Made by a program: the position numbers and the translations under genes. Below, piece after piece: positions 1 to 64,000 of a stretch of 64,000 nucleotides of DNA (within the stretch, counting starts at the first letter, position 1; each line of letters opens with the position of its first letter). Origin of the DNA: a virus; the IMG/VR virus record IMGVR_UViG_3300029787_000010, positions 40,981-104,980 of that record. One strand, given 5' to 3'. Under the pieces are notes generated by a model, which worked only from the letters and a program-made list of their open reading frames with translations, was not told where the DNA came from and searched no databases.

Positions 1-558
1 CCCTCCTGCTGACACCGTGTAGTGAAGGATAGCGAGTACGACGGCCTGTTGATTGTTGGCTGGTCCGGGTGCTGACAAAAATGTGTTCGGCACCTGTGGA
101 GTCTCAGTGGCTGGGTCAGCCAGTGTCCCAAACTCGTACATGATGTTGTTATTCGCTCCCATGGCAGCAACATAAATGACGACATACGCTTCTTTGTTGA
201 CTGACGCGTGTGGTGTGGGGAGAGTTCCGACTTTGTTCGTGCTTGTTCCAATGACGGTGCTGGTGTGCGTACCACCCACGCCTCCGCCAAACTGGTAGAC
301 TACCCCGTCAAGGACAGCAAAGCCGCCCGACACAGTGATTGCGCCACCGGAGCCGACTGCTACATGTCCTTCTGTAGAGGAGCCAGTAGCGTTCCGAGTG
401 CCCCCGTATGCCCCATCAGCCACGCGAAGGATGCCATTGCCGTGCAAGCCCTCGTAAGGATTGGTCAACGAGGGACTGGTCAAACCATCGCCATCTCGTA
501 GCCCACTGCCACCAGTGAAGCCTTGAGCAGCGGTGTGTCCGGAGAGTGGATTAGACAT
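1..558 (-). CDS. Tail fibre/baseplate-associated protein, N-terminal part (runs off the window)
   Basis: Not in the ORF track. Manual translation from ATG at 558 (MSNPLSGHTAAQGFTGGSGLRDGDG...ITVSGGFAVLDGVVY...) stays open to base 1. GAGGTGA lies just upstream; Gly/Thr-rich; follows the tail-tip genes. Confidence 0.7.
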   Translation of the reverse strand, partial: MSNPLSGHTAAQGFTGGSGLRDGDGLTSPSLTNPYEGLHGNGILRVADGAYGGTRNATGSSTEGHVAVGSGGAITVSGGFAVLDGVVYQFGGGVGGTHTSTVIGTSTNKVGTLPTPHASVNKEAYVVIYVAAMGANNNIMYEFGTLADPATETPQVPNTFLSAPGPANNQQAVVLAILHYTVSAGG

Positions 559-559
559 T

Positions 560-913
560 TCAGTTCACCTCTATGATAGTAGCGAAACGCAATTCATTAT
601 TTTGCGTTTTGGTCACGGCTCGGTGCGTGTAGCGGAAAAGCACAGTTGTGTCAGTGGAGTCGGCTGGGTTTTGATATTGGACGCACACCTCTTTTAGTGG
701 GATAGTAAATGTAGATGAAAGGGGCACGACTGCCTCTACGAGAAGAGAATGGTCGTCAACGATGCGCACAGTAGGTGTGGCTACAAAAGCGGGCCTCCCT
801 GCGCCTCCGTCTTCACTGGTAGCCAGTGTCCCATCAAATCCAAAGACCACTTGGTTGATGCGGTCTTTCAGCGTGTCAATCAAAAATCGGTTTCCTTCTG
901 TCAGTAGTGGCAT
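560..913 (-). CDS. Small tail/baseplate protein (117 aa)
   Basis: Tightly packed ORF with GGAGAGG upstream; beta-rich; tail-tip context. Confidence 0.6.
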   Translation of the reverse strand: MPLLTEGNRFLIDTLKDRINQVVFGFDGTLATSEDGGAGRPAFVATPTVRIVDDHSLLVEAVVPLSSTFTIPLKEVCVQYQNPADSTDTTVLFRYTHRAVTKTQNNELRFATIIEVN

Positions 914-914
914 A

Positions 915-2348
915 TCATCCTCTCCAAATGGTTATTGGTTTGCGCTTTGGATTCTGTATTTTGAGTAGATTGGCTTGCTCAGTCTTCGGACGAGTGGCTT
1001 TTCCACCTATGATGCTGCGGTCCCCTTGGCCAATGATATAGCCTTCTTGGCGAACCGTTGCAGCAGTGAGTTGCCAGCGAGTGGTAATTTGATAGCGAGC
1101 ACTGGTTCCAAACTCAATCGTCTCCGTCTGCCGACTCTTTTCTTGGCTGGCTTCGCTAAGTTCCACGATGTCATTCTGTTGGAACCGCTGTAGTAAATCA
1201 GCGATACCCGTGTCCATGGATGTGACACGGAGGTCAGTCTTCTTTTGTACAAGGTGGTGGGTGGCTGTCAAGACATTGTAGTTGTCGTTGTCCGTCTGTG
1301 TTTGGTAGCGGATAGCCTCACCCGGCTGAACCGTAGTGGCCCTCACAACCTCGTGCAAAGTAGTAGCACCTTTAGCCCGATTGGCCGCTGCTAAAAACTT
1401 GCGACCAATGGCCCTTGCACTTGCCTTGGACACGGCCGTAGGGGCGTTGATACCACCGGGTACTTCAATGACCCCAGTTTCTTGTGCACTAAAGTCATCA
1501 ATTGTGACGCTATTGCTGTCATTCAACGCTCTCGCTTTTCCACGAACCACGAGCCTATTTGGTAGGTGCTGAGTTTCGCTTTCGGTTTTCCCACCTGTAA
1601 CGGCTACATTGCTGAGATAGTGAGAGCGGTTAGATTGGAGTTGATGTTGGTAAAACAGATTACCAAATCGGTCAGTGATGAGGCGGTGCCCATCATGTCT
1701 GCTCAAGAAGCGCATAGCACTGACACCATCTATGCCATTGAAGTCTTTGGCCACGAAGGTGGTACTGCCACGCTTCCTGCTCACATTGACGGAGTTGAGG
1801 GAAGACGATTGACTGTCGCCAAGGCGTGCAGCAAGGTCGCTTGTTCGCAGTCCTACATTGACTGGCTGTGTTATTTGCACAGTCTTTGCACTCATCCCGA
1901 TGTCCGTCAGCGCCCGACCTTTGAGGTTGGGCACCATGAGTCGTGAGCCTTTAGTGGCCGTCACTACTTGGTCAACAACGAGGTTTTCCTTCGTGTTGGA
2001 ATCACTGGTGACCATGGCCGGCTTCGTCGCACCACTGGACAGTTTGCCGCCTTGGTGAAACACAACGCCCTCATACCGCATGTGCTCAGTCGGCGTGTGC
2101 ACTAAGTCAATGGAGTCGTCCTGCTCAGTCAGCGTGTAAGTGCGCTGGTGAGTAGGTTGAAAGTCACTTTGCTTTGGTTTGGCTACACTACGCTTGGACG
2201 CAGTCTGCGTGTAGATACCGTGGCGAACAGCATTGTCCACAAACTTAGGCTTGCGGATGCGCTTCATGACCGTAGGCTGGGCTGCATCACTTCGCCCGGT
2301 GTTGGTGTTCTTTGCGACCGCCATGTTATCACTCCGTACTGTGGTCAC
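915..2348 (-). CDS. Baseplate hub/Tal-like tail-tip protein (probable start ATG near 2324)
   Basis: Segments 'GVSAMRFLSRHDGHRLITDRFGNLFY', 'NRLVVRG' and 'VQPGEAIRY...YNVLTATH' follow the pattern of hub (gp27/gpD-like) folds; position in the tail-tip module. Confidence 0.55.
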   Translation of the reverse strand: MTTVRSDNMAVAKNTNTGRSDAAQPTVMKRIRKPKFVDNAVRHGIYTQTASKRSVAKPKQSDFQPTHQRTYTLTEQDDSIDLVHTPTEHMRYEGVVFHQGGKLSSGATKPAMVTSDSNTKENLVVDQVVTATKGSRLMVPNLKGRALTDIGMSAKTVQITQPVNVGLRTSDLAARLGDSQSSSLNSVNVSRKRGSTTFVAKDFNGIDGVSAMRFLSRHDGHRLITDRFGNLFYQHQLQSNRSHYLSNVAVTGGKTESETQHLPNRLVVRGKARALNDSNSVTIDDFSAQETGVIEVPGGINAPTAVSKASARAIGRKFLAAANRAKGATTLHEVVRATTVQPGEAIRYQTQTDNDNYNVLTATHHLVQKKTDLRVTSMDTGIADLLQRFQQNDIVELSEASQEKSRQTETIEFGTSARYQITTRWQLTAATVRQEGYIIGQGDRSIIGGKATRPKTEQANLLKIQNPKRKPITIWRG

Positions 2349-5300
2349 CCGTGTTGAAGTTCGTATCGCCGTCTGCGCCCTTGGGGTGCAACGATTGACT
2401 GTAGCGAGGCTCTACCGAAAAGTCTTCCTTTCGTGCAGCGTCGCTGCGGAAATGTTCCAAGGTGTTCTCACTCATGACAATGCGGGCCACTGGATTGGTA
2501 ATGTCAGTCTTGTCATAGCCCGTCACATCCACACCCAAAATTTTGGGTCCGTTGCTGTCCGAAGCAGTGACACTCGTGTTGGGAGCGATGCTGTAGACCG
2601 GTGAATATGGAGGACTGCTGGGCGTACCTGTCCGTGCGGACGGGGCATCACTGGTGTAGATACCGTACTTACCTCCACCTGTAGCGAGGTAGAAGTTGCT
2701 GCCGTCTTGAGGGCTGCCCGTCTTGAGCATACGCTTACCACGGAACAACTGGGCATGATGCTTGTCCAGCGTGCGCACAGGGCGCACAAGGAACTCAATG
2801 CGACTGTCGGAGACATTGGTCTTGCCGTCAGTCGGGTCATGGTTAGCGTCTTGATATGGATTGGATGTAGAAGCAGTGTTAGCCTTGCCCCAACCCTCGT
2901 CGGAAAGTGCACCTTGTCGCACTGACCAATCCATGATGTAGGTGCCACCAAGACTCCACATGCTGTGAGCATCCGAGATTTTCAAAATACCCTTGACAGG
3001 CTGGGCTGACCAACTGAGGGCTGTCATGTCCAAGTGACCAAGAGTCTGTGAGCCGACATCCTTTGCACCACGCAGCGTGATTCGCTGACCGACGCTTCGG
3101 TTGCTGTGTAGACTATGTGCCTCAGTTGACATAATGATGTACTCTTGACTTTCACCGTCGTTGAGTTCACTCATTGTGTCCACATCAAGTCCTATACGCA
3201 CACCGTCTGCACCTACAGGGTCAGTCATATCTGTGTTAGCACTGACTGTTTCAATGCTCTCACTGACCATGGCCTCGGGCTTGAGAAGGCCTTCTTCGCT
3301 GTCCAGTTCCAACCTCGCGCTGATACCACGCTCAATCTCCTCCGCTTGAAGCACATCGTTGCGTGGACGATTGAGTCCTTTACCAATAGTCGGCTCACTT
3401 GTCGGCTGTGAGAGGACGAGGCCGGTTGGCTCAATTGATTCGGACACATCCATTAGCAGACTTTCATTGAAATGCGTGGGCCAGCGCACACCACGACCGT
3501 CTCCACGGTCGCCGACACGCATGGAGTTAGCCGGATTGAACCAATCCACCGTACCCATGTCTGTAGCATCGTTGTTGACTGTGTTGCTGTTGCCGCTTTG
3601 ACGGTCGTCGTAGGATGCAAACAAACCTCGGTTGGCAGGTCGGTCATTACGACCGCCGTCTGTGTAAGCGTTCTCCGGGTCCCACGCAGGACTGATGCCG
3701 AAGCCACGGACAGGGAACCGGCGAACATCCTCACCACGAGTGTTGCCCCACCAGTCTACAAGGTAGTAACGATGAGCGTTAGCAAGTTCGTAAATCTCCT
3801 TGCCAGCAGCATCTCCTGCGTACATTTTCCGGACAGTAGACGGGTTGCGTAGAACACGCACAGGGCAGCCAAACGGCTTTGTCATTCGGCGACCGTCGCT
3901 GTAGCGAACCTGTCGCCCGAGTTGGTCTTCGTTGAACAACGCACTGATTTGCGTCAGTCGTTCAAGAATACCCGCGTAAGACGCTGGGTAATCTGTACCG
4001 GCCTTCCAGCCGTCCGTCTTGCTATCCTGTTGTACAAACGGCCCGTGGTAGTAACCAAGCAATGCGTTGCTGTTAGCCACTTCCAAGTAGCCCCGAACAT
4101 ACGGTGACCAACGAGGGCGATTCATTGGTTGACGCACAGCCATGCGGTAGCCAAAGCAGTAGTTACGAGCATCGTCGGAATCGCTGGTCATTTGTGCATA
4201 GGTACGCTCATCTACACCACTATTGTCACGGAAACTTACACAGTCCACTCCGAACAACTTGCCACCCCAACCAATCAGCGCCTCAAGGAATCCGTCAAGG
4301 CGACTGGAACCAGCGCCGCCACGAGAGCCGCCGGGCCAATAGCCTGCAAAGTTGAACTTGTCCGAGCCGATTGTCCCACCTTGATGTGAAAGTGCCGATG
4401 TGGCGTCCAGTTGACTGGCAGTGAAAATGGCTCCAGTGCCACCTACGGAACTGGTGGTAGAAATGCTGATTTCCATTATTGGGAAACGGTTAGTGGTGCT
4501 GGCTCCGTCTACTCCGTTGACCGTCGCTGGACTTGGATTGTTGGACATTTTGCTGTCATCAATGACACCCCAAAGTGTTGAAACATAGAGTTTGGTCCCA
4601 TCGTCACTCCAGTCAATACCTGAAACCCAAGGGGTGGTATCACTGCCGGACTGAGAAACCGAAGCAGATTTGTTAAGGAAGTAAGTACGCAAGTCAAGTG
4701 TCACATCCAAACTGGAAGTAGAGGTGTCATAAGGTGTAGACAAAGTGTACTCTCGTACATAGCCGGACGCTCCACTCAGCCACATTTTAGTCCCGTCCGA
4801 GTTGAACAATATGTCGCTGATTGTACTTGCGCTGATTGACGCTGATGTACCTTCGGTATCGCCACTGGCCACGATGTAGGGGCTGGCAGTGGAGAATTGA
4901 CGAAGAGTAGAAGCATACCCTACGAAATACTTGGTACCGTCTCCGTTCCAAGCGGCGGCACGAATACCTGTTTGGCTTGACAAATTCTTACTACCGGTGA
5001 AAGTAAAGGTGCTTGACACATCAAATGCGGATGCGAGTGTTGCACTTCGTATGCCGCCGCCATGGAAATCTGTGACAATCATCTTTGTGCCACTGGGGTC
5101 AATATCAAATCCGTCACAACTGTTGAGGTCCGAATCTCCAAGGCCCGCACTCTGTTGGTCGTAAAGTCCGTCAGTATTGGCAATGTCAATTTTAGAGAAA
5201 AATACATTGTCAGTATCGTAATCGTTATTGTTACCACGGTTAGAAACAATGATGTCGTCCCCAACTACGCGCATACCTGTCAACCATGTAGTCGTGGCAT

Positions 5301-8300
5301 GAATTTGTTGGAAGTTGATACCTTTGCGGTTAGCCGTCGTCCCTACTGAATCGGACACTGCTTGTAGTGAATATGAAATGGTTTCTTCATAGGGCGGCTT
5401 CAACCAGTTCATGCCAAGTGCAAACGGACCTTTGGAAGCAGCGTAAAAGAAATCATTGTAATGGACTGTTTCATAGTGCTCGGGGATGTTATTCAGTCCT
5501 TTCTTGAGTACAGGGCTGTCCACATCACCTGCTTTTGTGTAGAATGAACGGGAACCATCGTCCGAATAGTAGGTGAATGGTCGTCCGAGATTGGGGTGCC
5601 ACATACACAGGAACGCATCGGGAAGATGAAGACTGTTTGTATCACGAGTACCAGTGTAAGTTTGTAAGAGGTTACGAGTGACTATGCTCTTATTTGAATC
5701 AGTGTAGATTTCATCAGCGAACCGGTTAGCATAAGGCCCGGTCAATTTGACGATAGTGCCCGAACCACTGACAGTCAAGTTAGTCCAAAAGTTCGGAGTG
5801 ATGTTGACCACTCCAGCAAATTGCACAGGGGAGCCAAGTGTCGCGTGAGCCAATGTGCCCACACGGTGCGTGTAAGTAGCCAATTGCCTTTCTCCATTGG
5901 AGTCTATATATTCCAATTGCTCTCCGTAATACGGGTCTACTGGGAACAACTCAGCGTTAGTCACTGTGATTGTTTTAGCAGAATCGTCTTTCGCAGTAGC
6001 ACGGGTGTTGGGATTGAGTGAGCGTATTCGGAAATGCTCAGCGTAGATGTCGGGGTAGCAAGTGGGGTAGCCTGCCAATGTAATCTGTGCACCAACAGCG
6101 CCGAATGTAGCCCTGTTCAATTGATAGTAATGGTCGGGAGTGTGCCATTCTAAATGACGGAAGTATGTCGCTGCTGCCGCTCTTGCGCCGTCTTTGTGCA
6201 ACTGTGCCCACCAAGGTACAGTGATGGTGAAGCCGGGCGTGGTTTCTACGAACATGTTCGGGTGGTATGGTAGCGAACGACGACTGAATGCGGGTGAAGC
6301 AGACTCCTCTACGCCCAAGGGATTGTAGAGAGCAAGAGGTGGAAGGTTGGTGAATTGACTACCTGCATCGGGCTCAATGTCCAACATCAGTTCGTTAAGA
6401 AGTATTTCACAACCACGCACATCGGCCATGGTAGCCTCAGCAAGAACAAGTGTGTAGCCGCCGTCTCCACTCGTAGAGTGCTCAATAGCGATGACCGTGT
6501 TGACCTGTTGACCCGTGAGTTCAATAACAGACCCATCGGGCACATTGTTAGCAGGCCCGTTCCGGTGATAGCCATTGAATTGTTGCTTAAACAAATTTGG
6601 CTGAATAACAATTTGGTAAGCACCTACTTCCATAGGGTCGGGGAAGTGATTGTTTTGAGTGTAAGTTCCAGCAGCCTCCAGCACAATGCTATGGCCACCT
6701 GTCTTATTGGCATCTATAGAAGCAGCAATACCGTAGCCTTCAAACTTCAATTTTGTCTCTGTGAGCAAGGTGAATGCGCCGCCGTGGATGTCCGATGGAG
6801 AAACGGATGCAGTTGGGCCGGAGAACCAAATCAAGGGGTCACGATGAGGGCGCTTTCCTTCGTCACTGAACTCTTCTTCAACTGAAATAACCGATGCTGC
6901 GGAAGCGGCCCTGTGCAAATCATACAGTCGTTGATACGCAGGATGAGCGTAATGGCCCGGCATCATTGCCATGGTGGCGTTGACATAATGGTGACCCATG
7001 CGAGGGATTGGCATCGGTGTCAATTTAGGTGTACCCAATTGTGTCATTGGAGTGGTACCGACATTTGGCCAATCAATGGTAGGCATGTCCGGGCTGGCAC
7101 CGCTGTACTCTGCATGGTCACGCAGACGGCGAGCGGCAAAGAATCGGGTGCTACCGGCTGGCATGTAGTACGATGGGACAACCTTGAGTCCAGTCTTCCC
7201 AGCCACGAATGACGAGAAGTCGGGACTGTAGACGACGCCTGTGAACTTGTTTGTCCCCACCCCCGTATACGAAGCGATGACGCCTTTATCGGTCGTCGGG
7301 TCATAAACGCGCAGGAAATACCGACCGCTACTTTGCTCGTTTGAATCTGTCCATGTAGCCGCTTCGGGTGTAGACCCGACGGTGATTTCTGTACCGCTGA
7401 AACTGGAGTAGGTCAGTTCGTCAACATCGTACCGATGCGTCATGGTCGCACCCATTTTTGTCACATGGAAGTGCAGGGCACGGTCGTGTGGCTCATAGGC
7501 TGTCTTGAGAGAAGCGTTATCCGTATGTTGCTGCCAGCCCTGCGTTGAACTGTTAGGGAACGCAAGTCGGTCATTACTTACATCTGACCCATCTTGAGAA
7601 AGGTGTTCCCACCCATTGTTCTCCCAAGTTGGCCAAAGGCGAGGACCGGTGTAGGTATCAGCAAAGGTGTCCTTGACAGCCCCTTCTCCCTGCAACGGGT
7701 GCATAATACCGCCAGCCCCCATCGTTTCGGTTTGGTAGCCCTGTATTCGGTCAAATCCGGGTCGCACGATGATGTTGCCCGGAATCTCGTTCGCAAGTGG
7801 TAGACGGATGCGCATGTTTGGTGAGACACCGTCACCGGCAAGCGAAGGGGCCAAGCCCTCAAGGTCCCGGTCGCTGACATGTCGGAAGTCATAGATGATG
7901 GTACCCAGTGGACTACCTCCTTCTAACCGGTGCTCTTGCCCTGTATCGTCAACGACCTGTAAACTTCGGAACTGCAATTCTTCGTTGGGTATGTTGAGTG
8001 CACTTTCTACAAGTGGATAGTTCAGTTCCAATTGCGGATGGCTCAATTCTTGCGCTTGGATAAGTGGCATCATGGCTTTATTTGTGGTTTCAAAAGAAAA
8101 CCGATTGTTACCAAGGACTTTTTCACCCACTGTTTTGTAAGTTGAGGAGTCTTTGCGCACGACCCATGGTGTCATGCCCAGTCCACGAGCGTTGCTGGCA
8201 GGAAGCGTGAGGTTGCCACCGTCCATTCGCTTCCAAACGACATGTTCTTCAAGGAAATTACGAGCAGCCTGTCGCCCGTTGTAATACTTGTACAGACCTT

Positions 8301-11300
8301 CACTTGTGCTGTAATACTGTATTTTGGTTGTCACACCCGTACACTCAACTCCATAGGTTGCACTGTCTTCGTGATTGGCGCGTGCCGGTACGATTGACTT
8401 ATCCCAAAACAAATCACCTGTCGGACTGTGACAGGCATCGCCGCGACTAATGTGAGAAGCGGCTGTGACTCGTGAATGCCAGTAGGCTTCCGTGCCGACC
8501 GCTGGATAGGAGGTGGCTTTTTGTGGGAAAGAAGTTGTTGTATTGACCATAGTAGCCTCAATGTGAGGCCCGGCAGTAGCGTGTGAAACATAGCGGTCTT
8601 TGTTGTGTACCTTACCAGTGTTCCAAGCAACCGTGCCAGCATTAGCAAGCGTGGCACTTCGTTTCACATCCAACCAGTCCCCCATGGCAATAATGCCGTC
8701 TCGGTCGGTCTTTGCGATGAGTGGCAATTCGCTTTCGTGCGTCACAGCAATCAAGTGTCGGGAAGCAAGACCATGAACGCAACTTTCCGATGACAAAGTA
8801 GTGATGGTGTCTATAGAGCCATGAGGGGAAACGCTGCCTATACAAGACTCTGCACTACCGTATGGAGAGAACCCTAAGAATGGGTGCCATGCACCGAGTC
8901 CGGCAGCAAAGGTGGAGGTAGTGCCTACTTCCAATGAGTTGAGATATGAGTATCGTTCACCTGCCCAACCTACTGCGCCAATCGGTTTCGTGCGGTCAAC
9001 GGCGTCCATAAGTCCGTTGAAGTGCACTTGTGTACGCTCATTGATTGATTCATTGGAATTGTCGTAGCGATGCGTACCAGCCTTGGTCCACACATACACT
9101 TTGACATTTGGACCATTGAATGTTGCAGAAGGTATGGCTGCCTTTGAAACTGGGTTGACAATGTTACTGTTGGAGGTAATCGTATTGACACCAAGCGTAA
9201 AAGTAGCGCCTGTGTACGAAACATAGGGTGCAAACCCACTGACTGCTCCATCGCTAACTCTTAGCCAGCCGTATTGAGGTAGTGTGGTAGGAATGGCAGA
9301 TGTCACTGTAAGGGTCGCCGCAGTTGGTCCGGAAGCATGTTCAGTGTAACCTGTGTTTTGAACTGCATCCAGTGTCACCCAACCGTAGCGGTCTTGCTTT
9401 GCAGCGTGCTGCATAGACGGTAAGAAGGTTCCACCAATCGCTTTCAATGGTTCAGTACCGGGGAAAGTGTTGATGGATGTAGCGACAACAGCCGCTAACT
9501 CTTCTGCATTTTGGCAACGCGTGGCATCAATGATGAAAATGTTATCAGTGTGGTCCATAGCGGCTTCGGAACCGTAAGTGCCAAGGTATGCTTTGGCCAA
9601 AGCAGAAGCAACACGGAACACCGACGGGTTTTGTGATGTGCCCGAACCTGTTGCCAATCGCTGGGTGGATTTAGGATGCTTGATGTTACGGATGATATGG
9701 TTGTCCAAGAAATGCCCACCGGGATGGTAGCCGCCGTCCATGTGCCAAACACAGCCACTGGCATGCGTTGTCGGCAAAGAAGCGTGCCCCATCGCCACAC
9801 CGGCAACATTGGTGAAAACTTCATTCATCAAATGAGCGTTTGCTGGAGGACTTGATGCTCCTAATTGACTTTGATAATAGCGCCCTTCTCCTGCACTTTG
9901 ACCGTAATAAGTGGCGTTGGGTGAACCTTTAGTCGGCTCCCAATTTAAAATGAAATTGAAACCTTGGACATTGGTCTTTTGGTATTCTTTTGCAGGAGGT
10001 AACCTTGCTCCGAAGCCTTGGATAGAAGCATCTCCGTGCGTGATGATGTTTGGAAGAAGAGAAAGACCCGACACTGGGTGATTTGTGGGTACAGCACTGT
10101 AGCCGTTACCTGTTTCAATGATGTTTGAAAGTTGGGGCTCAAAGGAAGCAAAGTTGTGAGGCACGGCTTGACCCGGTCCAAAGACGAGATAGGTGGTAGA
10201 ATCGTCCGCTTGTGGCGTAGAGTCATAACGGGCATGAGGATGTCCAAAGCGTATGACAATGGGGCTTGGACGAGCGCAATTCACAGTGAATCCTCCTCCA
10301 GCATAAGTGACACCAGTAGATGATGCATTGGTGTTGTTCCCCGCATCCAAGTCCGGACTTAGCATAGCGTCTTGATTGAAGAACGGCATGTGATTGCGAC
10401 CGTTATGTTGGTTGAGGTAAGGTGTTCCGGGGAACATAGCCAGCATAGCGTTAGCGTCAAGTAATGCGTACGAACCTGCAACCTCACCTACATTTTGCAT
10501 TCCACTCGCACCTGTTGGTCCATCGGCGTACGGATGCGTGTAAAACTCCGAGTAGTCATTTTCTGTACCGTCGTTGATGTCTACGGTCACGCCCGAGAAA
10601 CCGCCGCCAAAGTACAGAGGTACCCACCGGTCGGGACTGGGCTTACCCCCACGGAAGTAAAGGAAAGGCTCCCCGTGTTTACTTCCCTTCGTACGAATGC
10701 CTTGCAGGTATCTACTCTTCGCAATGCTGTTTTGCTTTACCAGTATGTCTCCTGCCACAGCAGTTGTCAAAAAGTCGTCGGAATGAGAAACTATGGTTGC
10801 GTGGTAATGAGAAGTTGAGCCAGCGGTGCTTTGCACACGAGCCCAGTTTTCTTCACCTAACCAAAGTACAACTTGGTTCCCCCATGAGTTACTGTCATTT
10901 GAGGCCGGCGTTAATGCCAAGAACAGTAACTCGTTATTGCTATTATCTGTTTCAATGTGAGGAGTACCAGTGTTGATAGTGGCGATTTCAATCATTGGTG
11001 AGTTGACCATGGGTATGATTCGGTCGCCGGGCAACCTGTAGAAGTTATCTCCACGCAAATTTTGACGCCACAAATCAGTGCTGACAATGTTGTTTTGACT
11101 GTTGACCAAAACTGGAGTAGCCGTGTTAGCGTTTGGACCTCGGAACTTGGTGGTAATCGTCAACAGCGTCTTTGGTAAGTAGCCACAATCAATGCGCATA
11201 CTGTCGTTGATTTGACTTGCACTCAAATCAGCATCAGCGACAGAGGCTTGAATACCCAAGTCGGGGGTCAATGAAGACTCAAAGAGATGGTTAAGTGGTA

Positions 11301-14300
11301 CGACACGGTCTTTGGAACTGTAGGCTTTGATTCGCACAGCGCCGGGCTTTACGCCCCACTCACCCAAAGTGCGCCCGTCGGGAGCGTAGAGTCCAGTGCA
11401 ATCAAAGGTAGTGGCTGCCACATCGTCTGTGTTGGGGTCATCCATGTTGATGGCAAAGTTGACGGCCGCTGCCATCACTTCGTCTGTTAAAACACAAGTG
11501 AAATTGATACGAGGGCTCATGATACGAGTCACTTTTCCACTTTGATAATTGGACCCTATATTCTTGACACCATACAAAAAGTGCTCATTGGACCCGCCAA
11601 TACCAGCCTTACCCTCATGTGAACGAGAAGTATAGTAGTAGACTTCACCATTGTTGCCCGAGCCCATGTCATTCAACTGAATCAGCCCACTGTCCGGCAG
11701 TCCGAGATAACCAAGAATATCTGTGTGCGTGAACGAACCACCATTGTCGTATGGCGAAGCGAGCGTGAACTTCAAGTTGTCATTTGAGCCGTCCTTTTCA
11801 ACGGAGATGGAAATGCCCACAGCAGGAGAATTGTAGTTGTTCCAAAGGTTGCCCTTGAACGACGACTTCGTCCCTGCTGTATAACGCCCGTTGACATCAC
11901 CTTTCCCGGCCATGTGCTTACCGACAGTGAATCCGCCCTGCCCAACATCTCGGTCATCAAAGTAAATGACAATTTCATCGTCAAGTGTTTCGGGGAGATG
12001 TGTCAAGTCGCCTGCAAAAGCCTCGCCAAACTGCCTGTACACGAAGCGTACAGTGTGAGACTTACCACGATGGTCAGCGAGTCGGATGCCGTACATTTGC
12101 CCATCACCAATTTTGTCGGGGCGTATCTCATCGTCGGGGATGTAGGAACCAGCCAACTGATTGACCAAGCCATGCTGCTTTGTCCCAATGTGCTCGTTGT
12201 CTCCGTAGATGTGGTCAAAGCGGACATTTTCCCCATCGGGACCATAACCCCAGCGACTACAATCGGGTGCCCATCCGGGTATGCCAGCCTGTGTCAATCC
12301 GCCAAAATTGATGCGACCAATCGCCTGTGACCCTACTCGGAGTCCGTTGACGATGACTTGACCACTTGCTTTGGGCTCAAAGTTTGAATCAACAACTGTG
12401 TTAGCACTGCGCCCAGTAGCGTGCTCAGTGGTTGATTCTGTGTTGAGGGAAACGCTGCTTTGAATCTCGGGACCAAAGTCCAAGTTGTTTCGGTATTCGT
12501 CCGAAGTTTGCTCAACAGGAAGGTATTCTCGTAGCGTGGTGATGGGAGCAAACGGGCGACCGAGACGGTTAATTGGCATAGGTGCAGGGTGCATATTTTC
12601 GCCATCCTTTTCATTTGGTTGACACCAATAGTTGCGGAAGCGGCCACCATGCCCAATCAAAAATTCCGGACGATAAGGCGTCTGTGCACGGGATGCGTCT
12701 AACCACACACAGAAGTTGCGACCGGATGCACCGGGAACCGTTGAGTGGATGACAACAGAATAGCCTTCTTTCCCATCTTCATCAGTGACAATGCGTCCCA
12801 AATGTGCTCGCATGTAGCCCATATGACTACCACGGTCATGGCTACCAAACGCTGTGTCTTTGTTCCAAAACGGAGCAGGGTCATGAGTTGAGCCCGTAGC
12901 CGCAAAGTCAGCGCGCTGATGTCTTGCTGCTGGGTCTTTGATACGCCCTGTGTTGACAGAAGTCTCACCCTTACCCAAATCAAACCGCTCACCTTCACCC
13001 AAATACTGGTCCGCTGGACGCCGTGCGTGAGTGCGTCCGTTCTTAGCACCTGCTTGATTGATGAGTCGGACCACCTCTTTTGCGGCTGCCTCAATATCAG
13101 TTACACCTTCTTTGACACCAACCTCGCCTAAATCAATAACAAGGCGGCGAACGAAGTCCATGTTCGTCCAATGCGGGAGATGCTGGAGGCGGTCCTCTTC
13201 GTGAGTGGATAAATCAAGTGTAGATGAACGAATGCCCTTCATTGACAAGAATGCAGGAATGACTCTCGTCCCATCGGGGGTATCAAAGAATGTAGCCTGC
13301 TCAGTAGTGTCTTTGAGCATTTGCTGATGCAAAGTGTTGGCCTCGGATGTATCAACCGTGGCGTCTTGAGTTCGTGGCATGATTGAACTGACTTGAGGGG
13401 TTTGCTCATGATAACCAGTTGCGTGGCTACCTATCGCTACATTTGCGTTCCAAGTGCTGTTATGCGACATTGACGCTTCTACAAATTCGGACGACGCACT
13501 GCTTGCCAAGTTCTTGTTTTGTGAGGCGAACCCTGCTGCGACATCAATTCCGGAGTTTCGCTTGTCATTGTCGTGGGCCCCGGAACCTTCGTTGTCAGTG
13601 CCAATTTTGACAGCGGCTGGACTTGACTGAACTTGCATGTGCAAATCTTGGAACGCTATGAACTCCCGGTCATGAGCGACATCGTAAAGCAATACCCTCG
13701 CATGCTCTTCTGTAGACTGGTATGGGTCAAGGTATGCTACGACAGGTATAGCAGATGACAAACCGAGTGATTCATAATTCATCTCAATCGTTTTATTCAC
13801 ATGCTGTACGAAATTGCGAGCCGTTTCCAAACAAGAGTTCCCAATCAAAAAGTTCTCCAATGGTAGACTGCTACGAGGTATAGTAGCAAGGTCGCCCTCT
13901 CCACCAAGGAATCCTTCCCACACCTCGCCTTCATTCAATGTTCCACGACTCTTGCAGAAAAGGCCTTCCGTGGCGTGAGGGTTCGTGTAGTGCATGTTCA
14001 TCCACACAGTGTCACCAGCACGCAGTCCACCCGGACAATACGGATTTGCCCAAGCCGTATTGAGGAAATAGTTGGTATTCACCTCGGGGAAAATAGATGT
14101 CGTAGTGTGCACATCTATGAGTGTGATTTCAGTCCCAACTGGAGGATTAAAGCCCGAATCAATTGAAACCAGTGCTAATGAATTACCAGTGCGAGTGTTG
14201 TAATGAGCATGTTTAAAGGCACTTGCGGTGGTATCATAGTACCTTACACGGTAAGCATAATTGGAGTTAGCAGTTATGTCAAGAGGGAAATCCGACCCGT

Positions 14301-17300
14301 CTTTCAATACAAGAGTAGGACTACTAAAAGAAGAAACGATGCCTTTCGCACGCTTGTTTTTGATGCGTGCCAAATGTGGGTTGATAGATGGCCCTGCTCT
14401 AAACTCAACCGCACTGACATACTGTTTGAGCCCATAGTCAATGTTTCCACCCTGTGTCATGGCGTTCGCTCGGTCAAAGTAGAACGAATCCCGACCCTCA
14501 TAACCTGCACTGGAGACTAAGGGGTTGTCAGCCACGCTTTGGTAATTGAGGTTTTCATTGTCAAGCGGTGGCATGACTTGCATGCCCACTTGAAACTCTC
14601 GTTTGAAGCCCGCTGAAAAAGCCCAGTTGTCATCAGCGGCAGCGTTCCCCGCCACTTCTAAATAGCCATTTGCAGTGTTGACCCCACTGTACATGACCCA
14701 CTCACCATTAGCAGTGTACGCTGTCCGTAATCGCAAAGCGCCGTTGATGTTTGCCACAGTGACAGGTATTGATGATGGAGCGGGAAAGACCTTGTGATTC
14801 GTGACATAAACTCGGCGATTAGCAGCATCATATTCAGCACTGACAGTTGTGCCTTCTCGGTGGGTTTTGTCTACGACTGAAACAGAATAAGCACTGTGTA
14901 AGGCAGGGTCTTCCGGCGATGTGCTCGTCGGTCGCCTCCCTACCGGATTCGGTGACCAAGAAGGAGCGGTATATGTAGCATCCAAATGCAACTTCATACT
15001 GTTGTCCGGTCCAACCAAAGCGTTGAAAAATTGGTCATGGAATAATGGAATCTCAACCATAGCACGAGTGCTGGCATACTGCGTGCCCAGTTGATAATCA
15101 TGCTGAACGCTGTTCAATGATTGGAACATACGGTCGTTAATTGTTGTACCATCGTGCACAACAGAACCCTCGTCAAACTTGTTATCCACATGTAAGTTAT
15201 TGCCTACTGATATGCCAACAGCCGTTTTCCAAGCCGCAAAAGAATCCAATTCTCTTCCGTCAAAGTCCACGAAAGTGCCCAAGCCTCGTTGACCTGTACT
15301 TGAAGTAAAGGTAAATGCAGTTCCTGTCTTTGATGAATATGTAGCGTAAGCAAAAGCATTATCGGTACCAGTATCAGTGGAGACTGGTTGCTTGAAGTAA
15401 ATACGCCCATTTTGAGGGAAGCAGTATGTGCCCCACGATGCCAAGTCAGTGGCGGCGTTGTTTAACGGAACAACAGTGATAGTGGTTGAGCCAAGTGCAC
15501 TCACTTTAGTTACGCAATCTCGTCGCAGCGACCAGCCAAGGCGTGAAACAGCACTGGGACTAAAGGTGGGCTTTGTGTTGACAGCCCCTTGACCGGGACC
15601 GCCCATGGTCATGGTGACGACAGGGGCACCGGGCATAATCTCCTTGACAACAAACGAGTCGGGCGCACCATCGCCTTTGACATTGACGGAGTTGGACAGT
15701 GCGTCAGCCACTAACCCATGTGCTCGCAAAGTAATGTCTTGTCCGTTCATGGACAACTGGAAATCCAATACTTTCCCACGGGACATGACATATTGTACAG
15801 CGACTTTATTGGGCGTTGTTGAGTCTTCCTCAAGCGTCAGCATTTTTGACAGTTGGTTGAAACGAGTGCGGTCATTGGGTTGAACAATAAGTCGTACACT
15901 TGCTCCTTGGCCACGATGACTGACAATGTCAAACACTTCATTGATAGGAGTGCCTTGATTGCTGTTGCTACGAGATTGGCGTATGGGTTGGTAGAACAGT
16001 TCTTCTCTGTGAACAATCGCCGCTGTGCTTCCCGAAGAAATGGTGATACTGGTCGCTGATAATGCTGAAATCTCACCCAAATTTTGACCATGTAAACTGT
16101 AAAGCGGAACACCAACAGCGAACACAGTAGTAGCATCAACGCCACTGACGGTAAAGTTAGTAGTAGATGCCGCATAGCCACCTGCGTTATTGACGAGGAC
16201 GCCTGTGCGGACACGACGACCATGAGCAAACTTTGCTTTGAAATTACCATTGGAGTCAACCTCCGAACCAAGGTCTTCTACTTCGGACGGGGTTACAATC
16301 AATTTATGGAAGTAGGACGGACGAGCGTTATCATCGTAGAACGCAGTGGGTATGATACTTGGTGCACTTTGTGGACTGTCCGATGAGTGAGACGGCAGGT
16401 AGTTTTTAGGTGATTTTGTTTCATCCAAAGCCCCTTCATGCAGCGTTCCTTCTGTGTCATCACCGATTAAGTCGCCGTCTTCAAAGTAAAAATCCGATGT
16501 TGCTCCAAACTCAATGACACCACCGGGAGCGTAGAGAACAGCAGTGCCGGCTGCAATGTCCGTATGCATGATGTCCAGCACTCGTGTGCCCGAAGTCACC
16601 TCTACGCTGGCCTTGGGCACGGTCTTGTTGACAATCAGTGCGCTGCCGTCAAGTGTTGTCCGTACAATAGCACCAGTCACTGCGGCTGTTTGGAAGGCTG
16701 AGGTGGGTGCCGAAGAAAAGGTAAGAGTGGCAGGTGAATGACTGATAGTCACAGTGATGGACGATGCTCCTGCAACTTCGGAGCCAATGAATACCTTGTC
16801 AGCCGTCGTTGTTCCTGTGTCCTTACCAAACGCTTTCGTGCTTTGTAAAGTGATGACATTGCTGCTGTAGTTTGCTGCCAAGCGACCTGTAGCAGCGTAC
16901 TGCAAGCCCGTGCCACCGAAGTCAATCGCTTCGTAGTGAACTTGTACAAAGGGTGCATAATCGTGAGTGGCCAGTGTTGGGAGTTTAAGGATGGCAATAC
17001 GAGGCTCCGACGAAGGTGTAAGGTGACGAGTATGCTCAGTTCCTGTCGGGTCCGTGTCCTGTAGACCTTTGAGTGCAAACGGCTCTGCATCAAATCCTGT
17101 GCCCCCAATAGCCAGTAGACCACGCTTTGTGTCATCAATGCCAGCCATTCCATTTTCTACGACCTGTGTAGGGCTTGAAGTAAAGGTAGCGTGGCTAACT
17201 GAGAAATCACCAACTTCGTCATGGAACGCTACTTCCGAGCCAGCCACGACGACATCTTTCAACTGACCATAGCGACCTGTAAAGGTGGCTTCCATAATTT

Positions 17301-18792
17301 GAGCAACGGCGTCTACTGATTGTTCTACAAAGGCAGCACTTGCTTCGGGTAAAACACCCATAAAGGGGTGGCCAGCGACATGGTTGAGCGTGTGTCGCCC
17401 AGTATGTCCAATCAAGAACTTGTCATCCATCCGAGTCGTGGCCGAGAACTTGGTGTAGTCATTATCAGTGATAGCCATCGTTGTAGAGAACATGATGCCG
17501 TGATTTTGCAGGTCACTTTCATCAATCAAAACTTGTCCTTGCCGGTGAGAAAATTGTGTTCCTGTTCCAACCTTTTGGTTCGGGTTGTCTTGACCCGCAT
17601 CTACCAAACAATCCCCAGTCACAATCACGCCAATACCTGCGCTGTGTGTCATCAATGCTCCACGACGACCCGTGCTGGCATTTGAAGCAAAGTCCAAATG
17701 AATGCTCTCTACAGTCATGGTCCCAGCAGAAGCATCTACCGCAGTGATGCGCATACGCTCGGGGGCTTCTCGGTTTGGAATACCAGTATCGTTGTCATAG
17801 CCCAACGGGTTGATAAGCAAGTTGTAAGGGACATGCGGTATTGAAACAGTAGAAGTCGTACCTCCGCTGTTTGTACGAGTCACAGCGTAATTACCAGTTG
17901 ATTGGGGCGAAGTGGTCAAAGTAACTGATGACTCACCTGCCTTTCCAGTGAATGAGTCAACCAATGTTTGAGCAAGCGTAGTCCCAATGCTGATAGACGA
18001 AGACACACCTGTCTGCGCAGATATGGAAGGTAGGTCAAGAACTGTCGTGAACGGCTCTACAGGCTCTTCAAATCGCCAAAGTCCAATTGTACTGTCACTC
18101 TTGATAGGCATTTCAAAACGAGAAGCAGCGTCGGAAGCCCCACGCATCCAGTGAATGGCTTCAATGACTCCACGATATTCACCTCCGGTACCGCCGATAC
18201 TGAGGGTCGTAGGGTAGAGCACAAGTTCATGGTCTTCTGTAAGTTGACGCTGTGCCACGACAGTACCGTTAATAGCCAGTGAAAGGACTCGCCGGTCAAA
18301 GGTCGCCGTGACCAGCATCAATTCTCGGTGCCCCAAGTTAAGGGCCGTAAGGTCATTCTTCCCTTTGTCCTGCGCACTGAATGTGTCGTGTACATCGTCA
18401 CCTGCTTGTGGAAAAGTAATGCCGTCCCAATAAGCAATTTCGCCGTCGGGCCCGGACACACTTTTCGCAGTGCTCAGTGTAAATGTGTTGACAGCGCCGT
18501 TGTTGGCGTTTCGCAACTGAACTTGGAAATGAGCCGGGCCCGGACTTGATGGGCTGCCGACAATGAGGCGGCAGATGTTTTCTTGTTCCCACACGATACC
18601 TCCCGAGTCGGGGATGACCCACGCTTCAAGTGTAAACGAAGAAAGTGAATTGAGTGGTGACTGGTTGTTCAAATCACTCCCTTCGTGCAACTCACCGAAG
18701 TTGCTTCGGAAGTTCATGCGCGGGACAGTGACACCATCAGTGACGCCATTGAAGAAGAGAGCGTGACTTGGCTTCATCAATAACGACATCAA
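2329..18792 (-). CDS. Giant tail-tip/adhesin protein (5487 aa) with N-terminal LamG/ConA-like domain and an internal beta-propeller
   Basis: Uninterrupted 16.5-kb ORF. N-terminal 'ALFFNG...SFTLEAWV...VTATFD...LAING...LSIGG...GLWRFEE' is LamG-like; four 'GTK' propeller-blade repeats at about 4.4-5.4 kb; follows the Dit-like genes. Confidence 0.8.
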   Translation of the reverse strand: MMSLLMKPSHALFFNGVTDGVTVPRMNFRSNFGELHEGSDLNNQSPLNSLSSFTLEAWVIPDSGGIVWEQENICRLIVGSPSSPGPAHFQVQLRNANNGAVNTFTLSTAKSVSGPDGEIAYWDGITFPQAGDDVHDTFSAQDKGKNDLTALNLGHRELMLVTATFDRRVLSLAINGTVVAQRQLTEDHELVLYPTTLSIGGTGGEYRGVIEAIHWMRGASDAASRFEMPIKSDSTIGLWRFEEPVEPFTTVLDLPSISAQTGVSSSISIGTTLAQTLVDSFTGKAGESSVTLTTSPQSTGNYAVTRTNSGGTTSTVSIPHVPYNLLINPLGYDNDTGIPNREAPERMRITAVDASAGTMTVESIHLDFASNASTGRRGALMTHSAGIGVIVTGDCLVDAGQDNPNQKVGTGTQFSHRQGQVLIDESDLQNHGIMFSTTMAITDNDYTKFSATTRMDDKFLIGHTGRHTLNHVAGHPFMGVLPEASAAFVEQSVDAVAQIMEATFTGRYGQLKDVVVAGSEVAFHDEVGDFSVSHATFTSSPTQVVENGMAGIDDTKRGLLAIGGTGFDAEPFALKGLQDTDPTGTEHTRHLTPSSEPRIAILKLPTLATHDYAPFVQVHYEAIDFGGTGLQYAATGRLAANYSSNVITLQSTKAFGKDTGTTTADKVFIGSEVAGASSITVTISHSPATLTFSSAPTSAFQTAAVTGAIVRTTLDGSALIVNKTVPKASVEVTSGTRVLDIMHTDIAAGTAVLYAPGGVIEFGATSDFYFEDGDLIGDDTEGTLHEGALDETKSPKNYLPSHSSDSPQSAPSIIPTAFYDDNARPSYFHKLIVTPSEVEDLGSEVDSNGNFKAKFAHGRRVRTGVLVNNAGGYAASTTNFTVSGVDATTVFAVGVPLYSLHGQNLGEISALSATSITISSGSTAAIVHREELFYQPIRQSRSNSNQGTPINEVFDIVSHRGQGASVRLIVQPNDRTRFNQLSKMLTLEEDSTTPNKVAVQYVMSRGKVLDFQLSMNGQDITLRAHGLVADALSNSVNVKGDGAPDSFVVKEIMPGAPVVTMTMGGPGQGAVNTKPTFSPSAVSRLGWSLRRDCVTKVSALGSTTITVVPLNNAATDLASWGTYCFPQNGRIYFKQPVSTDTGTDNAFAYATYSSKTGTAFTFTSSTGQRGLGTFVDFDGRELDSFAAWKTAVGISVGNNLHVDNKFDEGSVVHDGTTINDRMFQSLNSVQHDYQLGTQYASTRAMVEIPLFHDQFFNALVGPDNSMKLHLDATYTAPSWSPNPVGRRPTSTSPEDPALHSAYSVSVVDKTHREGTTVSAEYDAANRRVYVTNHKVFPAPSSIPVTVANINGALRLRTAYTANGEWVMYSGVNTANGYLEVAGNAAADDNWAFSAGFKREFQVGMQVMPPLDNENLNYQSVADNPLVSSAGYEGRDSFYFDRANAMTQGGNIDYGLKQYVSAVEFRAGPSINPHLARIKNKRAKGIVSSFSSPTLVLKDGSDFPLDITANSNYAYRVRYYDTTASAFKHAHYNTRTGNSLALVSIDSGFNPPVGTEITLIDVHTTTSIFPEVNTNYFLNTAWANPYCPGGLRAGDTVWMNMHYTNPHATEGLFCKSRGTLNEGEVWEGFLGGEGDLATIPRSSLPLENFLIGNSCLETARNFVQHVNKTIEMNYESLGLSSAIPVVAYLDPYQSTEEHARVLLYDVAHDREFIAFQDLHMQVQSSPAAVKIGTDNEGSGAHDNDKRNSGIDVAAGFASQNKNLASSASSEFVEASMSHNSTWNANVAIGSHATGYHEQTPQVSSIMPRTQDATVDTSEANTLHQQMLKDTTEQATFFDTPDGTRVIPAFLSMKGIRSSTLDLSTHEEDRLQHLPHWTNMDFVRRLVIDLGEVGVKEGVTDIEAAAKEVVRLINQAGAKNGRTHARRPADQYLGEGERFDLGKGETSVNTGRIKDPAARHQRADFAATGSTHDPAPFWNKDTAFGSHDRGSHMGYMRAHLGRIVTDEDGKEGYSVVIHSTVPGASGRNFCVWLDASRAQTPYRPEFLIGHGGRFRNYWCQPNEKDGENMHPAPMPINRLGRPFAPITTLREYLPVEQTSDEYRNNLDFGPEIQSSVSLNTESTTEHATGRSANTVVDSNFEPKASGQVIVNGLRVGSQAIGRINFGGLTQAGIPGWAPDCSRWGYGPDGENVRFDHIYGDNEHIGTKQHGLVNQLAGSYIPDDEIRPDKIGDGQMYGIRLADHRGKSHTVRFVYRQFGEAFAGDLTHLPETLDDEIVIYFDDRDVGQGGFTVGKHMAGKGDVNGRYTAGTKSSFKGNLWNNYNSPAVGISISVEKDGSNDNLKFTLASPYDNGGSFTHTDILGYLGLPDSGLIQLNDMGSGNNGEVYYYTSRSHEGKAGIGGSNEHFLYGVKNIGSNYQSGKVTRIMSPRINFTCVLTDEVMAAAVNFAINMDDPNTDDVAATTFDCTGLYAPDGRTLGEWGVKPGAVRIKAYSSKDRVVPLNHLFESSLTPDLGIQASVADADLSASQINDSMRIDCGYLPKTLLTITTKFRGPNANTATPVLVNSQNNIVSTDLWRQNLRGDNFYRLPGDRIIPMVNSPMIEIATINTGTPHIETDNSNNELLFLALTPASNDSNSWGNQVVLWLGEENWARVQSTAGSTSHYHATIVSHSDDFLTTAVAGDILVKQNSIAKSRYLQGIRTKGSKHGEPFLYFRGGKPSPDRWVPLYFGGGFSGVTVDINDGTENDYSEFYTHPYADGPTGASGMQNVGEVAGSYALLDANAMLAMFPGTPYLNQHNGRNHMPFFNQDAMLSPDLDAGNNTNASSTGVTYAGGGFTVNCARPSPIVIRFGHPHARYDSTPQADDSTTYLVFGPGQAVPHNFASFEPQLSNIIETGNGYSAVPTNHPVSGLSLLPNIITHGDASIQGFGARLPPAKEYQKTNVQGFNFILNWEPTKGSPNATYYGQSAGEGRYYQSQLGASSPPANAHLMNEVFTNVAGVAMGHASLPTTHASGCVWHMDGGYHPGGHFLDNHIIRNIKHPKSTQRLATGSGTSQNPSVFRVASALAKAYLGTYGSEAAMDHTDNIFIIDATRCQNAEELAAVVATSINTFPGTEPLKAIGGTFLPSMQHAAKQDRYGWVTLDAVQNTGYTEHASGPTAATLTVTSAIPTTLPQYGWLRVSDGAVSGFAPYVSYTGATFTLGVNTITSNSNIVNPVSKAAIPSATFNGPNVKVYVWTKAGTHRYDNSNESINERTQVHFNGLMDAVDRTKPIGAVGWAGERYSYLNSLEVGTTSTFAAGLGAWHPFLGFSPYGSAESCIGSVSPHGSIDTITTLSSESCVHGLASRHLIAVTHESELPLIAKTDRDGIIAMGDWLDVKRSATLANAGTVAWNTGKVHNKDRYVSHATAGPHIEATMVNTTTSFPQKATSYPAVGTEAYWHSRVTAASHISRGDACHSPTGDLFWDKSIVPARANHEDSATYGVECTGVTTKIQYYSTSEGLYKYYNGRQAARNFLEEHVVWKRMDGGNLTLPASNARGLGMTPWVVRKDSSTYKTVGEKVLGNNRFSFETTNKAMMPLIQAQELSHPQLELNYPLVESALNIPNEELQFRSLQVVDDTGQEHRLEGGSPLGTIIYDFRHVSDRDLEGLAPSLAGDGVSPNMRIRLPLANEIPGNIIVRPGFDRIQGYQTETMGAGGIMHPLQGEGAVKDTFADTYTGPRLWPTWENNGWEHLSQDGSDVSNDRLAFPNSSTQGWQQHTDNASLKTAYEPHDRALHFHVTKMGATMTHRYDVDELTYSSFSGTEITVGSTPEAATWTDSNEQSSGRYFLRVYDPTTDKGVIASYTGVGTNKFTGVVYSPDFSSFVAGKTGLKVVPSYYMPAGSTRFFAARRLRDHAEYSGASPDMPTIDWPNVGTTPMTQLGTPKLTPMPIPRMGHHYVNATMAMMPGHYAHPAYQRLYDLHRAASAASVISVEEEFSDEGKRPHRDPLIWFSGPTASVSPSDIHGGAFTLLTETKLKFEGYGIAASIDANKTGGHSIVLEAAGTYTQNNHFPDPMEVGAYQIVIQPNLFKQQFNGYHRNGPANNVPDGSVIELTGQQVNTVIAIEHSTSGDGGYTLVLAEATMADVRGCEILLNELMLDIEPDAGSQFTNLPPLALYNPLGVEESASPAFSRRSLPYHPNMFVETTPGFTITVPWWAQLHKDGARAAAATYFRHLEWHTPDHYYQLNRATFGAVGAQITLAGYPTCYPDIYAEHFRIRSLNPNTRATAKDDSAKTITVTNAELFPVDPYYGEQLEYIDSNGERQLATYTHRVGTLAHATLGSPVQFAGVVNITPNFWTNLTVSGSGTIVKLTGPYANRFADEIYTDSNKSIVTRNLLQTYTGTRDTNSLHLPDAFLCMWHPNLGRPFTYYSDDGSRSFYTKAGDVDSPVLKKGLNNIPEHYETVHYNDFFYAASKGPFALGMNWLKPPYEETISYSLQAVSDSVGTTANRKGINFQQIHATTTWLTGMRVVGDDIIVSNRGNNNDYDTDNVFFSKIDIANTDGLYDQQSAGLGDSDLNSCDGFDIDPSGTKMIVTDFHGGGIRSATLASAFDVSSTFTFTGSKNLSSQTGIRAAAWNGDGTKYFVGYASTLRQFSTASPYIVASGDTEGTSASISASTISDILFNSDGTKMWLSGASGYVREYTLSTPYDTSTSSLDVTLDLRTYFLNKSASVSQSGSDTTPWVSGIDWSDDGTKLYVSTLWGVIDDSKMSNNPSPATVNGVDGASTTNRFPIMEISISTTSSVGGTGAIFTASQLDATSALSHQGGTIGSDKFNFAGYWPGGSRGGAGSSRLDGFLEALIGWGGKLFGVDCVSFRDNSGVDERTYAQMTSDSDDARNYCFGYRMAVRQPMNRPRWSPYVRGYLEVANSNALLGYYHGPFVQQDSKTDGWKAGTDYPASYAGILERLTQISALFNEDQLGRQVRYSDGRRMTKPFGCPVRVLRNPSTVRKMYAGDAAGKEIYELANAHRYYLVDWWGNTRGEDVRRFPVRGFGISPAWDPENAYTDGGRNDRPANRGLFASYDDRQSGNSNTVNNDATDMGTVDWFNPANSMRVGDRGDGRGVRWPTHFNESLLMDVSESIEPTGLVLSQPTSEPTIGKGLNRPRNDVLQAEEIERGISARLELDSEEGLLKPEAMVSESIETVSANTDMTDPVGADGVRIGLDVDTMSELNDGESQEYIIMSTEAHSLHSNRSVGQRITLRGAKDVGSQTLGHLDMTALSWSAQPVKGILKISDAHSMWSLGGTYIMDWSVRQGALSDEGWGKANTASTSNPYQDANHDPTDGKTNVSDSRIEFLVRPVRTLDKHHAQLFRGKRMLKTGSPQDGSNFYLATGGGKYGIYTSDAPSARTGTPSSPPYSPVYSIAPNTSVTASDSNGPKILGVDVTGYDKTDITNPVARIVMSENTLEHFRSDAARKEDFSVEPRYSQSLHPKGADGDTNFNTGDHSTE

Positions 18793-20084
18793 TTCACCCC
18801 TATTACATGGTCCGCACTGACTACTTGTAAATCAAACCTGTAGTAGTTTTCCGCACCTTCTTTGCTCATGTGGAATGATTCGGGTATCACCGAAATGCCA
18901 CCGCTATTGAGGGTCGCACCTCGCGCCGTAACCTTAGCCCACGCATCTCCAATGACATCGCCAATACCATCTATAGAAAAGCCAAACACATCTTCAATCA
19001 CACTGGATTCGGGCTCACCTGTTTCTTCTTGGCCACTGCTGTCAAAAGCGCCGATGTCCATCGGCAGCGTACTCGGGCGAGTGTTGCGAAGCGAGCCCTT
19101 CTGCAAAGGAGACACTTTGCCCGCAGTGAGAAAAAAATTGCGTACAACAGGCGTAATGTCGTTTGAAGTGATGAGTGAGTTGTAGGGTATTTGGATGCCT
19201 CGTAAAAGGTCCTTGTCCTTTGTGCTATTCGCCAGCAAACCAAGCAAATTTTGGGCCTTATCACCTGCGCTCAAAACCTTACCTCCCAAGCCGTCCGAAC
19301 TGGTTTTTTGAACTGCGATTGGGACCGGCCGACCTAATCCTGTATTCATAGCGAAAAACGGATTGTATCGCACAGCGTCGTTGACAAAGGTGTCCACCAA
19401 TGTTAGCGTAGTACCCGAAACGGAGTCATTGAAAGCATCAGTCACTTGCTTTCCACTCACGCCGTCCACGCTACTTGTTTTGGTAATTTCAGTGGTCAAT
19501 TGAAGGGCATCCTGTACGATAAGTGCTAATGTGCTGGCGGGGTTTGAGTTGGCTGAACTGTACATCACACCGCCAACCGGGACATCAATTTGCACTTTGC
19601 CTGTTTTTTCAGCCAAATTAAACGATGCGTTGACAGATGGTGTAGCGGAGCCGCCTGCACGGTTTGAAACAGAACTGTTGAATTGTAGGACTATGTAGTT
19701 GCCCGACAGAAGCGAAGCACCACCATTTGGTGAGTTGTATCGCCAGTAGGCTGGCTGCAAGCCGATGAGCGAAGATTGTAGGTTGGTCTGTGTCGCAGTG
19801 TTTTGTACATTAACGACAGGTGTAGTTGTCGGCAATATGTTGGCGAAGTTCATGACGAGGGACGAAGGTGCAGAAGTAGTAAGGGCGCTCATAGGGTCGT
19901 CTTGAATGATGCCTTGTACACTGATGACGATTTGGGGTATGTTGGTATCAATGGCTGCACGATAGGAACTGATAGGTACAGGGAATGCAGCCACTGTCCG
20001 CTCGGCCACGATGTTGATGTCGGTGGCGTCCACGAAGACCTCATGTCGGTCTTTCTCGCCAAAAATCAGTCGCAGCGGAATCAT
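18789..20084 (-). CDS. Distal-tail (Dit)-like protein, paralog 2
   Basis: Shares 'SAGDKAQxLLG..ANS', 'GIQIPYxS' and 'RNFFxTxGK' and the N/C-terminal layout with 20094..21749; located after the tape-measure slot. Confidence 0.55.
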   Translation of the reverse strand: MIPLRLIFGEKDRHEVFVDATDINIVAERTVAAFPVPISSYRAAIDTNIPQIVISVQGIIQDDPMSALTTSAPSSLVMNFANILPTTTPVVNVQNTATQTNLQSSLIGLQPAYWRYNSPNGGASLLSGNYIVLQFNSSVSNRAGGSATPSVNASFNLAEKTGKVQIDVPVGGVMYSSANSNPASTLALIVQDALQLTTEITKTSSVDGVSGKQVTDAFNDSVSGTTLTLVDTFVNDAVRYNPFFAMNTGLGRPVPIAVQKTSSDGLGGKVLSAGDKAQNLLGLLANSTKDKDLLRGIQIPYNSLITSNDITPVVRNFFLTAGKVSPLQKGSLRNTRPSTLPMDIGAFDSSGQEETGEPESSVIEDVFGFSIDGIGDVIGDAWAKVTARGATLNSGGISVIPESFHMSKEGAENYYRFDLQVVSADHVIGVN

Positions 20085-20093
20085 CGTGGCACC

Positions 20094-21749
20094 TCACAGG
20101 ATAAAGTCCGACGCAATCATTTGTAGTCGGAAATTGTAAACATTGGATTGGGCTTGGTGTTCAAGTTGAAGGTCCGTGATAATCGCTTTGATACCTTTGG
20201 TTCTTGCACCATTTTGTGTTGAACTGAATGCGTCACTGGCTGGGTATGGGTTGCTGGAAGACAACTTGCTATCCGTTGATTTGCTCTTACCGTGTGTGAT
20301 GAAAAAGTTGCGCTGCTCCTTTATCTCGCTGCTTGAAGTAGCGGAAGAATCGTATGGGATTTGAATGCCCAAGATGTAATCCCCCTTGTCGCTGGCTTCA
20401 TAACTGCGTAAGTTCTCAACAGCGGTCATAACTGCTTCGGAAAATTCGGAAGGAGTAGACGAATTGGGCTGAAAGTTTTGACTGTTGGCTACAATGCCAA
20501 GGAGGTCTTGCGCCTTGTCACCTGCTGATTTGACCTTCTTACCAGCCCGACCACCAGTGAATCCAGTTGACTCAAACGACACAGCGTAGGGAATGTTGTC
20601 TTGAATGGTGCCTTCCAATGCCCCTAACTCTACATCGGTCTTCTGTGTAATCGTGAGGAAGGTTTGGTCCCCTCCAACTCCAGCAGATGTCACTGCCGAA
20701 TAAACATCTCCGACTTCTTTCCCTCCAGCAGCGTCAACACTCCGACTGCACATTCCTCCGACATTGGTAGGCGAACTGCTGTTGAATGCATTCATTACGA
20801 TGTGTGCCAAGACCTCACCGGGGTTGGTAGCAGTGCCTATACTACGGGCTGCTCCATTTTGGAAAGCGGGGGCCGTTTGGTCAAACATGTGATTGATTGG
20901 AATAACCACAACTGGCATGGTGTCATTCAAAATAGAAGAATAGGGGACATGAGTGGCTGCCAGTATTTTGACAGCATGGCCGTTTGTCGGCGTTGTGTTG
21001 GAATCGTTGAATAGTGTAATGGTGTTGGAAGTGACGCTGCTGACAGCGCCGAAAAGGTTCGCAGCAGAACCGTTACCAGTTATAGTGAATGAGTTGGACT
21101 GAGCACCAGTGGTTTCAAACCATTCACGCGGGTCCCCTCCAGTCACGGTAATGGTGCGAGTTGAACTATTATAACTGTCAACGACAAGGTTTGTCGTTCG
21201 GAAACGATTAACATAAGCATACGGCTCTTGGACAGAGCCACTTCGCCTGCTATCAAAGACGAAGCGAACATGACGACTTCCTACAGGTTCGTCTGTCTTG
21301 TACCAGTAGCCAACGGGTAAATCAAAGTATTTCCCATGGAGATTATTGAGGTAAGCAAAATGAGTATTGCTGGGCGTAGTTGGTGGCATAGTCGGCAATA
21401 AAAATCCAATGTCTGCAAAGCGAGAGAATCCGGATTTAGTACCAGTTGAAGGAGGGAAAAGGTTCGTGTGCCCATTACCGGGAGGGTTAGCGAATGGAGC
21501 ATCCGTACCAAAGTCCATCGTAGCCGTGGCAAACTCGGACTTCTCTTGCCCTTTGTCATCCACGAATGTTCCTTCCAACTCCAGCATGACAGCGGCCATG
21601 TTGAGGTCAATACCAAATTTCGCACCGTCCGTGAAAGGCGTTGTGATAGCCGAAGAAGTCCGGTCTACGACAAACTCCACCTTGTGAGCCAAGAGTTCAA
21701 TGGTGTCACCATCCTCTCGCACAAGTCGGACAGGCAATTGCTCTACCAT
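20094..21749 (-). CDS. Distal-tail (Dit)-like protein, paralog 1
   Basis: Directly follows the TMP candidate; N-terminal 'PFTDGAKFGIDLN...LELEGTF' and C-terminal 'YNFRLQM' fit a Dit/tube-like fold with large insertions. Confidence 0.55.
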   Translation of the reverse strand: MVEQLPVRLVREDGDTIELLAHKVEFVVDRTSSAITTPFTDGAKFGIDLNMAAVMLELEGTFVDDKGQEKSEFATATMDFGTDAPFANPPGNGHTNLFPPSTGTKSGFSRFADIGFLLPTMPPTTPSNTHFAYLNNLHGKYFDLPVGYWYKTDEPVGSRHVRFVFDSRRSGSVQEPYAYVNRFRTTNLVVDSYNSSTRTITVTGGDPREWFETTGAQSNSFTITGNGSAANLFGAVSSVTSNTITLFNDSNTTPTNGHAVKILAATHVPYSSILNDTMPVVVIPINHMFDQTAPAFQNGAARSIGTATNPGEVLAHIVMNAFNSSSPTNVGGMCSRSVDAAGGKEVGDVYSAVTSAGVGGDQTFLTITQKTDVELGALEGTIQDNIPYAVSFESTGFTGGRAGKKVKSAGDKAQDLLGIVANSQNFQPNSSTPSEFSEAVMTAVENLRSYEASDKGDYILGIQIPYDSSATSSSEIKEQRNFFITHGKSKSTDSKLSSSNPYPASDAFSSTQNGARTKGIKAIITDLQLEHQAQSNVYNFRLQMIASDFIL

Positions 21750-21750
21750 C

Positions 21751-22215
21751 TCAAATACCCCTGCTCACTCCACTGTTCTGCAACGAGCCGCCCATTTTGG
21801 AACGGAGTTGCTTAGACACCATGGCCCCAAGTTCTTCTGCCAGTTTCTTCTTGTCACTGCGGTCAGTGATTCCGGAGACATCAATTTTGATAGCGCCGAT
21901 GTTGACATTTTGGTTTTGTTCTACTGAGCCAGCCGGCTGATTTTGCGGAAGGGCATCGGTCTGCTGAGGAGGTCGGAACGCTGTCTGCTGTGCTTCTTCT
22001 AACACACCCTGCACATTGCGCATGGGCTCAATGCTTTGCATTTGGCGCAATGCCTCACGCAAATCACGAGTGCGGGTGTGTGAAACATTCATGATGCGAT
22101 TGAATCCACTGAGTTCGTCTCGTAGCCGATTCATGTTTTTGGTGGAATCATCGCTGTATTCAGCGAAGCGACGCATGGAATCAACTGTGCGTGGGTCAAG
22201 GTTCTCGTCTACCAT
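21751..22215 (-). CDS. Very short tape-measure-like protein (154 aa)
   Basis: Occupies the TMP slot between the chaperones and Dit; helical N-terminus; C-terminus 'NVNIGAIKIDVSG...LAEELGAMVSKQLR' is typical of TMP ends. Confidence 0.55.
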   Translation of the reverse strand: MVDENLDPRTVDSMRRFAEYSDDSTKNMNRLRDELSGFNRIMNVSHTRTRDLREALRQMQSIEPMRNVQGVLEEAQQTAFRPPQQTDALPQNQPAGSVEQNQNVNIGAIKIDVSGITDRSDKKKLAEELGAMVSKQLRSKMGGSLQNSGVSRGI

Positions 22216-22221
22216 ACTTCA

Positions 22222-22488
22222 TCACTCCAGTGGAGGCACATAGTCATAGCCCAAATAGACTGCGTCGGTTCGTTGTGCTTCTTGCTTTTTTCTCATTGCC
22301 ACTGCCCATGCCAGCAGTTGTCGTGCGTCTTGTGGTCCCAGTTCCCTCACTTCTCTCAGCCCCATGTTGTAATGTGTCATCAGCAAGTATTCGTTTCCTT
22401 CTCTTTGTAAGCGAAGCCAGTCAGTCGTTTGTTTACCCGTTATAAAGTCTACAACGACGCTGACTTCGCCTCCCGAAAACTGAGCCAT
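22222..22488 (-). CDS. Tail assembly chaperone, -1 frameshift extension (gpT-like)
   Basis: Overlaps the end of 22449..22751 in the -1 frame; AGT-TTT-C slip site at 22475-22481; 'YLLMTHYNMGLREVREL' resembles gpT-type segments. Confidence 0.65.
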   Translation of the reverse strand: MAQFSGGEVSVVVDFITGKQTTDWLRLQREGNEYLLMTHYNMGLREVRELGPQDARQLLAWAVAMRKKQEAQRTDAVYLGYDYVPPLE

Positions 22489-22751
22489 TCTACGACTTGG
22501 TCGGGATGAGGCACCAGTTCTCTAAGCGCCATACCTTCTGTGATGGTCAAGTCCTTGAAAGAAATGTTGTCGGGCATATCAAGCCACATATCAAACGCAG
22601 CGAGCCAGTATTGAACAAGGTTGAACTCGGAAGCAGAAAACAATGCTGCGAGAGATTGAACTTCAAAGAAGGTCGGCTCATGCACAGCCACCTCTATAGT
22701 CTCTCCATCAATGTCAATTTTCGTCTGTTTGGTTTTCCTCGTCATACTCAC
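22449..22751 (-). CDS. Tail assembly chaperone (gpG-like)
   Basis: 100 aa, between tail tube and TMP; 'DLTITEGMAL' C-terminal motif; overlapping -1 frame partner. Confidence 0.65.
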   Translation of the reverse strand: MSMTRKTKQTKIDIDGETIEVAVHEPTFFEVQSLAALFSASEFNLVQYWLAAFDMWLDMPDNISFKDLTITEGMALRELVPHPDQVVEWLSFREAKSASL

Positions 22752-22962
22752 TCACTTCGTCGTTTGAGGCAGCCTCTTCCGAGGGGTCCTCTTGAGAGTC
22801 TGTCGCCTGCTCTTGCGAGGGGGCGGTGTGCTCTCCAAATGGGTCATCCGAAGCACGACCTGCTTCGGGATTGAATACTTCGTCTTCAACAACTTCGGCC
22901 TCGTGCTCCGAACGAGGGTGTAGTCGTGAAGGGCGTTTCATGGGCATGGTATCACTCAGCAA
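22714..22962 (-). CDS. Small acidic hypothetical protein (probable start ATG 22947)
   Basis: Fills the gap between tail tube and chaperone; GAGTGAT upstream of ATG 22947; low-complexity D/E-rich. Confidence 0.5.
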   Translation of the reverse strand: MLSDTMPMKRPSRLHPRSEHEAEVVEDEVFNPEAGRASDDPFGEHTAPSQEQATDSQEDPSEEAASNDEVSEYDEENQTDEN

Positions 22963-24980
22963 TGGAAAAGGGTGTCGGTGCTAATGACCTTGACATTTTT
23001 TGGATGAATCATGACACGAGAGTGTAGCAAACCTTTGTCATCGGGAATAGGTATGGGAGCCTGTGTGATGACATAGTCGTCAATGAGGATGCGCATCAGT
23101 TGGGCTGAATTAGCCGTACCTGTACTTGGCTTTGTAAACACCATCTCAATAATTGATGCATCCGAGTTCACTGTGCCACCGACTTCCCGATGAGTGCGGA
23201 GTTCATGGAAAAGCAACGGGTCACGAATGATGATGTCCATTTCCAATTCAAACTCTTCACGACCTTCACGGATGACCGATGCGTTACGAGTGCCGCCGTA
23301 AGGAACTTGCTTGGTTGACCGCTTTGCACTGTCAACAGTTTCGGGCACGGGTGTGCCGCCAATGGTGTGGAAAGTCTCTACGCCGGTCTTGCCACGCAAC
23401 TCAAAGGTAGAGACATAGCCAATGTCTTGGTCAAACGCCGTAATGGTACCGTTGTAAAACATGAACGGCTTCTCCGAGCCGGGAGCAATACCGGATTCTT
23501 TGCGCCCCTTGACATCGGAGGCTGTGTTTTGGAACATGCGGTGCGCAGTGTAACGGTCCCCCGGATTAGAAGCATCAAGACGACCAGTGTCAGTGTAACA
23601 TGACAGTGCGTTGAAAATGCAACGATACTTGACCTCTGCATCAGTCGTCGCCGTCAGTTCCCACTCTACAACCTTACAGCCTCGGAAGATACGCGTCAAT
23701 TGCTTAGAATCGGTGGACGAACCGGGCGTGTTACTGCTTTCACTTGCGGCGTTAAACGACCCTACATCTCGGTTACGGATGCTGTGCTCAATGCAAAATG
23801 AAGGGACTGTTTCTGCTGAAAACAACAAGCGATGAACAGGGTTGTCAATACGGCCGTTTGCATCTACATCCGGGCTACCCGTTGAGGCATCCGATGCGAA
23901 TCGGAAAGCCTGTACGCCGTCCGAAGTCTCATGTTGGTAGTAAATAGGGTCGTCAAGGAACAGTCGCTGGTCGCTCCCAACAGCCTCAATGGCCACTACC
24001 CGACGAATCTCGCTTGAGCGGGCTTGGTCAAAGTGATGGCTGTCACTGGTCAACGCAGATGATGAGTCCGAAGAAGGCCAGTATTGTGAAGCACTACCTT
24101 CCACGGCTTTGTAGTAAACTGTGGGAACAAGTGTGGTGTCGGGGAACAAAACATAGTCGCCAACAGCAAGTGTGTGACCGTTGAAATCAAGACTGTCCAC
24201 ATCAGCGTAGGTTTGACCGGGAGTGATAGGGCCACGCAGTGTCCCTGCTTTGCTATAGCCCGCTCCACCTATCATGGTCGCAGCGTCCACGACTTCACGA
24301 CCGAGACTGTAGTAGAGCCAACGAGGACTGTGTAAGGGCATCTCCACTTGGCCGCCTTGATGGTGAACTTTACCGGGTTGTTGAATAGCAGGTTGGCGAC
24401 CAAGTCCGACGACATGGTGCTTGAGCAATTCCACTGTCGTGTCGGGCAAGACCATGTGCGAGGCCAATCCAATGAACTGGTCAATGGTTGACACCTCTTT
24501 CGCTGAACTTGGATTGTCGTGATGGGCGAAATCGGACGCACTCAAAGTCGGCATACCAAGAGAATGAATGAACAAAGCGTCGCCTGTTCCACTCACTCGG
24601 CTACTGGTGGTGTGCTCAAGAGCCGGAACCAGTTTGATTTTCGTGGCATTGCTCTCCACCGTGTGGTCTACGATTCGGTAGTTGCGACTGTTGAACCCGT
24701 CATTGTAAAAATCCGAAAATAAATTGTTGGACGCACCTGCTTTGTGAAAAGTCAACTGCTGACCAATGAGCATACCGAGGGGCACTTTGAGAATCGGATT
24801 GCTTTCAAAAATGGTGTTAGCACCACCCGAGCCGACAAAGGTCAACACGGTGCAGTCCGGTGAACTGGTCGTCCATGTCGTTATCCAAGTACATGGCTCG
24901 CCGTGTTGGATGTAGATACCTGTCTCGTGACCCATGAGAACTTCCGAGACATCACCCTTGTACGCTTGGCTCGCCGACAC
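22956..24980 (-). CDS. Major tail tube protein (non-contractile type) with inserted domains
   Basis: 'YKGDVSEVLMGHET', 'VPSFCIEH', 'RIFRGCKVVEWEL', 'KPFMFYNGTI' and 'EGREEFELEMDI' are tube-like; follows the terminator; no sheath gene in the module. Confidence 0.7.
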   Translation of the reverse strand: MSASQAYKGDVSEVLMGHETGIYIQHGEPCTWITTWTTSSPDCTVLTFVGSGGANTIFESNPILKVPLGMLIGQQLTFHKAGASNNLFSDFYNDGFNSRNYRIVDHTVESNATKIKLVPALEHTTSSRVSGTGDALFIHSLGMPTLSASDFAHHDNPSSAKEVSTIDQFIGLASHMVLPDTTVELLKHHVVGLGRQPAIQQPGKVHHQGGQVEMPLHSPRWLYYSLGREVVDAATMIGGAGYSKAGTLRGPITPGQTYADVDSLDFNGHTLAVGDYVLFPDTTLVPTVYYKAVEGSASQYWPSSDSSSALTSDSHHFDQARSSEIRRVVAIEAVGSDQRLFLDDPIYYQHETSDGVQAFRFASDASTGSPDVDANGRIDNPVHRLLFSAETVPSFCIEHSIRNRDVGSFNAASESSNTPGSSTDSKQLTRIFRGCKVVEWELTATTDAEVKYRCIFNALSCYTDTGRLDASNPGDRYTAHRMFQNTASDVKGRKESGIAPGSEKPFMFYNGTITAFDQDIGYVSTFELRGKTGVETFHTIGGTPVPETVDSAKRSTKQVPYGGTRNASVIREGREEFELEMDIIIRDPLLFHELRTHREVGGTVNSDASIIEMVFTKPSTGTANSAQLMRILIDDYVITQAPIPIPDDKGLLHSRVMIHPKNVKVISTDTLFHC

Positions 24981-24983
24981 TCA

Positions 24984-25424
24984 TCACACCCCCACTGGGT
25001 CTGCTAACACGACCACCTCTACTTGAAAGGTGTGGCGAAACAACCGCTTGGTCCTGTCACTCAAATCAGTCCTTGTCTTGAATATCATGCGGTCGTAATT
25101 GACACCGTCGCCTTTGCGGTCAACATGAATCAATCTACGAATCTCATTCTCCAGCGCCTGTAAATGCGAATGACTCTTAGCGGTGCGTACATCAACGGTG
25201 ATGTTGATGCGAGTCATAACAAAGTTGTAGAGCAAATCGGGCACATCCTCGTTGTGGGCTGTTTCGTACGCAAACACAAAGTCCGAACGCTGGAGGTCTT
25301 GACGCTTGCCACGCTCCGGCTTAACCGAAGCAATGTGCTCAATCACTGGCTTGATGTTATTGGTCTTTGCCCGGTTCCACTTTCGTAGCGTTTCAAGCAC
25401 AAGGTCAACGGCCTCTTTTACCAT
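24984..25424 (-). CDS. Tail terminator/head-tail joining protein
   Basis: 146 aa, alpha/beta pattern ('ITVDVRT...LENEIRRLI...RHTFQVEV'), immediately upstream of the tail tube. Confidence 0.6.
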   Translation of the reverse strand: MVKEAVDLVLETLRKWNRAKTNNIKPVIEHIASVKPERGKRQDLQRSDFVFAYETAHNEDVPDLLYNFVMTRINITVDVRTAKSHSHLQALENEIRRLIHVDRKGDGVNYDRMIFKTRTDLSDRTKRLFRHTFQVEVVVLADPVGV

Positions 25425-25433
25425 GTGCCCACC

Positions 25434-27074
25434 TCACTCAAACACAACGACCTCAATGTAGCGGCGGAGGATAGCCTCGGATTCTTGCTTCCACATCGTG
25501 GCCTTCTGTGCCAGCGGGATGTTTTCACTTCCTTCGGGGATGAGGACTGAGCGGTCATCTGCCATGAGCAAGTCTACGGCGACCATCTTTGTCGCTGCTT
25601 CTTCAATGGCCTGCTCCACATAACGCTCACCGTAGATGTAGGACACCTTGATAGCGTTGAACTCAAAGAACGGGTAGGAGTTGTTGAAGTAAATGATACC
25701 CATCTCGGAATCAAGCCACCAGTCTTTGAGTCGGGCTTGGTCACCGCCAGCGTCGGAAAAGGCACCAATGTCCGATTGGAAAGCCTTCTGTGCAATTGTG
25801 TAATCAACACCAGTAGCCGGTTCCGCATTCATCCATTTCACACCAGTAAACGATGACGCTGTCTTACCAGTGTAGCCAAACACAACGGTTGTGCGCCCGT
25901 CGGCAGAAGCCGTGGCCACGCCGTAATCTGCAAATGCGCTCGTATCAACGCCGCTACCGGCGAGCCACACTCCCGAACCGTTGTACTGAAATGGGTTGCC
26001 GCTCCGGTCATCCGTATCTGAGAGCACCATGGCAGTGCTGTCAGTGACGGCAATTGTCGCTGACTCACCTCCCTTTGTTTGGCGCATGCTCGTGATTTTG
26101 AGTTTGCCATTACCGTAGTCGGAATTAGCAGAAGCGAAGAACTCATTGTCCACATTGACAGCCGTGTTGGTTGAACCAAGCGGGAGTGTGAATGCGACAC
26201 CGTCGTGTTTGTGCTGCTGTCCACTCACCACATCTTCTGTGAAAGGGACAGCCGATTTGTTGACGCGGTCTTCTTTGTTGATAAGGTCAGCAAGACTTTG
26301 TGCCGTAGAGACTTTATCAAAACGACTGTCCCACTCGGTGCTACCCGTACCCACCTTGAGTTGAGCGAAGCCTCCACCACCCGGCGATAATGCGATGAGG
26401 TCGCTTTCCAAAGCAGTGTAATCAGCGATTTCAAGACGAGCCTCAGCCGAACCAATCTCACGGTAGTTTTCGCCTTGCCACATCTCAAGGCGTAGAATCT
26501 GCTGAATGTTGCGGAAGAGAAGTGGAGTCGTACCGACATAGTCCGTAAAGTATCGGCGACGGTAAGGCTTGTAGGTGTCAAAGTTGAGATATTCGGCCGA
26601 CACGAGGTAAGGTCGCCAAGCGTTATGCGTTACATTGTCAATGCGGTCTTGCACCTCTTTGATGCGCTGCTCCACATGGCTGCGCTTCATACCACGAATT
26701 TTACCGTTTGTAAATGAGGCTTGATTCTGCACATAACCGTTGTCCGTCGTTTCATACAAACCGGGATTGATGGATGAAGAAAACGCCAGTTTAACACCGC
26801 TTGCCGTTGAGGTTATCGCTGTGATTTCCCGCTCCAAGCCCATCGGGTCAGCGTCGCTGTAAATGAGAATCGTATCGCCAACCGAGAAGCCGGTTTCCCT
26901 GTAATCTGTACCAGTCACAAATACTGCCGTAGCCTCGGCATTGGCTGCCATCAAAACGGCTTCTTGCGGACCGATACCAAGGAGGTCAGCAACTTTCTGC
27001 GCAGTGGTGTAAACAATCTCGGTAGGACGAAGTGGCCGTGTTTCGGGCTCACCGGGACTGAACACTACGGGCAC
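25434..27074 (-). CDS. Head-tail adaptor (gp15/gp6-like) with large insertions
   Basis: 'YTTAQKVADLL', 'IKEVQDRIDNVT' and C-terminal 'KVSYIYG...IEEAATKMVAVDLL' are adaptor hallmarks. Confidence 0.7.
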   Translation of the reverse strand: MPVVFSPGEPETRPLRPTEIVYTTAQKVADLLGIGPQEAVLMAANAEATAVFVTGTDYRETGFSVGDTILIYSDADPMGLEREITAITSTASGVKLAFSSSINPGLYETTDNGYVQNQASFTNGKIRGMKRSHVEQRIKEVQDRIDNVTHNAWRPYLVSAEYLNFDTYKPYRRRYFTDYVGTTPLLFRNIQQILRLEMWQGENYREIGSAEARLEIADYTALESDLIALSPGGGGFAQLKVGTGSTEWDSRFDKVSTAQSLADLINKEDRVNKSAVPFTEDVVSGQQHKHDGVAFTLPLGSTNTAVNVDNEFFASANSDYGNGKLKITSMRQTKGGESATIAVTDSTAMVLSDTDDRSGNPFQYNGSGVWLAGSGVDTSAFADYGVATASADGRTTVVFGYTGKTASSFTGVKWMNAEPATGVDYTIAQKAFQSDIGAFSDAGGDQARLKDWWLDSEMGIIYFNNSYPFFEFNAIKVSYIYGERYVEQAIEEAATKMVAVDLLMADDRSVLIPEGSENIPLAQKATMWKQESEAILRRYIEVVVFE

Positions 27075-27087
27075 TCATATTCCTCCC

Positions 27088-29658
27088 TCAAGCATCTTCC
27101 GGCGGGATGTCGTCTTCAGGGTAAAGAGGTCTACCCGTAGCCTGTTCATATTGAGCGGCAAACTTTTCTGCGTCTCGGTCCATTTCAGCCATTCCTTCCC
27201 TTTTCCTTTGCTCTCGGCGTTGGATGGTGCGGGGGTTATTTTCATACGCTTCATTTTGAAGTTGCAGTATAGCCGCTCTTTTTCTTTCTTTTTCGGCTGG
27301 ACTGTCGTATTGGTTAGCCCGAAGTTCATCGGGAATAGGCGTAGGACCTTTCAAAATGCGTCGTGTCATGTCGTCTTGAATACCCTTGAGCAACTGCTCG
27401 CCAACGGACATCCACTGTCCAGTTTGGACTTCGTCATCATCGTCAAGTGCGCCGACACCTGCTTGAAGTCGCTGCAAGAAGTTCATGTTGGAAGGTGGCG
27501 CAGCCGTATCAGCCGTCGCTGCGGGTGCTGGTGCGTCGCCGCCGCCCATCAGCATCTCCTCAAGTTGTTCCTGTGAGAGTTGTGAGAAGTCCGGTTCGCC
27601 ACGAATAGATTGGCCGGATTCTCGCATACCTTTTGCTCGTCGGCGTCGGCCACGGATTTCGTCTTGGCTTTCGGGGACGGTGCGGTCAAGTCGGCTGTCC
27701 GACTGTTCGCCGCCCATACCGGGGATTTGAACAGGTTGCCCTCGCCGTGTGTTTTGTACATCCGAGCCTGCCGTTGGTATGTTTTGACCTGTTCGGAAAG
27801 CATACTCAGTTCGCTTTGCTTCCGGAGAAAGTTCATCCATGCTCGGCCGTTGTCGCTCTTCGGTCGGTCGGCCACCCATTTGCACAAAGTTCGCACCAAT
27901 CTCGTCTTCCTTCGCATCAATTGCGCTTTGAATACGAGCCATTTGCTCACGGTAGTCAGCGGGCTTTTCTCGCTCGGGGAGCATGTCCAACTGACGGAGT
28001 TGAAGTTTGAGGCGACTGACCTCCGCTTCAAGTGGACCTGTTTCCATCATGGCGCCTTGCTCCATCGCACGGCGACTTGCGTCCATTTGTTCAAACGCTC
28101 GGTCGCCGTAGATTTGGTCCATCTCGCTCAAGAACTCGCCGCCCTCGCCTCGGAGATTTACCTGTTGAAGAGCATTTGACATGGCTTCGCCAGCCATTTG
28201 ATTCATCATTGCCTCATCCATTTCGCCTGCAAGAGCCTGTTGAATGTCAACCCGAGTGCGAGCAAGCGGGTTTCGGGCAATTTCTGCTTCTGCCATCTGT
28301 CGTCGCATATCGGACACTTGGACGGCTTGATTGCTGAGGCTTTGCATAACAGCGGACTTAAACTTGTCAAGCATTTCGGGACTGGCTTGTCCTTGACGGA
28401 CCAAATTCTCAAACTCTCTTTGAATCTGCAAGTCCATACGCTGCTGAGCCGTGACCATGGGGTCCCGCTCTTGAGGCGCGGGACGCACTTCGGGAGCGTC
28501 AATGGAAATTTCCTTACCTCGTCCAACGAGTTCGGGAGCGATGCCAGCCGTAGTCGTCGTGATAGGCGTAGCCTGCTGCATAGCGTCTTGCATGACATTG
28601 TCCATCATGCCCTGCACTTCGCCGAAACTACCGGGGTTGGCAGCCGCTACCAAATCACGCTGAGCCTCGGGCGTCATGCGAAGCCCTTGCTCTTGTAGCA
28701 TCCTATCCAGTTGTTGGAACATCACTGCACCGGGCTGGCTGAGTCGCATGGTTCGTGCGAGGTCGCCAACAGAATCCATGTCGCCCAAGTCGGCTCGTGT
28801 AGAGCCGAGTGCGCCCATGCTGTCGTCGTCAACGGAGAGTTCAAGACCTTGTGTAGTCAAAAACTCTTGAAACTTTGCAGGGTCATCTCGGATAGTGCCC
28901 AAAGCCTGTGCAATAAGCATCTGTCGCATCTCATCGCTACCACCCCCGCTTCGTCCGAGTGACATGACCGTACTGGGGTCGGCTCCGAACATTGCTTGGA
29001 ATCGCTCGGGCTCGGAACTGAGGAATCGGTTAAGGAGTTTTGGAACAGGAATCTCGTCTCGTGGACCTTGCTTACTCCGGAAATAAGGATGAACTCCACT
29101 GGGGTCAAACACTTGACCGATGTTACCAAGTCCAGCACCTTCGTCGCCACCTTGGATGTTTTCGGAGATGAATCCTTTTTCTCGTCGCCCGCCCGTCTTG
29201 GCGTCTTCTTGACCTTGCATGATGGTCCGACGAGCATCAAGGCCCGCTCGGAAACTGGCACCGATGTCGCGCTTCTCACGCTCGTCTTCGTCAGTCTCCT
29301 CAAAGGCTTCTCGTCGTGCAGCAGGGCGAGCAGGGCCCAATTCTTCACGACGGCGCTCAAAAAGTTCTCGTGCTTCACGAGCCATTCTTTGTGCTGCACC
29401 ACTGCGTTTCTCGCTACCGGGAGTGATGCGCGTGCGTTCCATTTCAGCACGCCGCTCGGCTTGTTCTTCGGCTTCCTTCCTACTACGCTCTGCGGCACTT
29501 TCGCCAGTAGTCAATGGCATCAGTTCGCCAGTCCGTGGGTTCCGATAAGCCTTCATTCCATTCGGCAATGTGACAAAGTTTTCCTTTTCGGGGTCGCCCT
29601 TGGGCTTCCTATCGCCTTCTGCTTTCCGAACAAGAACTCGTCCCATATCACTCACCAT
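27088..29658 (-). CDS. Large charged Q/M/R/E-rich protein, putative internal head (core/ejection) protein
   Basis: 856 aa, helical/disordered; N-terminal VLVRK|A and C-terminal 'TGQWMSVGEQLLK|G' motifs shared with the tagged family. Confidence 0.6.
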   Translation of the reverse strand: MVSDMGRVLVRKAEGDRKPKGDPEKENFVTLPNGMKAYRNPRTGELMPLTTGESAAERSRKEAEEQAERRAEMERTRITPGSEKRSGAAQRMAREARELFERRREELGPARPAARREAFEETDEDEREKRDIGASFRAGLDARRTIMQGQEDAKTGGRREKGFISENIQGGDEGAGLGNIGQVFDPSGVHPYFRSKQGPRDEIPVPKLLNRFLSSEPERFQAMFGADPSTVMSLGRSGGGSDEMRQMLIAQALGTIRDDPAKFQEFLTTQGLELSVDDDSMGALGSTRADLGDMDSVGDLARTMRLSQPGAVMFQQLDRMLQEQGLRMTPEAQRDLVAAANPGSFGEVQGMMDNVMQDAMQQATPITTTTAGIAPELVGRGKEISIDAPEVRPAPQERDPMVTAQQRMDLQIQREFENLVRQGQASPEMLDKFKSAVMQSLSNQAVQVSDMRRQMAEAEIARNPLARTRVDIQQALAGEMDEAMMNQMAGEAMSNALQQVNLRGEGGEFLSEMDQIYGDRAFEQMDASRRAMEQGAMMETGPLEAEVSRLKLQLRQLDMLPEREKPADYREQMARIQSAIDAKEDEIGANFVQMGGRPTEERQRPSMDELSPEAKRTEYAFRTGQNIPTAGSDVQNTRRGQPVQIPGMGGEQSDSRLDRTVPESQDEIRGRRRRAKGMRESGQSIRGEPDFSQLSQEQLEEMLMGGGDAPAPAATADTAAPPSNMNFLQRLQAGVGALDDDDEVQTGQWMSVGEQLLKGIQDDMTRRILKGPTPIPDELRANQYDSPAEKERKRAAILQLQNEAYENNPRTIQRREQRKREGMAEMDRDAEKFAAQYEQATGRPLYPEDDIPPEDA

Positions 29659-29938
29659 GTTTCCCTAAGTTATAATCCATTTGCTTGCCACAAGTTCTGC
29701 ACTTGTCAACCCAGCAGAAGTAAAGCATACCACAGTCCGTACAGCGAGTGCCTGCACCGATGTTCAAAACATCGCCAGTCTTGCGTGTACGGATGCGTTG
29801 CTTGGAAGTGATGCCATCAAGAGGTCGCTCCGTGTTGTGAACCGAGCCAACGCCAAAGCGTTCAGCAAAGCGGATGCCTCGCTTCTCAAGGCGCTCTACT
29901 TCGTCAAGTCCAATCGTCGCTTCATCCATCATAACCAC
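29648..29938 (-). CDS. Small zinc-ribbon protein
   Basis: CTDC-x10-CRTC motif; tightly packed in the operon. Confidence 0.7.
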   Translation of the reverse strand: MVMMDEATIGLDEVERLEKRGIRFAERFGVGSVHNTERPLDGITSKQRIRTRKTGDVLNIGAGTRCTDCGMLYFCWVDKCRTCGKQMDYNLGKHGE

Positions 29939-29939
29939 C

Positions 29940-30113
29940 TCAACTGGTAGTCACGAAGATAAACACATTCCCAAGAATCACATGCGGGTCTGCTGACACG
30001 CAAGTGTTGGAGCCAATTGCCGTACTGATTTCAGTCGCAATCGCCGTTTTCTTCGTTGAGTCTTGAAAATCTCTCGGAGCAAACGGACCAAGGATGGTGA
30101 CGCTCTTTGCCAT
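29940..30113 (-). CDS. Small hypothetical virion protein (57 aa, not in ORF track)
   Basis: Manual translation MAKSVTILGPFAPRDFQDSTKKTAIATEISTAIGSNTCVSADPHVILGNVFIFVTTS; GAGGTGG upstream; fills the gap exactly. Confidence 0.7.
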   Translation of the reverse strand: MAKSVTILGPFAPRDFQDSTKKTAIATEISTAIGSNTCVSADPHVILGNVFIFVTTS

Positions 30114-30123
30114 CTAAGCCACC

Positions 30124-30432
30124 TCATCGGCGACCAATAGCAAGGAAAGTTCCAGCGACAGTGTTTCCGCCAACTACAGCAGGGACGATTGTAATCGTCG
30201 TGCCACTCACAGTACCAGTGTCTTGAAGGTTAAGGTTGGCGGGTGTACCGCCATCATCCGCAACAGTAGAGTCAACCACTTGAGGTGTGTTTGCGGACGG
30301 ATTCAAAATAAGCCCATCAATGCTGGTCATAATGCTGCTCAAGTCAATGCTTGTGTCAGTCGCTTCGTAAGAGCCGGTCGCTACGATTCGGTCGCCAAAG
30401 TAGGTTGGTCGGGGGTCAATTGTTACTGCCAT
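30124..30432 (-). CDS. Putative capsid decoration/cement protein (102 aa)
   Basis: Beta-rich and T/G-rich; strong CAGGAGATGA initiation region like that of the MCP. Confidence 0.6.
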   Translation of the reverse strand: MAVTIDPRPTYFGDRIVATGSYEATDTSIDLSSIMTSIDGLILNPSANTPQVVDSTVADDGGTPANLNLQDTGTVSGTTITIVPAVVGGNTVAGTFLAIGRR

Positions 30433-30434
30433 GT

Positions 30435-30833
30435 TTATTCATCTCCTGTTGGGGTTTCTGCCTTTGCTTCTTCAAGAACTTCGGCTGTTGGTTCGGCTAC
30501 GGGTTCCGGGTTTAAGAAAGCATTGACAGATTTGAGGAGAGTGGCTTTGGTGGCGTAGCCGCCGACCGCAAGTCCCTTCTCTTTCATCCATGCGCCAATG
30601 TCCTTCTTGGTCCAGCCAGCATCGGGGATGCCGTCGTCGCCTTCGTCAACTGTGATGCCGTCGCCTTCAATCCGCCACCACTTCTTGTTCAAGCGGTTTC
30701 GGTTGGCGTCAAGGTATTCTTGAGGCACTTCCATGGGAACCCCACGGACTGCCATGATTCGCTTCATGCCGGGGACTCGCCTTTCAAAGTAAGGCCCAAG
30801 TGCCGTAATCGTGGGCAAGGTTATCCACCTCAC
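30435..30833 (-). CDS. Hypothetical head-associated protein with HeH/LEM-like C-terminal motif
   Basis: 'WTKKDIGAWMKEKGL...ATKATLL' resembles the small helical modules common after MCP genes. Confidence 0.55.
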   Translation of the reverse strand: MRWITLPTITALGPYFERRVPGMKRIMAVRGVPMEVPQEYLDANRNRLNKKWWRIEGDGITVDEGDDGIPDAGWTKKDIGAWMKEKGLAVGGYATKATLLKSVNAFLNPEPVAEPTAEVLEEAKAETPTGDE

Positions 30834-31246
30834 GACACGATTGCCATGAACAGCGTTCGGTTGTCAAGTGTTCCTTCTGCAAGCATGGTTGCCGTTGCAC
30901 TTCCAACACCACTGAAATCAGTGGTGCAGGTAAGGGACTTTCCAGCCACGCCGGAGCCTCCGACCACCATTCCGTGGATTTTGTCAGCGTCTCCACCAAT
31001 GGTGAAGACATTGGCGTTTTGCACAAGGGTAAACACACCCATAACGAGTTTGAGTCCACGGCCAGCCGTGTTGCTCGTATCGTTGTTGGTGGCTTTAAAC
31101 CCGTCAAGGGAACCGGGATAGGTACCGCCAGCGGCACCCTTCAACCAGTCCGTGCCGTCAACGAGGGCACCTGCATAAAGGTCAATTTCAAAGTCTACGG
31201 CCATAACGCCGCCTGCGCCAGTTGTTCGTGTAAATGTCACTGCCAT
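30830..31246 (-). CDS. Putative capsid decoration protein (138 aa)
   Basis: Directly after the MCP with an identical 25-nt translation-initiation region; Gly/Thr-rich beta protein. Confidence 0.65.
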   Translation of the reverse strand: MAVTFTRTTGAGGVMAVDFEIDLYAGALVDGTDWLKGAAGGTYPGSLDGFKATNNDTSNTAGRGLKLVMGVFTLVQNANVFTIGGDADKIHGMVVGGSGVAGKSLTCTTDFSGVGSATATMLAEGTLDNRTLFMAIVS

Positions 31247-31279
31247 TTTTCATCATCTCCTGTTTTTTTTTGTTCTCCA

Positions 31280-32464
31280 TCATGCCAAGTCTCGGATTGA
31301 ACCGTGACCGCCAAAGAAAGTCGTCCATAGTTCTCCCATGGTTCGGTACAGTCCCTCTTGACCGAGGCGGTTGATGGCGAATGGGTCACCGGTTTCAATT
31401 CCGGATTCGTAGTATTGCGTTGGCTTAGCCACACTAAAGTGCAGGTAGTCCGTATCAAGGAAGTACATTCGGCTGATACCGTCTGCGGCGACATCCTTGG
31501 AAGGAATGATTGGAACGCCGTTGTAGGTAGCCACGATGAAACCGGCTTCAATACCGGGAACACCCTTCACACCGTTGAAGGTAGGGGTGACTCGCTTCTC
31601 TTCCATGAATCGCTGTTGTGCTTGGAGGAGTTGTTGGATTCGCATCAAAGTGTCGTAGCCCGTAAGGATAACCTTGGGGTTGCCACCACGGACCCAAATC
31701 TTCTGAAAGATGTCGTCAAGGTGGTCAAGACTGAGAACACGCTCCGTCAAACCAGCGTCGGCTGCGATGCTGACTTCTGCGTTGGACCAAGTGTTAGCAC
31801 TGCGGTCAATGCTGTAGATGTCAAGGTCAGCAGCGTCGCTTACATGCGCAGTGTGAGTGGTGGAAGAGCCACCGCTCACGGTTGCGGCGTATGCAGTACC
31901 GGTGCTGTCCATGGTGCTTGAAGCGGTGACACGGTCCAAGGACTCGTAGTCGTTGCCGGCAGGGGTGTCAACATCTTGCGTGAGCATTTTGTTGATTTCT
32001 TCTGCGTGGTGCTTACCCATTTCTTCCTTGAGGATGGAACGGATGTCGCCAAGTCCATCGTCCTTGTCGTTAAGGAAAATGGCCATTTCGCTCATGTCAA
32101 AGGTGTGAGCGATGGTCTTTGGCTTTGCAGCGATGTTTTGGAAGGTTGGCTTCGTCGTTTCGGGAAGCGTTCCGTTCTCAGCAATTCCGCCGCCCTTGGT
32201 AGAGTCGGGGCGAGCGGTGACAACACGCCATCCGCTTCGGTCCCAAGGCTTCTTTGGAAGAATGGAGAAGGCGTTGAACTCTTGGTTCAATTGCGACCAA
32301 ACTTTGCGTCCGTAGATGGCTTGGTAGGTACCAGCCGTGGTGGACAACATTGGTGCGTCAGCCTTCAAAAGTTCACTACCGGAGTAGGCGTAGCCCATGT
32401 TGGAGCCAGCGCCGTAGTAGTAGCGTTCCATGTCGTTAATTGTGCGTAGGTAATTTCTTGCCAT
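31280..32464 (-). CDS. Major capsid protein (HK97 fold, halovirus/magrovirus-like)
   Basis: 394 aa after the protease; 'YGRKVWSQLN', 'LPKKPWDRSGWRV', 'YNGVPIIPSKDV' and 'YRTMGEL'; short propeptide ending ELLK|ADAP. Confidence 0.9.
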   Translation of the reverse strand: MARNYLRTINDMERYYYGAGSNMGYAYSGSELLKADAPMLSTTAGTYQAIYGRKVWSQLNQEFNAFSILPKKPWDRSGWRVVTARPDSTKGGGIAENGTLPETTKPTFQNIAAKPKTIAHTFDMSEMAIFLNDKDDGLGDIRSILKEEMGKHHAEEINKMLTQDVDTPAGNDYESLDRVTASSTMDSTGTAYAATVSGGSSTTHTAHVSDAADLDIYSIDRSANTWSNAEVSIAADAGLTERVLSLDHLDDIFQKIWVRGGNPKVILTGYDTLMRIQQLLQAQQRFMEEKRVTPTFNGVKGVPGIEAGFIVATYNGVPIIPSKDVAADGISRMYFLDTDYLHFSVAKPTQYYESGIETGDPFAINRLGQEGLYRTMGELWTTFFGGHGSIRDLA

Positions 32465-32482
32465 TTTTCATCATCTCCTGTT

Positions 32483-33355
32483 TCAGTTAAATGCTCTCCC
32501 AGCCAGTTGGTGGACTTCGTCCCATGACATGTTTGCCATGTCTTCGGTGGAAGGAATGGTGATGGATGGTGCGGCTTCCGACTTGCGGAGCGTTGCACCT
32601 TCGCCAGTGGCGAGGCCGTCAATTCGTGCACTGAGGGAGGCAACTGCCTTCTCAATGGATGCGAGTGGGCCACGAGCGTCAAACTGGGAAGCACGGCGGG
32701 TTTCAACCTCAGCCGTTTGTTCCTTGGCAAGACGGTCAGCGAACACAGCGCCGAGGCTGCTCTTGAGTTGCTTCTCAACGGAAGCAGCCTTGTAAGCAGC
32801 GTAGGCTTCCTCAACTTGTGCTGGGGTCAAATCGCTCGGGGACAAGAATCCCTTAGCAACTGAGCCGCCGGAGCCGCTGTTGAGTTTGCCGATGGCGTTG
32901 GTGGAAGGAGAGCCGTTCTCTTGAGCACGGCCCTTGACTTGCCCAGCGAAGTAATCAGCGCCGTCGCCGATGGATTCGGGGGTAGAGCCAAGGTTGGCTT
33001 TGGAGAGTTCGTCAAAGTGCGAGCGAGCACCATCAGTGTCTACACCAGCGGATTTGAGAGTGTTCTCCATCCAGTGGAGGTAGTCTTCTGTAATCACATC
33101 GCTGTACTCACCTTTGTTCATGCTGTGGCCGTACATGCCTTCCTTTTTGTCTTCGTCATCTGCCATTTCCTCACCTTTGTCTTCGGTTTTTTTGTCTTCG
33201 GTTTTTTTGTCTTCGGGCTTGTCGTCCTTCTCGTCCTTCTTGTCGTCCTTCATGTCAGCAAAAGGGTTTTCGCCCTTTTCCATGGCATCCAGTCGCAGGT
33301 TAATTCGGTCAAGAACTGATGACAGTTCGCCCATTGCTTCGTTTTCGTTGGTCAT
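32483..33355 (-). CDS. Nested in-frame scaffolding protein (internal start)
   Basis: AAGGAGG precedes the in-frame ATG at 33355 (MTNENEAM), right after the protease domain ends. Confidence 0.55.
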   Translation of the reverse strand: MTNENEAMGELSSVLDRINLRLDAMEKGENPFADMKDDKKDEKDDKPEDKKTEDKKTEDKGEEMADDEDKKEGMYGHSMNKGEYSDVITEDYLHWMENTLKSAGVDTDGARSHFDELSKANLGSTPESIGDGADYFAGQVKGRAQENGSPSTNAIGKLNSGSGGSVAKGFLSPSDLTPAQVEEAYAAYKAASVEKQLKSSLGAVFADRLAKEQTAEVETRRASQFDARGPLASIEKAVASLSARIDGLATGEGATLRKSEAAPSITIPSTEDMANMSWDEVHQLAGRAFN

Positions 33356-33889
33356 TGTGGTGTCCTCCTTCAATATACGGAAGGTTGCTTCGGGGTTTAT
33401 CCCTTTTTCACAAATGGTAACCTCGTGTAGTTCCAGTTTGGAGATTTCCGTGTAGTCGCCATGTTGGCTGTCGGATTTGTTGACACGCTTGAAAGCCTGT
33501 CCTCCAATACTGAATCCACGAAGGGACCCTTTGCGAATTTCATTGGCAACTTCTCGTGCCTTCTCAATGTCATCACGAACTTTGATGACGACAAACAGAC
33601 CAGCGTCATCAACACCGGACTTCCAAAGTCGGCCACTGCTGTCGGTGTAAGCATCAATGACGCTGCCGACTTGGATGTTAGAGTGAGCCAACTGAACATT
33701 GCGGAACTCTTGGGACTTCATGAATCCGTCAAAAGCATTTTTGAGTGCGCCTCGGGTAATCAAGTCCCCTTGCTTGTCCACCATTTCAACGGAGGCATAG
33801 CCTGCGACAACAAGGTCACCGCTGCTCTTGAGTACCGAGAGACTACCCGTCTGAGAGAACGGGGAGGTTCGGAGAGCAGTGGCCATCAT
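32483..33889 (-). CDS. Prohead protease (HK97-type serine protease) fused to scaffold
   Basis: 'VAGYASVEMVDKQGD', catalytic-type His in 'QLAHSN', Ser in 'GFSIGG', 'LHEVTI...NPEA'; acidic and coiled-coil C-terminal half. Confidence 0.9.
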   Translation of the reverse strand: MMATALRTSPFSQTGSLSVLKSSGDLVVAGYASVEMVDKQGDLITRGALKNAFDGFMKSQEFRNVQLAHSNIQVGSVIDAYTDSSGRLWKSGVDDAGLFVVIKVRDDIEKAREVANEIRKGSLRGFSIGGQAFKRVNKSDSQHGDYTEISKLELHEVTICEKGINPEATFRILKEDTTMTNENEAMGELSSVLDRINLRLDAMEKGENPFADMKDDKKDEKDDKPEDKKTEDKKTEDKGEEMADDEDKKEGMYGHSMNKGEYSDVITEDYLHWMENTLKSAGVDTDGARSHFDELSKANLGSTPESIGDGADYFAGQVKGRAQENGSPSTNAIGKLNSGSGGSVAKGFLSPSDLTPAQVEEAYAAYKAASVEKQLKSSLGAVFADRLAKEQTAEVETRRASQFDARGPLASIEKAVASLSARIDGLATGEGATLRKSEAAPSITIPSTEDMANMSWDEVHQLAGRAFN

Positions 33890-33913
33890 TGCTGCCGAAT
33901 ACTCTTGTCATGG

Positions 33914-33921
33914 TATTTAAT
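33914..33921 (-). promoter_or_regulatory. Putative archaeal TATA box for the protease-MCP unit
   Basis: ATTAAATA ends 24 nt before ATG 33889. Confidence 0.5.
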
Positions 33922-36900
33922 CAGTATGGATGACAGCCTTCTCGTCTGTAAGTTCCAAATCGCCTTGCAGTGCGTCGTTTTTAGGAAACTTTTTCTTGTC
34001 TTCGGCCGATTCCTTCTCATCACGCTCAATGTCACGGACATCGTAATCGGGCATGGTTTTAGCATCGTTGAGGTTCGTGGGACCACTGGGTGATTGGATT
34101 GGTGTAGCAAAGTCAAAGCCCAAACCTTTGGCTCCCCCGTGATAGTCGCCAACAGCACCAACGCTGCTCTTCTCCAACAGTCGCTCTAACAGCAACAGGC
34201 TCTTGCTAAGGATATGGCGTTTCTTGCGCTTCCATTCTGTGCCCTCTACTTTGTGAGGTTCGGTAAGTGGTTCGGCTGGTTCTGTAGATTCTTTGACCTC
34301 AGCCTTTTCTTCAATCTCCAACTTGCCCTTGAGAAGCACACCGACAACTGGGGACCAAAACGGTCGTTGATTTTCACTAAGGCGAAGCACATGCGGGTTG
34401 TCAGCCTCGGGCGTATGCACCGACCACTCGTCGCCCCGTACTGTCGCTTTGTAAACTACGGCACTGTCGCCGATTTTGATTTGAACATGCCTGCCCTTTC
34501 GGAACACTTCTACAGGGTGATGATACAACTCACCCTTCGCCAGCATGGACAGGGATTCGGAACTAACCAGCCCTTCACCCTCGGCCTCGCCTTCAATTTT
34601 GGGAGCGTGCACGGTGTAAACTTTCTGTCGCTCGGAAGCCTCAGTCTCTGTTACATTGGTGACATCTACACGCACCAAATCTCCAACATCATACTTGTCT
34701 TCACTTTGGAATGATGCACCCACATCCATGTAGTCATCCCCGTCATGCTTGACACGACGGTCACCTAAGTCTTCGCCGTGTGCGATAGGGCCGGTGCCAA
34801 GACGATACTGATACGGACCTTCGCCACGGCGGTCAAGCACCATAAGCACAACCTCCGAGCCGGGCTGGAGCATTACCCACTTTGGATGGCGTGGCTCACC
34901 CTTCATGTAAGCAGACTTAGCGTCCCGCATCAAAATGCGTGGACCTTCCAAGTTCTTGACAGCCGACTTCAAGCCAGCATCATCGGTGAGTTTCGTGTCG
35001 GATGCACTGGGCGTATGAACCATCTCCACGCTTTCAAGTGCTCCTCGCAAAACCTTGATGCGCTCTTGGATGGGCATGTCGTAGGTGTCGCTGCCGTCAA
35101 ACTCCAGTATGTCAAAAATGTGGATGACATCCTTTCCACGAATAGCGTCAATCACGAAGTCTTTGTCACTGACTTTCTTGAACGCAGCCTTTTCTTCATC
35201 CGACAGGTCTGCTTTGGATTCAATGTCGCCGTCCTTTTTGGTAACAAAGAAGCGGGGGCCTTCGGGAAAGTCGCTGACAATCCAGTCGCCCGTGAAGCCT
35301 TTCAAATGCTCCATGTCGTCCAATTCAAAAATGCGGTGCATGGCTTGCAGCGATGGCACACCGTCCGGCATATCCTTGCGGATAAAGTCCGGATTTGTGA
35401 GCGAAGCCAAGAGCGAAGGGCCATCCATCTTGTTACGCTGAGCACTGACTTGCTCATTATGCCTTCGGCCGATGGCGCTCTCCCGCATGCTACGAGGGCG
35501 CTCCTCGTTGGCTACTTCCGAACGGTGGTCCCCAAAGTAAGCACGATGCTCCGGAGCGAGCGCATGAGCGTTTTCCAAAGTAGGTGTGACCAACGATTCT
35601 TTTTGGGGCTCATCACGGCGATAAATCTGCATGTTGCCGTCTTCATCAATGTGACAGCCAAGTGACACATCGTGAATGTGACCCCAGTTCATGCGATAGG
35701 CAGGACTGTCGTACAACGACTGGACACCATCGCCGTCATGCCCGCCGGCTCGCCCGATGTGCTTGTACTTGAGTGCCTTTTCTCGCTTGATGTGCGTTGG
35801 TTTAACTGCCGGCTCGTGCCCTTCGGGCATGATAAGGAACGAATCAAGGATGTCCAATTTACGATGGGCCTTCGCATTATGCTTGTCTTTGACCTTTGTC
35901 CCCTTTTTGGGGCGTGGTTTTTCAGCAATAAAATCCCCATCAGCAAGAAGCAGTGCATTATCAGCCGTCTGTCCCTTATCGCTCAGCATCACATTTTTCA
36001 ATTGATTTAGAGCATCATTGATACGGGCTCTTCGTTGGTGGCGTGGAGCATTCGGGTGATTATCAGCAACTTTGTGGGGCTTGCCCCGAATGTTGTTTTC
36101 CAACATGATTTGATGCGGCATGGCACTACGGCTCATCGCAGCAAACTTTGGCTGAGCGTCACCGTTCTCATCAATGTAATACGACAGGTCATCCTTGACA
36201 TGGGCGTGAAGGTCGCCCATTCCCCGTAAGTTAAGTTCCTCTATGCCGCCAACATTTTGCAGAAACTGGGCCACCGGCATGACATGAAACGCTTGTTCAG
36301 CGGGGAACTTGTCACGCAATTTTTTGTGAACTGCTCTCAATTTAGCCACGGCTTCGTCCCGTGCAATGTTGGTCTTACCGGCTGCCTTGTTGCCTTCAAG
36401 GTCATACTCGGCTGCTTGCATGCCCAAGGCCTCAAGCCAGTCTTCGGCTTCATTCTCCAACGACAAAGGCTCCCCATGCAATTGTGGTGCAAGATGCTGC
36501 ACATTGAGTCCAATTTGAGCAAGGAGCAAACCCTTTCTACCAGTTTTGCTTTCCACTTCGTCAAAACTCGGATGCAGTGCCTGTAGTCCGTGCGCTTCGT
36601 GTGGGGCCTTGTTGGCAAAAGTGTTACCGTGTCGCATAGCCCAAGCCACGGCTGTGGCCGGACCCATGTCCGCTATGGGGTCAAAACCCTGCTCGTAGGC
36701 TGCTCGCATAACTTGCTGAGCCGCCTGCTCAATCACACTGTTATGGTTGGTCAAAATCTCGTGCATGGTGTCGTGTTCACGGTTTCGGGGTTCCTCTCCC
36801 GGTTTGACCTCTTCATAATGTTGGTCCAAGTCCTTCTCAAGCGCCCTCATTTCAGCGTAGAGTTCCTTCAAAGCCTGTGCCTTTTCGTCAATTTTTTCTT

Positions 36901-39604
36901 GGTGATGGGCACTGGTATCGCTGTTCCTTTCTTGCTCTTCAAGTAGCGCATCCAGTTCCTCTTGCACATCAAAATAATCATTGGTAATATGGTCCAACTC
37001 TTCTTCCTTTTGCATGGCCAGTCGGCGATGAGGAGTATCGTCCAATGAAGGCGCAGTTTCCATAACCGAATCTCGTTGGCGACGAAGGTCGTCCTGCAAT
37101 TCTTCCTGCTCTTGGATTTCAGTAGAAATGATGTTCATGGCATTTTCTTTCTGCTCGTCCGTCATGTCTGTTGTGGGAACACGAGCAACTTGCTCCCGCA
37201 AAAACTGCAACCTGTCTTGAGAAGTCGCAATCTGCTCGTCTATCTCTACAGCAGCAGGGAGCGTTTGCTCGCCTTCACGCAGCGGCGAAATGTCCTCCCT
37301 CCGGCGAAGAATTTGGTTTTCTTCACTGGGTCTACGCATAACACGAGCAAACTCAGCCGCATCACCCGTCGTGTGGTGAGCGTCGTCGGGTACTGCCGAG
37401 CCGTGATGGATGCCCGACTGAGGGTTCCCCGGAGGAGCAGCCAGTCCCAAATAGGTCGGAGCAGCATGGTGATGACGGGATTCCAAGAAATCAACATCGG
37501 TGTTGCCCAAGTGATAGTACGGGTTGCTGACAGTGACGAGTGCATTTTTCCTGTTCATGAAATGCTCGTCAAGGTGCGCACCGGCTGCTGCAAATCCTTC
37601 GCGTGTTCCGGCTGCGACCAAGTCATGAAACTCTTGAAATTGCTCATCGTGATAACTGCCCGACCACGAACTCTTGTTTCGTGCGGCATGACGGTTGCCT
37701 GCGAATGTTAAACCTCTGCTGACCCCTGCGGGATTCATAGCCGAAGCGAGGTCCGTTGGGTCACGAGCGATGTACTGCCCGTCAACACGCGATGCGTTGA
37801 CTTCGGGCGGAGCAAACGGAGCAGCAAGCCCTCCAGTGTGGACCACGGCTCCGCCCCGACCGGAAATGGCCAAATTCTTCGCAGCCTCCTGTGCTGGCGT
37901 TAGTTCGGGTATCTCAGACAATACACCTCGCTCACCCTCACCAACAACTTCGGGAGCCTCTACTGAGATGGGGCCTTGTGTGTGATGCGTTTTTCCGTCC
38001 GGCGTAGCAAACGCAGCGTGACGCATGTCTTCCACCGTGCGGTAAGTTTTACCGTGACCGCCTGTGCCATGAAGTGTCCAGTGAGTCGCCAATGTACGAG
38101 GGCGGCCTCCGGTGTAGGCTTCCGGATGCCCACCGTTGCCCTCGGTTCTCACGGAGTGGTTGACATGAAATTGCAGGGCGTTGCGAATATCGTTTTGTGC
38201 CTTGAATGAAGAACGCTCCTCGTCAACGGCTGTCAAGAAGTTTTCAATGTCCTGTGGCGTCCATGTGACAAGGCTACTCTTTGGCTCCCATCCGCTGTAA
38301 AACGGATGCTCACCAGCAGGGTAAAACTCGTACCCAGCCTCATTCTGCTTCGGACGAACACCCGCTGCAAGAAGCAATTCTTTACGACTGATAGCACGAG
38401 CATCCAGTTGTCCGTTTTTGTCGCCTTCAACCTGCCTTCGGGTCAACGGCTTCAATTTAATTTCACCGTCTGCATCAACCTTCAAAAAATCATAACCGTG
38501 TTTCGGCTTTTGAGCAGTTTTGTACTTGTCTCGCCTGCGCGTCTCAATATCGGTGTGATACTTATGGTGGGCTGCAATCCCTTGATAAAACGAATTTCCA
38601 AGCGACCCAGTCATTCGGCTGTAGAAGAAAGTGCGACTGTCTTTGTTTGAAGGCGTAGGGACGATAGGCGAGCGTATGGGTTCACCCAAGTTCATCGGTG
38701 CTCGTGTAAAGTGCTTATGATAGCCCGACTCTCGTTGTGCACGGCTGTACTTTGCTCGGGGCACTGAGTAATCCATATCAAGTTCCGGTATGCGCTGGTG
38801 GTCGGGTGATTCTGTCCCGTGTTCTTTCATATGTGCACGAGCAATCCGACGCTTGCCCCTTGTCATCCACTCCATGCCCTCAAAGTAGTCCTTCTCACCC
38901 AACTTCCACTCGGGGTCGTTTTGCCATTTACGCTCATAATCGTCAAGGTGCACTTTCCGGAAAAATTGTTTCAAAGCGGCTTCGTTTTGACCACCTGCAA
39001 TCATGCCTTCCATGGCAGTTTTTGGCGTAGCGCCACCCAAGTTGTCAAGTGGCGTGTCCATCCACTCAGCAAAGTTGTCTTCGTAACGAGCGTGATGAGT
39101 GTGCTCGCTGTCCAATCTACCCATAGCCATGTAGGAAAGAATCGGGTGTATTTGCCCGCCAATACCGGAACTCATGTGGTGCAGAACCCAAGACATTTCT
39201 GCATCAGCGTCCTCTTTGGACTGGCCGGATTCGTAAAACGACCGCACTTTGCGGATATGCAGTGGTGCAATGCCGATTTCGGGATGGGCTTCCAAAAGCG
39301 GGTTGAACTCGGGATGGACGGGGGAAGTGTCGGCGAAGTGCCCGGCTTCGGAATAGGTCTGCTGAGTGGTAGGTGCATTAACACCTTCGTGTGTCCACCG
39401 TCCGCTCATGTCGCCCAAGTCTTGGACGCCCGTCATTCGCTCAGCATGCGGGTGAGCAGGAGCCAGCGTTTCTTGGATGAAAGTCCCGCCCGTATCGGTA
39501 AGTGTAGGGCTGGTTTCGGGGACGAGGGTTTGAGTGTCAATTTGAGCACTCGTGGCTTGGTCAGCCTGTTCAAACTGGTCTTTGAGAAGAATGTCGTCCG
39601 ACAC
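33917..39604 (-). CDS. 1895-aa head-module protein with C-terminal degenerate ATP-dependent DNA-ligase-like (NTase + OB) domain
   Basis: Ligase motifs recognisable at about 34.6-35.3 kb ('IHIFDILEFDGSD...PIQERIKVL', 'SAYMKGEPRHPKWVML'), but motif I KxDG reads SDFPEG; lies between portal and protease. Confidence 0.75.
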   Translation of the reverse strand: MSDDILLKDQFEQADQATSAQIDTQTLVPETSPTLTDTGGTFIQETLAPAHPHAERMTGVQDLGDMSGRWTHEGVNAPTTQQTYSEAGHFADTSPVHPEFNPLLEAHPEIGIAPLHIRKVRSFYESGQSKEDADAEMSWVLHHMSSGIGGQIHPILSYMAMGRLDSEHTHHARYEDNFAEWMDTPLDNLGGATPKTAMEGMIAGGQNEAALKQFFRKVHLDDYERKWQNDPEWKLGEKDYFEGMEWMTRGKRRIARAHMKEHGTESPDHQRIPELDMDYSVPRAKYSRAQRESGYHKHFTRAPMNLGEPIRSPIVPTPSNKDSRTFFYSRMTGSLGNSFYQGIAAHHKYHTDIETRRRDKYKTAQKPKHGYDFLKVDADGEIKLKPLTRRQVEGDKNGQLDARAISRKELLLAAGVRPKQNEAGYEFYPAGEHPFYSGWEPKSSLVTWTPQDIENFLTAVDEERSSFKAQNDIRNALQFHVNHSVRTEGNGGHPEAYTGGRPRTLATHWTLHGTGGHGKTYRTVEDMRHAAFATPDGKTHHTQGPISVEAPEVVGEGERGVLSEIPELTPAQEAAKNLAISGRGGAVVHTGGLAAPFAPPEVNASRVDGQYIARDPTDLASAMNPAGVSRGLTFAGNRHAARNKSSWSGSYHDEQFQEFHDLVAAGTREGFAAAGAHLDEHFMNRKNALVTVSNPYYHLGNTDVDFLESRHHHAAPTYLGLAAPPGNPQSGIHHGSAVPDDAHHTTGDAAEFARVMRRPSEENQILRRREDISPLREGEQTLPAAVEIDEQIATSQDRLQFLREQVARVPTTDMTDEQKENAMNIISTEIQEQEELQDDLRRQRDSVMETAPSLDDTPHRRLAMQKEEELDHITNDYFDVQEELDALLEEQERNSDTSAHHQEKIDEKAQALKELYAEMRALEKDLDQHYEEVKPGEEPRNREHDTMHEILTNHNSVIEQAAQQVMRAAYEQGFDPIADMGPATAVAWAMRHGNTFANKAPHEAHGLQALHPSFDEVESKTGRKGLLLAQIGLNVQHLAPQLHGEPLSLENEAEDWLEALGMQAAEYDLEGNKAAGKTNIARDEAVAKLRAVHKKLRDKFPAEQAFHVMPVAQFLQNVGGIEELNLRGMGDLHAHVKDDLSYYIDENGDAQPKFAAMSRSAMPHQIMLENNIRGKPHKVADNHPNAPRHQRRARINDALNQLKNVMLSDKGQTADNALLLADGDFIAEKPRPKKGTKVKDKHNAKAHRKLDILDSFLIMPEGHEPAVKPTHIKREKALKYKHIGRAGGHDGDGVQSLYDSPAYRMNWGHIHDVSLGCHIDEDGNMQIYRRDEPQKESLVTPTLENAHALAPEHRAYFGDHRSEVANEERPRSMRESAIGRRHNEQVSAQRNKMDGPSLLASLTNPDFIRKDMPDGVPSLQAMHRIFELDDMEHLKGFTGDWIVSDFPEGPRFFVTKKDGDIESKADLSDEEKAAFKKVSDKDFVIDAIRGKDVIHIFDILEFDGSDTYDMPIQERIKVLRGALESVEMVHTPSASDTKLTDDAGLKSAVKNLEGPRILMRDAKSAYMKGEPRHPKWVMLQPGSEVVLMVLDRRGEGPYQYRLGTGPIAHGEDLGDRRVKHDGDDYMDVGASFQSEDKYDVGDLVRVDVTNVTETEASERQKVYTVHAPKIEGEAEGEGLVSSESLSMLAKGELYHHPVEVFRKGRHVQIKIGDSAVVYKATVRGDEWSVHTPEADNPHVLRLSENQRPFWSPVVGVLLKGKLEIEEKAEVKESTEPAEPLTEPHKVEGTEWKRKKRHILSKSLLLLERLLEKSSVGAVGDYHGGAKGLGFDFATPIQSPSGPTNLNDAKTMPDYDVRDIERDEKESAEDKKKFPKNDALQGDLELTDEKAVIHTD

Positions 39605-39617
39605 ACCATCACCGCCT

Positions 39618-40040
39618 TCAAAGGCGGCTTTGGAGTTTCTGCACCGCTTTGCGAAGTTCGCTCAAAGCAAACTTATGCTCATCAGCACCGACAAGACTCT
39701 TTTGCACTTTTTGCGAACCGCCGTCAAGGAAGTGAGCATCCAAGGTGGAGAGAGCCGTAGGGTAGTGAGGGTTCTTGTCAAGGACATTTGATTTCTCGGA
39801 GGTAGCCCCTTTGTTGGCAATGTCTTCTACACTGATGGTGCGTTGGTTGGTGCTGTAGTATTGGTTCTGCACACCGGTTTCACCGCCGACCTGTACATGA
39901 AACTGAACATCACCGAGGTCAGTGCCTTCTTTTTGAGTGAATCCAACGCCCTGCTCCTTGAGCAAACGCTGTTCCAACTCAATGGCTTCTTTCAACAGTT
40001 GGTCAAACTCGGGGTCCCGTGGTTCAAATCGTGGCTTCAT
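39618..40040 (-). CDS. Hypothetical head-morphogenesis protein (140 aa)
   Basis: GAGTGAT upstream; several hydrophobic-x-K motifs; packed operon. Confidence 0.65.
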   Translation of the reverse strand: MKPRFEPRDPEFDQLLKEAIELEQRLLKEQGVGFTQKEGTDLGDVQFHVQVGGETGVQNQYYSTNQRTISVEDIANKGATSEKSNVLDKNPHYPTALSTLDAHFLDGGSQKVQKSLVGADEHKFALSELRKAVQKLQSRL

Positions 40041-40044
40041 GGTA

Positions 40045-40428
40045 TCACTCTATTCCAGTTTGGTTACCGAGGGCTCCTGCGCTCTTGGCCTCGGCGGCAA
40101 GTTGATGAATATCATCCCAATTCATCTCATGGAACGCTTGGTTAGAAGTTGGAATATCAATCCCATCACCGTTATCGTTCTTCAAGATGTCATAGTGAGA
40201 ATCGCCTCGGAACATGTCGGGCATGACATCTACAGGTGCAGCCGTCTTGCGGGACACAAATCCAGCCTTTTTCAACAAGGCTGCTGGGTCGCCAACCAAT
40301 CCTTTGAGAACTTCGTTCTCGGCTTTTAACACTTGCAGATTGCTGTCCATGACTTCCATTTTAGAAATCAATGCGTTCATCAACTGTTCTGCGACGCTCC
40401 CCTCATTGTCGTCAGTCAAGTTGTTCAC
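40045..40428 (-). CDS. Scaffold-like small protein (127 aa)
   Basis: Coiled coil; C-terminal 'MNWDDIHQLA' matches the scaffold C-terminus 'MSWDEVHQLA'. Confidence 0.65.
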   Translation of the reverse strand: MNNLTDDNEGSVAEQLMNALISKMEVMDSNLQVLKAENEVLKGLVGDPAALLKKAGFVSRKTAAPVDVMPDMFRGDSHYDILKNDNGDGIDIPTSNQAFHEMNWDDIHQLAAEAKSAGALGNQTGIE

Positions 40429-40429
40429 C

Positions 40430-40777
40430 TCAAAGTGTTCGGTTGTTGCGCCGGCTCATGATAGGACCACGGCGTGAAGTACGAATAGTACCGGGTAGCA
40501 CACGCTCAGTAGTTGCGTGAACACTTTGCACTTCACTGAACTTACGCACAGGTACACCGCCTGCATAAATGTCGTTTACACCAGTTGAAGCAGGCGTAGC
40601 GGATTTGGTGATGGCCGAGGAAACATCTTCGGACAAGTATTCAGCAAACTTGCGCACTTGATTGATGTGGTCTACTGCGCTGTTTTGGTCGTTATTTTCC
40701 AACGCTTTGTAAAAAGCATCAACATGACTGCGCATTTTGCGTGCCATCGGGTCCAGTTTCAAGAGGTCCATGTTCAT
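40430..40777 (-). CDS. Hypothetical protein (115 aa)
   Basis: ORF after the portal with a TATA-like element upstream. Confidence 0.65.
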   Translation of the reverse strand: MNMDLLKLDPMARKMRSHVDAFYKALENNDQNSAVDHINQVRKFAEYLSEDVSSAITKSATPASTGVNDIYAGGVPVRKFSEVQSVHATTERVLPGTIRTSRRGPIMSRRNNRTL

Positions 40778-40794
40778 CCCACTACTACCTTTGT

Positions 40795-40804
40795 CTTTAA
40801 GTTT
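40795..40804 (-). promoter_or_regulatory. Putative TATA-like element
   Basis: AAACTTAAAG ends 17-23 nt before ATGs 40777/40771. Confidence 0.4.
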
Positions 40805-40807
40805 GCT

Positions 40808-42538
40808 TCAAAAACCGCCTGTATTCCGGCGTGCTTGCTCTACTGGTCCGGCTGGTGGACCACGCTGTTGAACGCTGCCAATCGGTGAGCCGGAGCCGGC
40901 TGTTTGGAATCGCTGAGGGCTGGCAGGACCACGGTTTCGCAAACCTCGGCCTTCGCCGCCGGGGTTCATGGCAGCCATACCCGCATTCGCCTGTCCTGCT
41001 AACGCCCCTGCCAGTTGCGGAGGAATGTTGCGAGACGGTAGTCCTCCGGGTTGCGTCATTGGCTGAGGCCCACCGGGCATACCGGGCATACCGGGTTGAC
41101 CGGGTTGACCGGGTGGCATCTCCTGCTTCTTGTAGACGAAGCGAATGTCTCTACCGCCTTCTTCAACAAGTTCTGCTTGGTAGCCAAGTTGAGCCATGCG
41201 TTGAGCAATGTTGACTTCCATTTCATCTCGTCGTAGACGAGTGACTTCGTCCTCTTCTTCGTTGGGGTACAGCGTGAGTTTCCAATCGTGCACATCCATT
41301 TCTTGCATCAAGCGAGGGAACAGGTTCTCAGTGTAGACTTTGTGCCCTGCTTCTACAGCACGATTGGTCACGAGGATTTGCAGACCTTCGTTGTTGAGGC
41401 CACCGGACTTACCTGTGTCCATCATGAAGACATTGGACACACCATAAAACGCAGCAATACGGGTTCGCATTTCATCACGCACCGAGATGTATTGCATTTC
41501 TTCAAGCGTGTCCATGAACTTGACCCAGTTGACTCCGCCACGGCCATTTTGACTTTCAACAGCAATTTTAGGGATGTAATGAGGGTCGCGCTCCATTTTT
41601 TCATCCACGCCTTTCCAAAAAGACTTCATGGATTCTACATTGTCTGTCGTAATTGAAATCAGCCCACGAGGCACACGGCGTTTTGAATAAGCCGTGTACA
41701 TGTAATTATCCATGGCCGTGAGTGTCATGGCCTGTCGCCAAATGGTGGCTACAGGAGAGCGACCATAGAGTTTGGACGGATGGTACTTGCTAACATGGAT
41801 GACTTCGCCTTCAATGTAATACTGTGATTTACCCGGACCACCTGTGTTGACATGGTGCACATCCTCCAACTCGTGTCCACAGATTTCACAATTGTTTTCT
41901 TTCTGCGTGTAGCCACGAACTTGGTCACGATGGATTGGGCAGACTTTGTAGCGACCACCACGCACGCCACGCTTATCAGCAACAATGCGCATAAAAATGG
42001 GGTCGCCTCGCAAAATCTCCTTGACACGGTAGAATTGAATTTCGTTGGACTCCGGGTCCACATAATACTCCTTGACCAAAACAAGGAAAGCATCGTCAAC
42101 AATGTTCAAATCAAACTCAATTTCTCGTAAAACATCAATAAAGCGTTGCTCCATGCTGTTGCGCTGTTCAATCAGCCACTTGGGGTAGACGAGATTGTCG
42201 GGGTCGGGCTTCTCTAATTCAGTAGAGTCGCACTGCTTACACACATCTACATCGTGCTGATACTCCTTGTCACAGACCATGCACTTTCGGTGATACGCTT
42301 TTTCCCAATAGTAGCCCCGTCGGAAAATTTCCTGCTGGAGTGTGGTGATAACGGTTCTTAAAATGACATTTTCATGTGCAACAGAGTACAGAGCAGGGAT
42401 GGTAATACCCTGCATGATAACGGGTTCTTGAATACCCGTCGTCCACAAGGGCATTTGTGGCTCGGGAGTGCGTCGGCGACGGAAGCGGTCAGCCAACCCG
42501 CTAAGGGCTCTTGAAACTCTACCTTTTTCTTCTGCCAT
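40808..42538 (-). CDS. Portal protein with two zinc-ribbon insertions
   Basis: 'EIEFDLNIVDDAFL', 'EVIHV...LYGRSPV', 'VPRGLI' and 'IAAFYGVS' are portal motifs; start taken at ATG 42538 (TAATG overlap with the upstream stop); P/G/Q/M-rich tail. Confidence 0.9.
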   Translation of the reverse strand: MAEEKGRVSRALSGLADRFRRRRTPEPQMPLWTTGIQEPVIMQGITIPALYSVAHENVILRTVITTLQQEIFRRGYYWEKAYHRKCMVCDKEYQHDVDVCKQCDSTELEKPDPDNLVYPKWLIEQRNSMEQRFIDVLREIEFDLNIVDDAFLVLVKEYYVDPESNEIQFYRVKEILRGDPIFMRIVADKRGVRGGRYKVCPIHRDQVRGYTQKENNCEICGHELEDVHHVNTGGPGKSQYYIEGEVIHVSKYHPSKLYGRSPVATIWRQAMTLTAMDNYMYTAYSKRRVPRGLISITTDNVESMKSFWKGVDEKMERDPHYIPKIAVESQNGRGGVNWVKFMDTLEEMQYISVRDEMRTRIAAFYGVSNVFMMDTGKSGGLNNEGLQILVTNRAVEAGHKVYTENLFPRLMQEMDVHDWKLTLYPNEEEDEVTRLRRDEMEVNIAQRMAQLGYQAELVEEGGRDIRFVYKKQEMPPGQPGQPGMPGMPGGPQPMTQPGGLPSRNIPPQLAGALAGQANAGMAAMNPGGEGRGLRNRGPASPQRFQTAGSGSPIGSVQQRGPPAGPVEQARRNTGGF

Positions 42539-43857
42539 TACAACACCTCTTTCCAACCCATTACCGTGTCTTTGTCAACTGTCCATTCTCCCATTTTCTT
42601 TGCCAGTGCATCGGGGTCGTCTTTCCAGTTTTCATGCTGAACAAACAACCGGAGTTGTTCTTTGAGAAGGGGGTCCTGTTCTTGTAGGCATCGGAGAGCG
42701 GCCTTAGCCTGCATGGACTTAAGTTGCAGGTGAGGAAGGATGCCTTCAAGCACTTTTTTGACATCGGATTTGGATTGGAAATTAACACGGTGAACGCTAC
42801 GGTTGCTGGTTTTGCCTACACGCTCGTTAAGGCTGAGCATACCACAGCCCAGTGTTTTCTGCAAGCGTTCACAATGAATTTTACCACGGTCGCCAGTAGC
42901 GATGGCAGAAGCACGAACTTCTCCACGCTTGGTGATGTAGATTGAGCCGTCTGCGTCAAAGAAACCAGCGGCATAGGCCCATGGGTCTTTGACGATAATG
43001 CCGTGCGAAGTCAACACAGCATACTCGCCACGCCTTGGGGCCTTGATGATGTCAATCTCCTCACCGTACATTTTGAGAAGTTGTGAAACATTGGTGGCTC
43101 CTACACGACCATCTCCTTTGACGATGATGTTGGAAGCGATGGCCCGTGCACTCATATGCCCTTTGTCCACCAGTTCTTGCTTTGCCATTTGCAGAACATT
43201 TTGCTGCTGCTTGGTCAAACTATCAATTTGATGTAGACCGCTGCGCCACATTTTCTTAGCGTCTTGTCGCTGTTGCATAGCATTGACCCAAGCATTTCGC
43301 TCTTCGTCGCCCCACACATCCTCAAACTCGTCCAGCATTTTGAGTGTTTCGTCAGCCACTTCCCACATGTTACAAGCCCGGCGCAGCGTACTTTCACGGG
43401 ACTTAGAAAACAAACGGAGTGATTTCAAGTTCCTATCGGTAAGTCCCAAGTTGCGTATGGTGCTGTGATGGTCCTTCGCCCAAGGGATGGACTCCAAAGT
43501 CTTCTGCACCTCTTCTGCTTTCATAGTGCGCACGCTTTCTATAGCCTTGTCAATCTCGTCACGCATGTCTTTCATGTGCCGACGAGCACGCTTGAAGTTC
43601 TTGACCACATCATCGGCATCCTTGCCAAAGTGACTGATGAACCAAGAGTCTCCGTTGACAGGAAACTCATGCATCTCCACAAAAATATCCGGCTCTTCTA
43701 CACGAGGGAGGGCTTCCTTAGCGATGATGACAGCCGTAGACGGGTCCTGTTTGACCAGTGGATGATGAGAAAGCGTAGAAGCGACCATGTTGCCCAGTTC
43801 GTCCCCCAAGTCAACGAAGTTTTCGCCCACGCCGACCTTTAATGATGACCACATCAT
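42538..43857 (-). CDS. Protein with C-terminal single-motif LAGLIDADG endonuclease-like domain
   Basis: 'WAYAAGFFDADGSIYI...LEGILPHLQLKSMQA'; long helical N-terminus plus an HTH-like segment. Confidence 0.8.
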   Translation of the reverse strand: MMWSSLKVGVGENFVDLGDELGNMVASTLSHHPLVKQDPSTAVIIAKEALPRVEEPDIFVEMHEFPVNGDSWFISHFGKDADDVVKNFKRARRHMKDMRDEIDKAIESVRTMKAEEVQKTLESIPWAKDHHSTIRNLGLTDRNLKSLRLFSKSRESTLRRACNMWEVADETLKMLDEFEDVWGDEERNAWVNAMQQRQDAKKMWRSGLHQIDSLTKQQQNVLQMAKQELVDKGHMSARAIASNIIVKGDGRVGATNVSQLLKMYGEEIDIIKAPRRGEYAVLTSHGIIVKDPWAYAAGFFDADGSIYITKRGEVRASAIATGDRGKIHCERLQKTLGCGMLSLNERVGKTSNRSVHRVNFQSKSDVKKVLEGILPHLQLKSMQAKAALRCLQEQDPLLKEQLRLFVQHENWKDDPDALAKKMGEWTVDKDTVMGWKEVL

Positions 43858-43908
43858 GCCCCCTCCATTGTGTTGAGCGAGGCCATCTCTTTATGACACT
43901 TTAGGTCC

Positions 43909-45414
43909 CTAAGCGACAAAAATATCATCTCCTCCAAACCGAGGGTTGGGCATACTTGGTGCCCCCAAGAACCATTTATCAAAGCCGGGCAAGTCATCAT
44001 CATCGTCCAGCAAAATAACGCTACCCTTGAACTCCTTGGTGCCCCAGTTGGCAAGAGCCACAGCCATGGCCAAGTCGTCGTGGCTACCTACAGACTCAAG
44101 GCGACCGTTCCGCTTCATACCAAAGCGACTGAGTTGAGTTTCCAAAATCCTCGTGTACTCTTTGCTCTTCTCATCACCCCAAGGCGTTTTGAGTTGCCCC
44201 TGCTCAAGTGCCAAAAGCAAACTCATGAACATGGACTCCTTTCGCTGACGGGTGGTCATGAAGGTCTTGATAGGAATATCATCTCGCATGTCCCGCAGTT
44301 CAGCCTCAAACATGCGTTGGAAGTTGTTGCCTTCCAATTCAATGAGGTCCGGCTGGAACCGATTGTTGAGGATGAGCATGCGCTTCTTCTGCGCCATACC
44401 CCCAAGTCCCTTTTCGTTGACAACATGAATGATTTGTTTTGTACCGTCGCCCGGAACGATGCGAATCACCACCATGGCAGTATAGTCGGCGTTTTTATCC
44501 GAAGCAATGGCTGGGTCCCAGCCGATAAAGTGCTGTCCGAAGAGTCCGGTTTTTTCACCATTTTCATCATAGTCATGTTCGGCGTAGTCCATAATTTTGA
44601 GATTCGGGTCACGGGCACTCTCCAACAAACTCATCGGGAACATACTGGAAGTGTCGTGAATTGGTTCGCACAAGTATTCACGAGCGAACCGAATGGCAGG
44701 CATGGAGGACTCACGCATTTTGAGGGCGTCCAAGTCCCATCGCTCCGGCCACAATGCTTCGCCTTTGTCGTTGATGGCAGGATATGTCTCTACCATGAAA
44801 GTGTCTTTTTCTTCTAACTCGGCGTACAAGTCGTCATAAGAAAACGGAGTGCCGACCATCATCATACGCCCCGTGTGGTGCAACACAGGAAGAAGAACGG
44901 TGTAAAACCAGTCAGCAGCACGCTGCAACTCACCCGTGGTCGTTCCCCACAGAATGTCATCGCACACCACAACATCGGGGTGGAACCCACGGGTAGCACC
45001 ACCGACCGACTTCGCCATGATACGGCTGCCGTTGGTGAACTCAAAGTAGGATTTAGCCCACGGCTTACCAGTAGGTTTGAGATGCTTAAGCAAATCCGTG
45101 CCCTCAATGTTACTGCGAATAAAGCGCATGTGCTCAAGCGTCTGCTCAAGACTGTGACTGAACACCATGATGTGTGTACCGGGCTGGAAGGCCCCAATCC
45201 ACAAAGCGTAAGACATGAAGAACACGGACTTACCGTGGTCACGAGACGCCTTCACGCAGTAGTATTTGTTTTCATTCAGCCCTTTCTCCCAGCAGCCGTG
45301 GTGGTAGGAGTAGTCAAACCCCAAAATCTCGTGAAAAAAATACTTGAAACTCTTCTTGCACATCTCAGTGTCCACTTGATGAACGAGGTCTTTGATGGCA
45401 GGATTGTCGCTCAA
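43909..45414 (-). CDS. terL: Terminase large subunit
   Basis: Walker A 'ASRDHGKS', Walker B 'VVVCDD', coupling motif 'VGTP', RNase H-like nuclease 'IGWDPA...DYTA...HDDLAMA'. Confidence 0.95.
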   Translation of the reverse strand: MSDNPAIKDLVHQVDTEMCKKSFKYFFHEILGFDYSYHHGCWEKGLNENKYYCVKASRDHGKSVFFMSYALWIGAFQPGTHIMVFSHSLEQTLEHMRFIRSNIEGTDLLKHLKPTGKPWAKSYFEFTNGSRIMAKSVGGATRGFHPDVVVCDDILWGTTTGELQRAADWFYTVLLPVLHHTGRMMMVGTPFSYDDLYAELEEKDTFMVETYPAINDKGEALWPERWDLDALKMRESSMPAIRFAREYLCEPIHDTSSMFPMSLLESARDPNLKIMDYAEHDYDENGEKTGLFGQHFIGWDPAIASDKNADYTAMVVIRIVPGDGTKQIIHVVNEKGLGGMAQKKRMLILNNRFQPDLIELEGNNFQRMFEAELRDMRDDIPIKTFMTTRQRKESMFMSLLLALEQGQLKTPWGDEKSKEYTRILETQLSRFGMKRNGRLESVGSHDDLAMAVALANWGTKEFKGSVILLDDDDDLPGFDKWFLGAPSMPNPRFGGDDIFVA

Positions 45415-46415
45415 CCCTGCCCACCGCCCATATTGTCAATCGTGCGACGCTGCTGCAAGGCTTGTCCAAAAATACGCGAGTCGCTGGGCGGCTCCTCTTC
45501 TTCTTCGGCCACCTGTTGCCCAAGTTGCGCAGCCAAGTTTGTGTCTTGTGTGGTATGGTTGGCATGGTTCGGGTCAATTTGTTCACCTGCCTGCAAAACC
45601 GCTCCGGGACCCGGAGCCGTCTGCAACGGCCGAACTGGCTGAGGTAGTTGAGCCATTTGTGCGTTGGGGAACTGCTGGCCCAAAGACGGGCCTTCCCTTC
45701 GGTTATAGGTAGTGGCTCTAATTTGGTCGCTGGTAGCAACAAGAACTTGTCGGAGAGCGTCCAAATTACCTGTTTCTGCAAAGCCTTGGAGGGTGGGGGC
45801 TATTTGGTTGATTTGTTCCGGAGTTGCCCCTTGATTCAACAAGTCACTGATTGCTCGCGCTGCGGCAGGGTGCTGTTTTGCGGCTTGCTTTTGTGAACGC
45901 AGTCGCTCTCTACCAAGAGTAGTGCCCAATTTTCTATCTGCTGCCATTTTACCCTTTTGCTGAGCAGCCGAGCCGGCTTGTGCTAAACGCTCATCCTCGT
46001 CAGCCAACATAGCAGCGTTGCGAGTGCGGACACTTATTGGATTGATGCGACTGGTTTCAAATCGCTGCCGACCTTCTTCTTGAGCCTGTGCCGCAAGGCG
46101 GTCTTCTCGCTCCTTCAATTGTGCACGCCGTGCTCGGGAAACAGTTTTACCAGCAAGGCCACGACCAACATCTGCCCCCTGCATCCCACCTGCATAGGCG
46201 CTGCCAAGCAAACTGCTGATATTGCGATGCTTTCCCGTTACTGCTCCTGCAATACCGACGAATCTTCCTAAACCGGCTCCCAGTTTTTCTCGCAAAGAAA
46301 GCGGGGCACGAGCACTACCCCTGTTCCCGCCACCCACATCCATCACATAGGACATTTTGCCACTGCTGTCAATTTGTGGTTTCAACGCTTTTTGAACAAG
46401 GACTTTCTTCATCAA
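45411..46415 (-). CDS. Hypothetical A/G/Q/R-rich protein, putative core/ejection protein
   Basis: N-terminal VLVQK|A; Gly-rich hydrophobic stretch; translationally coupled to its neighbours. Confidence 0.65.
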   Translation of the reverse strand: MMKKVLVQKALKPQIDSSGKMSYVMDVGGGNRGSARAPLSLREKLGAGLGRFVGIAGAVTGKHRNISSLLGSAYAGGMQGADVGRGLAGKTVSRARRAQLKEREDRLAAQAQEEGRQRFETSRINPISVRTRNAAMLADEDERLAQAGSAAQQKGKMAADRKLGTTLGRERLRSQKQAAKQHPAAARAISDLLNQGATPEQINQIAPTLQGFAETGNLDALRQVLVATSDQIRATTYNRREGPSLGQQFPNAQMAQLPQPVRPLQTAPGPGAVLQAGEQIDPNHANHTTQDTNLAAQLGQQVAEEEEEPPSDSRIFGQALQQRRTIDNMGGGQG

Positions 46416-48625
46416 ACGCCACCCCCAAAGGTGACCTTGACCGCCTTGACGATTTCGGGACCGACATTCCAGTCGTTTGCTACACGGTGCCAGTCGCCGT
46501 GCGAGTGGTAGATACCGTGAACATCCATCACGCTGATGCCGAGTGATTTGGCTACAACACTGACATCGTCAGCCTTGGTGATTCGGGACCGGTATTGAGC
46601 CAGTGATTTAACCACGGTGTCTTGACTTGCTTCTTTGAATTGAATACGCTCCATGGTCTTGAGCAGGTCGCTAACCGTGCGCTCTTCGGAAGTGATGATG
46701 CTGCCGTCGTCCAGTCGTTGTTGCCGAGATACCCTTTGAGTGCCTTCAAAGTCTTGAAAGGACGGTTGGGGTAAGTTCGCAGAAGCCCGTGATACTCCCG
46801 GTGTGAGGTTCGTCAATTGAGCGCGGGCCGCTTCAATCTCTTCCATGCGAGTGGGCGCAGCAGCGTCCCCCATGGCTTGCCGATGCAGTTCCGGACTATC
46901 TGCATTGTTATCAAGCATGTTTCGTGTGACTTCATGTGCTTGGTCAGCCGTTGGCGAAACACCTTGGGGTATGCCGTGCACATGGCCAGCCCAATGGTCG
47001 GGCACAGACGAGTGAATAGCGTGGTGAGGGTGGTCTTTGTGGGCCTCGGGGAGTTTACCAGTGACTTGGGACCTTTGTCCTCTATGGTCGTCGGTATTAC
47101 GAAACGCATTGGCGAATTGGAGGTATGCGTCGTGGTTTGCCTCATCATAAGCATGGTCTTTGTGGTCGTAGTCTGCGTTGCGAAAATTATCAAGTGCCTG
47201 CGCCCAAGCGTCCTGTTGGCTCTCCACTTGCCCCGATGCAACAAGGTTAAGTGAATGCATCCAAGGAATAGCGTACAAATCACGAGAACGATTAAGACCC
47301 TTATTCTTTGATGGGCCTTTGCGAGTTGCGATAGAGTCCCGAACCCGTTTGTACATGGGAGAATCCATGTCCACACCAAGTGATGCAGCAACCCCTCTCA
47401 AAATGGCCGGTGCCCGTGAGTTATCGTTTACTTGGTGTCCCGTCCCACCAATCAAGAATTGTGAAATGGGCATGGATGCGTATTGCCTGTACTTTTCTAT
47501 GTCTTCCGGTTTAATTTCTACCCCAATGTTACGAAGTTCTTGCATAATTTCGTTAGTACGAGATGCGATTTCAGCCGAATTTTCAACTTGGGCTCGCTTT
47601 TTACCACCCATTTTTCGTGTTGGTGTAGCGAACAGTGCTTTAGGAGCGAACTGCGCTACATCCAGCGGGTGGTAATTCTCAATGACTTTCCCCGACTTGT
47701 GTCCGGGAATCATACCGCTTCCATCTTCGCCAAAATGCTTCTTTGCTTCGGGCCCACTGAGTGCTTTGACTCGTCCAAAGGTCATGTTGTCAAGGCGAAC
47801 TTTGGAGCCTCCAAGGTAATGAAATCTGTCCTTGGGTGGCAACTCAACCCCTAATTGCTCTCGGTACATATTACGAAGACTTTCGTACAGTTCTGCTGTT
47901 GAATCATACATTGGATGCACGCCACCGTCAATGAACATCCCTTTGTCAGCACCTTCCAAGTCATGCAAGTTCCCCATGTTTGCGGAGTAATTAGTTGGGC
48001 GACCGTCTTCGGTCCCGACTTGCCTTTGGCTGCGAACACTGTTCCCGTCAAAAGGTCCCGATGTGTTTAGTCGCCACAGCACGCTATTTACATCGGGTAA
48101 CTTTTGCCCGGTTTTGTTGTGATTGTCAATGGCCCCTTGAAATAATTGCTTAACAAGGTCCATGTTCCAAATTGGAATGTTGTGTTCTTCTCCAAATCCG
48201 GGGTTGCGAGCATCCGGGTTGATACCCTCTTTGATAAGGTGACTCCGTATTACAGAATGCATGTGCCCCATCATGTAGTCAAGCGGGTGAGAACTTTCGG
48301 GCTCGGTTACACCATTGCGAGTGCGATGAAGAAGGCGACCTGTTTTGAAGTCGTGACCAAACGGCGGGTGGTGGGCTCGCACGCCCTCGGGCCCTTCAAA
48401 CTGGTCGTACCAACCAATGTCTTCGGGTGGATTGAATACTTCTTTGGGTGACCAGTGGCGAATCGGATGCGTCTCATCCTCACCGATGTGATACAGACCG
48501 TAGGATTTGCGAAGCACCATCTGCTGCTTCATGATGTTCCATGTGCGGTGAAGCGTGTCTACGATGTCAAACCTGCCACGGCTCTCGGCCAGCGAGTCCG
48601 ACGAGTAGTGAACACGAAACATCAA
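46412..48625 (-). CDS. Hypothetical 737-aa protein, putative core protein
   Basis: Long ORF with ATGA overlaps; 'TWNIMK' and 'MVLRK|S' motifs near the N-terminus; HTH-like C-terminus. Confidence 0.7.
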   Translation of the reverse strand: MMFRVHYSSDSLAESRGRFDIVDTLHRTWNIMKQQMVLRKSYGLYHIGEDETHPIRHWSPKEVFNPPEDIGWYDQFEGPEGVRAHHPPFGHDFKTGRLLHRTRNGVTEPESSHPLDYMMGHMHSVIRSHLIKEGINPDARNPGFGEEHNIPIWNMDLVKQLFQGAIDNHNKTGQKLPDVNSVLWRLNTSGPFDGNSVRSQRQVGTEDGRPTNYSANMGNLHDLEGADKGMFIDGGVHPMYDSTAELYESLRNMYREQLGVELPPKDRFHYLGGSKVRLDNMTFGRVKALSGPEAKKHFGEDGSGMIPGHKSGKVIENYHPLDVAQFAPKALFATPTRKMGGKKRAQVENSAEIASRTNEIMQELRNIGVEIKPEDIEKYRQYASMPISQFLIGGTGHQVNDNSRAPAILRGVAASLGVDMDSPMYKRVRDSIATRKGPSKNKGLNRSRDLYAIPWMHSLNLVASGQVESQQDAWAQALDNFRNADYDHKDHAYDEANHDAYLQFANAFRNTDDHRGQRSQVTGKLPEAHKDHPHHAIHSSVPDHWAGHVHGIPQGVSPTADQAHEVTRNMLDNNADSPELHRQAMGDAAAPTRMEEIEAARAQLTNLTPGVSRASANLPQPSFQDFEGTQRVSRQQRLDDGSIITSEERTVSDLLKTMERIQFKEASQDTVVKSLAQYRSRITKADDVSVVAKSLGISVMDVHGIYHSHGDWHRVANDWNVGPEIVKAVKVTFGGGV

Positions 48626-49674
48626 GCCGTCCTCCCGCTACCCCTGCTCACAAAGTGGTGACCGGAGGCACCGGCAGAACGGAACTCATCAGCCTCTTTG
48701 TTGTCAGTGCCCCCTTGAGGCTGAGTGGTTTCACCATCACGGTGCCCAGCCTCACCTTCTTTGGAGGTACCCTTGCCGGACGGCGGTGCTTTCTTGGCTG
48801 ACTCCTTGCGAGCGATGGCTCGCTTCAAGTCTCGCAAAATGTTGCGCAATTGGCTGAGGTGAAGGTAGCCCGAAGCCGACTTAACGAGCATCTGCATCTC
48901 TTGAAGTTCGGACTTCATGGTCATGGGCTTGAACTTTGTACGGCGTTCGGGGTTGTGCCCTTGATAGGGCAAGGAAATGTTACCGCGATTGGCCTGCATG
49001 GCTCGGGTACCGAGACTTTGGCGGTATTTGTCGGGAAACAAACGCAGAGGCTGCTTAGTATCAAGTCCAAGGTGGGACATCTCAACGGCTTTATCAGCAT
49101 TAACCATGCCACCCTGTTCAGTACGAGGACTGAGTGTACGGGACTGTCGCTTGGCACGCATGGATGTTGCTTGCTTTTGACGAGAGCGGCCACCGGGGGG
49201 AGCCTTGAACTGCTGGGTGGAGAAGTCGCCGTCTCGCTTGAGCAGTTGGAAAGCGATGTCCATCGGCTCACCGGCCATGACAGTTTGCTGACCGTATGGA
49301 CTAAGTGCCTGTGCACCAAAACTGATGCTGGCTTCGGGAGAACCAGTGCCCGGCGAGCCAGTGAGGGCACTGAGTTCATTCTGTTGAGCCATAGGCGTTT
49401 CTTCCATCATGTCCTCTTCCGGCTCGTCCATCGGCATAGGAGTGGGCATACCCATGTCGGGTTCTTCCGATTCAATGTTGAACTTGAGATGGGGCAGTTC
49501 ACGCGTCTTAACACGCTCCTCCTTCTCCTTCATTTTTTTGTCCTTCATTTGGTCCTCATGTTCAGGTGAACCCTTACCGTGCCGGTAGTCTTCGCCGTCC
49601 GAATAAAGGTGGTCCGAATCGGACCGGGGGGAATACATGCGGGTGTCAGTACCGGTACCCATGCTACTGGTCAT
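48622..49674 (-). CDS. Hypothetical disordered protein with internal tag (GEPMDIAFQLLK)
   Basis: 350 aa; acidic half before the motif, basic half after it. Confidence 0.7.
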   Translation of the reverse strand: MTSSMGTGTDTRMYSPRSDSDHLYSDGEDYRHGKGSPEHEDQMKDKKMKEKEERVKTRELPHLKFNIESEEPDMGMPTPMPMDEPEEDMMEETPMAQQNELSALTGSPGTGSPEASISFGAQALSPYGQQTVMAGEPMDIAFQLLKRDGDFSTQQFKAPPGGRSRQKQATSMRAKRQSRTLSPRTEQGGMVNADKAVEMSHLGLDTKQPLRLFPDKYRQSLGTRAMQANRGNISLPYQGHNPERRTKFKPMTMKSELQEMQMLVKSASGYLHLSQLRNILRDLKRAIARKESAKKAPPSGKGTSKEGEAGHRDGETTQPQGGTDNKEADEFRSAGASGHHFVSRGSGRTA

Positions 49675-50381
49675 GCGCTACCCTCCTGTTCTAACAAGCC
49701 GCTGATGTCAATTTCGTCGCCTTCCTGTGTGAGCAAGGCTTCTTTGACGCGCTTCCAAGTATCGGGACTCTCCTTTGCCATTTCAACTTTGAGGATGTTG
49801 ATGGTGTTTGCCACCATTTTCTCCTCGGGCTCAACCCACGCCTTTTGAAATGTGGTTAAGTCTTTGATGGACTCACGAATCTCTTTGCTTAACCTCACCA
49901 TATCCGAAACAGCCCCATCATCGTGGATGCTGACCTCGTCCATGTAGCGAGACAATTTCTCATTGAGGCGTTCAGTGTTGTGTCGCAAGATGTCAGCCTC
50001 TTGACCTACTTTGATGGACACGATGGCTGATGCACTTTGCTTGACGATGGGCTGGAAATGTTCTTTCATGTGCTTGTAAACAGTAGCCTCACTGCAATTC
50101 AACTCTTGAGCAATCTCTTCGGTGGTCATACCTTCGTCAAAGTAAGCGACTTCGTACATACTTCGGTGGTCGTCCGTGCATATCACGCAGCGGTAGTTGG
50201 AACCTTCCAAGTTTTCACCAGCATGATTCCGCATGTGGCGCTCAGCCGTGTTGGCTCGCCACCCTTTGTCCCGGTCCATGGTGCGCACATCAGCGGTACC
50301 TTGAGCAAGATTCATCTCAAGTTCGTCACGGTCGGGGTCTTGGCAGAAAGGGCAAGAACGCTTGCTTTGCCTAACTCCCAT
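49671..50381 (-). CDS. Terminase small subunit candidate (two CxxC..HxxxH Zn/HTH repeats plus coiled coil)
   Basis: CPFC...HMRNH and CVIC...EEIAQELNCSEATVYKHMKEH; helical oligomerisation-like C-terminus; first gene of the unit containing terL. Confidence 0.55.
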   Translation of the reverse strand: MGVRQSKRSCPFCQDPDRDELEMNLAQGTADVRTMDRDKGWRANTAERHMRNHAGENLEGSNYRCVICTDDHRSMYEVAYFDEGMTTEEIAQELNCSEATVYKHMKEHFQPIVKQSASAIVSIKVGQEADILRHNTERLNEKLSRYMDEVSIHDDGAVSDMVRLSKEIRESIKDLTTFQKAWVEPEEKMVANTINILKVEMAKESPDTWKRVKEALLTQEGDEIDISGLLEQEGSA

Positions 50382-50403
50382 GCGTGGTCCATGCTACGCC
50401 CAA

Positions 50404-50418
50404 CGATAAGCCTTTAGG
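50404..50418. promoter_or_regulatory. Putative compact bidirectional promoter
   Basis: 58-bp gap between divergent ATGs; CTTATC (minus) and CTTTAG (plus) each lie about 21-23 nt from their ATG. Confidence 0.4.
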
Positions 50419-50439
50419 AAAGAGCAGTGAGGAAACACT

Positions 50440-50691
50440 ATGCCAAGACTGCCCAAAATGAATGTCAAAGTGGCCGGAATCCCTATGACAAAGGAAACGG
50501 CTGTTTCATTGTCAAAGGCTGCAAGAGATGTGGCTTTGCGACGAAAGGTAAGTCCGGAAGAGCGGGGTCGCAGACTCTCTATCTGCCAAGAATGCCCAAG
50601 TTGGACAGGCACACGATGCAAAGACTGTGGATGCATCATGCGAGCAAAAGCATCACTCAAATCGTCCACCTGTCCGCAAGACAAGTGGTGA
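50440..50691 (+). CDS. Small basic Cys-rich protein
   Basis: 'RLSICQEC...RCKDCGC...KA...CPQDKW' is a recurrent small viral Cys-rich pattern; fits the gap exactly; the only convincing internal plus-strand gene. Confidence 0.75.
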   Translation: MPRLPKMNVKVAGIPMTKETAVSLSKAARDVALRRKVSPEERGRRLSICQECPSWTGTRCKDCGCIMRAKASLKSSTCPQDKW

Positions 50692-50943
50692 CTATTGTTG
50701 TGAAATACGGGTGTAAATCCCCGTAGCGAGTAGAATCGCACCCATCATAGCGCCCATCATGTAAGCCATCATGTCCGATGAGAGTTTTCCCGAGCCGGTC
50801 AAGAGCACCAATGATAGCGTAACGATGATGGTCAGCACCTGTACCATCACCATGTCTACAATGACGCTCTTCTTTGGAGCAAAAATATCACGCGTTGACA
50901 TGGCAAAGCCATGGTAAATTCCGGGCATACCTCGGTCATTCAT
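50692..50943 (-). CDS. Small two-TM membrane protein (holin-like size)
   Basis: Two hydrophobic helices (VIVDMVMVQVLTIIVTLSLVLL; MMAYMMGAMMGAILLATGIY). Confidence 0.7.
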   Translation of the reverse strand: MNDRGMPGIYHGFAMSTRDIFAPKKSVIVDMVMVQVLTIIVTLSLVLLTGSGKLSSDMMAYMMGAMMGAILLATGIYTRISQQ

Positions 50944-50944
50944 T

Positions 50945-51592
50945 TCATCGTCCTCCCATCATACTGCGGGCAAAGGAACCAACGCCTCCGCCCACCTTTT
51001 GCATCATACCTTCGTCAGCCAAGGCTGCTTGGAGCGCACCGCCCATCATTGATTGTTGGGCCATCGCAAGTATTTGCTGTTGCTGCATCTCCATTTGCTG
51101 GATATTTTGCTGACTGGCACTTTGCATTTGATTGAATTGATTGGTGACATTCTCCGCACTCATGGTTTGAAGGTTGGAAGGGAGGGAAGTTACATCCATT
51201 TTCATGGTCCCATCGTCTTCATTGATAACAAAAGTAGCGTTTTTCATCACTTCCAGCACTGAAAAACTGACAAGGTCGTTCAACATTTGAACGAGTGTCG
51301 CCATTTGGGCTGACGCTACGAACCTGTCCATGGGTGCGACGGAGCGCATAAGTGCCAGTTGAATCTCAGCCTCGCTTGGAGGGGTAATAGGCTGCTGCAT
51401 CATACCCGGATTCATACCCATACCCTGCATCATACTGCCTCCAAAAGCACTTTGACCAAAGTTTTGCATGGTGCTTGGGGGCTGTTGATTGAAGCCAAAG
51501 GGCTGTTGAGGGGAATTGGTAGGTGCACCGAGGTTCAAGGCGCTATTTTGTTGCTGATTGTTGCCAAATAACATGTTTTCACCTACTTTCAC
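50945..51592 (-). CDS. Q/M/G-rich low-complexity protein
   Basis: 215 aa (probable ATG start at MLFGNN); amphipathic C-terminus. Confidence 0.7.
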   Translation of the reverse strand: MKVGENMLFGNNQQQNSALNLGAPTNSPQQPFGFNQQPPSTMQNFGQSAFGGSMMQGMGMNPGMMQQPITPPSEAEIQLALMRSVAPMDRFVASAQMATLVQMLNDLVSFSVLEVMKNATFVINEDDGTMKMDVTSLPSNLQTMSAENVTNQFNQMQSASQQNIQQMEMQQQQILAMAQQSMMGGALQAALADEGMMQKVGGGVGSFARSMMGGR

Positions 51593-52572
51593 ACTTGCCC
51601 TTGCACCGACTGAGGACCATTCTCCTCTTCAACCTGTTGGACAGGAGGGGCACTGGGCAGCGTAATACCCATTTTACCCACTGCATCAAGTATGCCGGGT
51701 TGAGTATTTTGGTCAATTTGACCCAATTCTTGCTGAAAAATCCTCAAATCAAAGACAACCATGGTCACATCGTTCATTTTTGACACCGGATTTTGGTAAT
51801 GAAGGATAGAAATACCGCTTGTTTGGCGTGAATCCTGCTCTAATTGCTTGAAAAAAGCCTCATATTTGGACAAAAATTGGGGTGTATTGTCCTTCTTTTT
51901 GACCATAGAGATGGGTACAGCGACCGTAGAAACGCCTTTTTTGACCATTTCTCGCATACCGGACTTGCTGGAAAGGCGAACTTTGTCGTTTTCATCCTCC
52001 CATTTGCACAACAAATGGTACAAATGGAGGTGTTCGGGGCAATAAGTACCCCGCATACTGCGCCCATCAGTCACATTTTCTTTGGCTACGAACGCTTGAA
52101 CCTCTCCAGACACTGGATTTTTCCAATAAAGGTCCCAAAGGCTCTCACCAGTGCCCTCATCGCATATTTTTGAGTACAAATTGTCGTATTTGATGAGTTC
52201 AACGCAGTCACAACCGTCCACAACGCATCGCTCATGCTGTTTATTGTACCTGTACTTCATTCCAAGCCACCGAAGTGGGTTAAAAATGCTCCTTTTGCTG
52301 GGTCGGAGCAACTTTCGGGCCTGCTTGATGTCTTTTTTGCGGGCTTTGCGTGAATCGGGGTGCCGACTGGGGTAAAAATTGACTTTTGGTACCTCAATGT
52401 TGCTTTTTACAGCCGCTTCACGCATTCCTTGCTGCGCACCCTGCATTTCAAGCAGTTGTTCGTGGGTAAGGTTGCCCTGTTGCGATAATGCGACCATTTG
52501 ATTGGCATCAAGTGCGTACAAATTGCCATTTCTTTGTTGTGGGACTTGCCCATACCGTCTTAATCCATTCAT
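51589..52572 (-). CDS. Hypothetical protein with Cys/His metal-binding motif
   Basis: 'CVVDGC...YCPEH'; basic amphipathic 'SIFNPLRWLG'; directly downstream of the GTPase. Confidence 0.7.
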   Translation of the reverse strand: MNGLRRYGQVPQQRNGNLYALDANQMVALSQQGNLTHEQLLEMQGAQQGMREAAVKSNIEVPKVNFYPSRHPDSRKARKKDIKQARKLLRPSKRSIFNPLRWLGMKYRYNKQHERCVVDGCDCVELIKYDNLYSKICDEGTGESLWDLYWKNPVSGEVQAFVAKENVTDGRSMRGTYCPEHLHLYHLLCKWEDENDKVRLSSKSGMREMVKKGVSTVAVPISMVKKKDNTPQFLSKYEAFFKQLEQDSRQTSGISILHYQNPVSKMNDVTMVVFDLRIFQQELGQIDQNTQPGILDAVGKMGITLPSAPPVQQVEEENGPQSVQGQV

Positions 52573-52583
52573 TTGTGTTCACC

Positions 52584-53300
52584 TCATGTTGAAAGCAAGT
52601 CTACCATCGTATTTTCTACATTCCAGCCTATTCGGGTGGCCATCATACCCCTTCGGGTAGGTATGCCGGCTTTTTGTAAACGAATAAGGTCTTCCCGAAA
52701 TGGGTCAAAAATACGATGTTCTCCAAGGCGCTGTTGTTGCCACAGAGTATTCGCTTGCTCATCCCACCACTTATCCGCCTTATTGGCGACTAAAAGAATG
52801 ACTTTCGGCGTGTATTTTTTGCCTTTTAGCCAACTTTTTAGATTTCTGTACCGATATTGGCGATAAATGAGAGCGTCTACCAAGAATTTGAAGCCACCAA
52901 CGGCATCAATGGTCGTGTCACCCCCCGCCGAAGCCCTGTCATCAAACATAAACACCACCGCTTCTACCCTTCTGTTGACCATATCATCAACCCAAAGGTT
53001 CCAAAAACGCTGTTCACCACCCAAATCAGCCGAATGAATGACACGGGTTTCACCCTTGTACTTGACTCGCTTACGACTGGGGCGAGGGAGAAGGAATTTT
53101 CCAAGCACCTTTGTGTGTGTAGTACGCTTGTCAAGTGCAATATCCTCCATTTCACCGGGTGTAGTCAAGTATTTGTCCAATGTCGTCTTACCAGCCATCG
53201 GTGGTCCGTAAATACCAACACGGCGGGGAATCCAATAGTGGTAAAGTTCTTTGGCAAAAATAACGCCACCTACCATTGCGGAGCCCGCTGCTGCACTCAT
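52584..53300 (-). CDS. Small Ras-superfamily GTPase, Arf/Sar1-like
   Basis: G1 GPPMAGKTT, G2 RTT, G3 DLGGEQRFWNLW, 'VEAVVFMFD', G4 LLVANKAD, G5-like MATRIGWNVE; hydrophobic N-terminal helix. Confidence 0.85.
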   Translation of the reverse strand: MSAAAGSAMVGGVIFAKELYHYWIPRRVGIYGPPMAGKTTLDKYLTTPGEMEDIALDKRTTHTKVLGKFLLPRPSRKRVKYKGETRVIHSADLGGEQRFWNLWVDDMVNRRVEAVVFMFDDRASAGGDTTIDAVGGFKFLVDALIYRQYRYRNLKSWLKGKKYTPKVILLVANKADKWWDEQANTLWQQQRLGEHRIFDPFREDLIRLQKAGIPTRRGMMATRIGWNVENTMVDLLST

Positions 53301-53542
53301 TCAAACCAGCCCATGACTTCATTGGCCATCCAATTGACAGTGTGTTCCCAAAAACTCCAATTGTTGTGGTACTCAAACGCACTAATTGCCAACGCACTGA
53401 TGAATGAAAAAATAATCGTCTTAACCCATCCCCATGTGCGCTCATAGGCAGTGTCCAAAGTGTTGGCCATGTGAATAGCACGGAGCGTTGACTCCGTCGC
53501 ATCATCACTTGGCGTTTTGAACAGCCAGCCCACAGACCTCAC
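53297..53542 (-). CDS. Small membrane protein (one TM plus Trp-rich amphipathic tail)
   Basis: 'WGWVKTIIFSFISALAISAF'; overlaps both neighbours by 4 nt. Confidence 0.7.
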   Translation of the reverse strand: MRSVGWLFKTPSDDATESTLRAIHMANTLDTAYERTWGWVKTIIFSFISALAISAFEYHNNWSFWEHTVNWMANEVMGWFE

Positions 53543-54075
53543 TCCTTCTTCTTGAATTTACCATCAGCGCCACGGTTGGCGCTGGTGTCTTTGTCGTCAA
53601 ACGATACGCCCAAATCAAGAGTTTTATCACCTTTCTCGGGATTAAATGAACCTGTGTCAAGCGAGATGGGGTCGGAGAGGTTCATCGGTGGTATTTTGCC
53701 GGGATTGTTTTCCATCCAACGAAGTTCTTGCTCAAGTTGTGCCTCTTGCATTCGCAACTCCATGTCCTGTCGTCGCCGTTCAAAGGTCATTTCCATAGAG
53801 CGGTATCGGTTCCTGCGCTCTCGTTCCATTTCGGATTGCCGAGCCTTGTCATCCATGCCCTGTTGAAAGAACATTTTGAAGAAGTAGTAGGCAATGCCTT
53901 GAACAAAGAAAGCGCCCATCGCATAGGTGAAAGCGTTCAACATTGTACTTTCTAAATCAATCCAAATACCGGCGTTAAAAACACCTATGGCAAGTCCGAC
54001 ATTTAACGACTGCATGAGGATAAGCCCCATCAGCCGGATTTCACTTTGGTCAACGCTTTGGCTACCGCTTGTCAT
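53539..54075 (-). CDS. Two-TM membrane protein with cytoplasmic coiled coil
   Basis: Two hydrophobic segments followed by an E/R/Q/M heptad region. Confidence 0.75.
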   Translation of the reverse strand: MTSGSQSVDQSEIRLMGLILMQSLNVGLAIGVFNAGIWIDLESTMLNAFTYAMGAFFVQGIAYYFFKMFFQQGMDDKARQSEMERERRNRYRSMEMTFERRRQDMELRMQEAQLEQELRWMENNPGKIPPMNLSDPISLDTGSFNPEKGDKTLDLGVSFDDKDTSANRGADGKFKKKE

Positions 54076-54084
54076 GCAATCCTC

Positions 54085-54120
54085 TCATATAACCCCAAAA
54101 TGCACAAGGACATAAAACCT
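54085..54120 (-). promoter_or_regulatory. Putative promoter of the GTPase operon
   Basis: AGGTTTTATG and TTATAT within a 92-bp gap; GAGAGG before ATG 54075. Confidence 0.4.
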
Positions 54121-54167
54121 TCTAAGGTGGGCTGTACGCTGAGAGGTAGCGAAACAGCCCTTGAGTA

Positions 54168-55313
54168 TCAGTCTTCCTTGTCCTTTTTGTCGTCCCGCTT
54201 ACCGTTGGTAGACGGGCCGGGGCCGGCTTTGGAACCAATGACGATGACCATGCCGTGAGCAGGCTTTTTCTTTTTGTCATCATCGGCTTTCGTCATGCAA
54301 TGCATTTTGTTGACGCAGCCTTTCTTGCCACAGCGTTCGCACACACTGGCTTTCATAATGTTGCGTTCCATTACACCCAAGGTGGAGTTGATGAGATTGT
54401 TTCCAAGTGACATAGGCGTCCCCTTCTGTTTGATGGAAGGGGCCTGCATATTTGATGATGTCGGAGCCGACTGGAATTGCTTGCCTTGGAAAATATCCTT
54501 GTCAGCCATACCGCTCACACCGACATTTTGCACACCGCCAACGCCGCCGGACTGTTGGCCTGCGAGTTGAAAGCCCTGTTGACCGCCTTGTCCTGCACCA
54601 AAGCCGGCCACGGCTCCTGTTGTACCTGCCGCAAAGTTTGGAAATTCTGTATCTGTAGGCGAAAACGGACCCATTCCCAACGCCATCATAAGTTCGGGAG
54701 CATAAGCGGCGGCGGCACCAGCGCCAGTGGCTCCGGTCATGACAGCACCCCGTTTTGCACGCTGACCCAATGTCAACGGAGCGACTGGCGCTTGTGCTCT
54801 CGGAGCCAACCTTGCAGCCCGTGCTTGGGCAGCATTGAAGGCTTGACGCTGAGCACCAAGTTGAGAAGGAGAAACATAGGGGGCTACATCACCAAAGGCA
54901 TAACCAATTTCGGGATTATCTCGCTGTAACATGCCCCTTCGCTGCTGAGCAGACAACGCTTGATGGCGGGCCGCAGCCTCAGCCGCCTCCTTTTCTGCGG
55001 CTTCTCGTGCTGCTGCACGCTTTGCTGCACGGCGGCCGCCAAACCTCCGGGCCAAAAAGCCCCCACCCTTGACGGGGACAACGCCCTCGGCAAATCCCGA
55101 ACCAAATTCAGCAAGGTTGCTACCGAGTGAATCATTACCTTCTGCAACGGCTGTACCGAGGATTGGCTCGGACACTTCGTTTCGCTTAAGGTTTTGAGCG
55201 CCACGGAAGCCGCCGTAAAGTGCCATCGCCGCCGGAACGAGAAACGGAGCCACCTTCTCCACACGATGCCCTTCTTCAAGGACAGACCAAGCGGCGTCAG
55301 TTGGACTCAGCAT
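54168..55313 (-). CDS. Tagged-family protein, A/G-rich, with C-terminal Cys cluster
   Basis: Probable start ATG 55313 (MLSPTDAAWSVLE); 'NIMK|ASVCERCGKKGCVNKMHC'. Confidence 0.7.
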   Translation of the reverse strand: MLSPTDAAWSVLEEGHRVEKVAPFLVPAAMALYGGFRGAQNLKRNEVSEPILGTAVAEGNDSLGSNLAEFGSGFAEGVVPVKGGGFLARRFGGRRAAKRAAAREAAEKEAAEAAARHQALSAQQRRGMLQRDNPEIGYAFGDVAPYVSPSQLGAQRQAFNAAQARAARLAPRAQAPVAPLTLGQRAKRGAVMTGATGAGAAAAYAPELMMALGMGPFSPTDTEFPNFAAGTTGAVAGFGAGQGGQQGFQLAGQQSGGVGGVQNVGVSGMADKDIFQGKQFQSAPTSSNMQAPSIKQKGTPMSLGNNLINSTLGVMERNIMKASVCERCGKKGCVNKMHCMTKADDDKKKKPAHGMVIVIGSKAGPGPSTNGKRDDKKDKED

Positions 55314-55548
55314 GCAACCAGTTACCCCCATGTTTCATTTTTTCATAAGCCTGTCGCAACATCATGTACTGCTCTTGAGCATCCACAAGGTCGGCGAGCA
55401 ACACATCGTTGCCGTCGCAAGCCTCCTCCAACATGTCAATGATGTCAGCGTAGTGGTCAAGCAAGTCCTGCATGATTTGCAGATGGTCTTCCAGCGTAAG
55501 CACGAACTGAAAGCCCCAACTGTCAAAGGGATATTCGGTCATCACCAC
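55297..55548 (-). CDS. Small acidic helical protein
   Basis: 83 aa; fills the gap between flanking genes; AGGTGAG upstream. Confidence 0.55.
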   Translation of the reverse strand: MVMTEYPFDSWGFQFVLTLEDHLQIMQDLLDHYADIIDMLEEACDGNDVLLADLVDAQEQYMMLRQAYEKMKHGGNWLHAESN

Positions 55549-56819
55549 TCACCTTTGAGGAGGCGGAACGAAAGGTCCATCGGTTCGCCGGTTGTGAAAT
55601 ATCCGCCAAAAGGTACGCCTTGAAAAGTGGGTTCTTCTTGGAGTTGCCCTGCGTGGTCCATTATCCGAATATAATTGGCTTGGGGGCGGTCGCGGGGGCC
55701 TTCTGCAAGAAGTTCGTCCATGAAATTTTCGTACTGTGGCATGACTGTGACTTTAGGGACACTTGGAATTGTAGGTAAGCCGGGCTGAATAACATCTTCA
55801 TGAAACAATTGGTTGAAACTACTCGGATGAATCATGAAGCCCGCCTCGGAACCAATGTCATTTGTGTTGAATACTTGCTGCGGACTGGTACCGTAAAACG
55901 GGAGCGGGCCTTTAGTCCAACCACGCCCGTAGTCAAAAGATGCGTTCGGTTCACCGGGATGATGTGTGGCTGCGTCAATGTTTTCCTCCAATTTGCGCCG
56001 AGCCATTTCTTGATTTTGCGCTGCCCTTGTCGCACGCAGTTTTTCACTTGCACGCTCAACTGCTTCCGGATTAGCAGCGAAGTTTTTGGTCGGTTGTCCA
56101 CGGGCAGGACGACTTTGCTCAAGACGACGGAGTTGTCCTCGTGAAAGCGTTTGTCCGGGCGCTCGCTTGCGGTTAAATTGACGCATCAAGTCTTCTTCAC
56201 GCTGCTCAAACTCATCCATGTCGTCGGGCGAACGCTGGTCCAAGTCAAACTTGAGTAGAAGCCAAGCGATGTCCATAGGGTCGCCCTTGAGGGTACCTCG
56301 CTCTTTGAAGTGGCGGGCCCTGTTGGTGTGAGGGTCTTCGGCGACGAGGGTGTGGTCTTTCGTGTGGCTCATGTCCGGACCTCCTTTACCCTCAATGCCC
56401 CTATGTCGGCGTTCACGCTTGAGTTCTTCCCGATACTTGACACGCTCGGGCGTGGACTCGTACTCGGTGTCGTACTCCAACTTGTGGCGCTTGGCCTCGG
56501 GGCTGACAGGTCGCTTGAGCACCAGTGATTTGACAATCGTTGGCTTCCCGCCGACACCTTGCTTCTTGCTACGCTTCCGCTTGGTTGCCGCACGCTTCTG
56601 CCCTTCGCTCATGGAGCCACTGGTCTTCGGCGTCTTGCTGGACACCTTGACTGACGGGCGGCACTTGGGGTAGCCTTTGCTTCCTTTCTTCGCTTTGGAA
56701 CGACCACATGGCGGGTGCTTACCGTCCTTGTCCTTGCGAGACACATCCACCCACTTCTCCTTGAACCAGCGGTTCAAGTTCTTGCGGACGACGACTTTGC
56801 TCATTTCTTCCCCGCCCAA
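55542..56819 (-). CDS. Modular tagged polyprotein (basic Cys module, HNH-like module, variable module)
   Basis: Modules separated by VVVRK, LVLK, DPMDIAWLLLK and EPMDLSFRLLK; probable start at MSKVVVRK (ATG 56804). Confidence 0.75.
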   Translation of the reverse strand: MGGEEMSKVVVRKNLNRWFKEKWVDVSRKDKDGKHPPCGRSKAKKGSKGYPKCRPSVKVSSKTPKTSGSMSEGQKRAATKRKRSKKQGVGGKPTIVKSLVLKRPVSPEAKRHKLEYDTEYESTPERVKYREELKRERRHRGIEGKGGPDMSHTKDHTLVAEDPHTNRARHFKERGTLKGDPMDIAWLLLKFDLDQRSPDDMDEFEQREEDLMRQFNRKRAPGQTLSRGQLRRLEQSRPARGQPTKNFAANPEAVERASEKLRATRAAQNQEMARRKLEENIDAATHHPGEPNASFDYGRGWTKGPLPFYGTSPQQVFNTNDIGSEAGFMIHPSSFNQLFHEDVIQPGLPTIPSVPKVTVMPQYENFMDELLAEGPRDRPQANYIRIMDHAGQLQEEPTFQGVPFGGYFTTGEPMDLSFRLLKGEW

Positions 56820-57013
56820 GCATCACACACATGGTCAGCACGACAGGTAAAGTCGTACCACTCACAGTACCCCGTCATGGGGTCATCGGTCTTTGAAGAA
56901 TCCCAAGCCTTGCAGTTGCCGCACTTCTTCGGCCCTGTGGCTTTGCGATAATTTGGAGCATCCTCCTTGCCCTTGATGATACGCCAAGCATGTTCAAGGG
57001 CTTCAAGATTCAT
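56801..57013 (-). CDS. Tagged small protein with HiPIP-like Cys pattern
   Basis: 'ALEHAWRIIK' tag, then Y...CGNC...GYC...VCDAW. Confidence 0.7.
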   Translation of the reverse strand: MNLEALEHAWRIIKGKEDAPNYRKATGPKKCGNCKAWDSSKTDDPMTGYCEWYDFTCRADHVCDAWAGKK

Positions 57014-57201
57014 TTCTTCTTCCCCTTCTTTCCTTTGAACTTACCTTTACAGTACTGTACAGCCCATCCGTTAGCATACGCTGAGGGATAAACTTTGAAC
57101 TTACGCTTCGCCGCCGCTTTACCAGCAGGGCACAACTTCTTCTCAAGAAGGTCCCAAGCCGTCTGCATGCCAAAGCAGTGTTCACAGTCGCAATCGGTCA
57201 T
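57010..57201 (-). CDS. Tagged small basic protein (YPSAYANGW module)
   Basis: 'CDCEHCFGMQTAWDLLEK' leader followed by a Lys-rich module. Confidence 0.75.
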   Translation of the reverse strand: MTDCDCEHCFGMQTAWDLLEKKLCPAGKAAAKRKFKVYPSAYANGWAVQYCKGKFKGKKGKKK

Positions 57202-57205
57202 CGTA

Positions 57206-57439
57206 TCACAGTCCGTCCATTAAAACGACATCGCCGTGTGGACTAATTTTCACATTGTCCATGGAAGCAATCAACTTCTTGCACTCAGCCTTGGGTCGGT
57301 CGCAGGCTTTGCAGCAGTCCTCCAACGACGCCGCCCCGCCTTCTTTCTTCAAGCAAGCAATGAGTTTTTTCTTAGCCTCTTCGTCACTTGCGTTCTTTTC
57401 TTCTTTCAACAAGGTCCATGCGGTTTCAAACGGATTCAT
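57206..57439 (-). CDS. Tagged small protein, winged-helix-like
   Basis: 'MNPFETAWTLLK'; then 'LIACLKKEGGAASLEDC...NVKISPHGDVVL'. Confidence 0.75.
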   Translation of the reverse strand: MNPFETAWTLLKEEKNASDEEAKKKLIACLKKEGGAASLEDCCKACDRPKAECKKLIASMDNVKISPHGDVVLMDGL

Positions 57440-57894
57440 GCTCGCTCACTCCTTGCGTCTATCAAATCTTGAAGAGTAGGCCCTCTTTGCGGGCGACCGA
57501 TGGTGCTTTCGCCCGAATCGGGGTCACTGACATAAAAGGAAGAAGGCATTCCTGTCCCTCGTTCCTTTTCTGTTTTATAAGGTAGGTATTGATGAGGTAG
57601 CCTGTGTTCGGGAGCCATCTCCGACATAGAATAAGCACTTTGCCTAAACATGGCCGGTGCGAAAGAAGCGTACTCGCCAGTCAACCCAGCAGGAACAACA
57701 CCCGCCCGCTCCAAGGCCTCGTTGACATCTCTCAATTCTTCATGTTCGTACAGCGTGGAATAGCCGCCCTTGTCAAACCCTTCATCTGCTCTATGTTTCG
57801 GAACAGCAGGCAAGCCCCCGTACTTCTCTGCAAAGGCAAAGTTTTCCCGCTTTAAAAGAAGCCACGCTTGTTCCATTGGGGTCAACAGTTTCAC
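57436..57894 (-). CDS. Tagged hypothetical protein
   Basis: 'TPMEQAWLLLK' near the N-terminus. Confidence 0.7.
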   Translation of the reverse strand: MKLLTPMEQAWLLLKRENFAFAEKYGGLPAVPKHRADEGFDKGGYSTLYEHEELRDVNEALERAGVVPAGLTGEYASFAPAMFRQSAYSMSEMAPEHRLPHQYLPYKTEKERGTGMPSSFYVSDPDSGESTIGRPQRGPTLQDLIDARSERA

Positions 57895-57904
57895 CTCAAA
57901 ACTT

Positions 57905-58336
57905 TCATTCTGTACCCATGTACTGACCTTGTGCGTCCATTGCTAACGCCGCTTCAAGGGCCTCTTCGGGACTTTGTTGATAAAAACTGTAAGGTATTTT
58001 TCCTACCGGGATAGTAGGTTGTCCTCGCTCTAACTCATGGGGGTATGGAATATCCGACCTGTAGCCCGGATTTGAAACAGCAGTTATGTCCCCTGCGCGG
58101 TGAGCCACTGCGGGGTGAACGGTCCTAACATTCCTTGTCATCTCGGTAGATGGTTGACGGCCTCCTGCCATCCCACGAGCGTAAGGGTTGGATTTACCAC
58201 CCGGCTTCGTAGCAGTTTGAGTTATCTGTGGTTTAGGGTCTGCGAAGGCTTCACGAAACCCTTTTTCGTCTTGTTGCCTAAAATCGTCTTGTTTCAATAC
58301 GGTCCACGCTATGTCTATCGGATTCAACAGTTCCAC
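57905..58336 (-). CDS. Tagged hypothetical protein
   Basis: 'NPIDIAWTVLK'; internal 'TVHPAV'. Confidence 0.7.
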   Translation of the reverse strand: MELLNPIDIAWTVLKQDDFRQQDEKGFREAFADPKPQITQTATKPGGKSNPYARGMAGGRQPSTEMTRNVRTVHPAVAHRAGDITAVSNPGYRSDIPYPHELERGQPTIPVGKIPYSFYQQSPEEALEAALAMDAQGQYMGTE

Positions 58337-59118
58337 CTCTTGAGTGATGCTCCCTTGGGAGTGAGTTTACCCTTCTTGCTGGTCGGGCCTTTGACGCCCG
58401 ACATGCGAGCACAGAATGATTTACGACGCTTGGCGGATTTACTACCGGGCTTCAACTTACTCGGCTTCTTGGTGACGGGTGGCTTGAGGTTTGCACCCGT
58501 CTTGCGCTTAGCGGCGGCACGACCTTTAGCGTTCAGCCCGCCTTTCTTGTTATGCTTGTTAGGGTTGTAGCCATGGAATGGCTTGGATTTTTTCTTAGCC
58601 TTCATTAGCGCAAAAGCGTTATCCATCGGCGAACAACAATCGCAGAATGAAACATCGGACCAGTCGGTCTTGGCAACATCTCCTTCACCCATCTGCTGTG
58701 TTGCTAACTGTGTTGCTTCCTCATTGGACATCCCTTGAAGTTTGAAAGCGGCAATCATATCAGCCATTTCTTGAGATATGTTTTGTGGGAATGAGGCAGC
58801 AAAAGACCCACTCATCATTTGTTCAAACTTCCTTGCTTGTTCTTCTCGCTGTGCTTGCGCCGCTCTAATTTCCTCCATAGCCGAATCCATAGGGTTTGGC
58901 TCTTGAGGTTCATCGGTCTTCACATTACCGCCAGCAGAAATCTGTGTGTTGTTGTCACCCGTTATTCTTTGGTTGACATCTCTTTTACTTGTGTCAATAT
59001 GGGGTTCATCGGCTTCGGCGGGCGATAGCGTTGAAAAAGGAATTAGAACACGACGCTTCATCTTTGAAATGCTGGGCGAATGCGACTGAGAGATGACCCT
59101 TACTAAAGCGTCCGCCAT
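58324..59118 (-). CDS. Protein with internal tag and C-terminal very basic module (KRRKSFCARM...SLKRWNC)
   Basis: 'CDCCSPMDNAFALMK|A' separates the acidic N-terminal half from the Lys-rich C-terminal module. Confidence 0.75.
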   Translation of the reverse strand: MADALVRVISQSHSPSISKMKRRVLIPFSTLSPAEADEPHIDTSKRDVNQRITGDNNTQISAGGNVKTDEPQEPNPMDSAMEEIRAAQAQREEQARKFEQMMSGSFAASFPQNISQEMADMIAAFKLQGMSNEEATQLATQQMGEGDVAKTDWSDVSFCDCCSPMDNAFALMKAKKKSKPFHGYNPNKHNKKGGLNAKGRAAAKRKTGANLKPPVTKKPSKLKPGSKSAKRRKSFCARMSGVKGPTSKKGKLTPKGASLKRWNC

Positions 59119-59144
59119 GTGGCGTGACAGCGTGGGTGGCTACA

Positions 59145-59279
59145 TCAAAGTTTCCACATGTGCTCACACTTTGGACATAGCCACGCTACGCCGTGAAGTG
59201 TGCCTCCAGCCTTGGAGTACAATCGTTGAGTAGGTTGTTGCTGACAATAGGGGCAGGCAGGACTTTTGCGCCGTGGCAT
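59145..59279 (-). CDS. 44-aa zinc-finger microprotein (not in ORF track)
   Basis: MPRRKSPACPYCQQQPTQRLYSKAGGTLHGVAWLCPKCEHMWKL; GGTGA upstream. Confidence 0.7.
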   Translation of the reverse strand: MPRRKSPACPYCQQQPTQRLYSKAGGTLHGVAWLCPKCEHMWKL

Positions 59280-59296
59280 GCGTTTCACCGAAAGGG

Positions 59297-59375
59297 GGGA
59301 GAGGCGGTGGAATGAAGAAATACAACAAGTGATTCAGAGCCCAAAAGAACACACAGTGGAGGTACCGCCTCTCCC
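59297..59375. repeat. 12-bp perfect inverted repeat (GGGAGAGGCGGT / ACCGCCTCTCCC) in an intergenic gap
   Basis: Arms at 59297-59308 and 59364-59375. Confidence 0.75.
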
Positions 59376-59403
59376 TTAGTACCCTATGTTCGGCATCCCC
59401 TAC

Positions 59404-59823
59404 TTAACGCTTCCGTTCTTCACGCTCGGTTTTGCGCTGTTTCGTCTCTTCTTCGTCGGCCTTGATGCGAGCCATGAACTCGGGGTCAGCCGGCGGAGGA
59501 GCGGGTGAGGTTTGTTGTGCCATAAGGGGGTTAGGTTCGTCATCGTAAATTGGAATGCGGGATTCACCCCTTTCTCCTCTTCGGTTAAGGAGCCTATGTT
59601 GCTGGGGTGTCAAGCCAGTCAACTCCGGTACACCAAACGGGGGTGACAAAAGTATACTCTTTTTTCCACCTTGGTAGTACGGCGTGCCTTTGGTTTCTTC
59701 GGGTTGAGAATAAGGGTCTGCTCTTGAGCGAGCAGCACTTTGTGCTTCGGCAATTCTTAGACCCAGCGAGGATTCCCGCAGGTCGGCTTTCAGCACAGTC
59801 CAAGCGGCGTCCATTGGGTTCAT
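59404..59823 (-). CDS. Tagged hypothetical protein
   Basis: 'MNPMDAAWTVLK|A'. Confidence 0.75.
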   Translation of the reverse strand: MNPMDAAWTVLKADLRESSLGLRIAEAQSAARSRADPYSQPEETKGTPYYQGGKKSILLSPPFGVPELTGLTPQQHRLLNRRGERGESRIPIYDDEPNPLMAQQTSPAPPPADPEFMARIKADEEETKQRKTEREERKR

Positions 59824-59827
59824 AGTA

Positions 59828-60478
59828 TCACATCTGCCCCATCATGTCGGGTATCATTTGAATGTTGTCGGGGTTGCCCCTACGCCCCACACGACCAAAG
59901 TCTTGGTGACCGGCGATGTGCGGCCGCGAATGCGGCTGCACATCCATATCTCCTTGTTGCTCATAGAATTGACGCAACTTTTCGGGGTAGGCATTGAAGA
60001 CCTGCATGAACTCTTCATTTTGAGAAGGGTCATCAATCTGTAGCATGTTCGCAGTATCATACGCTCTGTAAGGAGAATCCTTTGACATCTCGTGAAGAAC
60101 TCGGTCGGGAGGTTTGGGAGCACCTTGCCGGTGGACCGGGCCCAAGGACCGGCGACTTCCCGCAGAGTTTAGTTGTTCGTCTGTACTGTAAGGGTCTAAA
60201 TTTCCGGGTGCTTCACTATACGGTTGAGGCCAATCTCGGTAACGAGGGGGGTGATATGTGTCAAGATGACCGGGGTTATTGAGCGCAATGTCATCTATGT
60301 CTAACTCTTTGTCGGCGAAGTCTAAGTAAGGGGGCCTTTTCGTAAGCAATCCAGCGATAGCAGGGTGCAGAGTTTGACTCCTTCCGCCGCCGCGCTGCGA
60401 CGGGAAGCCGCCGCCGTGCACCATACGGAGATTGGGGTCGGCCTTGAGGATTGACCATGCTGCATCCATTGGGTTCAT
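59828..60478 (-). CDS. Tagged hypothetical protein
   Basis: Probable start ATG 60478 'MNPMDAAWSILK|A'; internal 'TLHPAIAGLL'. Confidence 0.75.
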   Translation of the reverse strand: MNPMDAAWSILKADPNLRMVHGGGFPSQRGGGRSQTLHPAIAGLLTKRPPYLDFADKELDIDDIALNNPGHLDTYHPPRYRDWPQPYSEAPGNLDPYSTDEQLNSAGSRRSLGPVHRQGAPKPPDRVLHEMSKDSPYRAYDTANMLQIDDPSQNEEFMQVFNAYPEKLRQFYEQQGDMDVQPHSRPHIAGHQDFGRVGRRGNPDNIQMIPDMMGQM

Positions 60479-60482
60479 TGTA

Positions 60483-61727
60483 TCACAGTCCACTTAAGTC
60501 ATACTGAGGTTCGTCAAAGGCGAAGTCAAACTGAGACTCATTAGTTTGAGGGCGACGGAAGCGGTTAAAAATTCTACTTAGGGCGCTACTTAGACGATTA
60601 CGAGGACGAGCGCCTTGAGCGAGTTCTTGACCCAACTCCATCATCGGTCTGTTCTTGAATGATTCATTACTTCCCGGTAACATGGCAGTTTGGTCACCCG
60701 GACGACCTTGGTAAACATCCGTAGAAGGTTTTCGGAGGAGATGCCACGAAGTAATGTCATCGTCTTCACCACGGCTTCGCATGTCTCTAAGGTGTTGACT
60801 GCGAGGGGGGTAAAATCCGCTTCGTGCAACACCGTCTCTACCACGGGATGTACTTAGGATATTGATTGGCTCGCCATAGTTGCCCATGTGAGGGTGTTTT
60901 TGCCTTACTGCTCCAATCATACCAACCTCGGGAGGCGTGTCTAAATGAGGGTGGTGGGCACCGCCCGGTACGCCCGGAATCGGTGCTTGAGGAAGTTGAA
61001 TTGGTCCATATTCAAAATCGTCTATGACATTCGTTAATTCATTTTGTCGCTCATCATAATGGGCATCATACTTTGGGTGCTCTTGTCGGCTACCGAACCT
61101 CATTATCAAGTTTCCATCTTCATCCCGTTGATTTCCGTAACGGCCGACTGGGAAGTTGTCGTAAACGATGGGTGGGTCGCTGAATTTGACACCGGGTACA
61201 CCCTGCACCGTTGTGGGGTCAGCCCTACCCGTCATTCGTGGTACATACGGATAGCCCCTATGGCGAAGTTCATGCTCCGGTGTATTGCGTCGCAGTTCAT
61301 CAAATGCTTCATGGTCTGTTTGACTGGCAAAGTGGTGACGCTTGCCACTGTTCTCCAACATGTCTTGCATTTGCCCCGAGTCTACACGAAGAGAAGGCTG
61401 GTCGCCAAAACTATGAATAAAACTCCCAAGGCCCCCATGTCCTCCTGCGGCTCCGCCACCTTCTCCACCAAACCTATCAAATCGTTTTTCGGGGTCGTAA
61501 ACACCTTGGGGGTCTTCATCACGCGCACGGCTGCGTCTCATGTCCTCTAAACGCTCAAGTAAACCACCTATCGCCGGATGGGCAGTACCGAGTCGCATTT
61601 GCTCAGTGCCCGGATAGCCGACATCACCGAAGCCTACTGGTACTCGGCCTTGACCGTGCTGTTCGTACAATTGCTGTTCATCCAAAGCCTTGAGAAGCGA
61701 CCAAGCGGCTTCCAAGGCTGCGACCAT
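60483..61727 (-). CDS. Tagged hypothetical protein
   Basis: Probable start ATG 61727 'MVAALEAAWSLLK|A'; internal 'TAHPAIGGLL'. Confidence 0.75.
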   Translation of the reverse strand: MVAALEAAWSLLKALDEQQLYEQHGQGRVPVGFGDVGYPGTEQMRLGTAHPAIGGLLERLEDMRRSRARDEDPQGVYDPEKRFDRFGGEGGGAAGGHGGLGSFIHSFGDQPSLRVDSGQMQDMLENSGKRHHFASQTDHEAFDELRRNTPEHELRHRGYPYVPRMTGRADPTTVQGVPGVKFSDPPIVYDNFPVGRYGNQRDEDGNLIMRFGSRQEHPKYDAHYDERQNELTNVIDDFEYGPIQLPQAPIPGVPGGAHHPHLDTPPEVGMIGAVRQKHPHMGNYGEPINILSTSRGRDGVARSGFYPPRSQHLRDMRSRGEDDDITSWHLLRKPSTDVYQGRPGDQTAMLPGSNESFKNRPMMELGQELAQGARPRNRLSSALSRIFNRFRRPQTNESQFDFAFDEPQYDLSGL

Positions 61728-61750
61728 GTACGGGGGAGAGCGGGCGAAGA

Positions 61751-61760
61751 GATAAAGTTT
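61751..61760 (-). promoter_or_regulatory. Putative TATA-like element
   Basis: AAACTTTATC ends 23 nt before ATG 61727. Confidence 0.4.
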
Positions 61761-61762
61761 CT

Positions 61763-62614
61763 TCACACGCCGAGGCCCTGTTCTTGGAGCCGTTTCTCAT
61801 AGCGCAATTGGTCAGCCGAAGGGCCAGCCAAATGCAACTCGGACATCGGTTTGGGGTCTTCTCGGCTGAGATAGGGGCCAAACGAGTATTTCTGCATCAT
61901 GTTGTAAATCTCTTCTTGAGTCATGCCGGGCGTCAGTGCAAACGCTCCCGTTTCATGACCCATGTTTTTCAAATTGCGAAACGCATGTTCGGCCGCTTGT
62001 CGGTCATAATCACCCAACATTTCTTCAACGAAATAGGGCCCAAGTTCATCGTACATTTGAGTACGGAAGGCCATGTCGTTTTTGAGTCGTTCCTTGAGTG
62101 CGGTGTCCTCCTGCAAATCCATGATGCCGGACTGCTGCTTGGCCCATTCAACCATCTCCGGGTCAATAAGTTGGTGAACAACTTCGTGCCCCATTATATC
62201 GCCAACCCGTTGTGCGTACTGGTCAAAGTTGTCGCCAACATCCCCTTCAAAGTCCAAATCTAAAATGCGCTGAACATTGGCTCCGGAAAAACTCCCATCG
62301 GGGTTGAGCCGGGGAACGGACCCGCCACGATAGTAAGGTTCTCGTGAAGGGCTGCTTACCACTTTTGCTGCCGCCATGTTTGGAAAGTTTTCCCGCATGC
62401 CTGCTGATGTCATCCCACGACCTGTGTTGTAATGCATGTTGAGAGGGCTGTACCGTTCAGCCCCCGATATGTAGGATGGACCGCCATAAGGGCGCGTCCC
62501 CTTATATCGTTCCGCGTTGTAATCAGCACTCATCACACCACGAGGAGTACCTTTGCCACCAAGAAAAAAATCCGCTTTGAGGACAGACCAAGCCTGTTCA
62601 AAGGGGGACATCAC
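61763..62614 (-). CDS. Tagged protein with HExxH zincin-like metallopeptidase motif
   Basis: 'SPFEQAWSVLK|A'; 'DIMGHEVVHQL' and downstream 'HETGAF'. Confidence 0.7.
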   Translation of the reverse strand: MMSPFEQAWSVLKADFFLGGKGTPRGVMSADYNAERYKGTRPYGGPSYISGAERYSPLNMHYNTGRGMTSAGMRENFPNMAAAKVVSSPSREPYYRGGSVPRLNPDGSFSGANVQRILDLDFEGDVGDNFDQYAQRVGDIMGHEVVHQLIDPEMVEWAKQQSGIMDLQEDTALKERLKNDMAFRTQMYDELGPYFVEEMLGDYDRQAAEHAFRNLKNMGHETGAFALTPGMTQEEIYNMMQKYSFGPYLSREDPKPMSELHLAGPSADQLRYEKRLQEQGLGV

Positions 62615-63072
62615 TGACCACCGAACACTGTGAAAGGATTGAAGTTCGGGTTGGGAGGTCGTGAAAAACTACCGGGCTCGGGTAAGTTCTGCATGGCGTC
62701 AATGCGGTCTTGGTGGAACTGATTCGCCCGGTCCACGGCTTGGTCACGGTCAGCCGTCACTCGGACAAGCCGCTCGTCGGGCGTAAGGTTCCTACCTTTG
62801 CGTTGATGCTGGAACCTCACTTCGTGGAGCGGGCCCTCTTGGTCTTGCTCGTGATAAGGTGTGAAGAAGCCCTTGGACTTGGGGTGCATCTGTGAAAAGC
62901 CGCCTTTGTGTCTACCCAAGGTGTGCAAGGGAAGGCCGTCCCTCCCTACCTGTCGGTTCACCACTGTTTCCGTAGGTGAGCGCATCTGTGGAAACATGGC
63001 CGAGCGACCATGCAGCGACCGCTGAGGGTCATACTGCTTGAGGACAGACCAAGCCTGTTCAAGCGGATGCAT
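62611..63072 (-). CDS. Tagged hypothetical protein, first gene of the late unit
   Basis: 'MHPLEQAWSVLK|Q'. Confidence 0.75.
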   Translation of the reverse strand: MHPLEQAWSVLKQYDPQRSLHGRSAMFPQMRSPTETVVNRQVGRDGLPLHTLGRHKGGFSQMHPKSKGFFTPYHEQDQEGPLHEVRFQHQRKGRNLTPDERLVRVTADRDQAVDRANQFHQDRIDAMQNLPEPGSFSRPPNPNFNPFTVFGGQ

Positions 63073-63091
63073 GACTATCGGAGCCGGCCCG

Positions 63092-63117
63092 ACTTAAAAA
63101 AAATTGTTAATTTTTTA
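63092..63117 (-). promoter_or_regulatory. Putative late-operon promoter (AT-rich, quasi-palindromic)
   Basis: TTTTTTAAG about 20 nt before ATG 63072, within an AT block flanked by GC-rich DNA. Confidence 0.55.
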
Positions 63118-63171
63118 GGGCCCTAAGCCTGTGAGCAAAAAAAATGGCGGAGCGCCGTGTGTGGTTAAAGG

Positions 63172-63675
63172 AGGGTAAACCCGGCGGGTAAACCCATTCC
63201 TCCGGCTAAGGTAAACCCCCTGCGGCGGCTGGGGTAAACCCCTTGCCCGATTTGGGTAAACCCCCTCAGTCGCACGGTCTATAGAACGGGGTGCGTCGTG
63301 CGAGTCAGCCGGCTCACACGGTAGGGCCAGCCGCCTCGTGCGTAGGGCCAGCCGCCTCGCATGGGGTGGGCTAACAGCCTCGCAGGGTGCCGTTCTATAG
63401 AATGCCTCGTGCGCCCTCGCCGCCGCCCCGTGTGAGTCGGCTCCCTGTGCTGGCACAGGGGGACGGCTCTCCCGTGCAAGGGCTCTCCAAGCCGCCCCGT
63501 GTGAGCCGCCTTGCTGTGTTCTGTGTGAGGTGGCCCCCTGTGGTGTAGGGGGTTTACCCTGCCCCGTGCGAGTCGCCGTCGCTTGTTTGGGGGGACAAGC
63601 CCCACCGATATGGGTGTGCGTTCCGCTTCTCAATGTCCCGTAAAGCCCTGCTGTGCTGTGTGGGTAAAGCCCCCC
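63172..63675. repeat. Iteron-like repeat cluster in the divergent intergenic region
   Basis: Five GGTAAACCC copies (63172-63265), an inverted copy near 63549, GTAGGGCCAGCCGCCTCG x2 (63321, 63342), GCCGCCCCGTGTGAG x2 (63422, 63491), TTCTATAGAA palindrome (63393). Confidence 0.8.
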
Positions 63676-63712
63676 TGCCCTGTTTTCGTGAGGTGGCCTT
63701 TTTGGACTTCTC

Positions 63713-63720
63713 TTTATAAA
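63713..63720 (+). promoter_or_regulatory. Putative TATA box for rightward transcription
   Basis: TTTATAAA consensus upstream of the plus-strand gene at 63861. Confidence 0.5.
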
Positions 63721-63860
63721 GCCTCAAAACAATGTTTCAATGTCCTTCCCCCTCCGCTTGGAGGCCGGTACACCCACCCCCTTGCCCTGTGCTGGGGTGT
63801 GGGTGTGCCTGCTCCGGCTGATGTGTGGGGGTAGGCACCCGAATACAGGAGGGAAAACAC

Positions 63861-64000
63861 ATGATGACAAAGTACGAGAAGAAGCCAATCCGTGACGCAT
63901 GCGAGCAGAAACACCGAGACGGTGGTCTGTGCCGTGGGGTACTCAACCCCAAGGGCACGACCGTCGGCACCGTGTACATCTGCGCAGACTGCGGCCACGA
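63861..64000 (+). CDS. Small zinc-finger protein, partial (runs off the window)
   Basis: CAGGAGG then MMTKYEKKPIRDACEQKHRDGGLCRGVLNPKGTTVGTVYICADCGH... Confidence 0.65.
   Translation, partial: MMTKYEKKPIRDACEQKHRDGGLCRGVLNPKGTTVGTVYICADCGH

Follow-up and report, generated by a model that had tools for sequence, protein, structure and literature searches.

A conserved magrovirus operon combines a divergent Arf-like small GTPase with small membrane proteins

Organization of the operon

The window, the whole stretch of DNA analysed here, covers 64 kb of a magrovirus genome (104,980 bp) that encodes PolB, a chaperonin and a ligase domain in the structural block. Magroviruses are tailed viruses whose hosts are the Marine Group II archaea, which are abundant and oceanic. 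Six tightly coupled genes, A to F, occupy positions 50692-54075 on the minus strand, embedded among morphogenesis genes. A previous sequence-only reading had described six coupled membrane-operon genes with their own upstream gap, and all the open reading frames were confirmed, together with a 92-nt gap upstream of gene A; gaps of at least 45 nt number six on the minus strand of the 64 kb. The A/B junction overlaps by GTGA and the B/C junction by ATGA, and the other spacers are 11 nt (C/D), 14 nt (D/E) and 1 nt (E/F). GGTGA/GAGG-like boxes precede the starts of the operon genes. The G+C content of the operon is somewhat lower than that of the window (0.473 vs 0.514).

Upstream of gene A, a TATA-like box read from the sequence (TTTTAT, 54112..54117, minus strand) lies 37-42 nt before the start, is preceded by a purine-rich AGAAGG, and is a candidate archaeal promoter of the operon. 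Of 29 distinct related regions preceding gene A, most carry a cTTTATg/t box at a distance of 35-60 nt from the gene, and TTTAT[GT] sites occur only 20 times on the minus strand of the entire 64 kb. A Shine-Dalgarno-like GAGAGG (54081..54086, minus strand) lies 6-11 nt ahead of the start codon (ATG) of gene A, and relatives carry GAGAGGGAT or GTGAGG boxes at the equivalent site. The other end of the operon is bounded by a convergent gene for a Cys-rich DUF6171 protein (50440..50691, plus strand; PF19668, E 2e-8), which is outside the module and stands between it and the HTH/terminase genes. Its stop abuts that of gene F tail to tail with zero spacer, and it is on the opposite strand in 60 of 71 related loci. 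The TATA-like box and the convergent end gene argue for a separate transcription unit.

None of the six proteins carries the AWxxLK-type tag, as had been noted from the sequence, and two neighbouring proteins do; in one subclade, AWxxLK-tagged genes are inserted between C and D. Pfam and PHROG searches revealed no endolysin or other enzyme domain among the neighbours of the GTPase in the cassette. The cassette proteins show no resemblance to structural or packaging proteins and gave no PHROG matches.

Membrane proteins

Hydrophobic segments were defined by Kyte-Doolittle windows, and those of A, B and F agree with the 2-TM coiled-coil, 1-TM and 2-TM holin-sized proteins proposed earlier. Gene A (53539..54075, minus strand; 178 aa) has segments at residues 15-41 and 48-70 followed by a highly charged, coiled-coil-like tail. 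It was recovered in 68 of 71 related loci, and two clades, P0130 and P0125, contain homologues (E 1e-8 to 1e-17); in the P0150 clade, a 2-TM protein without detectable sequence similarity to A is found at the same position. Gene B (53297..53542, minus strand; 81 aa) encodes a single-pass protein with a segment at 38-56, a Trp-rich C-terminal tail and a conserved N-terminal motif (FKTPSDDA..TLRA.H.ANT.D..YER), and its true start may be two or three codons downstream. It is present in 70 of 71 loci and in two further clades (E 3e-5 to 2e-4), and a Trp-rich 1-TM protein of ~74 aa occupies its position in the P0150 clade. Gene F (50692..50943, minus strand; 83 aa) has segments at 31-49 and 58-76, and positive charges at both ends suggest an N-in/C-in arrangement. 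It is found in 68 of 71 loci, and the clades P0125 and P0233 carry homologues (E 3e-12 to 4e-8), but it is kept in only three of five clades and is absent from P0150.

Within the 64-kb window, credible TM proteins are confined to A, B and F. That the cassette holds the only membrane genes is thus true of the window but not of the viral genome, since another cluster of small TM ORFs lies in the left arm.

A divergent Arf-like GTPase

Gene C (52584..53300, minus strand) encodes a protein of 238 aa that motifs, fold model and alignment indicate to be a divergent Arf-like small GTPase. The motifs GPPMAGKTT, DLGGEQRFWNLW and NKAD are all present, and intact as previously claimed. A hydrophobic helix (residues 2-23) is followed by the P-loop (G32-T40), the switch I Thr60, DLGG (92-95), NKAD (173-176) and a G5-like motif, MAT(R)IGW (220-226), and the protein is basic (net +13). 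G32, G37, K38, T60, D92, G95, N173 and K174 are invariant across 30 family members that are 21-66% identical. The catalytic Gln of Arf, which follows DxGG, is replaced by Glu in gene C and varies among relatives (Glu/Gln/Asp/His), so that GTP hydrolysis may be slow or partner-dependent.

The model of gene C (pLDDT 76) matches small-GTPase folds, with Z scores of 13.7 for Arl8B (rmsd 2.9 over 161 residues), 13.3 for Arl2, 13.2 for Arf1/Arf6, 12.9 for the Asgard ArfR (GerdArfR1, PDB 8OUM/8OUN) and at most 12.0 for Rab5. An unbiased structure search ranked SRbeta first (2fh5_B, with Z 13.5 and an rmsd of 3.2 over 163 residues; 7obq_v, Z 12.9); in eukaryotes this protein is the beta subunit that anchors the SRP receptor in the membrane. 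Judged by the model, the nearest solved folds are thus Arf/Arl, SRbeta and Sar1. The initial designation as Arf/Sar1-like therefore holds for the fold, but the product has no Pfam Arf match at E <= 0.1. Pfam Arf is the family matched by most members (18/30, all near or below the cut-off) and SRPRB is weakly matched by 7/30, while the best PDB match of the family profile is GerdArfR1 at a non-significant E of 0.16.

The G-domain fold is common to gene C and the Arf family (Arf1, Arf6, Arl1/2/3/6/8, Sar1 and GerdArfR1), and so are a DxGG(Q/H/E) switch II, a Trp 11 residues after the Asp, NKxD, an (S/M)A(T/K)xG G5 motif and an N-terminal helix before the first strand. However, identity is only 16-19%, Gly2 for myristoylation is lacking, and compared with Arf there are presumably insertions of ~17 residues between G1 and G3 and of ~20 basic/aromatic residues before NKAD. 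Arf works with Sec7, ArfGAP and coat proteins, whereas gene C is virus-encoded only and its partners are orphans. SRbeta shares with gene C a hydrophobic N-terminal anchor and the DxxG(H/Q) group, but in most members the helix of the viral protein falls short of TM-segment length. We know of no SRbeta in archaea.

An N-terminal extension of ~30 residues with a hydrophobic stretch is found in 30/30 members. The helix previously described as hydrophobic is therefore conserved, but in gene C its uncharged run is 16 residues (median of members 14.5), mean KD is 1.1-1.6 and amphipathicity is weak, and this short helix falls below a full-length TM segment. It could pack against a protein partner instead of the membrane.

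Genes D and E

Gene D (51589..52572, minus strand; 327 aa) encodes a Cys/His protein with an orphan fold. Its Cys and His residues, already noticed, are better described as a putative zinc site of the C-x2/4-C ... C-x2-H type (C116, C119/C121, C178, H181), and the protein also has a basic stretch (EVPKVNFYPS.H....KARK.DIKQA..LL.P.KR); both are conserved, as judged across three clades. Neither its fold (model pLDDT 70; Foldseek E > 1, VIA Z < 5) nor its sequence gave a match in the fold and PDB searches, and similarity of its N-terminal helices to the M domain of Ffh/SRP54 was non-significant, at noise level (Z 4.3-4.7).

Gene E (50945..51592, minus strand) is Gln/Met/Gly-rich, with 215 aa from a GTG and 209 aa from the ATG at 51574 (MLFGNN...), which matches the starts of relatives and is most likely the true start. 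A low-complexity N-terminus and an invariant PPS (71-73) are followed by a middle part predicted to be mixed and a Gln/Met-rich helical tail ending in G-x-R. The gene is present in 71/71 loci, and homologues or proteins of the same composition are found at the equivalent position in all other clades; the richness in these residues that had been pointed out extends to all clades (Gln 10-15%, Met 5-13%). PDB and Atlas searches gave no lead for E. As neither D nor E matched a known family in Pfam, PDB and Atlas searches, roles as GAP, GEF or effector are guesses.

Conservation, mobility and distribution

By tblastn, A to F were each recovered in 68-71 of 71 related viral loci (median identity 42-68%). 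This recovery in a shared order indicates that they are real genes and not chance ORFs. The order A-B-C-D-E-F is kept in 71/71 loci and A-B-C-D-E also in the P0125, P0130 and P0150 clades, while C-D-E-F is retained in the P0233 locus, whose sequence starts within the GTPase gene. The link of the GTPase to the membrane genes, which the first reading had proposed to check by synteny, was found in every relative examined, including clades at ~33-42% GTPase identity. Here the block precedes the HTH/terminase genes; in P0150 it sits between capsid and tail-tube genes, and in P0130 it follows a chaperonin gene. Such conserved order at differing genome positions in five deeply diverged clades indicates that the block moves as a cassette. 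In five near-complete relatives, the identity of the GTPase (59-77%) follows that of the large terminase (54-78%).

No cellular GTPase was found among 78 matches in 1.8 billion representatives, and genomes of 185,579 species gave three matches, all on short MAG contigs resembling misbinned virus. On the evidence of these sequence searches, the GTPase family is found in viruses only. In a BFVD search with the model, viral matches were restricted to the Ras/Rab/Ran-type GTPases that giant viruses of eukaryotes encode (Foldseek E 1e-5 or weaker). These are also virus-encoded small GTPases, but they are close copies of host Rab/Ran/Ras, in contrast to the isolated gene C family of archaeal viruses with its own membrane partners.

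Proposed role and alternatives

We tentatively propose that the operon encodes a GTP-switched device that works on the host membrane at a late stage of infection and may serve egress. The operon would be self-contained and probably expressed late, providing a virus-specific GTP switch at the host cytoplasmic membrane. The GTPase would be held at or inserted into the membrane via its short hydrophobic N-terminal helix, and A and B, which always precede it, probably help to hold it there. Always after the GTPase, the zinc-type D and the Gln/Met-rich E would regulate it or act as its effectors. The nucleotide bound to the GTPase would then set the moment at which the complex deforms or breaches the membrane, possibly with the 2-TM protein F as a pore-forming helper, and finished virions would leave the murein-less cell.

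The GTPase identity is supported by the invariant G motifs and the small-GTPase model, the membrane link by the N-terminal extension in all members and by the sole TM proteins of the window being A, B and F. Conserved gene order across clades argues for functional linkage, and identity tracking that of the terminase argues for constraint. The morphogenesis-gene surroundings and the tagged genes between C and D in one subclade point to a late context. The differing positions are the behaviour of a self-sufficient cassette, such as a lysis cassette. Phage lysis cassettes (holin/pinholin) are likewise compact, mobile, composed of small membrane proteins and located in or beside late genes; that of lambda lies just before the terminase region, as the operon does here, and F has the size and predicted 2-TM N-in/C-in layout of a class II holin or pinholin. 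In contrast to such cassettes, the operon has no endolysin or enzyme domain, F is not universal and conservation is far above that usual for holins. We know of no lysis cassette with a GTPase.

Several observations count against a membrane or egress function. The N-terminal helix is short and weakly amphipathic, D and E are orphans, and the largest distant clade (P0150) lacks F, the part that most resembles a holin. The Glu after DxGG, with its possible effect on hydrolysis, is a further such point. Lysis genes usually evolve fast, whereas the GTPase is about as conserved as the terminase; the P0150 location between head and tail genes is more typical of structural or assembly genes; and the actual lysis genes may be the small TM ORFs clustered in the left arm.

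A rather unlikely alternative is a membrane-anchored platform on the inside of the host membrane to which capsid assembly, genome packaging or a virus factory is tethered, with GTP controlling recruitment and not rupture. The block is always within or beside morphogenesis genes, terminase-level conservation is expected of core assembly factors, and Arf-type GTPases typically bring effectors to membranes. However, no cassette protein resembles structural or packaging proteins, all lack the tag common to neighbouring putative virion-targeted proteins, and to our knowledge head and tail assembly of tailed viruses has no need of a membrane.

We regard as improbable that the operon is a virus-owned aid for targeting or inserting membrane proteins, or takes over the host membrane in some other way, for example for superinfection exclusion. 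As an insertion aid, the anchored SRbeta-like GTPase would be a receptor and the Met/Gln-rich proteins would bind hydrophobic helices, as Met-rich domains of SRP54 and Sgt2 do. SRbeta is among the best structural matches, SRPRB is weakly matched, E is Gln/Met-rich in all clades and D has its weak M-domain matches, but the SRbeta score is tied with Arf/Arl within 1 Z, the M-domain matches are noise, and no SRalpha, SRX/longin-like or SRP-like partner was detected in Pfam and PDB searches. A whole conserved operon for a few small proteins also seems costly.

Equally doubtful is a device that, rather than lysing the cell, makes vesicles or buds that serve non-lytic release, act as decoys or manipulate the host. 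In Haloferax volcanii, the small Arf/Sar-like GTPase ArvA with an N-terminal membrane-seeking helix, its further partner ArvB and the zinc-ribbon protein ArvC (also OapABC) are encoded in one operon and drive vesicle formation, setting vesicle output (PMC10927574), and a review has speculated that viruses could exploit such GTPases (PMC10791045). The viral operon parallels this gene content, with a GTPase and then a zinc-type protein, but has two or three extra integral membrane proteins, and its neighbours including D and E have no Pfam match to DUF2073 (ArvB) or DUF2072 (ArvC). ArvA is cellular and widespread, whereas the viral family, likened to it by description, has no cellular member among its matches; the membrane-deforming role of ArvABC was demonstrated experimentally (PMC10927574). 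Moreover, naked tailed virions generally exit by lysis (PMC10791045).

It is very unlikely that A, B and F form an ejected membrane channel for genome delivery, with the GTPase packaged or associated with assembly. The P0150 location between capsid and tail-tube genes would fit, and some phages use small hydrophobic proteins for ejection. However, the absence of PHROG matches and of the neighbours' tag and the differing block positions speak against it, and we know of no Arf-like GTPase among virion proteins. Chance neighbours or a recent host-derived, functionally unrelated island, for which the lower G+C might speak, are contradicted by synteny down to ~33% GTPase identity in 71/71 loci and four further clades, by overlapping start and stop codons, and by the lack of cellular homologues in the representative library and the species scan.

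For the GTP-switched membrane device, two points from the literature are counted in favour: the ArvABC precedent, and the statement that the machinery by which tailed archaeal viruses exit is completely uncharacterised (PMC10791045). No description of this GTPase operon was found in the literature searched. The operon is a candidate route by which such viruses act on, or exit through, the host membrane.

Genome and host

The window is the right-hand part (64 kb) of an IMG/VR record of 104,980 bp that is rated 98% complete, and nearly all of its genes lie on the minus strand. Pfam searches recognised a large terminase, a portal, a prohead protease, an SU10-type major capsid protein and a tail tube protein, and the genome also encodes a family B DNA polymerase (PolB) and a Cpn60/TCP1 chaperonin. 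Relatives come from marine samples, Tara among them. According to Philosof et al. 2017 (PMC5434244), magroviruses are marine and have linear dsDNA genomes of ~65-100 kb with an HK97-type structural module that includes an embedded ligase, a PolB of their own and a chaperonin. Two giant minus-strand ORFs belong to the structural block here, one of 5487 aa (window 2329-18792) and one of 1895 aa (33917-39604). The latter contains a weak ATP-dependent DNA ligase domain at about residues 1485-1576, in agreement with the embedded ligase reported for magrovirus groups A and B. By its gene-content signature the genome is a magrovirus (Magrovirales), and the assignment of Marine Group II archaea as host rests on the published work (PMC5434244).

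Two further features of the genome were recorded. The left arm, outside the window, has a run of minus-strand ORFs between 63 and 123 aa long, each encoding one or two hydrophobic segments and not all of them necessarily real genes, and a 498-aa ORF with about seven hydrophobic segments (G000:C1:12066-14948 and 1375-2871; L175, L176). None of these transmembrane (TM) ORFs has a Pfam match. They are further candidates, besides the cassette, for a role in lysis or at the membrane. Within the window, a 425-aa minus-strand protein (55542-56819) has an N-terminal DUF5872 domain (E 1e-9) and two copies of the AWxxLK-type tag that occurs on neighbouring proteins, AWLLLK at residue 185 and SFRLLK at residue 417; the sequence-only reading had noted this too.

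Organisation of the cassette

The sequence-only reading proposed a six-gene membrane operon (genes A to F, window 50692-54075, minus strand) around an Arf-like small GTPase, and all six ORFs were recovered at exactly the coordinates it had assigned. Gene A (53539-54075) encodes a protein in which a highly charged tail follows two hydrophobic helices, the product of B (53297-53542) has one hydrophobic helix, and C (52584-53300) encodes the GTPase, with GPPMAGKTT, DLGGEQRFWNLW and NKAD. The Cys/His protein D and the Gln/Met-rich protein E follow, and F (50692-50943) encodes 83 aa with two hydrophobic helices. Start and stop codons overlap at the A/B (GTGA) and B/C (ATGA) junctions, the remaining spacers are short (C/D 11 nt, D/E 14 nt, E/F 1 nt), and GGTGA/GAGG-like boxes precede the start codons. 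E most likely starts at the ATG at 51574, which matches its relatives.

A 92-nt gap lies 5' of A and is one of just six on this strand that reach 45 nt. On the minus strand, the gap contains TTTTAT, a TATA-like box 37-42 nt before the ATG of A, and GAGAGG at 6-11 nt before it. Most related regions upstream of A have a cTTTATg/t box at the equivalent place, and TTTTAT is a putative archaeal TATA box. At the other end, an 83-aa Cys-rich DUF6171 gene (50440-50691; PF19668, E 2e-8), the sole plus-strand gene of the region, converges on F with abutting stop codons and zero spacer. It is kept on the opposite strand in 60 of the 71 related loci described below and may mark a transcriptional boundary. 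Together, the upstream gap with its box and the convergent DUF6171 gene argue that A to F form their own transcription unit, apart from the downstream HTH and terminase genes. The nearest of these (49671-50381, minus strand) encodes a 236-aa protein with a sigma-70 region 4/LuxR-type HTH (E 4e-6) and weak PHROG matches to small terminase subunits, which may be the small terminase. The G+C content of the cassette (50692-54075) is 0.473 versus 0.514 for the whole window; given its deep conservation, amino-acid composition (Met, Gln, Asn, Lys) is a likelier cause than recent transfer.

Linkage and distribution

Gene linkage is the strongest result of the analysis. In 71 IMG/VR loci with GTPase identities of 58-96%, tblastn found A to F in 68-71 loci, in the order A-B-C-D-E-F-HTH, and a cassette gene that went undetected was usually at a locus end or encoded a small protein under the threshold. 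The gene contexts of more distant GTPases, whose labels name the clades here, were taken from IMG/VR scans. The P0125 clade (GTPase ~40% identical) has A-B-C-D-E-F-x-HTH, with every member detected by profile and the HTH gene downstream of the cassette as in the window's own clade. The P0233-type locus has C-D-E-F on a contig that begins within C, and the P0130 clade has A-B-C-D-E after a chaperonin gene. In the large P0150 clade (GTPase ~33% identical), a 2-TM protein, a Trp-rich 1-TM protein of ~74 aa and the GTPase come first; a homologue of D that has CxxC...GTYCxxH and a protein rich in Gln and Met follow, and the whole block is flanked by the capsid and tail-tube genes. No loci came from scans with P0198 and P0127. 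The cassette thus occurs in five or more virus clades, and its different placements indicate that the block moves as a unit among late-region positions. The link between the GTPase and the membrane genes proposed from the sequence therefore holds in relatives, with the order kept in the 71 loci and in further clades.

Among prokaryotes, a search of one genome per species across 185,579 species returned just three GTPase matches, 58-64% identical to that of the window. They lie on 8-16 kb MAG contigs binned to Maricaulis, Parvibaculum and an Asgard (NZMJ01000140.1, JABLTJ010000060.1 and NZQM01000026.1; L157, L158, L159) and look like misbinned magrovirus. This near-absence, together with the synteny, contradicts the view of the cassette as a recent host-derived island. 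Across five near-complete relatives, the GTPase is 59-77% identical, the terminase 54-78% and the capsid protein 74-90%, which puts the conservation of the cassette close to that of the terminase. One subclade (L028 6710-7317; L032 6721-7774; L033) has two or three extra genes between the GTPase and D. One or two of these code for proteins that start with AWxxLK-type tags (e.g. ...DLAWSLLK, ...EYAWALLK, ...DAAWTILK), and by eye the remaining one resembles small AbrB/SpoVT proteins. Insertions into the cassette are thus tolerated, with tagged genes travelling in the same operon.

A virus-specific Arf-like GTPase

By single-sequence searches the GTPase is nearly an orphan. Pfam gave just MMR_HSR1 at E 0.098, NCBIfam TIGR00231 (small_GTP) matched at E 5e-4, under its cut-off, and a PDB search with the single sequence returned nothing significant, as did PDB searches with family profiles of C, D and E. 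PHROGs had no match for any of A to F, and GenBank phage records had neither a DNA nor a protein match. An exhaustive phmmer search of 1.84 billion representatives produced 78 matches, mostly fragments of the viral GTPase family, and the eight full-length distant matches inspected were all members of it. Some family members carry the JGI pipeline label 'GTPase SAR1 family protein'.

An alignment of 30 diverse family members (21-66% identical to the window GTPase) was used to examine the motifs. The P-loop conforms to GxxxxGK[ST] (G32-PPMAG-K38-T39), the G2 Thr and G3 DxxG are present (T60, D92, G95), and G4 reads NKxD (N173-K-A-D176), with D176 kept in at least 90% of the 30 members. G32, G37, K38, T60, D92, G95, D120, N173 and K174 are invariant, which indicates that every nucleotide-binding motif is under selection, and T60 is, from its position and invariance, the putative Mg-binding switch I Thr. 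The AlphaFold model (pLDDT 76) has a small-GTPase fold. Foldseek against the PDB gave at least 500 matches at E <= 0.001, nearly all of those listed being small GTPases or G-alpha proteins, and structure comparison with VIA gave Z scores of 10-13.7 across 150-175 residues. Its motifs and predicted fold identify the protein as a Ras-superfamily (TRAFAC) small GTPase.

Placement within the superfamily points towards Arf. An unbiased structure search was led by SRbeta (Z 13.5), an Asgard Rag-like GTPase (13.2) and Arf6/Arl2 (13.0), followed by Sar1 (12.4) and G-alpha-i (12.2). In a second comparison Arf-family proteins took 22 of the first 23 rows, the exception being an Asgard Rag-like GTPase (13.1); the scores were 13.7 for Arl8B, 13.3 for Arl2, 13.2 for Arf1/Arf6, 12.9 for the Asgard proteins GerdArfR1/HodArfR1 and at most 12.0 for Rab5, a lead for the Arf family of just 1-2 Z units. 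In a viral structure library the model matched just Ras/Rab/Ran proteins of giant eukaryotic viruses. The segment DLGGEQRFWNLW keeps the Arf switch II spacing, with a Trp 11 residues past the Asp, but has Glu instead of Gln after DxGG, a position filled by Gln, Glu, Asp or His in relatives. The G5-like motif, MAT..G, agrees with the Arf side of the structure ranking. In Pfam, Arf (PF00025) was matched by 18 of the 30 members, the most of any family, albeit weakly (best E 9e-5) and with all member scores inspected under the 22.3-bit cut-off; the window GTPase had no match at E <= 0.1 and falls short of the Pfam threshold. The structure ranking, the DxGG/Trp and MAT..G motifs and the weak Pfam vote lead us to call the protein Arf-like and not a member of the Arf family.

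Arf proteins use an interswitch toggle to make release of the N-terminal helix depend on the bound nucleotide. The model of the viral GTPase has a predicted helix at residues 2-23, and each of the 30 members is extended at its N-terminus by ~30 residues that include a hydrophobic stretch, in which the uncharged run has a median of 14.5 residues and reaches 26 in one member. Such a length is below that of a normal TM helix and closer to the membrane-inserting helices of Arf/Sar1. The hydrophobic moment of the helix is low (0.3-0.6), and whereas Arf has a myristoylated Gly2 and an amphipathic helix, the viral protein has Ser at residue 2.

Partner proteins

Beyond chance-level matches, A, B, D, E and F have no Pfam family at E <= 0.1. 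Across three clades D keeps a basic stretch, C116, C119 or C121, and then G-T-Y-C178-x-x-H181, a pattern that fits a putative zinc site. Its whole model (pLDDT 70) resembles no solved fold, with a best Foldseek E of 1.5 and a best VIA Z of 4.9 that is confined to the N-terminal helices. E is rich in Gln, Met and Gly, with an invariant PPS and a G-x-R end, and a Roadblock/longin domain is suspected as a candidate. An NCBIfam match of E to a T3SS translocon protein was distrusted as compositional. The ESM Atlas had no usable match for D or E. A complex prediction of D, E and the GTPase gave ipSAE 0.00 in both runs, which were made without controls and carry no weight either way. The N-terminal motif of B, which is strongly conserved and looks cytoplasmic, and a conserved charged helix in A are our guesses at candidate GTPase contacts. 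F, with two TM segments in 83 aa, is missing from the P0150 clade. A holin-endolysin cassette would pair a small membrane protein, charged at its C-terminus, with a wall-degrading enzyme; searches of Pfam and PHROGs found no enzyme domain in the cassette or its neighbours.

Possible functions

Beside a conserved, virus-only Arf-type switch with intact GTP-binding motifs and a hydrophobic N-terminal helix, the cassette always encodes small integral membrane proteins, two or three in number, and a pair of soluble orphans, all among late genes. The GTP switch would be located on the host membrane; A and B would be its anchors or exchange factors, D, with its putative zinc site, and E would serve as regulator or effector, and the nucleotide state would time a membrane event. 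We tentatively favour a breach or remodelling of the membrane for virion release, at somewhat less than even chances. This is favoured because archaea of the host's kind lack murein, because the cassette behaves like a mobile lysis cassette, because no egress genes are known for tailed archaeal viruses, whose exit from the cell a 2024 review describes as completely uncharacterised (PMC10791045), and because ArvA is a precedent for an archaeal small GTPase with a zinc-protein partner. With that partner, ArvA can deform the archaeal cell membrane (PMC10927574). Against release, the genes are more strongly conserved than is usual for lysis, F is missing from one clade, the P0150 block lies between head and tail genes, and small TM ORFs form a second cluster in the left arm of the genome.

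Of the other readings, a membrane-bound assembly platform ranks highest, and we consider it unlikely. A targeting, insertion or membrane-takeover system of the SRbeta kind has in its favour the SRbeta Z score, tied with Arf, and weak SRPRB (PF09439) matches in 7 of the 30 members. However, SRbeta has an N-terminal TM anchor, a length that the helix of most viral members does not reach, and no SRX-type partner as in SRalpha was detected among the cassette proteins by Pfam or by PDB profile searches with D and E; we think this improbable. Equally improbable is a vesicle former like ArvA-ArvB-ArvC, the vesiculating GTPase operon of Haloferax, for which the precedent of ArvA (HVO_3014) speaks. The neighbours differ: ArvB is a DUF2073 protein and ArvC a DUF2072 zinc ribbon, whereas the viral cassette has no Pfam match to either and D is a different, orphan fold. 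That the products are virion or ejection proteins is very unlikely, and chance adjacency, set against the shared gene order, is negligible.

The reading of release has a more specific form, which we regard as doubtful: that tailed archaeal viruses have in this cassette their missing egress machine, in which the GTPase would time and drive membrane rupture or budding while anchored by its own membrane proteins.

Few microbe-virus pairs of the surface ocean are as abundant as Marine Group II archaea and their magroviruses, yet the majority of magrovirus genes are unannotated. The GTPase is not mentioned in the searchable papers on magroviruses, Poseidoniales viruses and archaeal tailed viruses. 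GTPases of this class, and the notion that they do work on membranes, are familiar; what is new is the family, with its partners and viral setting. Arf and Sar1 in eukaryotes belong to a class of membrane-bending proteins, as does ArvA in haloarchaea. This class, conservation at the level of the terminase and presence across clades make the cassette a concrete, cloneable candidate for the egress question. The family adds a virus-only branch to the Arf-like GTPases, and bears on the spread of membrane switches outside eukaryotes and Asgard archaea. If the specific form of the egress reading is true, magroviruses would have a GTP-switched release system without counterpart in bacteriophages, and an Arf-type membrane machine would have evolved or been preserved in viruses of non-Asgard archaea.

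What the first reader, a model, noticed from the sequence alone, without database searches (positions are those of the whole stretch)
54168..63072. Array of about 13 unrelated proteins sharing a short AWxxLK tag: candidate capsid-targeting cargo system
SEEN: consecutive genes with largely unrelated bodies carry the same helix-length motif, mostly at the N-terminus: HPLEQAWSVLK, SPFEQAWSVLK, AALEAAWSLLK, NPMDAAWSILK, NPMDAAWTVLK, SPMDNAFALMK, NPIDIAWTVLK, TPMEQAWLLLK, NPFETAWTLLK, FGMQTAWDLLEK, EALEHAWRIIK, DPMDIAWLLLK, EPMDLSFRLLK, SPTDAAWSVLE. Outliers occur at 49.2 kb (EPMDIAFQLLK) and 27.4 kb (WMSVGEQLLK). The motif ends in the same LLK as the MCP propeptide (SELLK|ADAP). KNOWN: T4 internal proteins share a 10-residue capsid-targeting leader that the prohead protease removes. 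INFERENCE: this is an archaeal-virus equivalent, a portable tag that docks diverse payloads (peptidase, metal-binding, basic DNA-binding, HNH-like) into the prohead, is clipped after Lys, and may allow co-injection with the DNA.
Basis: partly seen in the sequence, partly recalled or inferred. Interest (0 to 1): 0.92.

Follow-up and report, generated by a model that had tools for sequence, protein, structure and literature searches.

The report
Shared peptide tag on magrovirus proteins
Thirteen neighbouring, mostly unrelated genes of this ocean archaeal virus (a magrovirus) carry the same ten-residue helix, which probably loads a fast-changing set of proteins into the virus head, as the targeting leader of phage T4 does, though neither loading nor cutting has been measured.

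Summary
A profile built from related viral contigs finds 14 tag copies of 10 bits or more in the 105-kb genome, all on the minus strand. Twelve lie in 54168-63072, one at 49.2 kb and one outside the window. Reversed and shuffled genomes give none. Two listed copies (T06, T10) are sub-threshold, and the 27.4-kb outlier is not supported.

The tag is M-x-P-[FMIL]-[DE]-x-A-W-x-[LIV]-L-K. It is conserved as a peptide, not as DNA, and sits at residue 1 in ten genes. It recurs on at least 69 unrelated protein families in related viral contigs. It is absent from 185,579 prokaryotic species genomes beyond chance. In five complete relatives it lies only on the capsid-gene strand (43 of 43).

The capsid protein and the HK97-type protease-scaffold have invariant hydrophobic-L-K sites at their predicted maturation borders. 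The commonest payload in relatives has an ADP-ribosyltransferase fold, as does the packaged T4 Alt protein.

My best reading (about 0.5) is a capsid-cargo docking tag, clipped when N-terminal. No packaging or cleavage data exist. Tags at C-termini or at both ends show that removal cannot be the whole story.

This scan has noted the same tag on other magrovirus genomes. I found no paper describing it.

The parts
62611..63072 (-). T01, 153 aa, tag at residues 1-12
   Evidence: HMM 20.3 bits. ATG start directly at the tag. No Pfam or PHROG family.
61763..62611 (-). T02, 282 aa, tag at residues 1-12; body has an invariant H-E-x-x-H
   Evidence: HMM 24.5 bits. ATGA overlap with the T01 stop. The database search found 9 homologues besides T02 itself, and all carry the tag. 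One of them has an 85-aa zinc-finger extension, so its tag is internal. The fold model is unusable, pLDDT 41.5.
60483..61727 (-). T03, about 414 aa from the ATG at 61727 (the ORF is open to 61766); N-terminal tag, low-complexity body
   Evidence: HMM 10.2 bits. The relative L001 conserves the sequence only from this Met onward.
59828..60478 (-). T04, about 216 aa, N-terminal tag
   Evidence: HMM 27.0 bits. 68% identical homologue in L001.
59404..59823 (-). T05, 139 aa, N-terminal tag
   Evidence: HMM 26.2 bits. Shares 8 of 12 upstream non-coding bases with T04.
58324..59118 (-). T06, 264 aa: acidic N-part (net -10), degenerate internal tag (58600-58629), basic DUF6321 domain (net +30)
   Evidence: Pfam DUF6321, E 3e-17. 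Tag 7.9 bits, sub-threshold. Charge split. In other contigs DUF6321 follows a true N-terminal tag.
57905..58327 (-). T07, about 140 aa, TTG start, N-terminal tag
   Evidence: HMM 20.8 bits. GAGGTG plus a 6-nt spacer before the TTG. 26% identical to T08 over 135 aa.
57436..57885 (-). T08, about 149 aa, TTG start, N-terminal tag
   Evidence: HMM 20.0 bits. 11 of 12 upstream bases shared with T07.
57206..57439 (-). T09, 77 aa, N-terminal tag plus a small Cys-containing domain
   Evidence: HMM 23.4 bits. Tagged homologues in L082 and L065.
57010..57201 (-). T10, 63 aa, doubtful tag-like helix at residues 12-22, then the basic N-part of DUF5872
   Evidence: HMM 5.4 bits, within the null range. Trp is not conserved in 19 homologues. 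Weak DUF5872 match.
56801..57013 (-). T11, 70 aa, N-terminal tag plus a conserved four-Cys domain
   Evidence: HMM 11.1 bits. In 12 homologues the tag varies with lineage while the body stays conserved.
55542..56804 (-). T12, about 420 aa: basic DUF5872/phrog_6437 part (net +27), internal tag (56250-56279), 232-aa module (net -7), then a second tag 3 residues from the C-terminus (55554-55583)
   Evidence: HMM 17.7 and 13.9 bits. Pfam and PHROG matches. In L001 the homologue ends 3 residues after the first tag and lacks the middle module.
54168..55331 (-). T13, 387 aa (probable start 55313), N-terminal tag ending in Glu instead of Lys
   Evidence: HMM 15.1 bits. The Glu is conserved in L001.
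48622..49674 (-). T14, 350 aa, a conserved core protein: acidic half (net -15), internal tag of the G-E-P-M-D class (49237-49254 core), basic half (net +18)
   Evidence: HMM 17.6 bits. Both halves are conserved in many related contigs. Charge split.
32483..33889 (-). Prohead protease (Peptidase_S78) fused to a scaffold domain. Invariant hydrophobic-L-K at residue 21 and at the protease/scaffold junction (residue 174).
   Evidence: Pfam S78, E 2e-10. Alignment of 28 homologues. The same sites occur in 62-64% identical relatives.
31280..32464 (-). Major capsid protein. Invariant L-K / A-D at residues 33-36, closing a 34-residue N-terminal segment.
   Evidence: Pfam SU10_MCP. 32-35% identical to the HVTV-1 and HCTV-1 capsid proteins. 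Alignment of 27 homologues.

Best explanation
The tag is a short amphipathic docking helix (Pro cap, then hydrophobic residues at positions i, i+4 and i+7, ending in L-K). I propose that late-expressed viral proteins use it to bind inside the assembling prohead, to the capsid protein or the protease-scaffold core, and so are enclosed with the DNA. The HK97-type (S78) prohead protease would then cut after the L-K. That cut removes N-terminal tags and splits multi-module proteins at internal tags, for example releasing a basic DNA-binding half from an acidic pro-part. The cargo would be delivered to the next host cell with the genome. New cargo genes join by duplication and by recombination or fusion at the tag-coding junctions. 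Shown here: the tag, its portability, its virus specificity, its strand bias, and its likeness to the conserved L-K borders of the head proteins. Inferred: binding, enclosure, cleavage and injection.
For: (1) The tag is statistically robust: 14 sites of 10 bits or more against none in controls. (2) Selection acts on the peptide. Third codon positions and Leu codons vary freely, and information content falls from 4.2 bits at Lys to under 1 bit immediately after it, with Ala at the next position in 33% of cases. (3) It is portable. 116 N-tagged ORFs from IMG/VR contigs fall into 69 body clusters. Their Pfam domains are D12 DNA methyltransferase, HD_4, GNAT, DUF6321 and zinc ribbons, whose models do not include the tag. 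The close relative L001 has the same array with payloads swapped. (4) It is virus-specific. The N-terminal pattern gives 14 scattered single hits in 596 Gb of prokaryotic genomes, and I calculate about 17 expected by chance. A looser pattern without the ATG start hit more than 119 stretches in IMG/VR, 37 of the 120 loci held carrying 2-8 tags. (5) Timing context fits. In five 90-100% complete genomes, 43 of 43 pattern hits lie on the capsid-gene strand. The one tagged gene in the early region is antisense to its neighbours. The array genes are translationally coupled, with ATGA overlaps, upstream of the head module. (6) The capsid protein (L-L-K/A-D at residue 34), the protease N-terminus (residue 21) and the protease/scaffold junction (residue 174) all have invariant hydrophobic-L-K. 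HK97 gp5 is cut after Lys103 by the founding S78 protease (my own knowledge). (7) Internal tags sit between oppositely charged halves: -10|+30, -15|+18 and +27|-7. (8) The commonest payload family in relatives folds as a Tpt1/KptA-like ADP-ribosyltransferase domain, with the tag as a separate N-terminal helix: pLDDT 82, Foldseek probability 1.00, VIA Z 11.7, rmsd 1.9 A over 81 residues. T4 Alt, a packaged and injected ADP-ribosyltransferase, and phage ARTs encoded beside head genes are precedents (PMC9503650; PMC3012670).
Against: There are no virion proteome, N-terminal mass or binding data. The match to the head-protein sites is only three residues long. A further I-L-K lies inside the mature capsid domain (residue 146), so the tripeptide alone cannot define a cut. 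Many tags in relatives lie 0-6 residues from the C-terminus or at both ends of one protein, where cleavage would achieve little. The haloarchaeal relative HVTV-1, with a similar capsid protein and an S78 protease, has no tag in its 41-kb head-tail region. Most bodies in this window are low-complexity and probably disordered (16-24% hydrophobic residues), not obvious enzymes. Other conserved late genes, such as the small GTPase-like gene, co-occur equally well.
Confidence: 0.5

Rival explanations
1. The tag is a docking helix for a different virus-encoded hub, not the capsid. One candidate is the conserved small GTPase-like protein and its membrane-protein neighbours just downstream of the array (a sorting signal for a virus-built site). 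Others are the viral chaperonin or the T14-type core protein.
For: The tag is virus-specific. It works at the N-terminus, internally and at the C-terminus, as a pure binding motif would. The GTPase-like gene is present in 5 of 5 complete genomes and lies next to the array. The chaperonin is present in 4 of 5.
Against: Nothing links the tag to these proteins beyond co-occurrence, which holds for every magrovirus core gene. The 90% complete relative with a full array has no chaperonin match. This reading does not explain the sharp end of the motif at Lys or the L-K borders in the head proteins.
Confidence: 0.17
2. The tag is only a protease recognition and cleavage signal that punctuates modules and regulates activity, as in a polyprotein. 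It has no role in targeting.
For: Internal tags lie at domain and charge borders. Gene fusions keep the tag between modules. The motif ends sharply at Lys. The same L-K occurs at head-protein borders.
Against: An 11-residue leader at residue 1 of some 130 proteins has no evident use if it is merely removed. The strict Pro, Asp/Glu, Ala-Trp and helical spacing are more than serine-protease subsites usually read. C-terminal tags followed by 0-3 residues would make cleavage pointless.
Confidence: 0.1
3. The tag is a terminal amphipathic membrane-targeting helix that brings viral proteins to the host membrane.
For: It is a short amphipathic helix with Trp at protein termini.
Against: The tag has net charge about zero with an invariant acidic residue, unlike basic membrane-targeting helices (my own knowledge). 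Near-invariant Pro, Ala-Trp and L-K point to a specific protein pocket. The payloads include DNA methyltransferase, ADP-ribosyltransferase and basic DNA-binding-like domains.
Confidence: 0.06
4. The tag is just the conserved N-terminus of one fast-diverging paralogue family, with no separable function.
For: Some neighbours are weak paralogues, and adjacent pairs share junction DNA.
Against: The tag sits on domains of unrelated fold and Pfam family. It also occurs internally and at C-termini. It stays conserved while bodies fall below detectable similarity.
Confidence: 0.04

Closest known systems
Capsid targeting sequence (CTS) of phage T4 internal proteins IPI-III and Alt
   Same: Both are leaders of about 10 residues shared by otherwise unrelated, fast-changing proteins. 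In T4 the leader directs them into the scaffolding core of the prohead, and foreign proteins such as GFP can be loaded with it (PMC3012670). Alt is an ADP-ribosyltransferase injected with the DNA (PMC9503650).
   Different: The sequence is different. The protease family differs: S78, HK97-type here, and gp21-type in T4 (my own knowledge). The presumed cut is after Lys rather than after Glu (my own knowledge for T4). The tag here is also used internally, at C-termini and at both ends. The payload repertoire is far larger (at least 69 clusters), and the host is archaeal. Function is unproven here.
Cargo-loading peptides of encapsulins
   Same: A short portable peptide docks diverse cargo to the inner face of an HK97-fold shell (my own knowledge).
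   Different: Encapsulins have no portal, terminase, DNA or maturation protease. Their family-1 peptides are extended C-terminal G-S-L-type motifs, not a Pro-capped helix (my own knowledge).
C-terminal targeting tail of the HK97 protease gp4, and scaffold C-terminal helices (P22 gp8; 80alpha gp46 and SaPI1 CpmB)
   Same: Terminal peptides or helices that bind the interior of an HK97-fold procapsid and can carry foreign proteins in (my own knowledge: Duda et al. 2013; Dearborn et al. 2017).
   Different: Those sit on one or two dedicated assembly proteins, not on dozens of unrelated cargo proteins. Here the scaffold's own conserved tail differs from the tag.
MuF-fused and polyvalent head-packaged effectors; P1 Dar proteins
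   Same: Enzymes such as ADP-ribosyltransferases and methyltransferases are encoded beside head genes and delivered from the capsid (PMC9503650; P1 from my own knowledge).
   Different: Delivery there uses fusion to a structural domain or ordered protein-protein dependence, not a 10-residue tag.

Membership tests
T4-type capsid targeting sequence system | A short leader shared by otherwise unrelated proteins of one virus | tested here: met
   14 significant tag sites on bodies with no mutual similarity; 69 body clusters in relatives.
T4-type capsid targeting sequence system | The leader is necessary and sufficient for enclosure in the prohead | not testable with these tools
   This needs tag-reporter co-expression with prohead proteins.
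T4-type capsid targeting sequence system | The leader is removed by the prohead protease at the consensus used on the head proteins | tested here: inconclusive
   The tag ends in hydrophobic-L-K, as do three invariant predicted borders in the capsid protein and protease-scaffold. However, only three residues match, one more I-L-K lies inside the mature capsid domain, and no termini were measured.
T4-type capsid targeting sequence system | Tagged proteins are present in virions and enter the host with the DNA | not testable with these tools
   There is no cultured magrovirus and no virion proteome. The cultured relative HVTV-1 lacks the tag in its head-tail region.
T4-type capsid targeting sequence system | Prohead protease of the T4 gp21 type | tested here: not met
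   The protease matches Pfam Peptidase_S78 (HK97 type), E 2e-10. So this would be an analogue, not a member by descent.
Encapsulin cargo-loading system | An HK97-fold shell without portal, terminase or genome packaging | tested here: not met
   Terminase, portal, tail tube and protease genes are present.
Magroviruses (tailed viruses of Marine Group II archaea / Poseidoniales) | A genome of about 100 kb, a capsid protein about 33% identical only to haloarchaeal siphovirus capsid proteins, a halovirus-like head module, and often a chaperonin | tested here: met
   The contig is 104,980 bp. The capsid protein is 32-35% identical to those of HVTV-1 and HCTV-1 and matches no bacteriophage record. 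A chaperonin gene is present. This fits the description in PMC5434244. The host itself was not tested.
ADP-ribosyltransferase superfamily (commonest tagged payload, in relatives, not in this window) | ART fold with an NAD-binding core | tested here: met
   Model pLDDT 82. The top matches are Tpt1/KptA (Foldseek probability 1.00) followed by PARP, DarT, Arr and toxin ARTs. VIA Z 11.7, rmsd 1.9 A over 81 residues. Catalytic residues and activity were not tested.

The most novel reading that the evidence does not exclude
The tag is a sorting signal read by the virus's own small GTPase-like protein and membrane-protein module, which lies directly downstream of the array. It would send dozens of unrelated viral proteins to a virus-built membrane site or compartment in the archaeal cell, a protein-trafficking code with no counterpart among prokaryotic viruses. 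My evidence neither supports nor excludes this beyond adjacency and co-occurrence in 5 of 5 genomes.
Probability: 0.07. Interest if true: 0.92.

Novelty: new variant of a known kind. Interest (0 to 1): 0.75.

Why it matters
Magroviruses are among the most abundant archaeal viruses of the surface ocean, and none has been cultured. If the tag loads cargo into the head, a tenth or more of their genes are virion-delivered effectors: an ADP-ribosyltransferase, a DNA methyltransferase, an HD hydrolase, basic DNA-binding proteins and many unknowns. Membership of this set could then be read directly from sequence, giving a ready list of candidate host-takeover and anti-defence proteins for Marine Group II archaea. 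It would also extend the T4 principle of a portable capsid-targeting leader to archaeal viruses with an HK97-type protease. Finally, it would offer a 10-residue handle for loading foreign proteins into HK97-fold capsids. The idea can be tested with three recombinant proteins.

Tried and rejected
1. Complex prediction with protease-scaffold, capsid protein and T11, each as an alignment: no verdict (score 0.00, controls not run). This is neither for nor against binding.
2. AlphaFold2 of T02 with 11 sequences: pLDDT 41.5, unusable, so the peptidase idea stays untested.
3. Pfam and PHROGs on the 13 array proteins: only DUF6321, DUF5872 and unnamed PHROGs matched.
4. The tagged kinase-like gene outside the window has no Pfam match at E 0.1.
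5. The search for related loci with T02 found nothing. With T04 it found one relative.
6. Pfam on 20 long or C-terminally tagged proteins of relatives: no head, tail or terminase family, and nothing informative.
7. The HVTV-1 head-tail region has no tag. The HVTV-1 virion-protein paper is not held.
8. The sigma-70 promoter and terminator scan found nothing beyond chance and is not suited to archaea.
9. Co-occurrence of the chaperonin and the GTPase-like gene does not discriminate between readings.
10. An ESM Atlas look-up of T14 gave only unnamed viral clusters below the useful score.
11. Lineages with a variant tag on T11 keep the same L-K sites in their head proteins, so no co-variation test was possible.
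12. A DNA-repeat explanation is rejected, because conservation is at the amino-acid level.
13. Rejected or downgraded items: the 27.4-kb outlier, T10 as a true tag, and the resemblance of the protease/scaffold junction to the whole tag (only its last four residues fit).
14. Literature searches for the motif, DUF6321, or magrovirus cargo or leader sequences found nothing.

Full report
WHAT THE WINDOW IS. The window is bases 40981-104980 of a single 104,980-bp viral contig. All long ORFs of the window lie on the minus strand. They include a large terminase (43909-45414), a portal (40808-42556), an S78 prohead protease fused to a scaffold domain (32483-33889), an SU10-type major capsid protein (31280-32464) and a tail-tube-like protein. 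The capsid protein is 32-35% identical to those of the haloarchaeal siphoviruses HVTV-1, HCTV-1 and HCTV-5. It matches no bacteriophage record.

I built an HMM from 170 distinct tag instances in other viral contigs and searched all six frames of the genome.
- Fourteen sites score 10-27 bits, all on the minus strand. Twelve lie in eleven genes of 54168-63072, one at 49.2 kb (T14), and one in the only minus-strand gene of the early region outside the window.
- The reversed genome and 20 shuffles give no hit of 10 bits or more.
- T06 (7.9 bits) and T10 (5.4 bits) are not significant alone. T06 is credible because its tag sits directly before a DUF6321 domain, which in other contigs follows a true N-terminal tag. 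T10 is doubtful because its Trp is not conserved among 19 homologues.
- The 27.4-kb outlier is not supported.

PEPTIDE, NOT DNA. Codon-by-codon alignment shows free third positions and mixed Leu codons. After start codons are corrected (GAGGTG plus spacer, TTG starts, ATGA overlaps), the tag begins at residue 1-3 in ten genes. The pattern is M-x-P-[FMIL]-[DE]-x-A-W-x-[LIV]-L-K. The genes are packed head to tail, several with overlapping stop and start codons, so they look like one transcription unit upstream of the head module. Adjacent pairs (T04/T05, T01/T02, T07/T08) are the most similar at the DNA level, including up to 11 of 12 non-coding bases before the start. That pattern suggests tandem duplication or recombination at the junctions.

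DISTRIBUTION.
- One close relative (L001, a 96.5-kb contig) has the same array with payloads gained, lost and replaced.
Of the 120 loci, 37 carry 2-8 tags.
- Of 188 instances, 130 are N-terminal. In these, Met (or an alternative start codon) sits two residues before the Pro in 87%, and translated ribosome-binding-site residues lie upstream.
- The 116 complete N-tagged ORFs fall into 69 body clusters.
- The N-terminal pattern gave only 14 scattered single hits in one genome each of 185,579 prokaryotic species. I calculate about 17 expected by chance. The tag is therefore a viral invention, not a host signal.
- In five 90-100% complete genomes, all 43 matches to a six-residue pattern lie on the capsid-gene strand, with none in the reversed control.

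PAYLOADS. In this window most bodies are low in hydrophobic residues (16-24%) and rich in Pro, Gly, Ser, Gln and Asn. They have no family match except DUF6321 (T06) and DUF5872 (T12, weakly T10). T02 has an invariant H-E-x-x-H, but its model was unusable. In relatives, tagged proteins include a D12 DNA methyltransferase, an HD_4 hydrolase, a GNAT and zinc ribbons. The largest tagged family (20 of 116) occupies the T02 slot in L001. It gave a confident model (pLDDT 82) in which the tag is a separate N-terminal helix and the body is an ADP-ribosyltransferase domain. The closest matches are Tpt1/KptA, with Foldseek probability 1.00 and VIA Z 11.7 at rmsd 1.9 A over 81 residues.

THE TAG IS NOT ONLY A LEADER. 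A second class, G/S-E-P-M-D-[LIM]-A-[WF]-[RQA]-L-L-K, lies inside or near the end of long proteins.
- In this window, internal tags separate oppositely charged halves: T06 -10|+30, T14 -15|+18, T12 +27|-7.
- T12 carries a second tag three residues from its end. Its homologue in L001 stops three residues after the first tag and lacks the middle module.
- One T02 homologue has an 85-residue zinc-finger module fused in front of the tag.
- In relatives, many proteins end 0-6 residues after a tag, and several carry tags at both ends.

LINK TO HEAD MATURATION. Across 27 capsid proteins, L-K/A-D at residues 33-36 is invariant and closes a somewhat more variable 34-residue N-terminal segment. Across 28 protease-scaffolds, a hydrophobic-L-K at residue 21 and an I-L-K at the protease/scaffold junction are invariant. 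Relatives only 62-64% identical keep both. The founding S78 protease of HK97 cuts its capsid protein after a Lys (my own knowledge). In the tags, conservation collapses right after the Lys. These facts fit a cut after L-K, but only three residues are shared, and one more I-L-K lies inside the mature capsid domain. The scaffold's own conserved C-terminal tail differs from the tag.

MECHANISM AND RIVALS. My best reading (about 0.5) is a docking helix that binds inside the prohead and is clipped after L-K when N-terminal or internal, loading a changeable cargo set that enters the next cell with the DNA. Only the anatomy is shown; binding, enclosure, cutting and injection are inferred. The rivals are:
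- a docking helix for another viral hub, such as the GTPase-like and membrane module next to the array, present in 5 of 5 genomes;
- a pure protease-processing signal;
- a membrane-targeting helix;
- a mere family N-terminus.
The single complex-prediction job gave no verdict.

COMPARISON WITH WHAT IS KNOWN. The closest known system is the T4 capsid targeting sequence, which puts diverse defence-related internal proteins, and engineered GFP, into the scaffolding core (PMC3012670). The injected T4 Alt enzyme is the precedent for the ART payload (PMC9503650). That survey also reports that KptA-type domains are rare in archaeal viruses. This system is not a member by descent. The protease is S78 rather than the T4 type, the sequence differs, and the tag is used at either end and internally. 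Encapsulin cargo peptides and the capsid-targeting tails of the HK97 protease and of scaffolds are functional parallels.

NOVELTY. I found no paper that mentions the motif or any tagged cargo set in magroviruses. Earlier notes of this scan describe the same or variant tags on other magrovirus genomes and reach a similar reading. They are not independent evidence.
- the absence of the tag from cellular genomes;
- the absolute strand bias in five genomes;
- the shuffle control;
- the charge-split pattern at internal tags;
- tags at both ends of single proteins;
- the ART fold of the commonest payload.

Noticed in passing
window 2329-18792 (-): A single open reading frame of 5,487 codons downstream of the tail-tube-like gene. 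It is far larger than any gene annotated in the HVTV-1 head-tail stretch I looked at. I did not examine it.
   Followed up: no
window 33917-39604 (-): A 1,895-aa ORF between portal and protease with a weak ATP-dependent DNA ligase domain match (E 7e-4, below Pfam's cut-off). HVTV-1 has large genes in the same position, one annotated as zeta toxin. It carries no tag.
   Followed up: partly
window 63100-63700: A GC-rich (57%) stretch just upstream of the first tagged gene, with several direct repeats (15-37 nt) and three inverted repeats. No convincing gene. It could be a regulatory, replication or packaging site near the contig end.
   Followed up: partly
window 55297-55548 (-) and 59145-59288 (-): Two small untagged ORFs lie inside the tagged array: an 83-aa acidic protein overlapping the T12/T13 junction, and a 47-aa four-Cys zinc-ribbon-like protein between T05 and T06.
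   Followed up: no
window 52584-53300 (-): A small GTPase-like gene (P-loop G-P-P-M-A-G-K-T) just downstream of the array. It is conserved at 64-96% identity in all five complete genomes searched but has no Pfam match at E 0.001.
   Followed up: partly
window 49671-50381 (-): A 236-aa protein with a sigma-70 region 4 / LuxR-type helix-turn-helix (E 4e-6), between the membrane module and T14. This is an odd regulator type for an archaeal virus.
   Followed up: no
G000:C1:18069-18866 (-), outside the window (L126:2069-2866): The only minus-strand gene in the plus-strand early region carries a full N-terminal tag (19.3 bits).
   Followed up: partly
L080:1054-2316, L107:1376-2914, L008:6157-7677, L019:4996-5946, L117:2765-4477, L039:26-634: Proteins of related contigs with a tag-like helix at the N-terminus and a full tag 2-6 residues from the C-terminus. 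L117 has three tags.
   Followed up: partly
window 42538-43857 (-): A 439-aa ORF between terminase and portal with only a faint LAGLIDADG endonuclease match (E 0.07). HVTV-1 has HNH endonucleases around its terminase.
   Followed up: no
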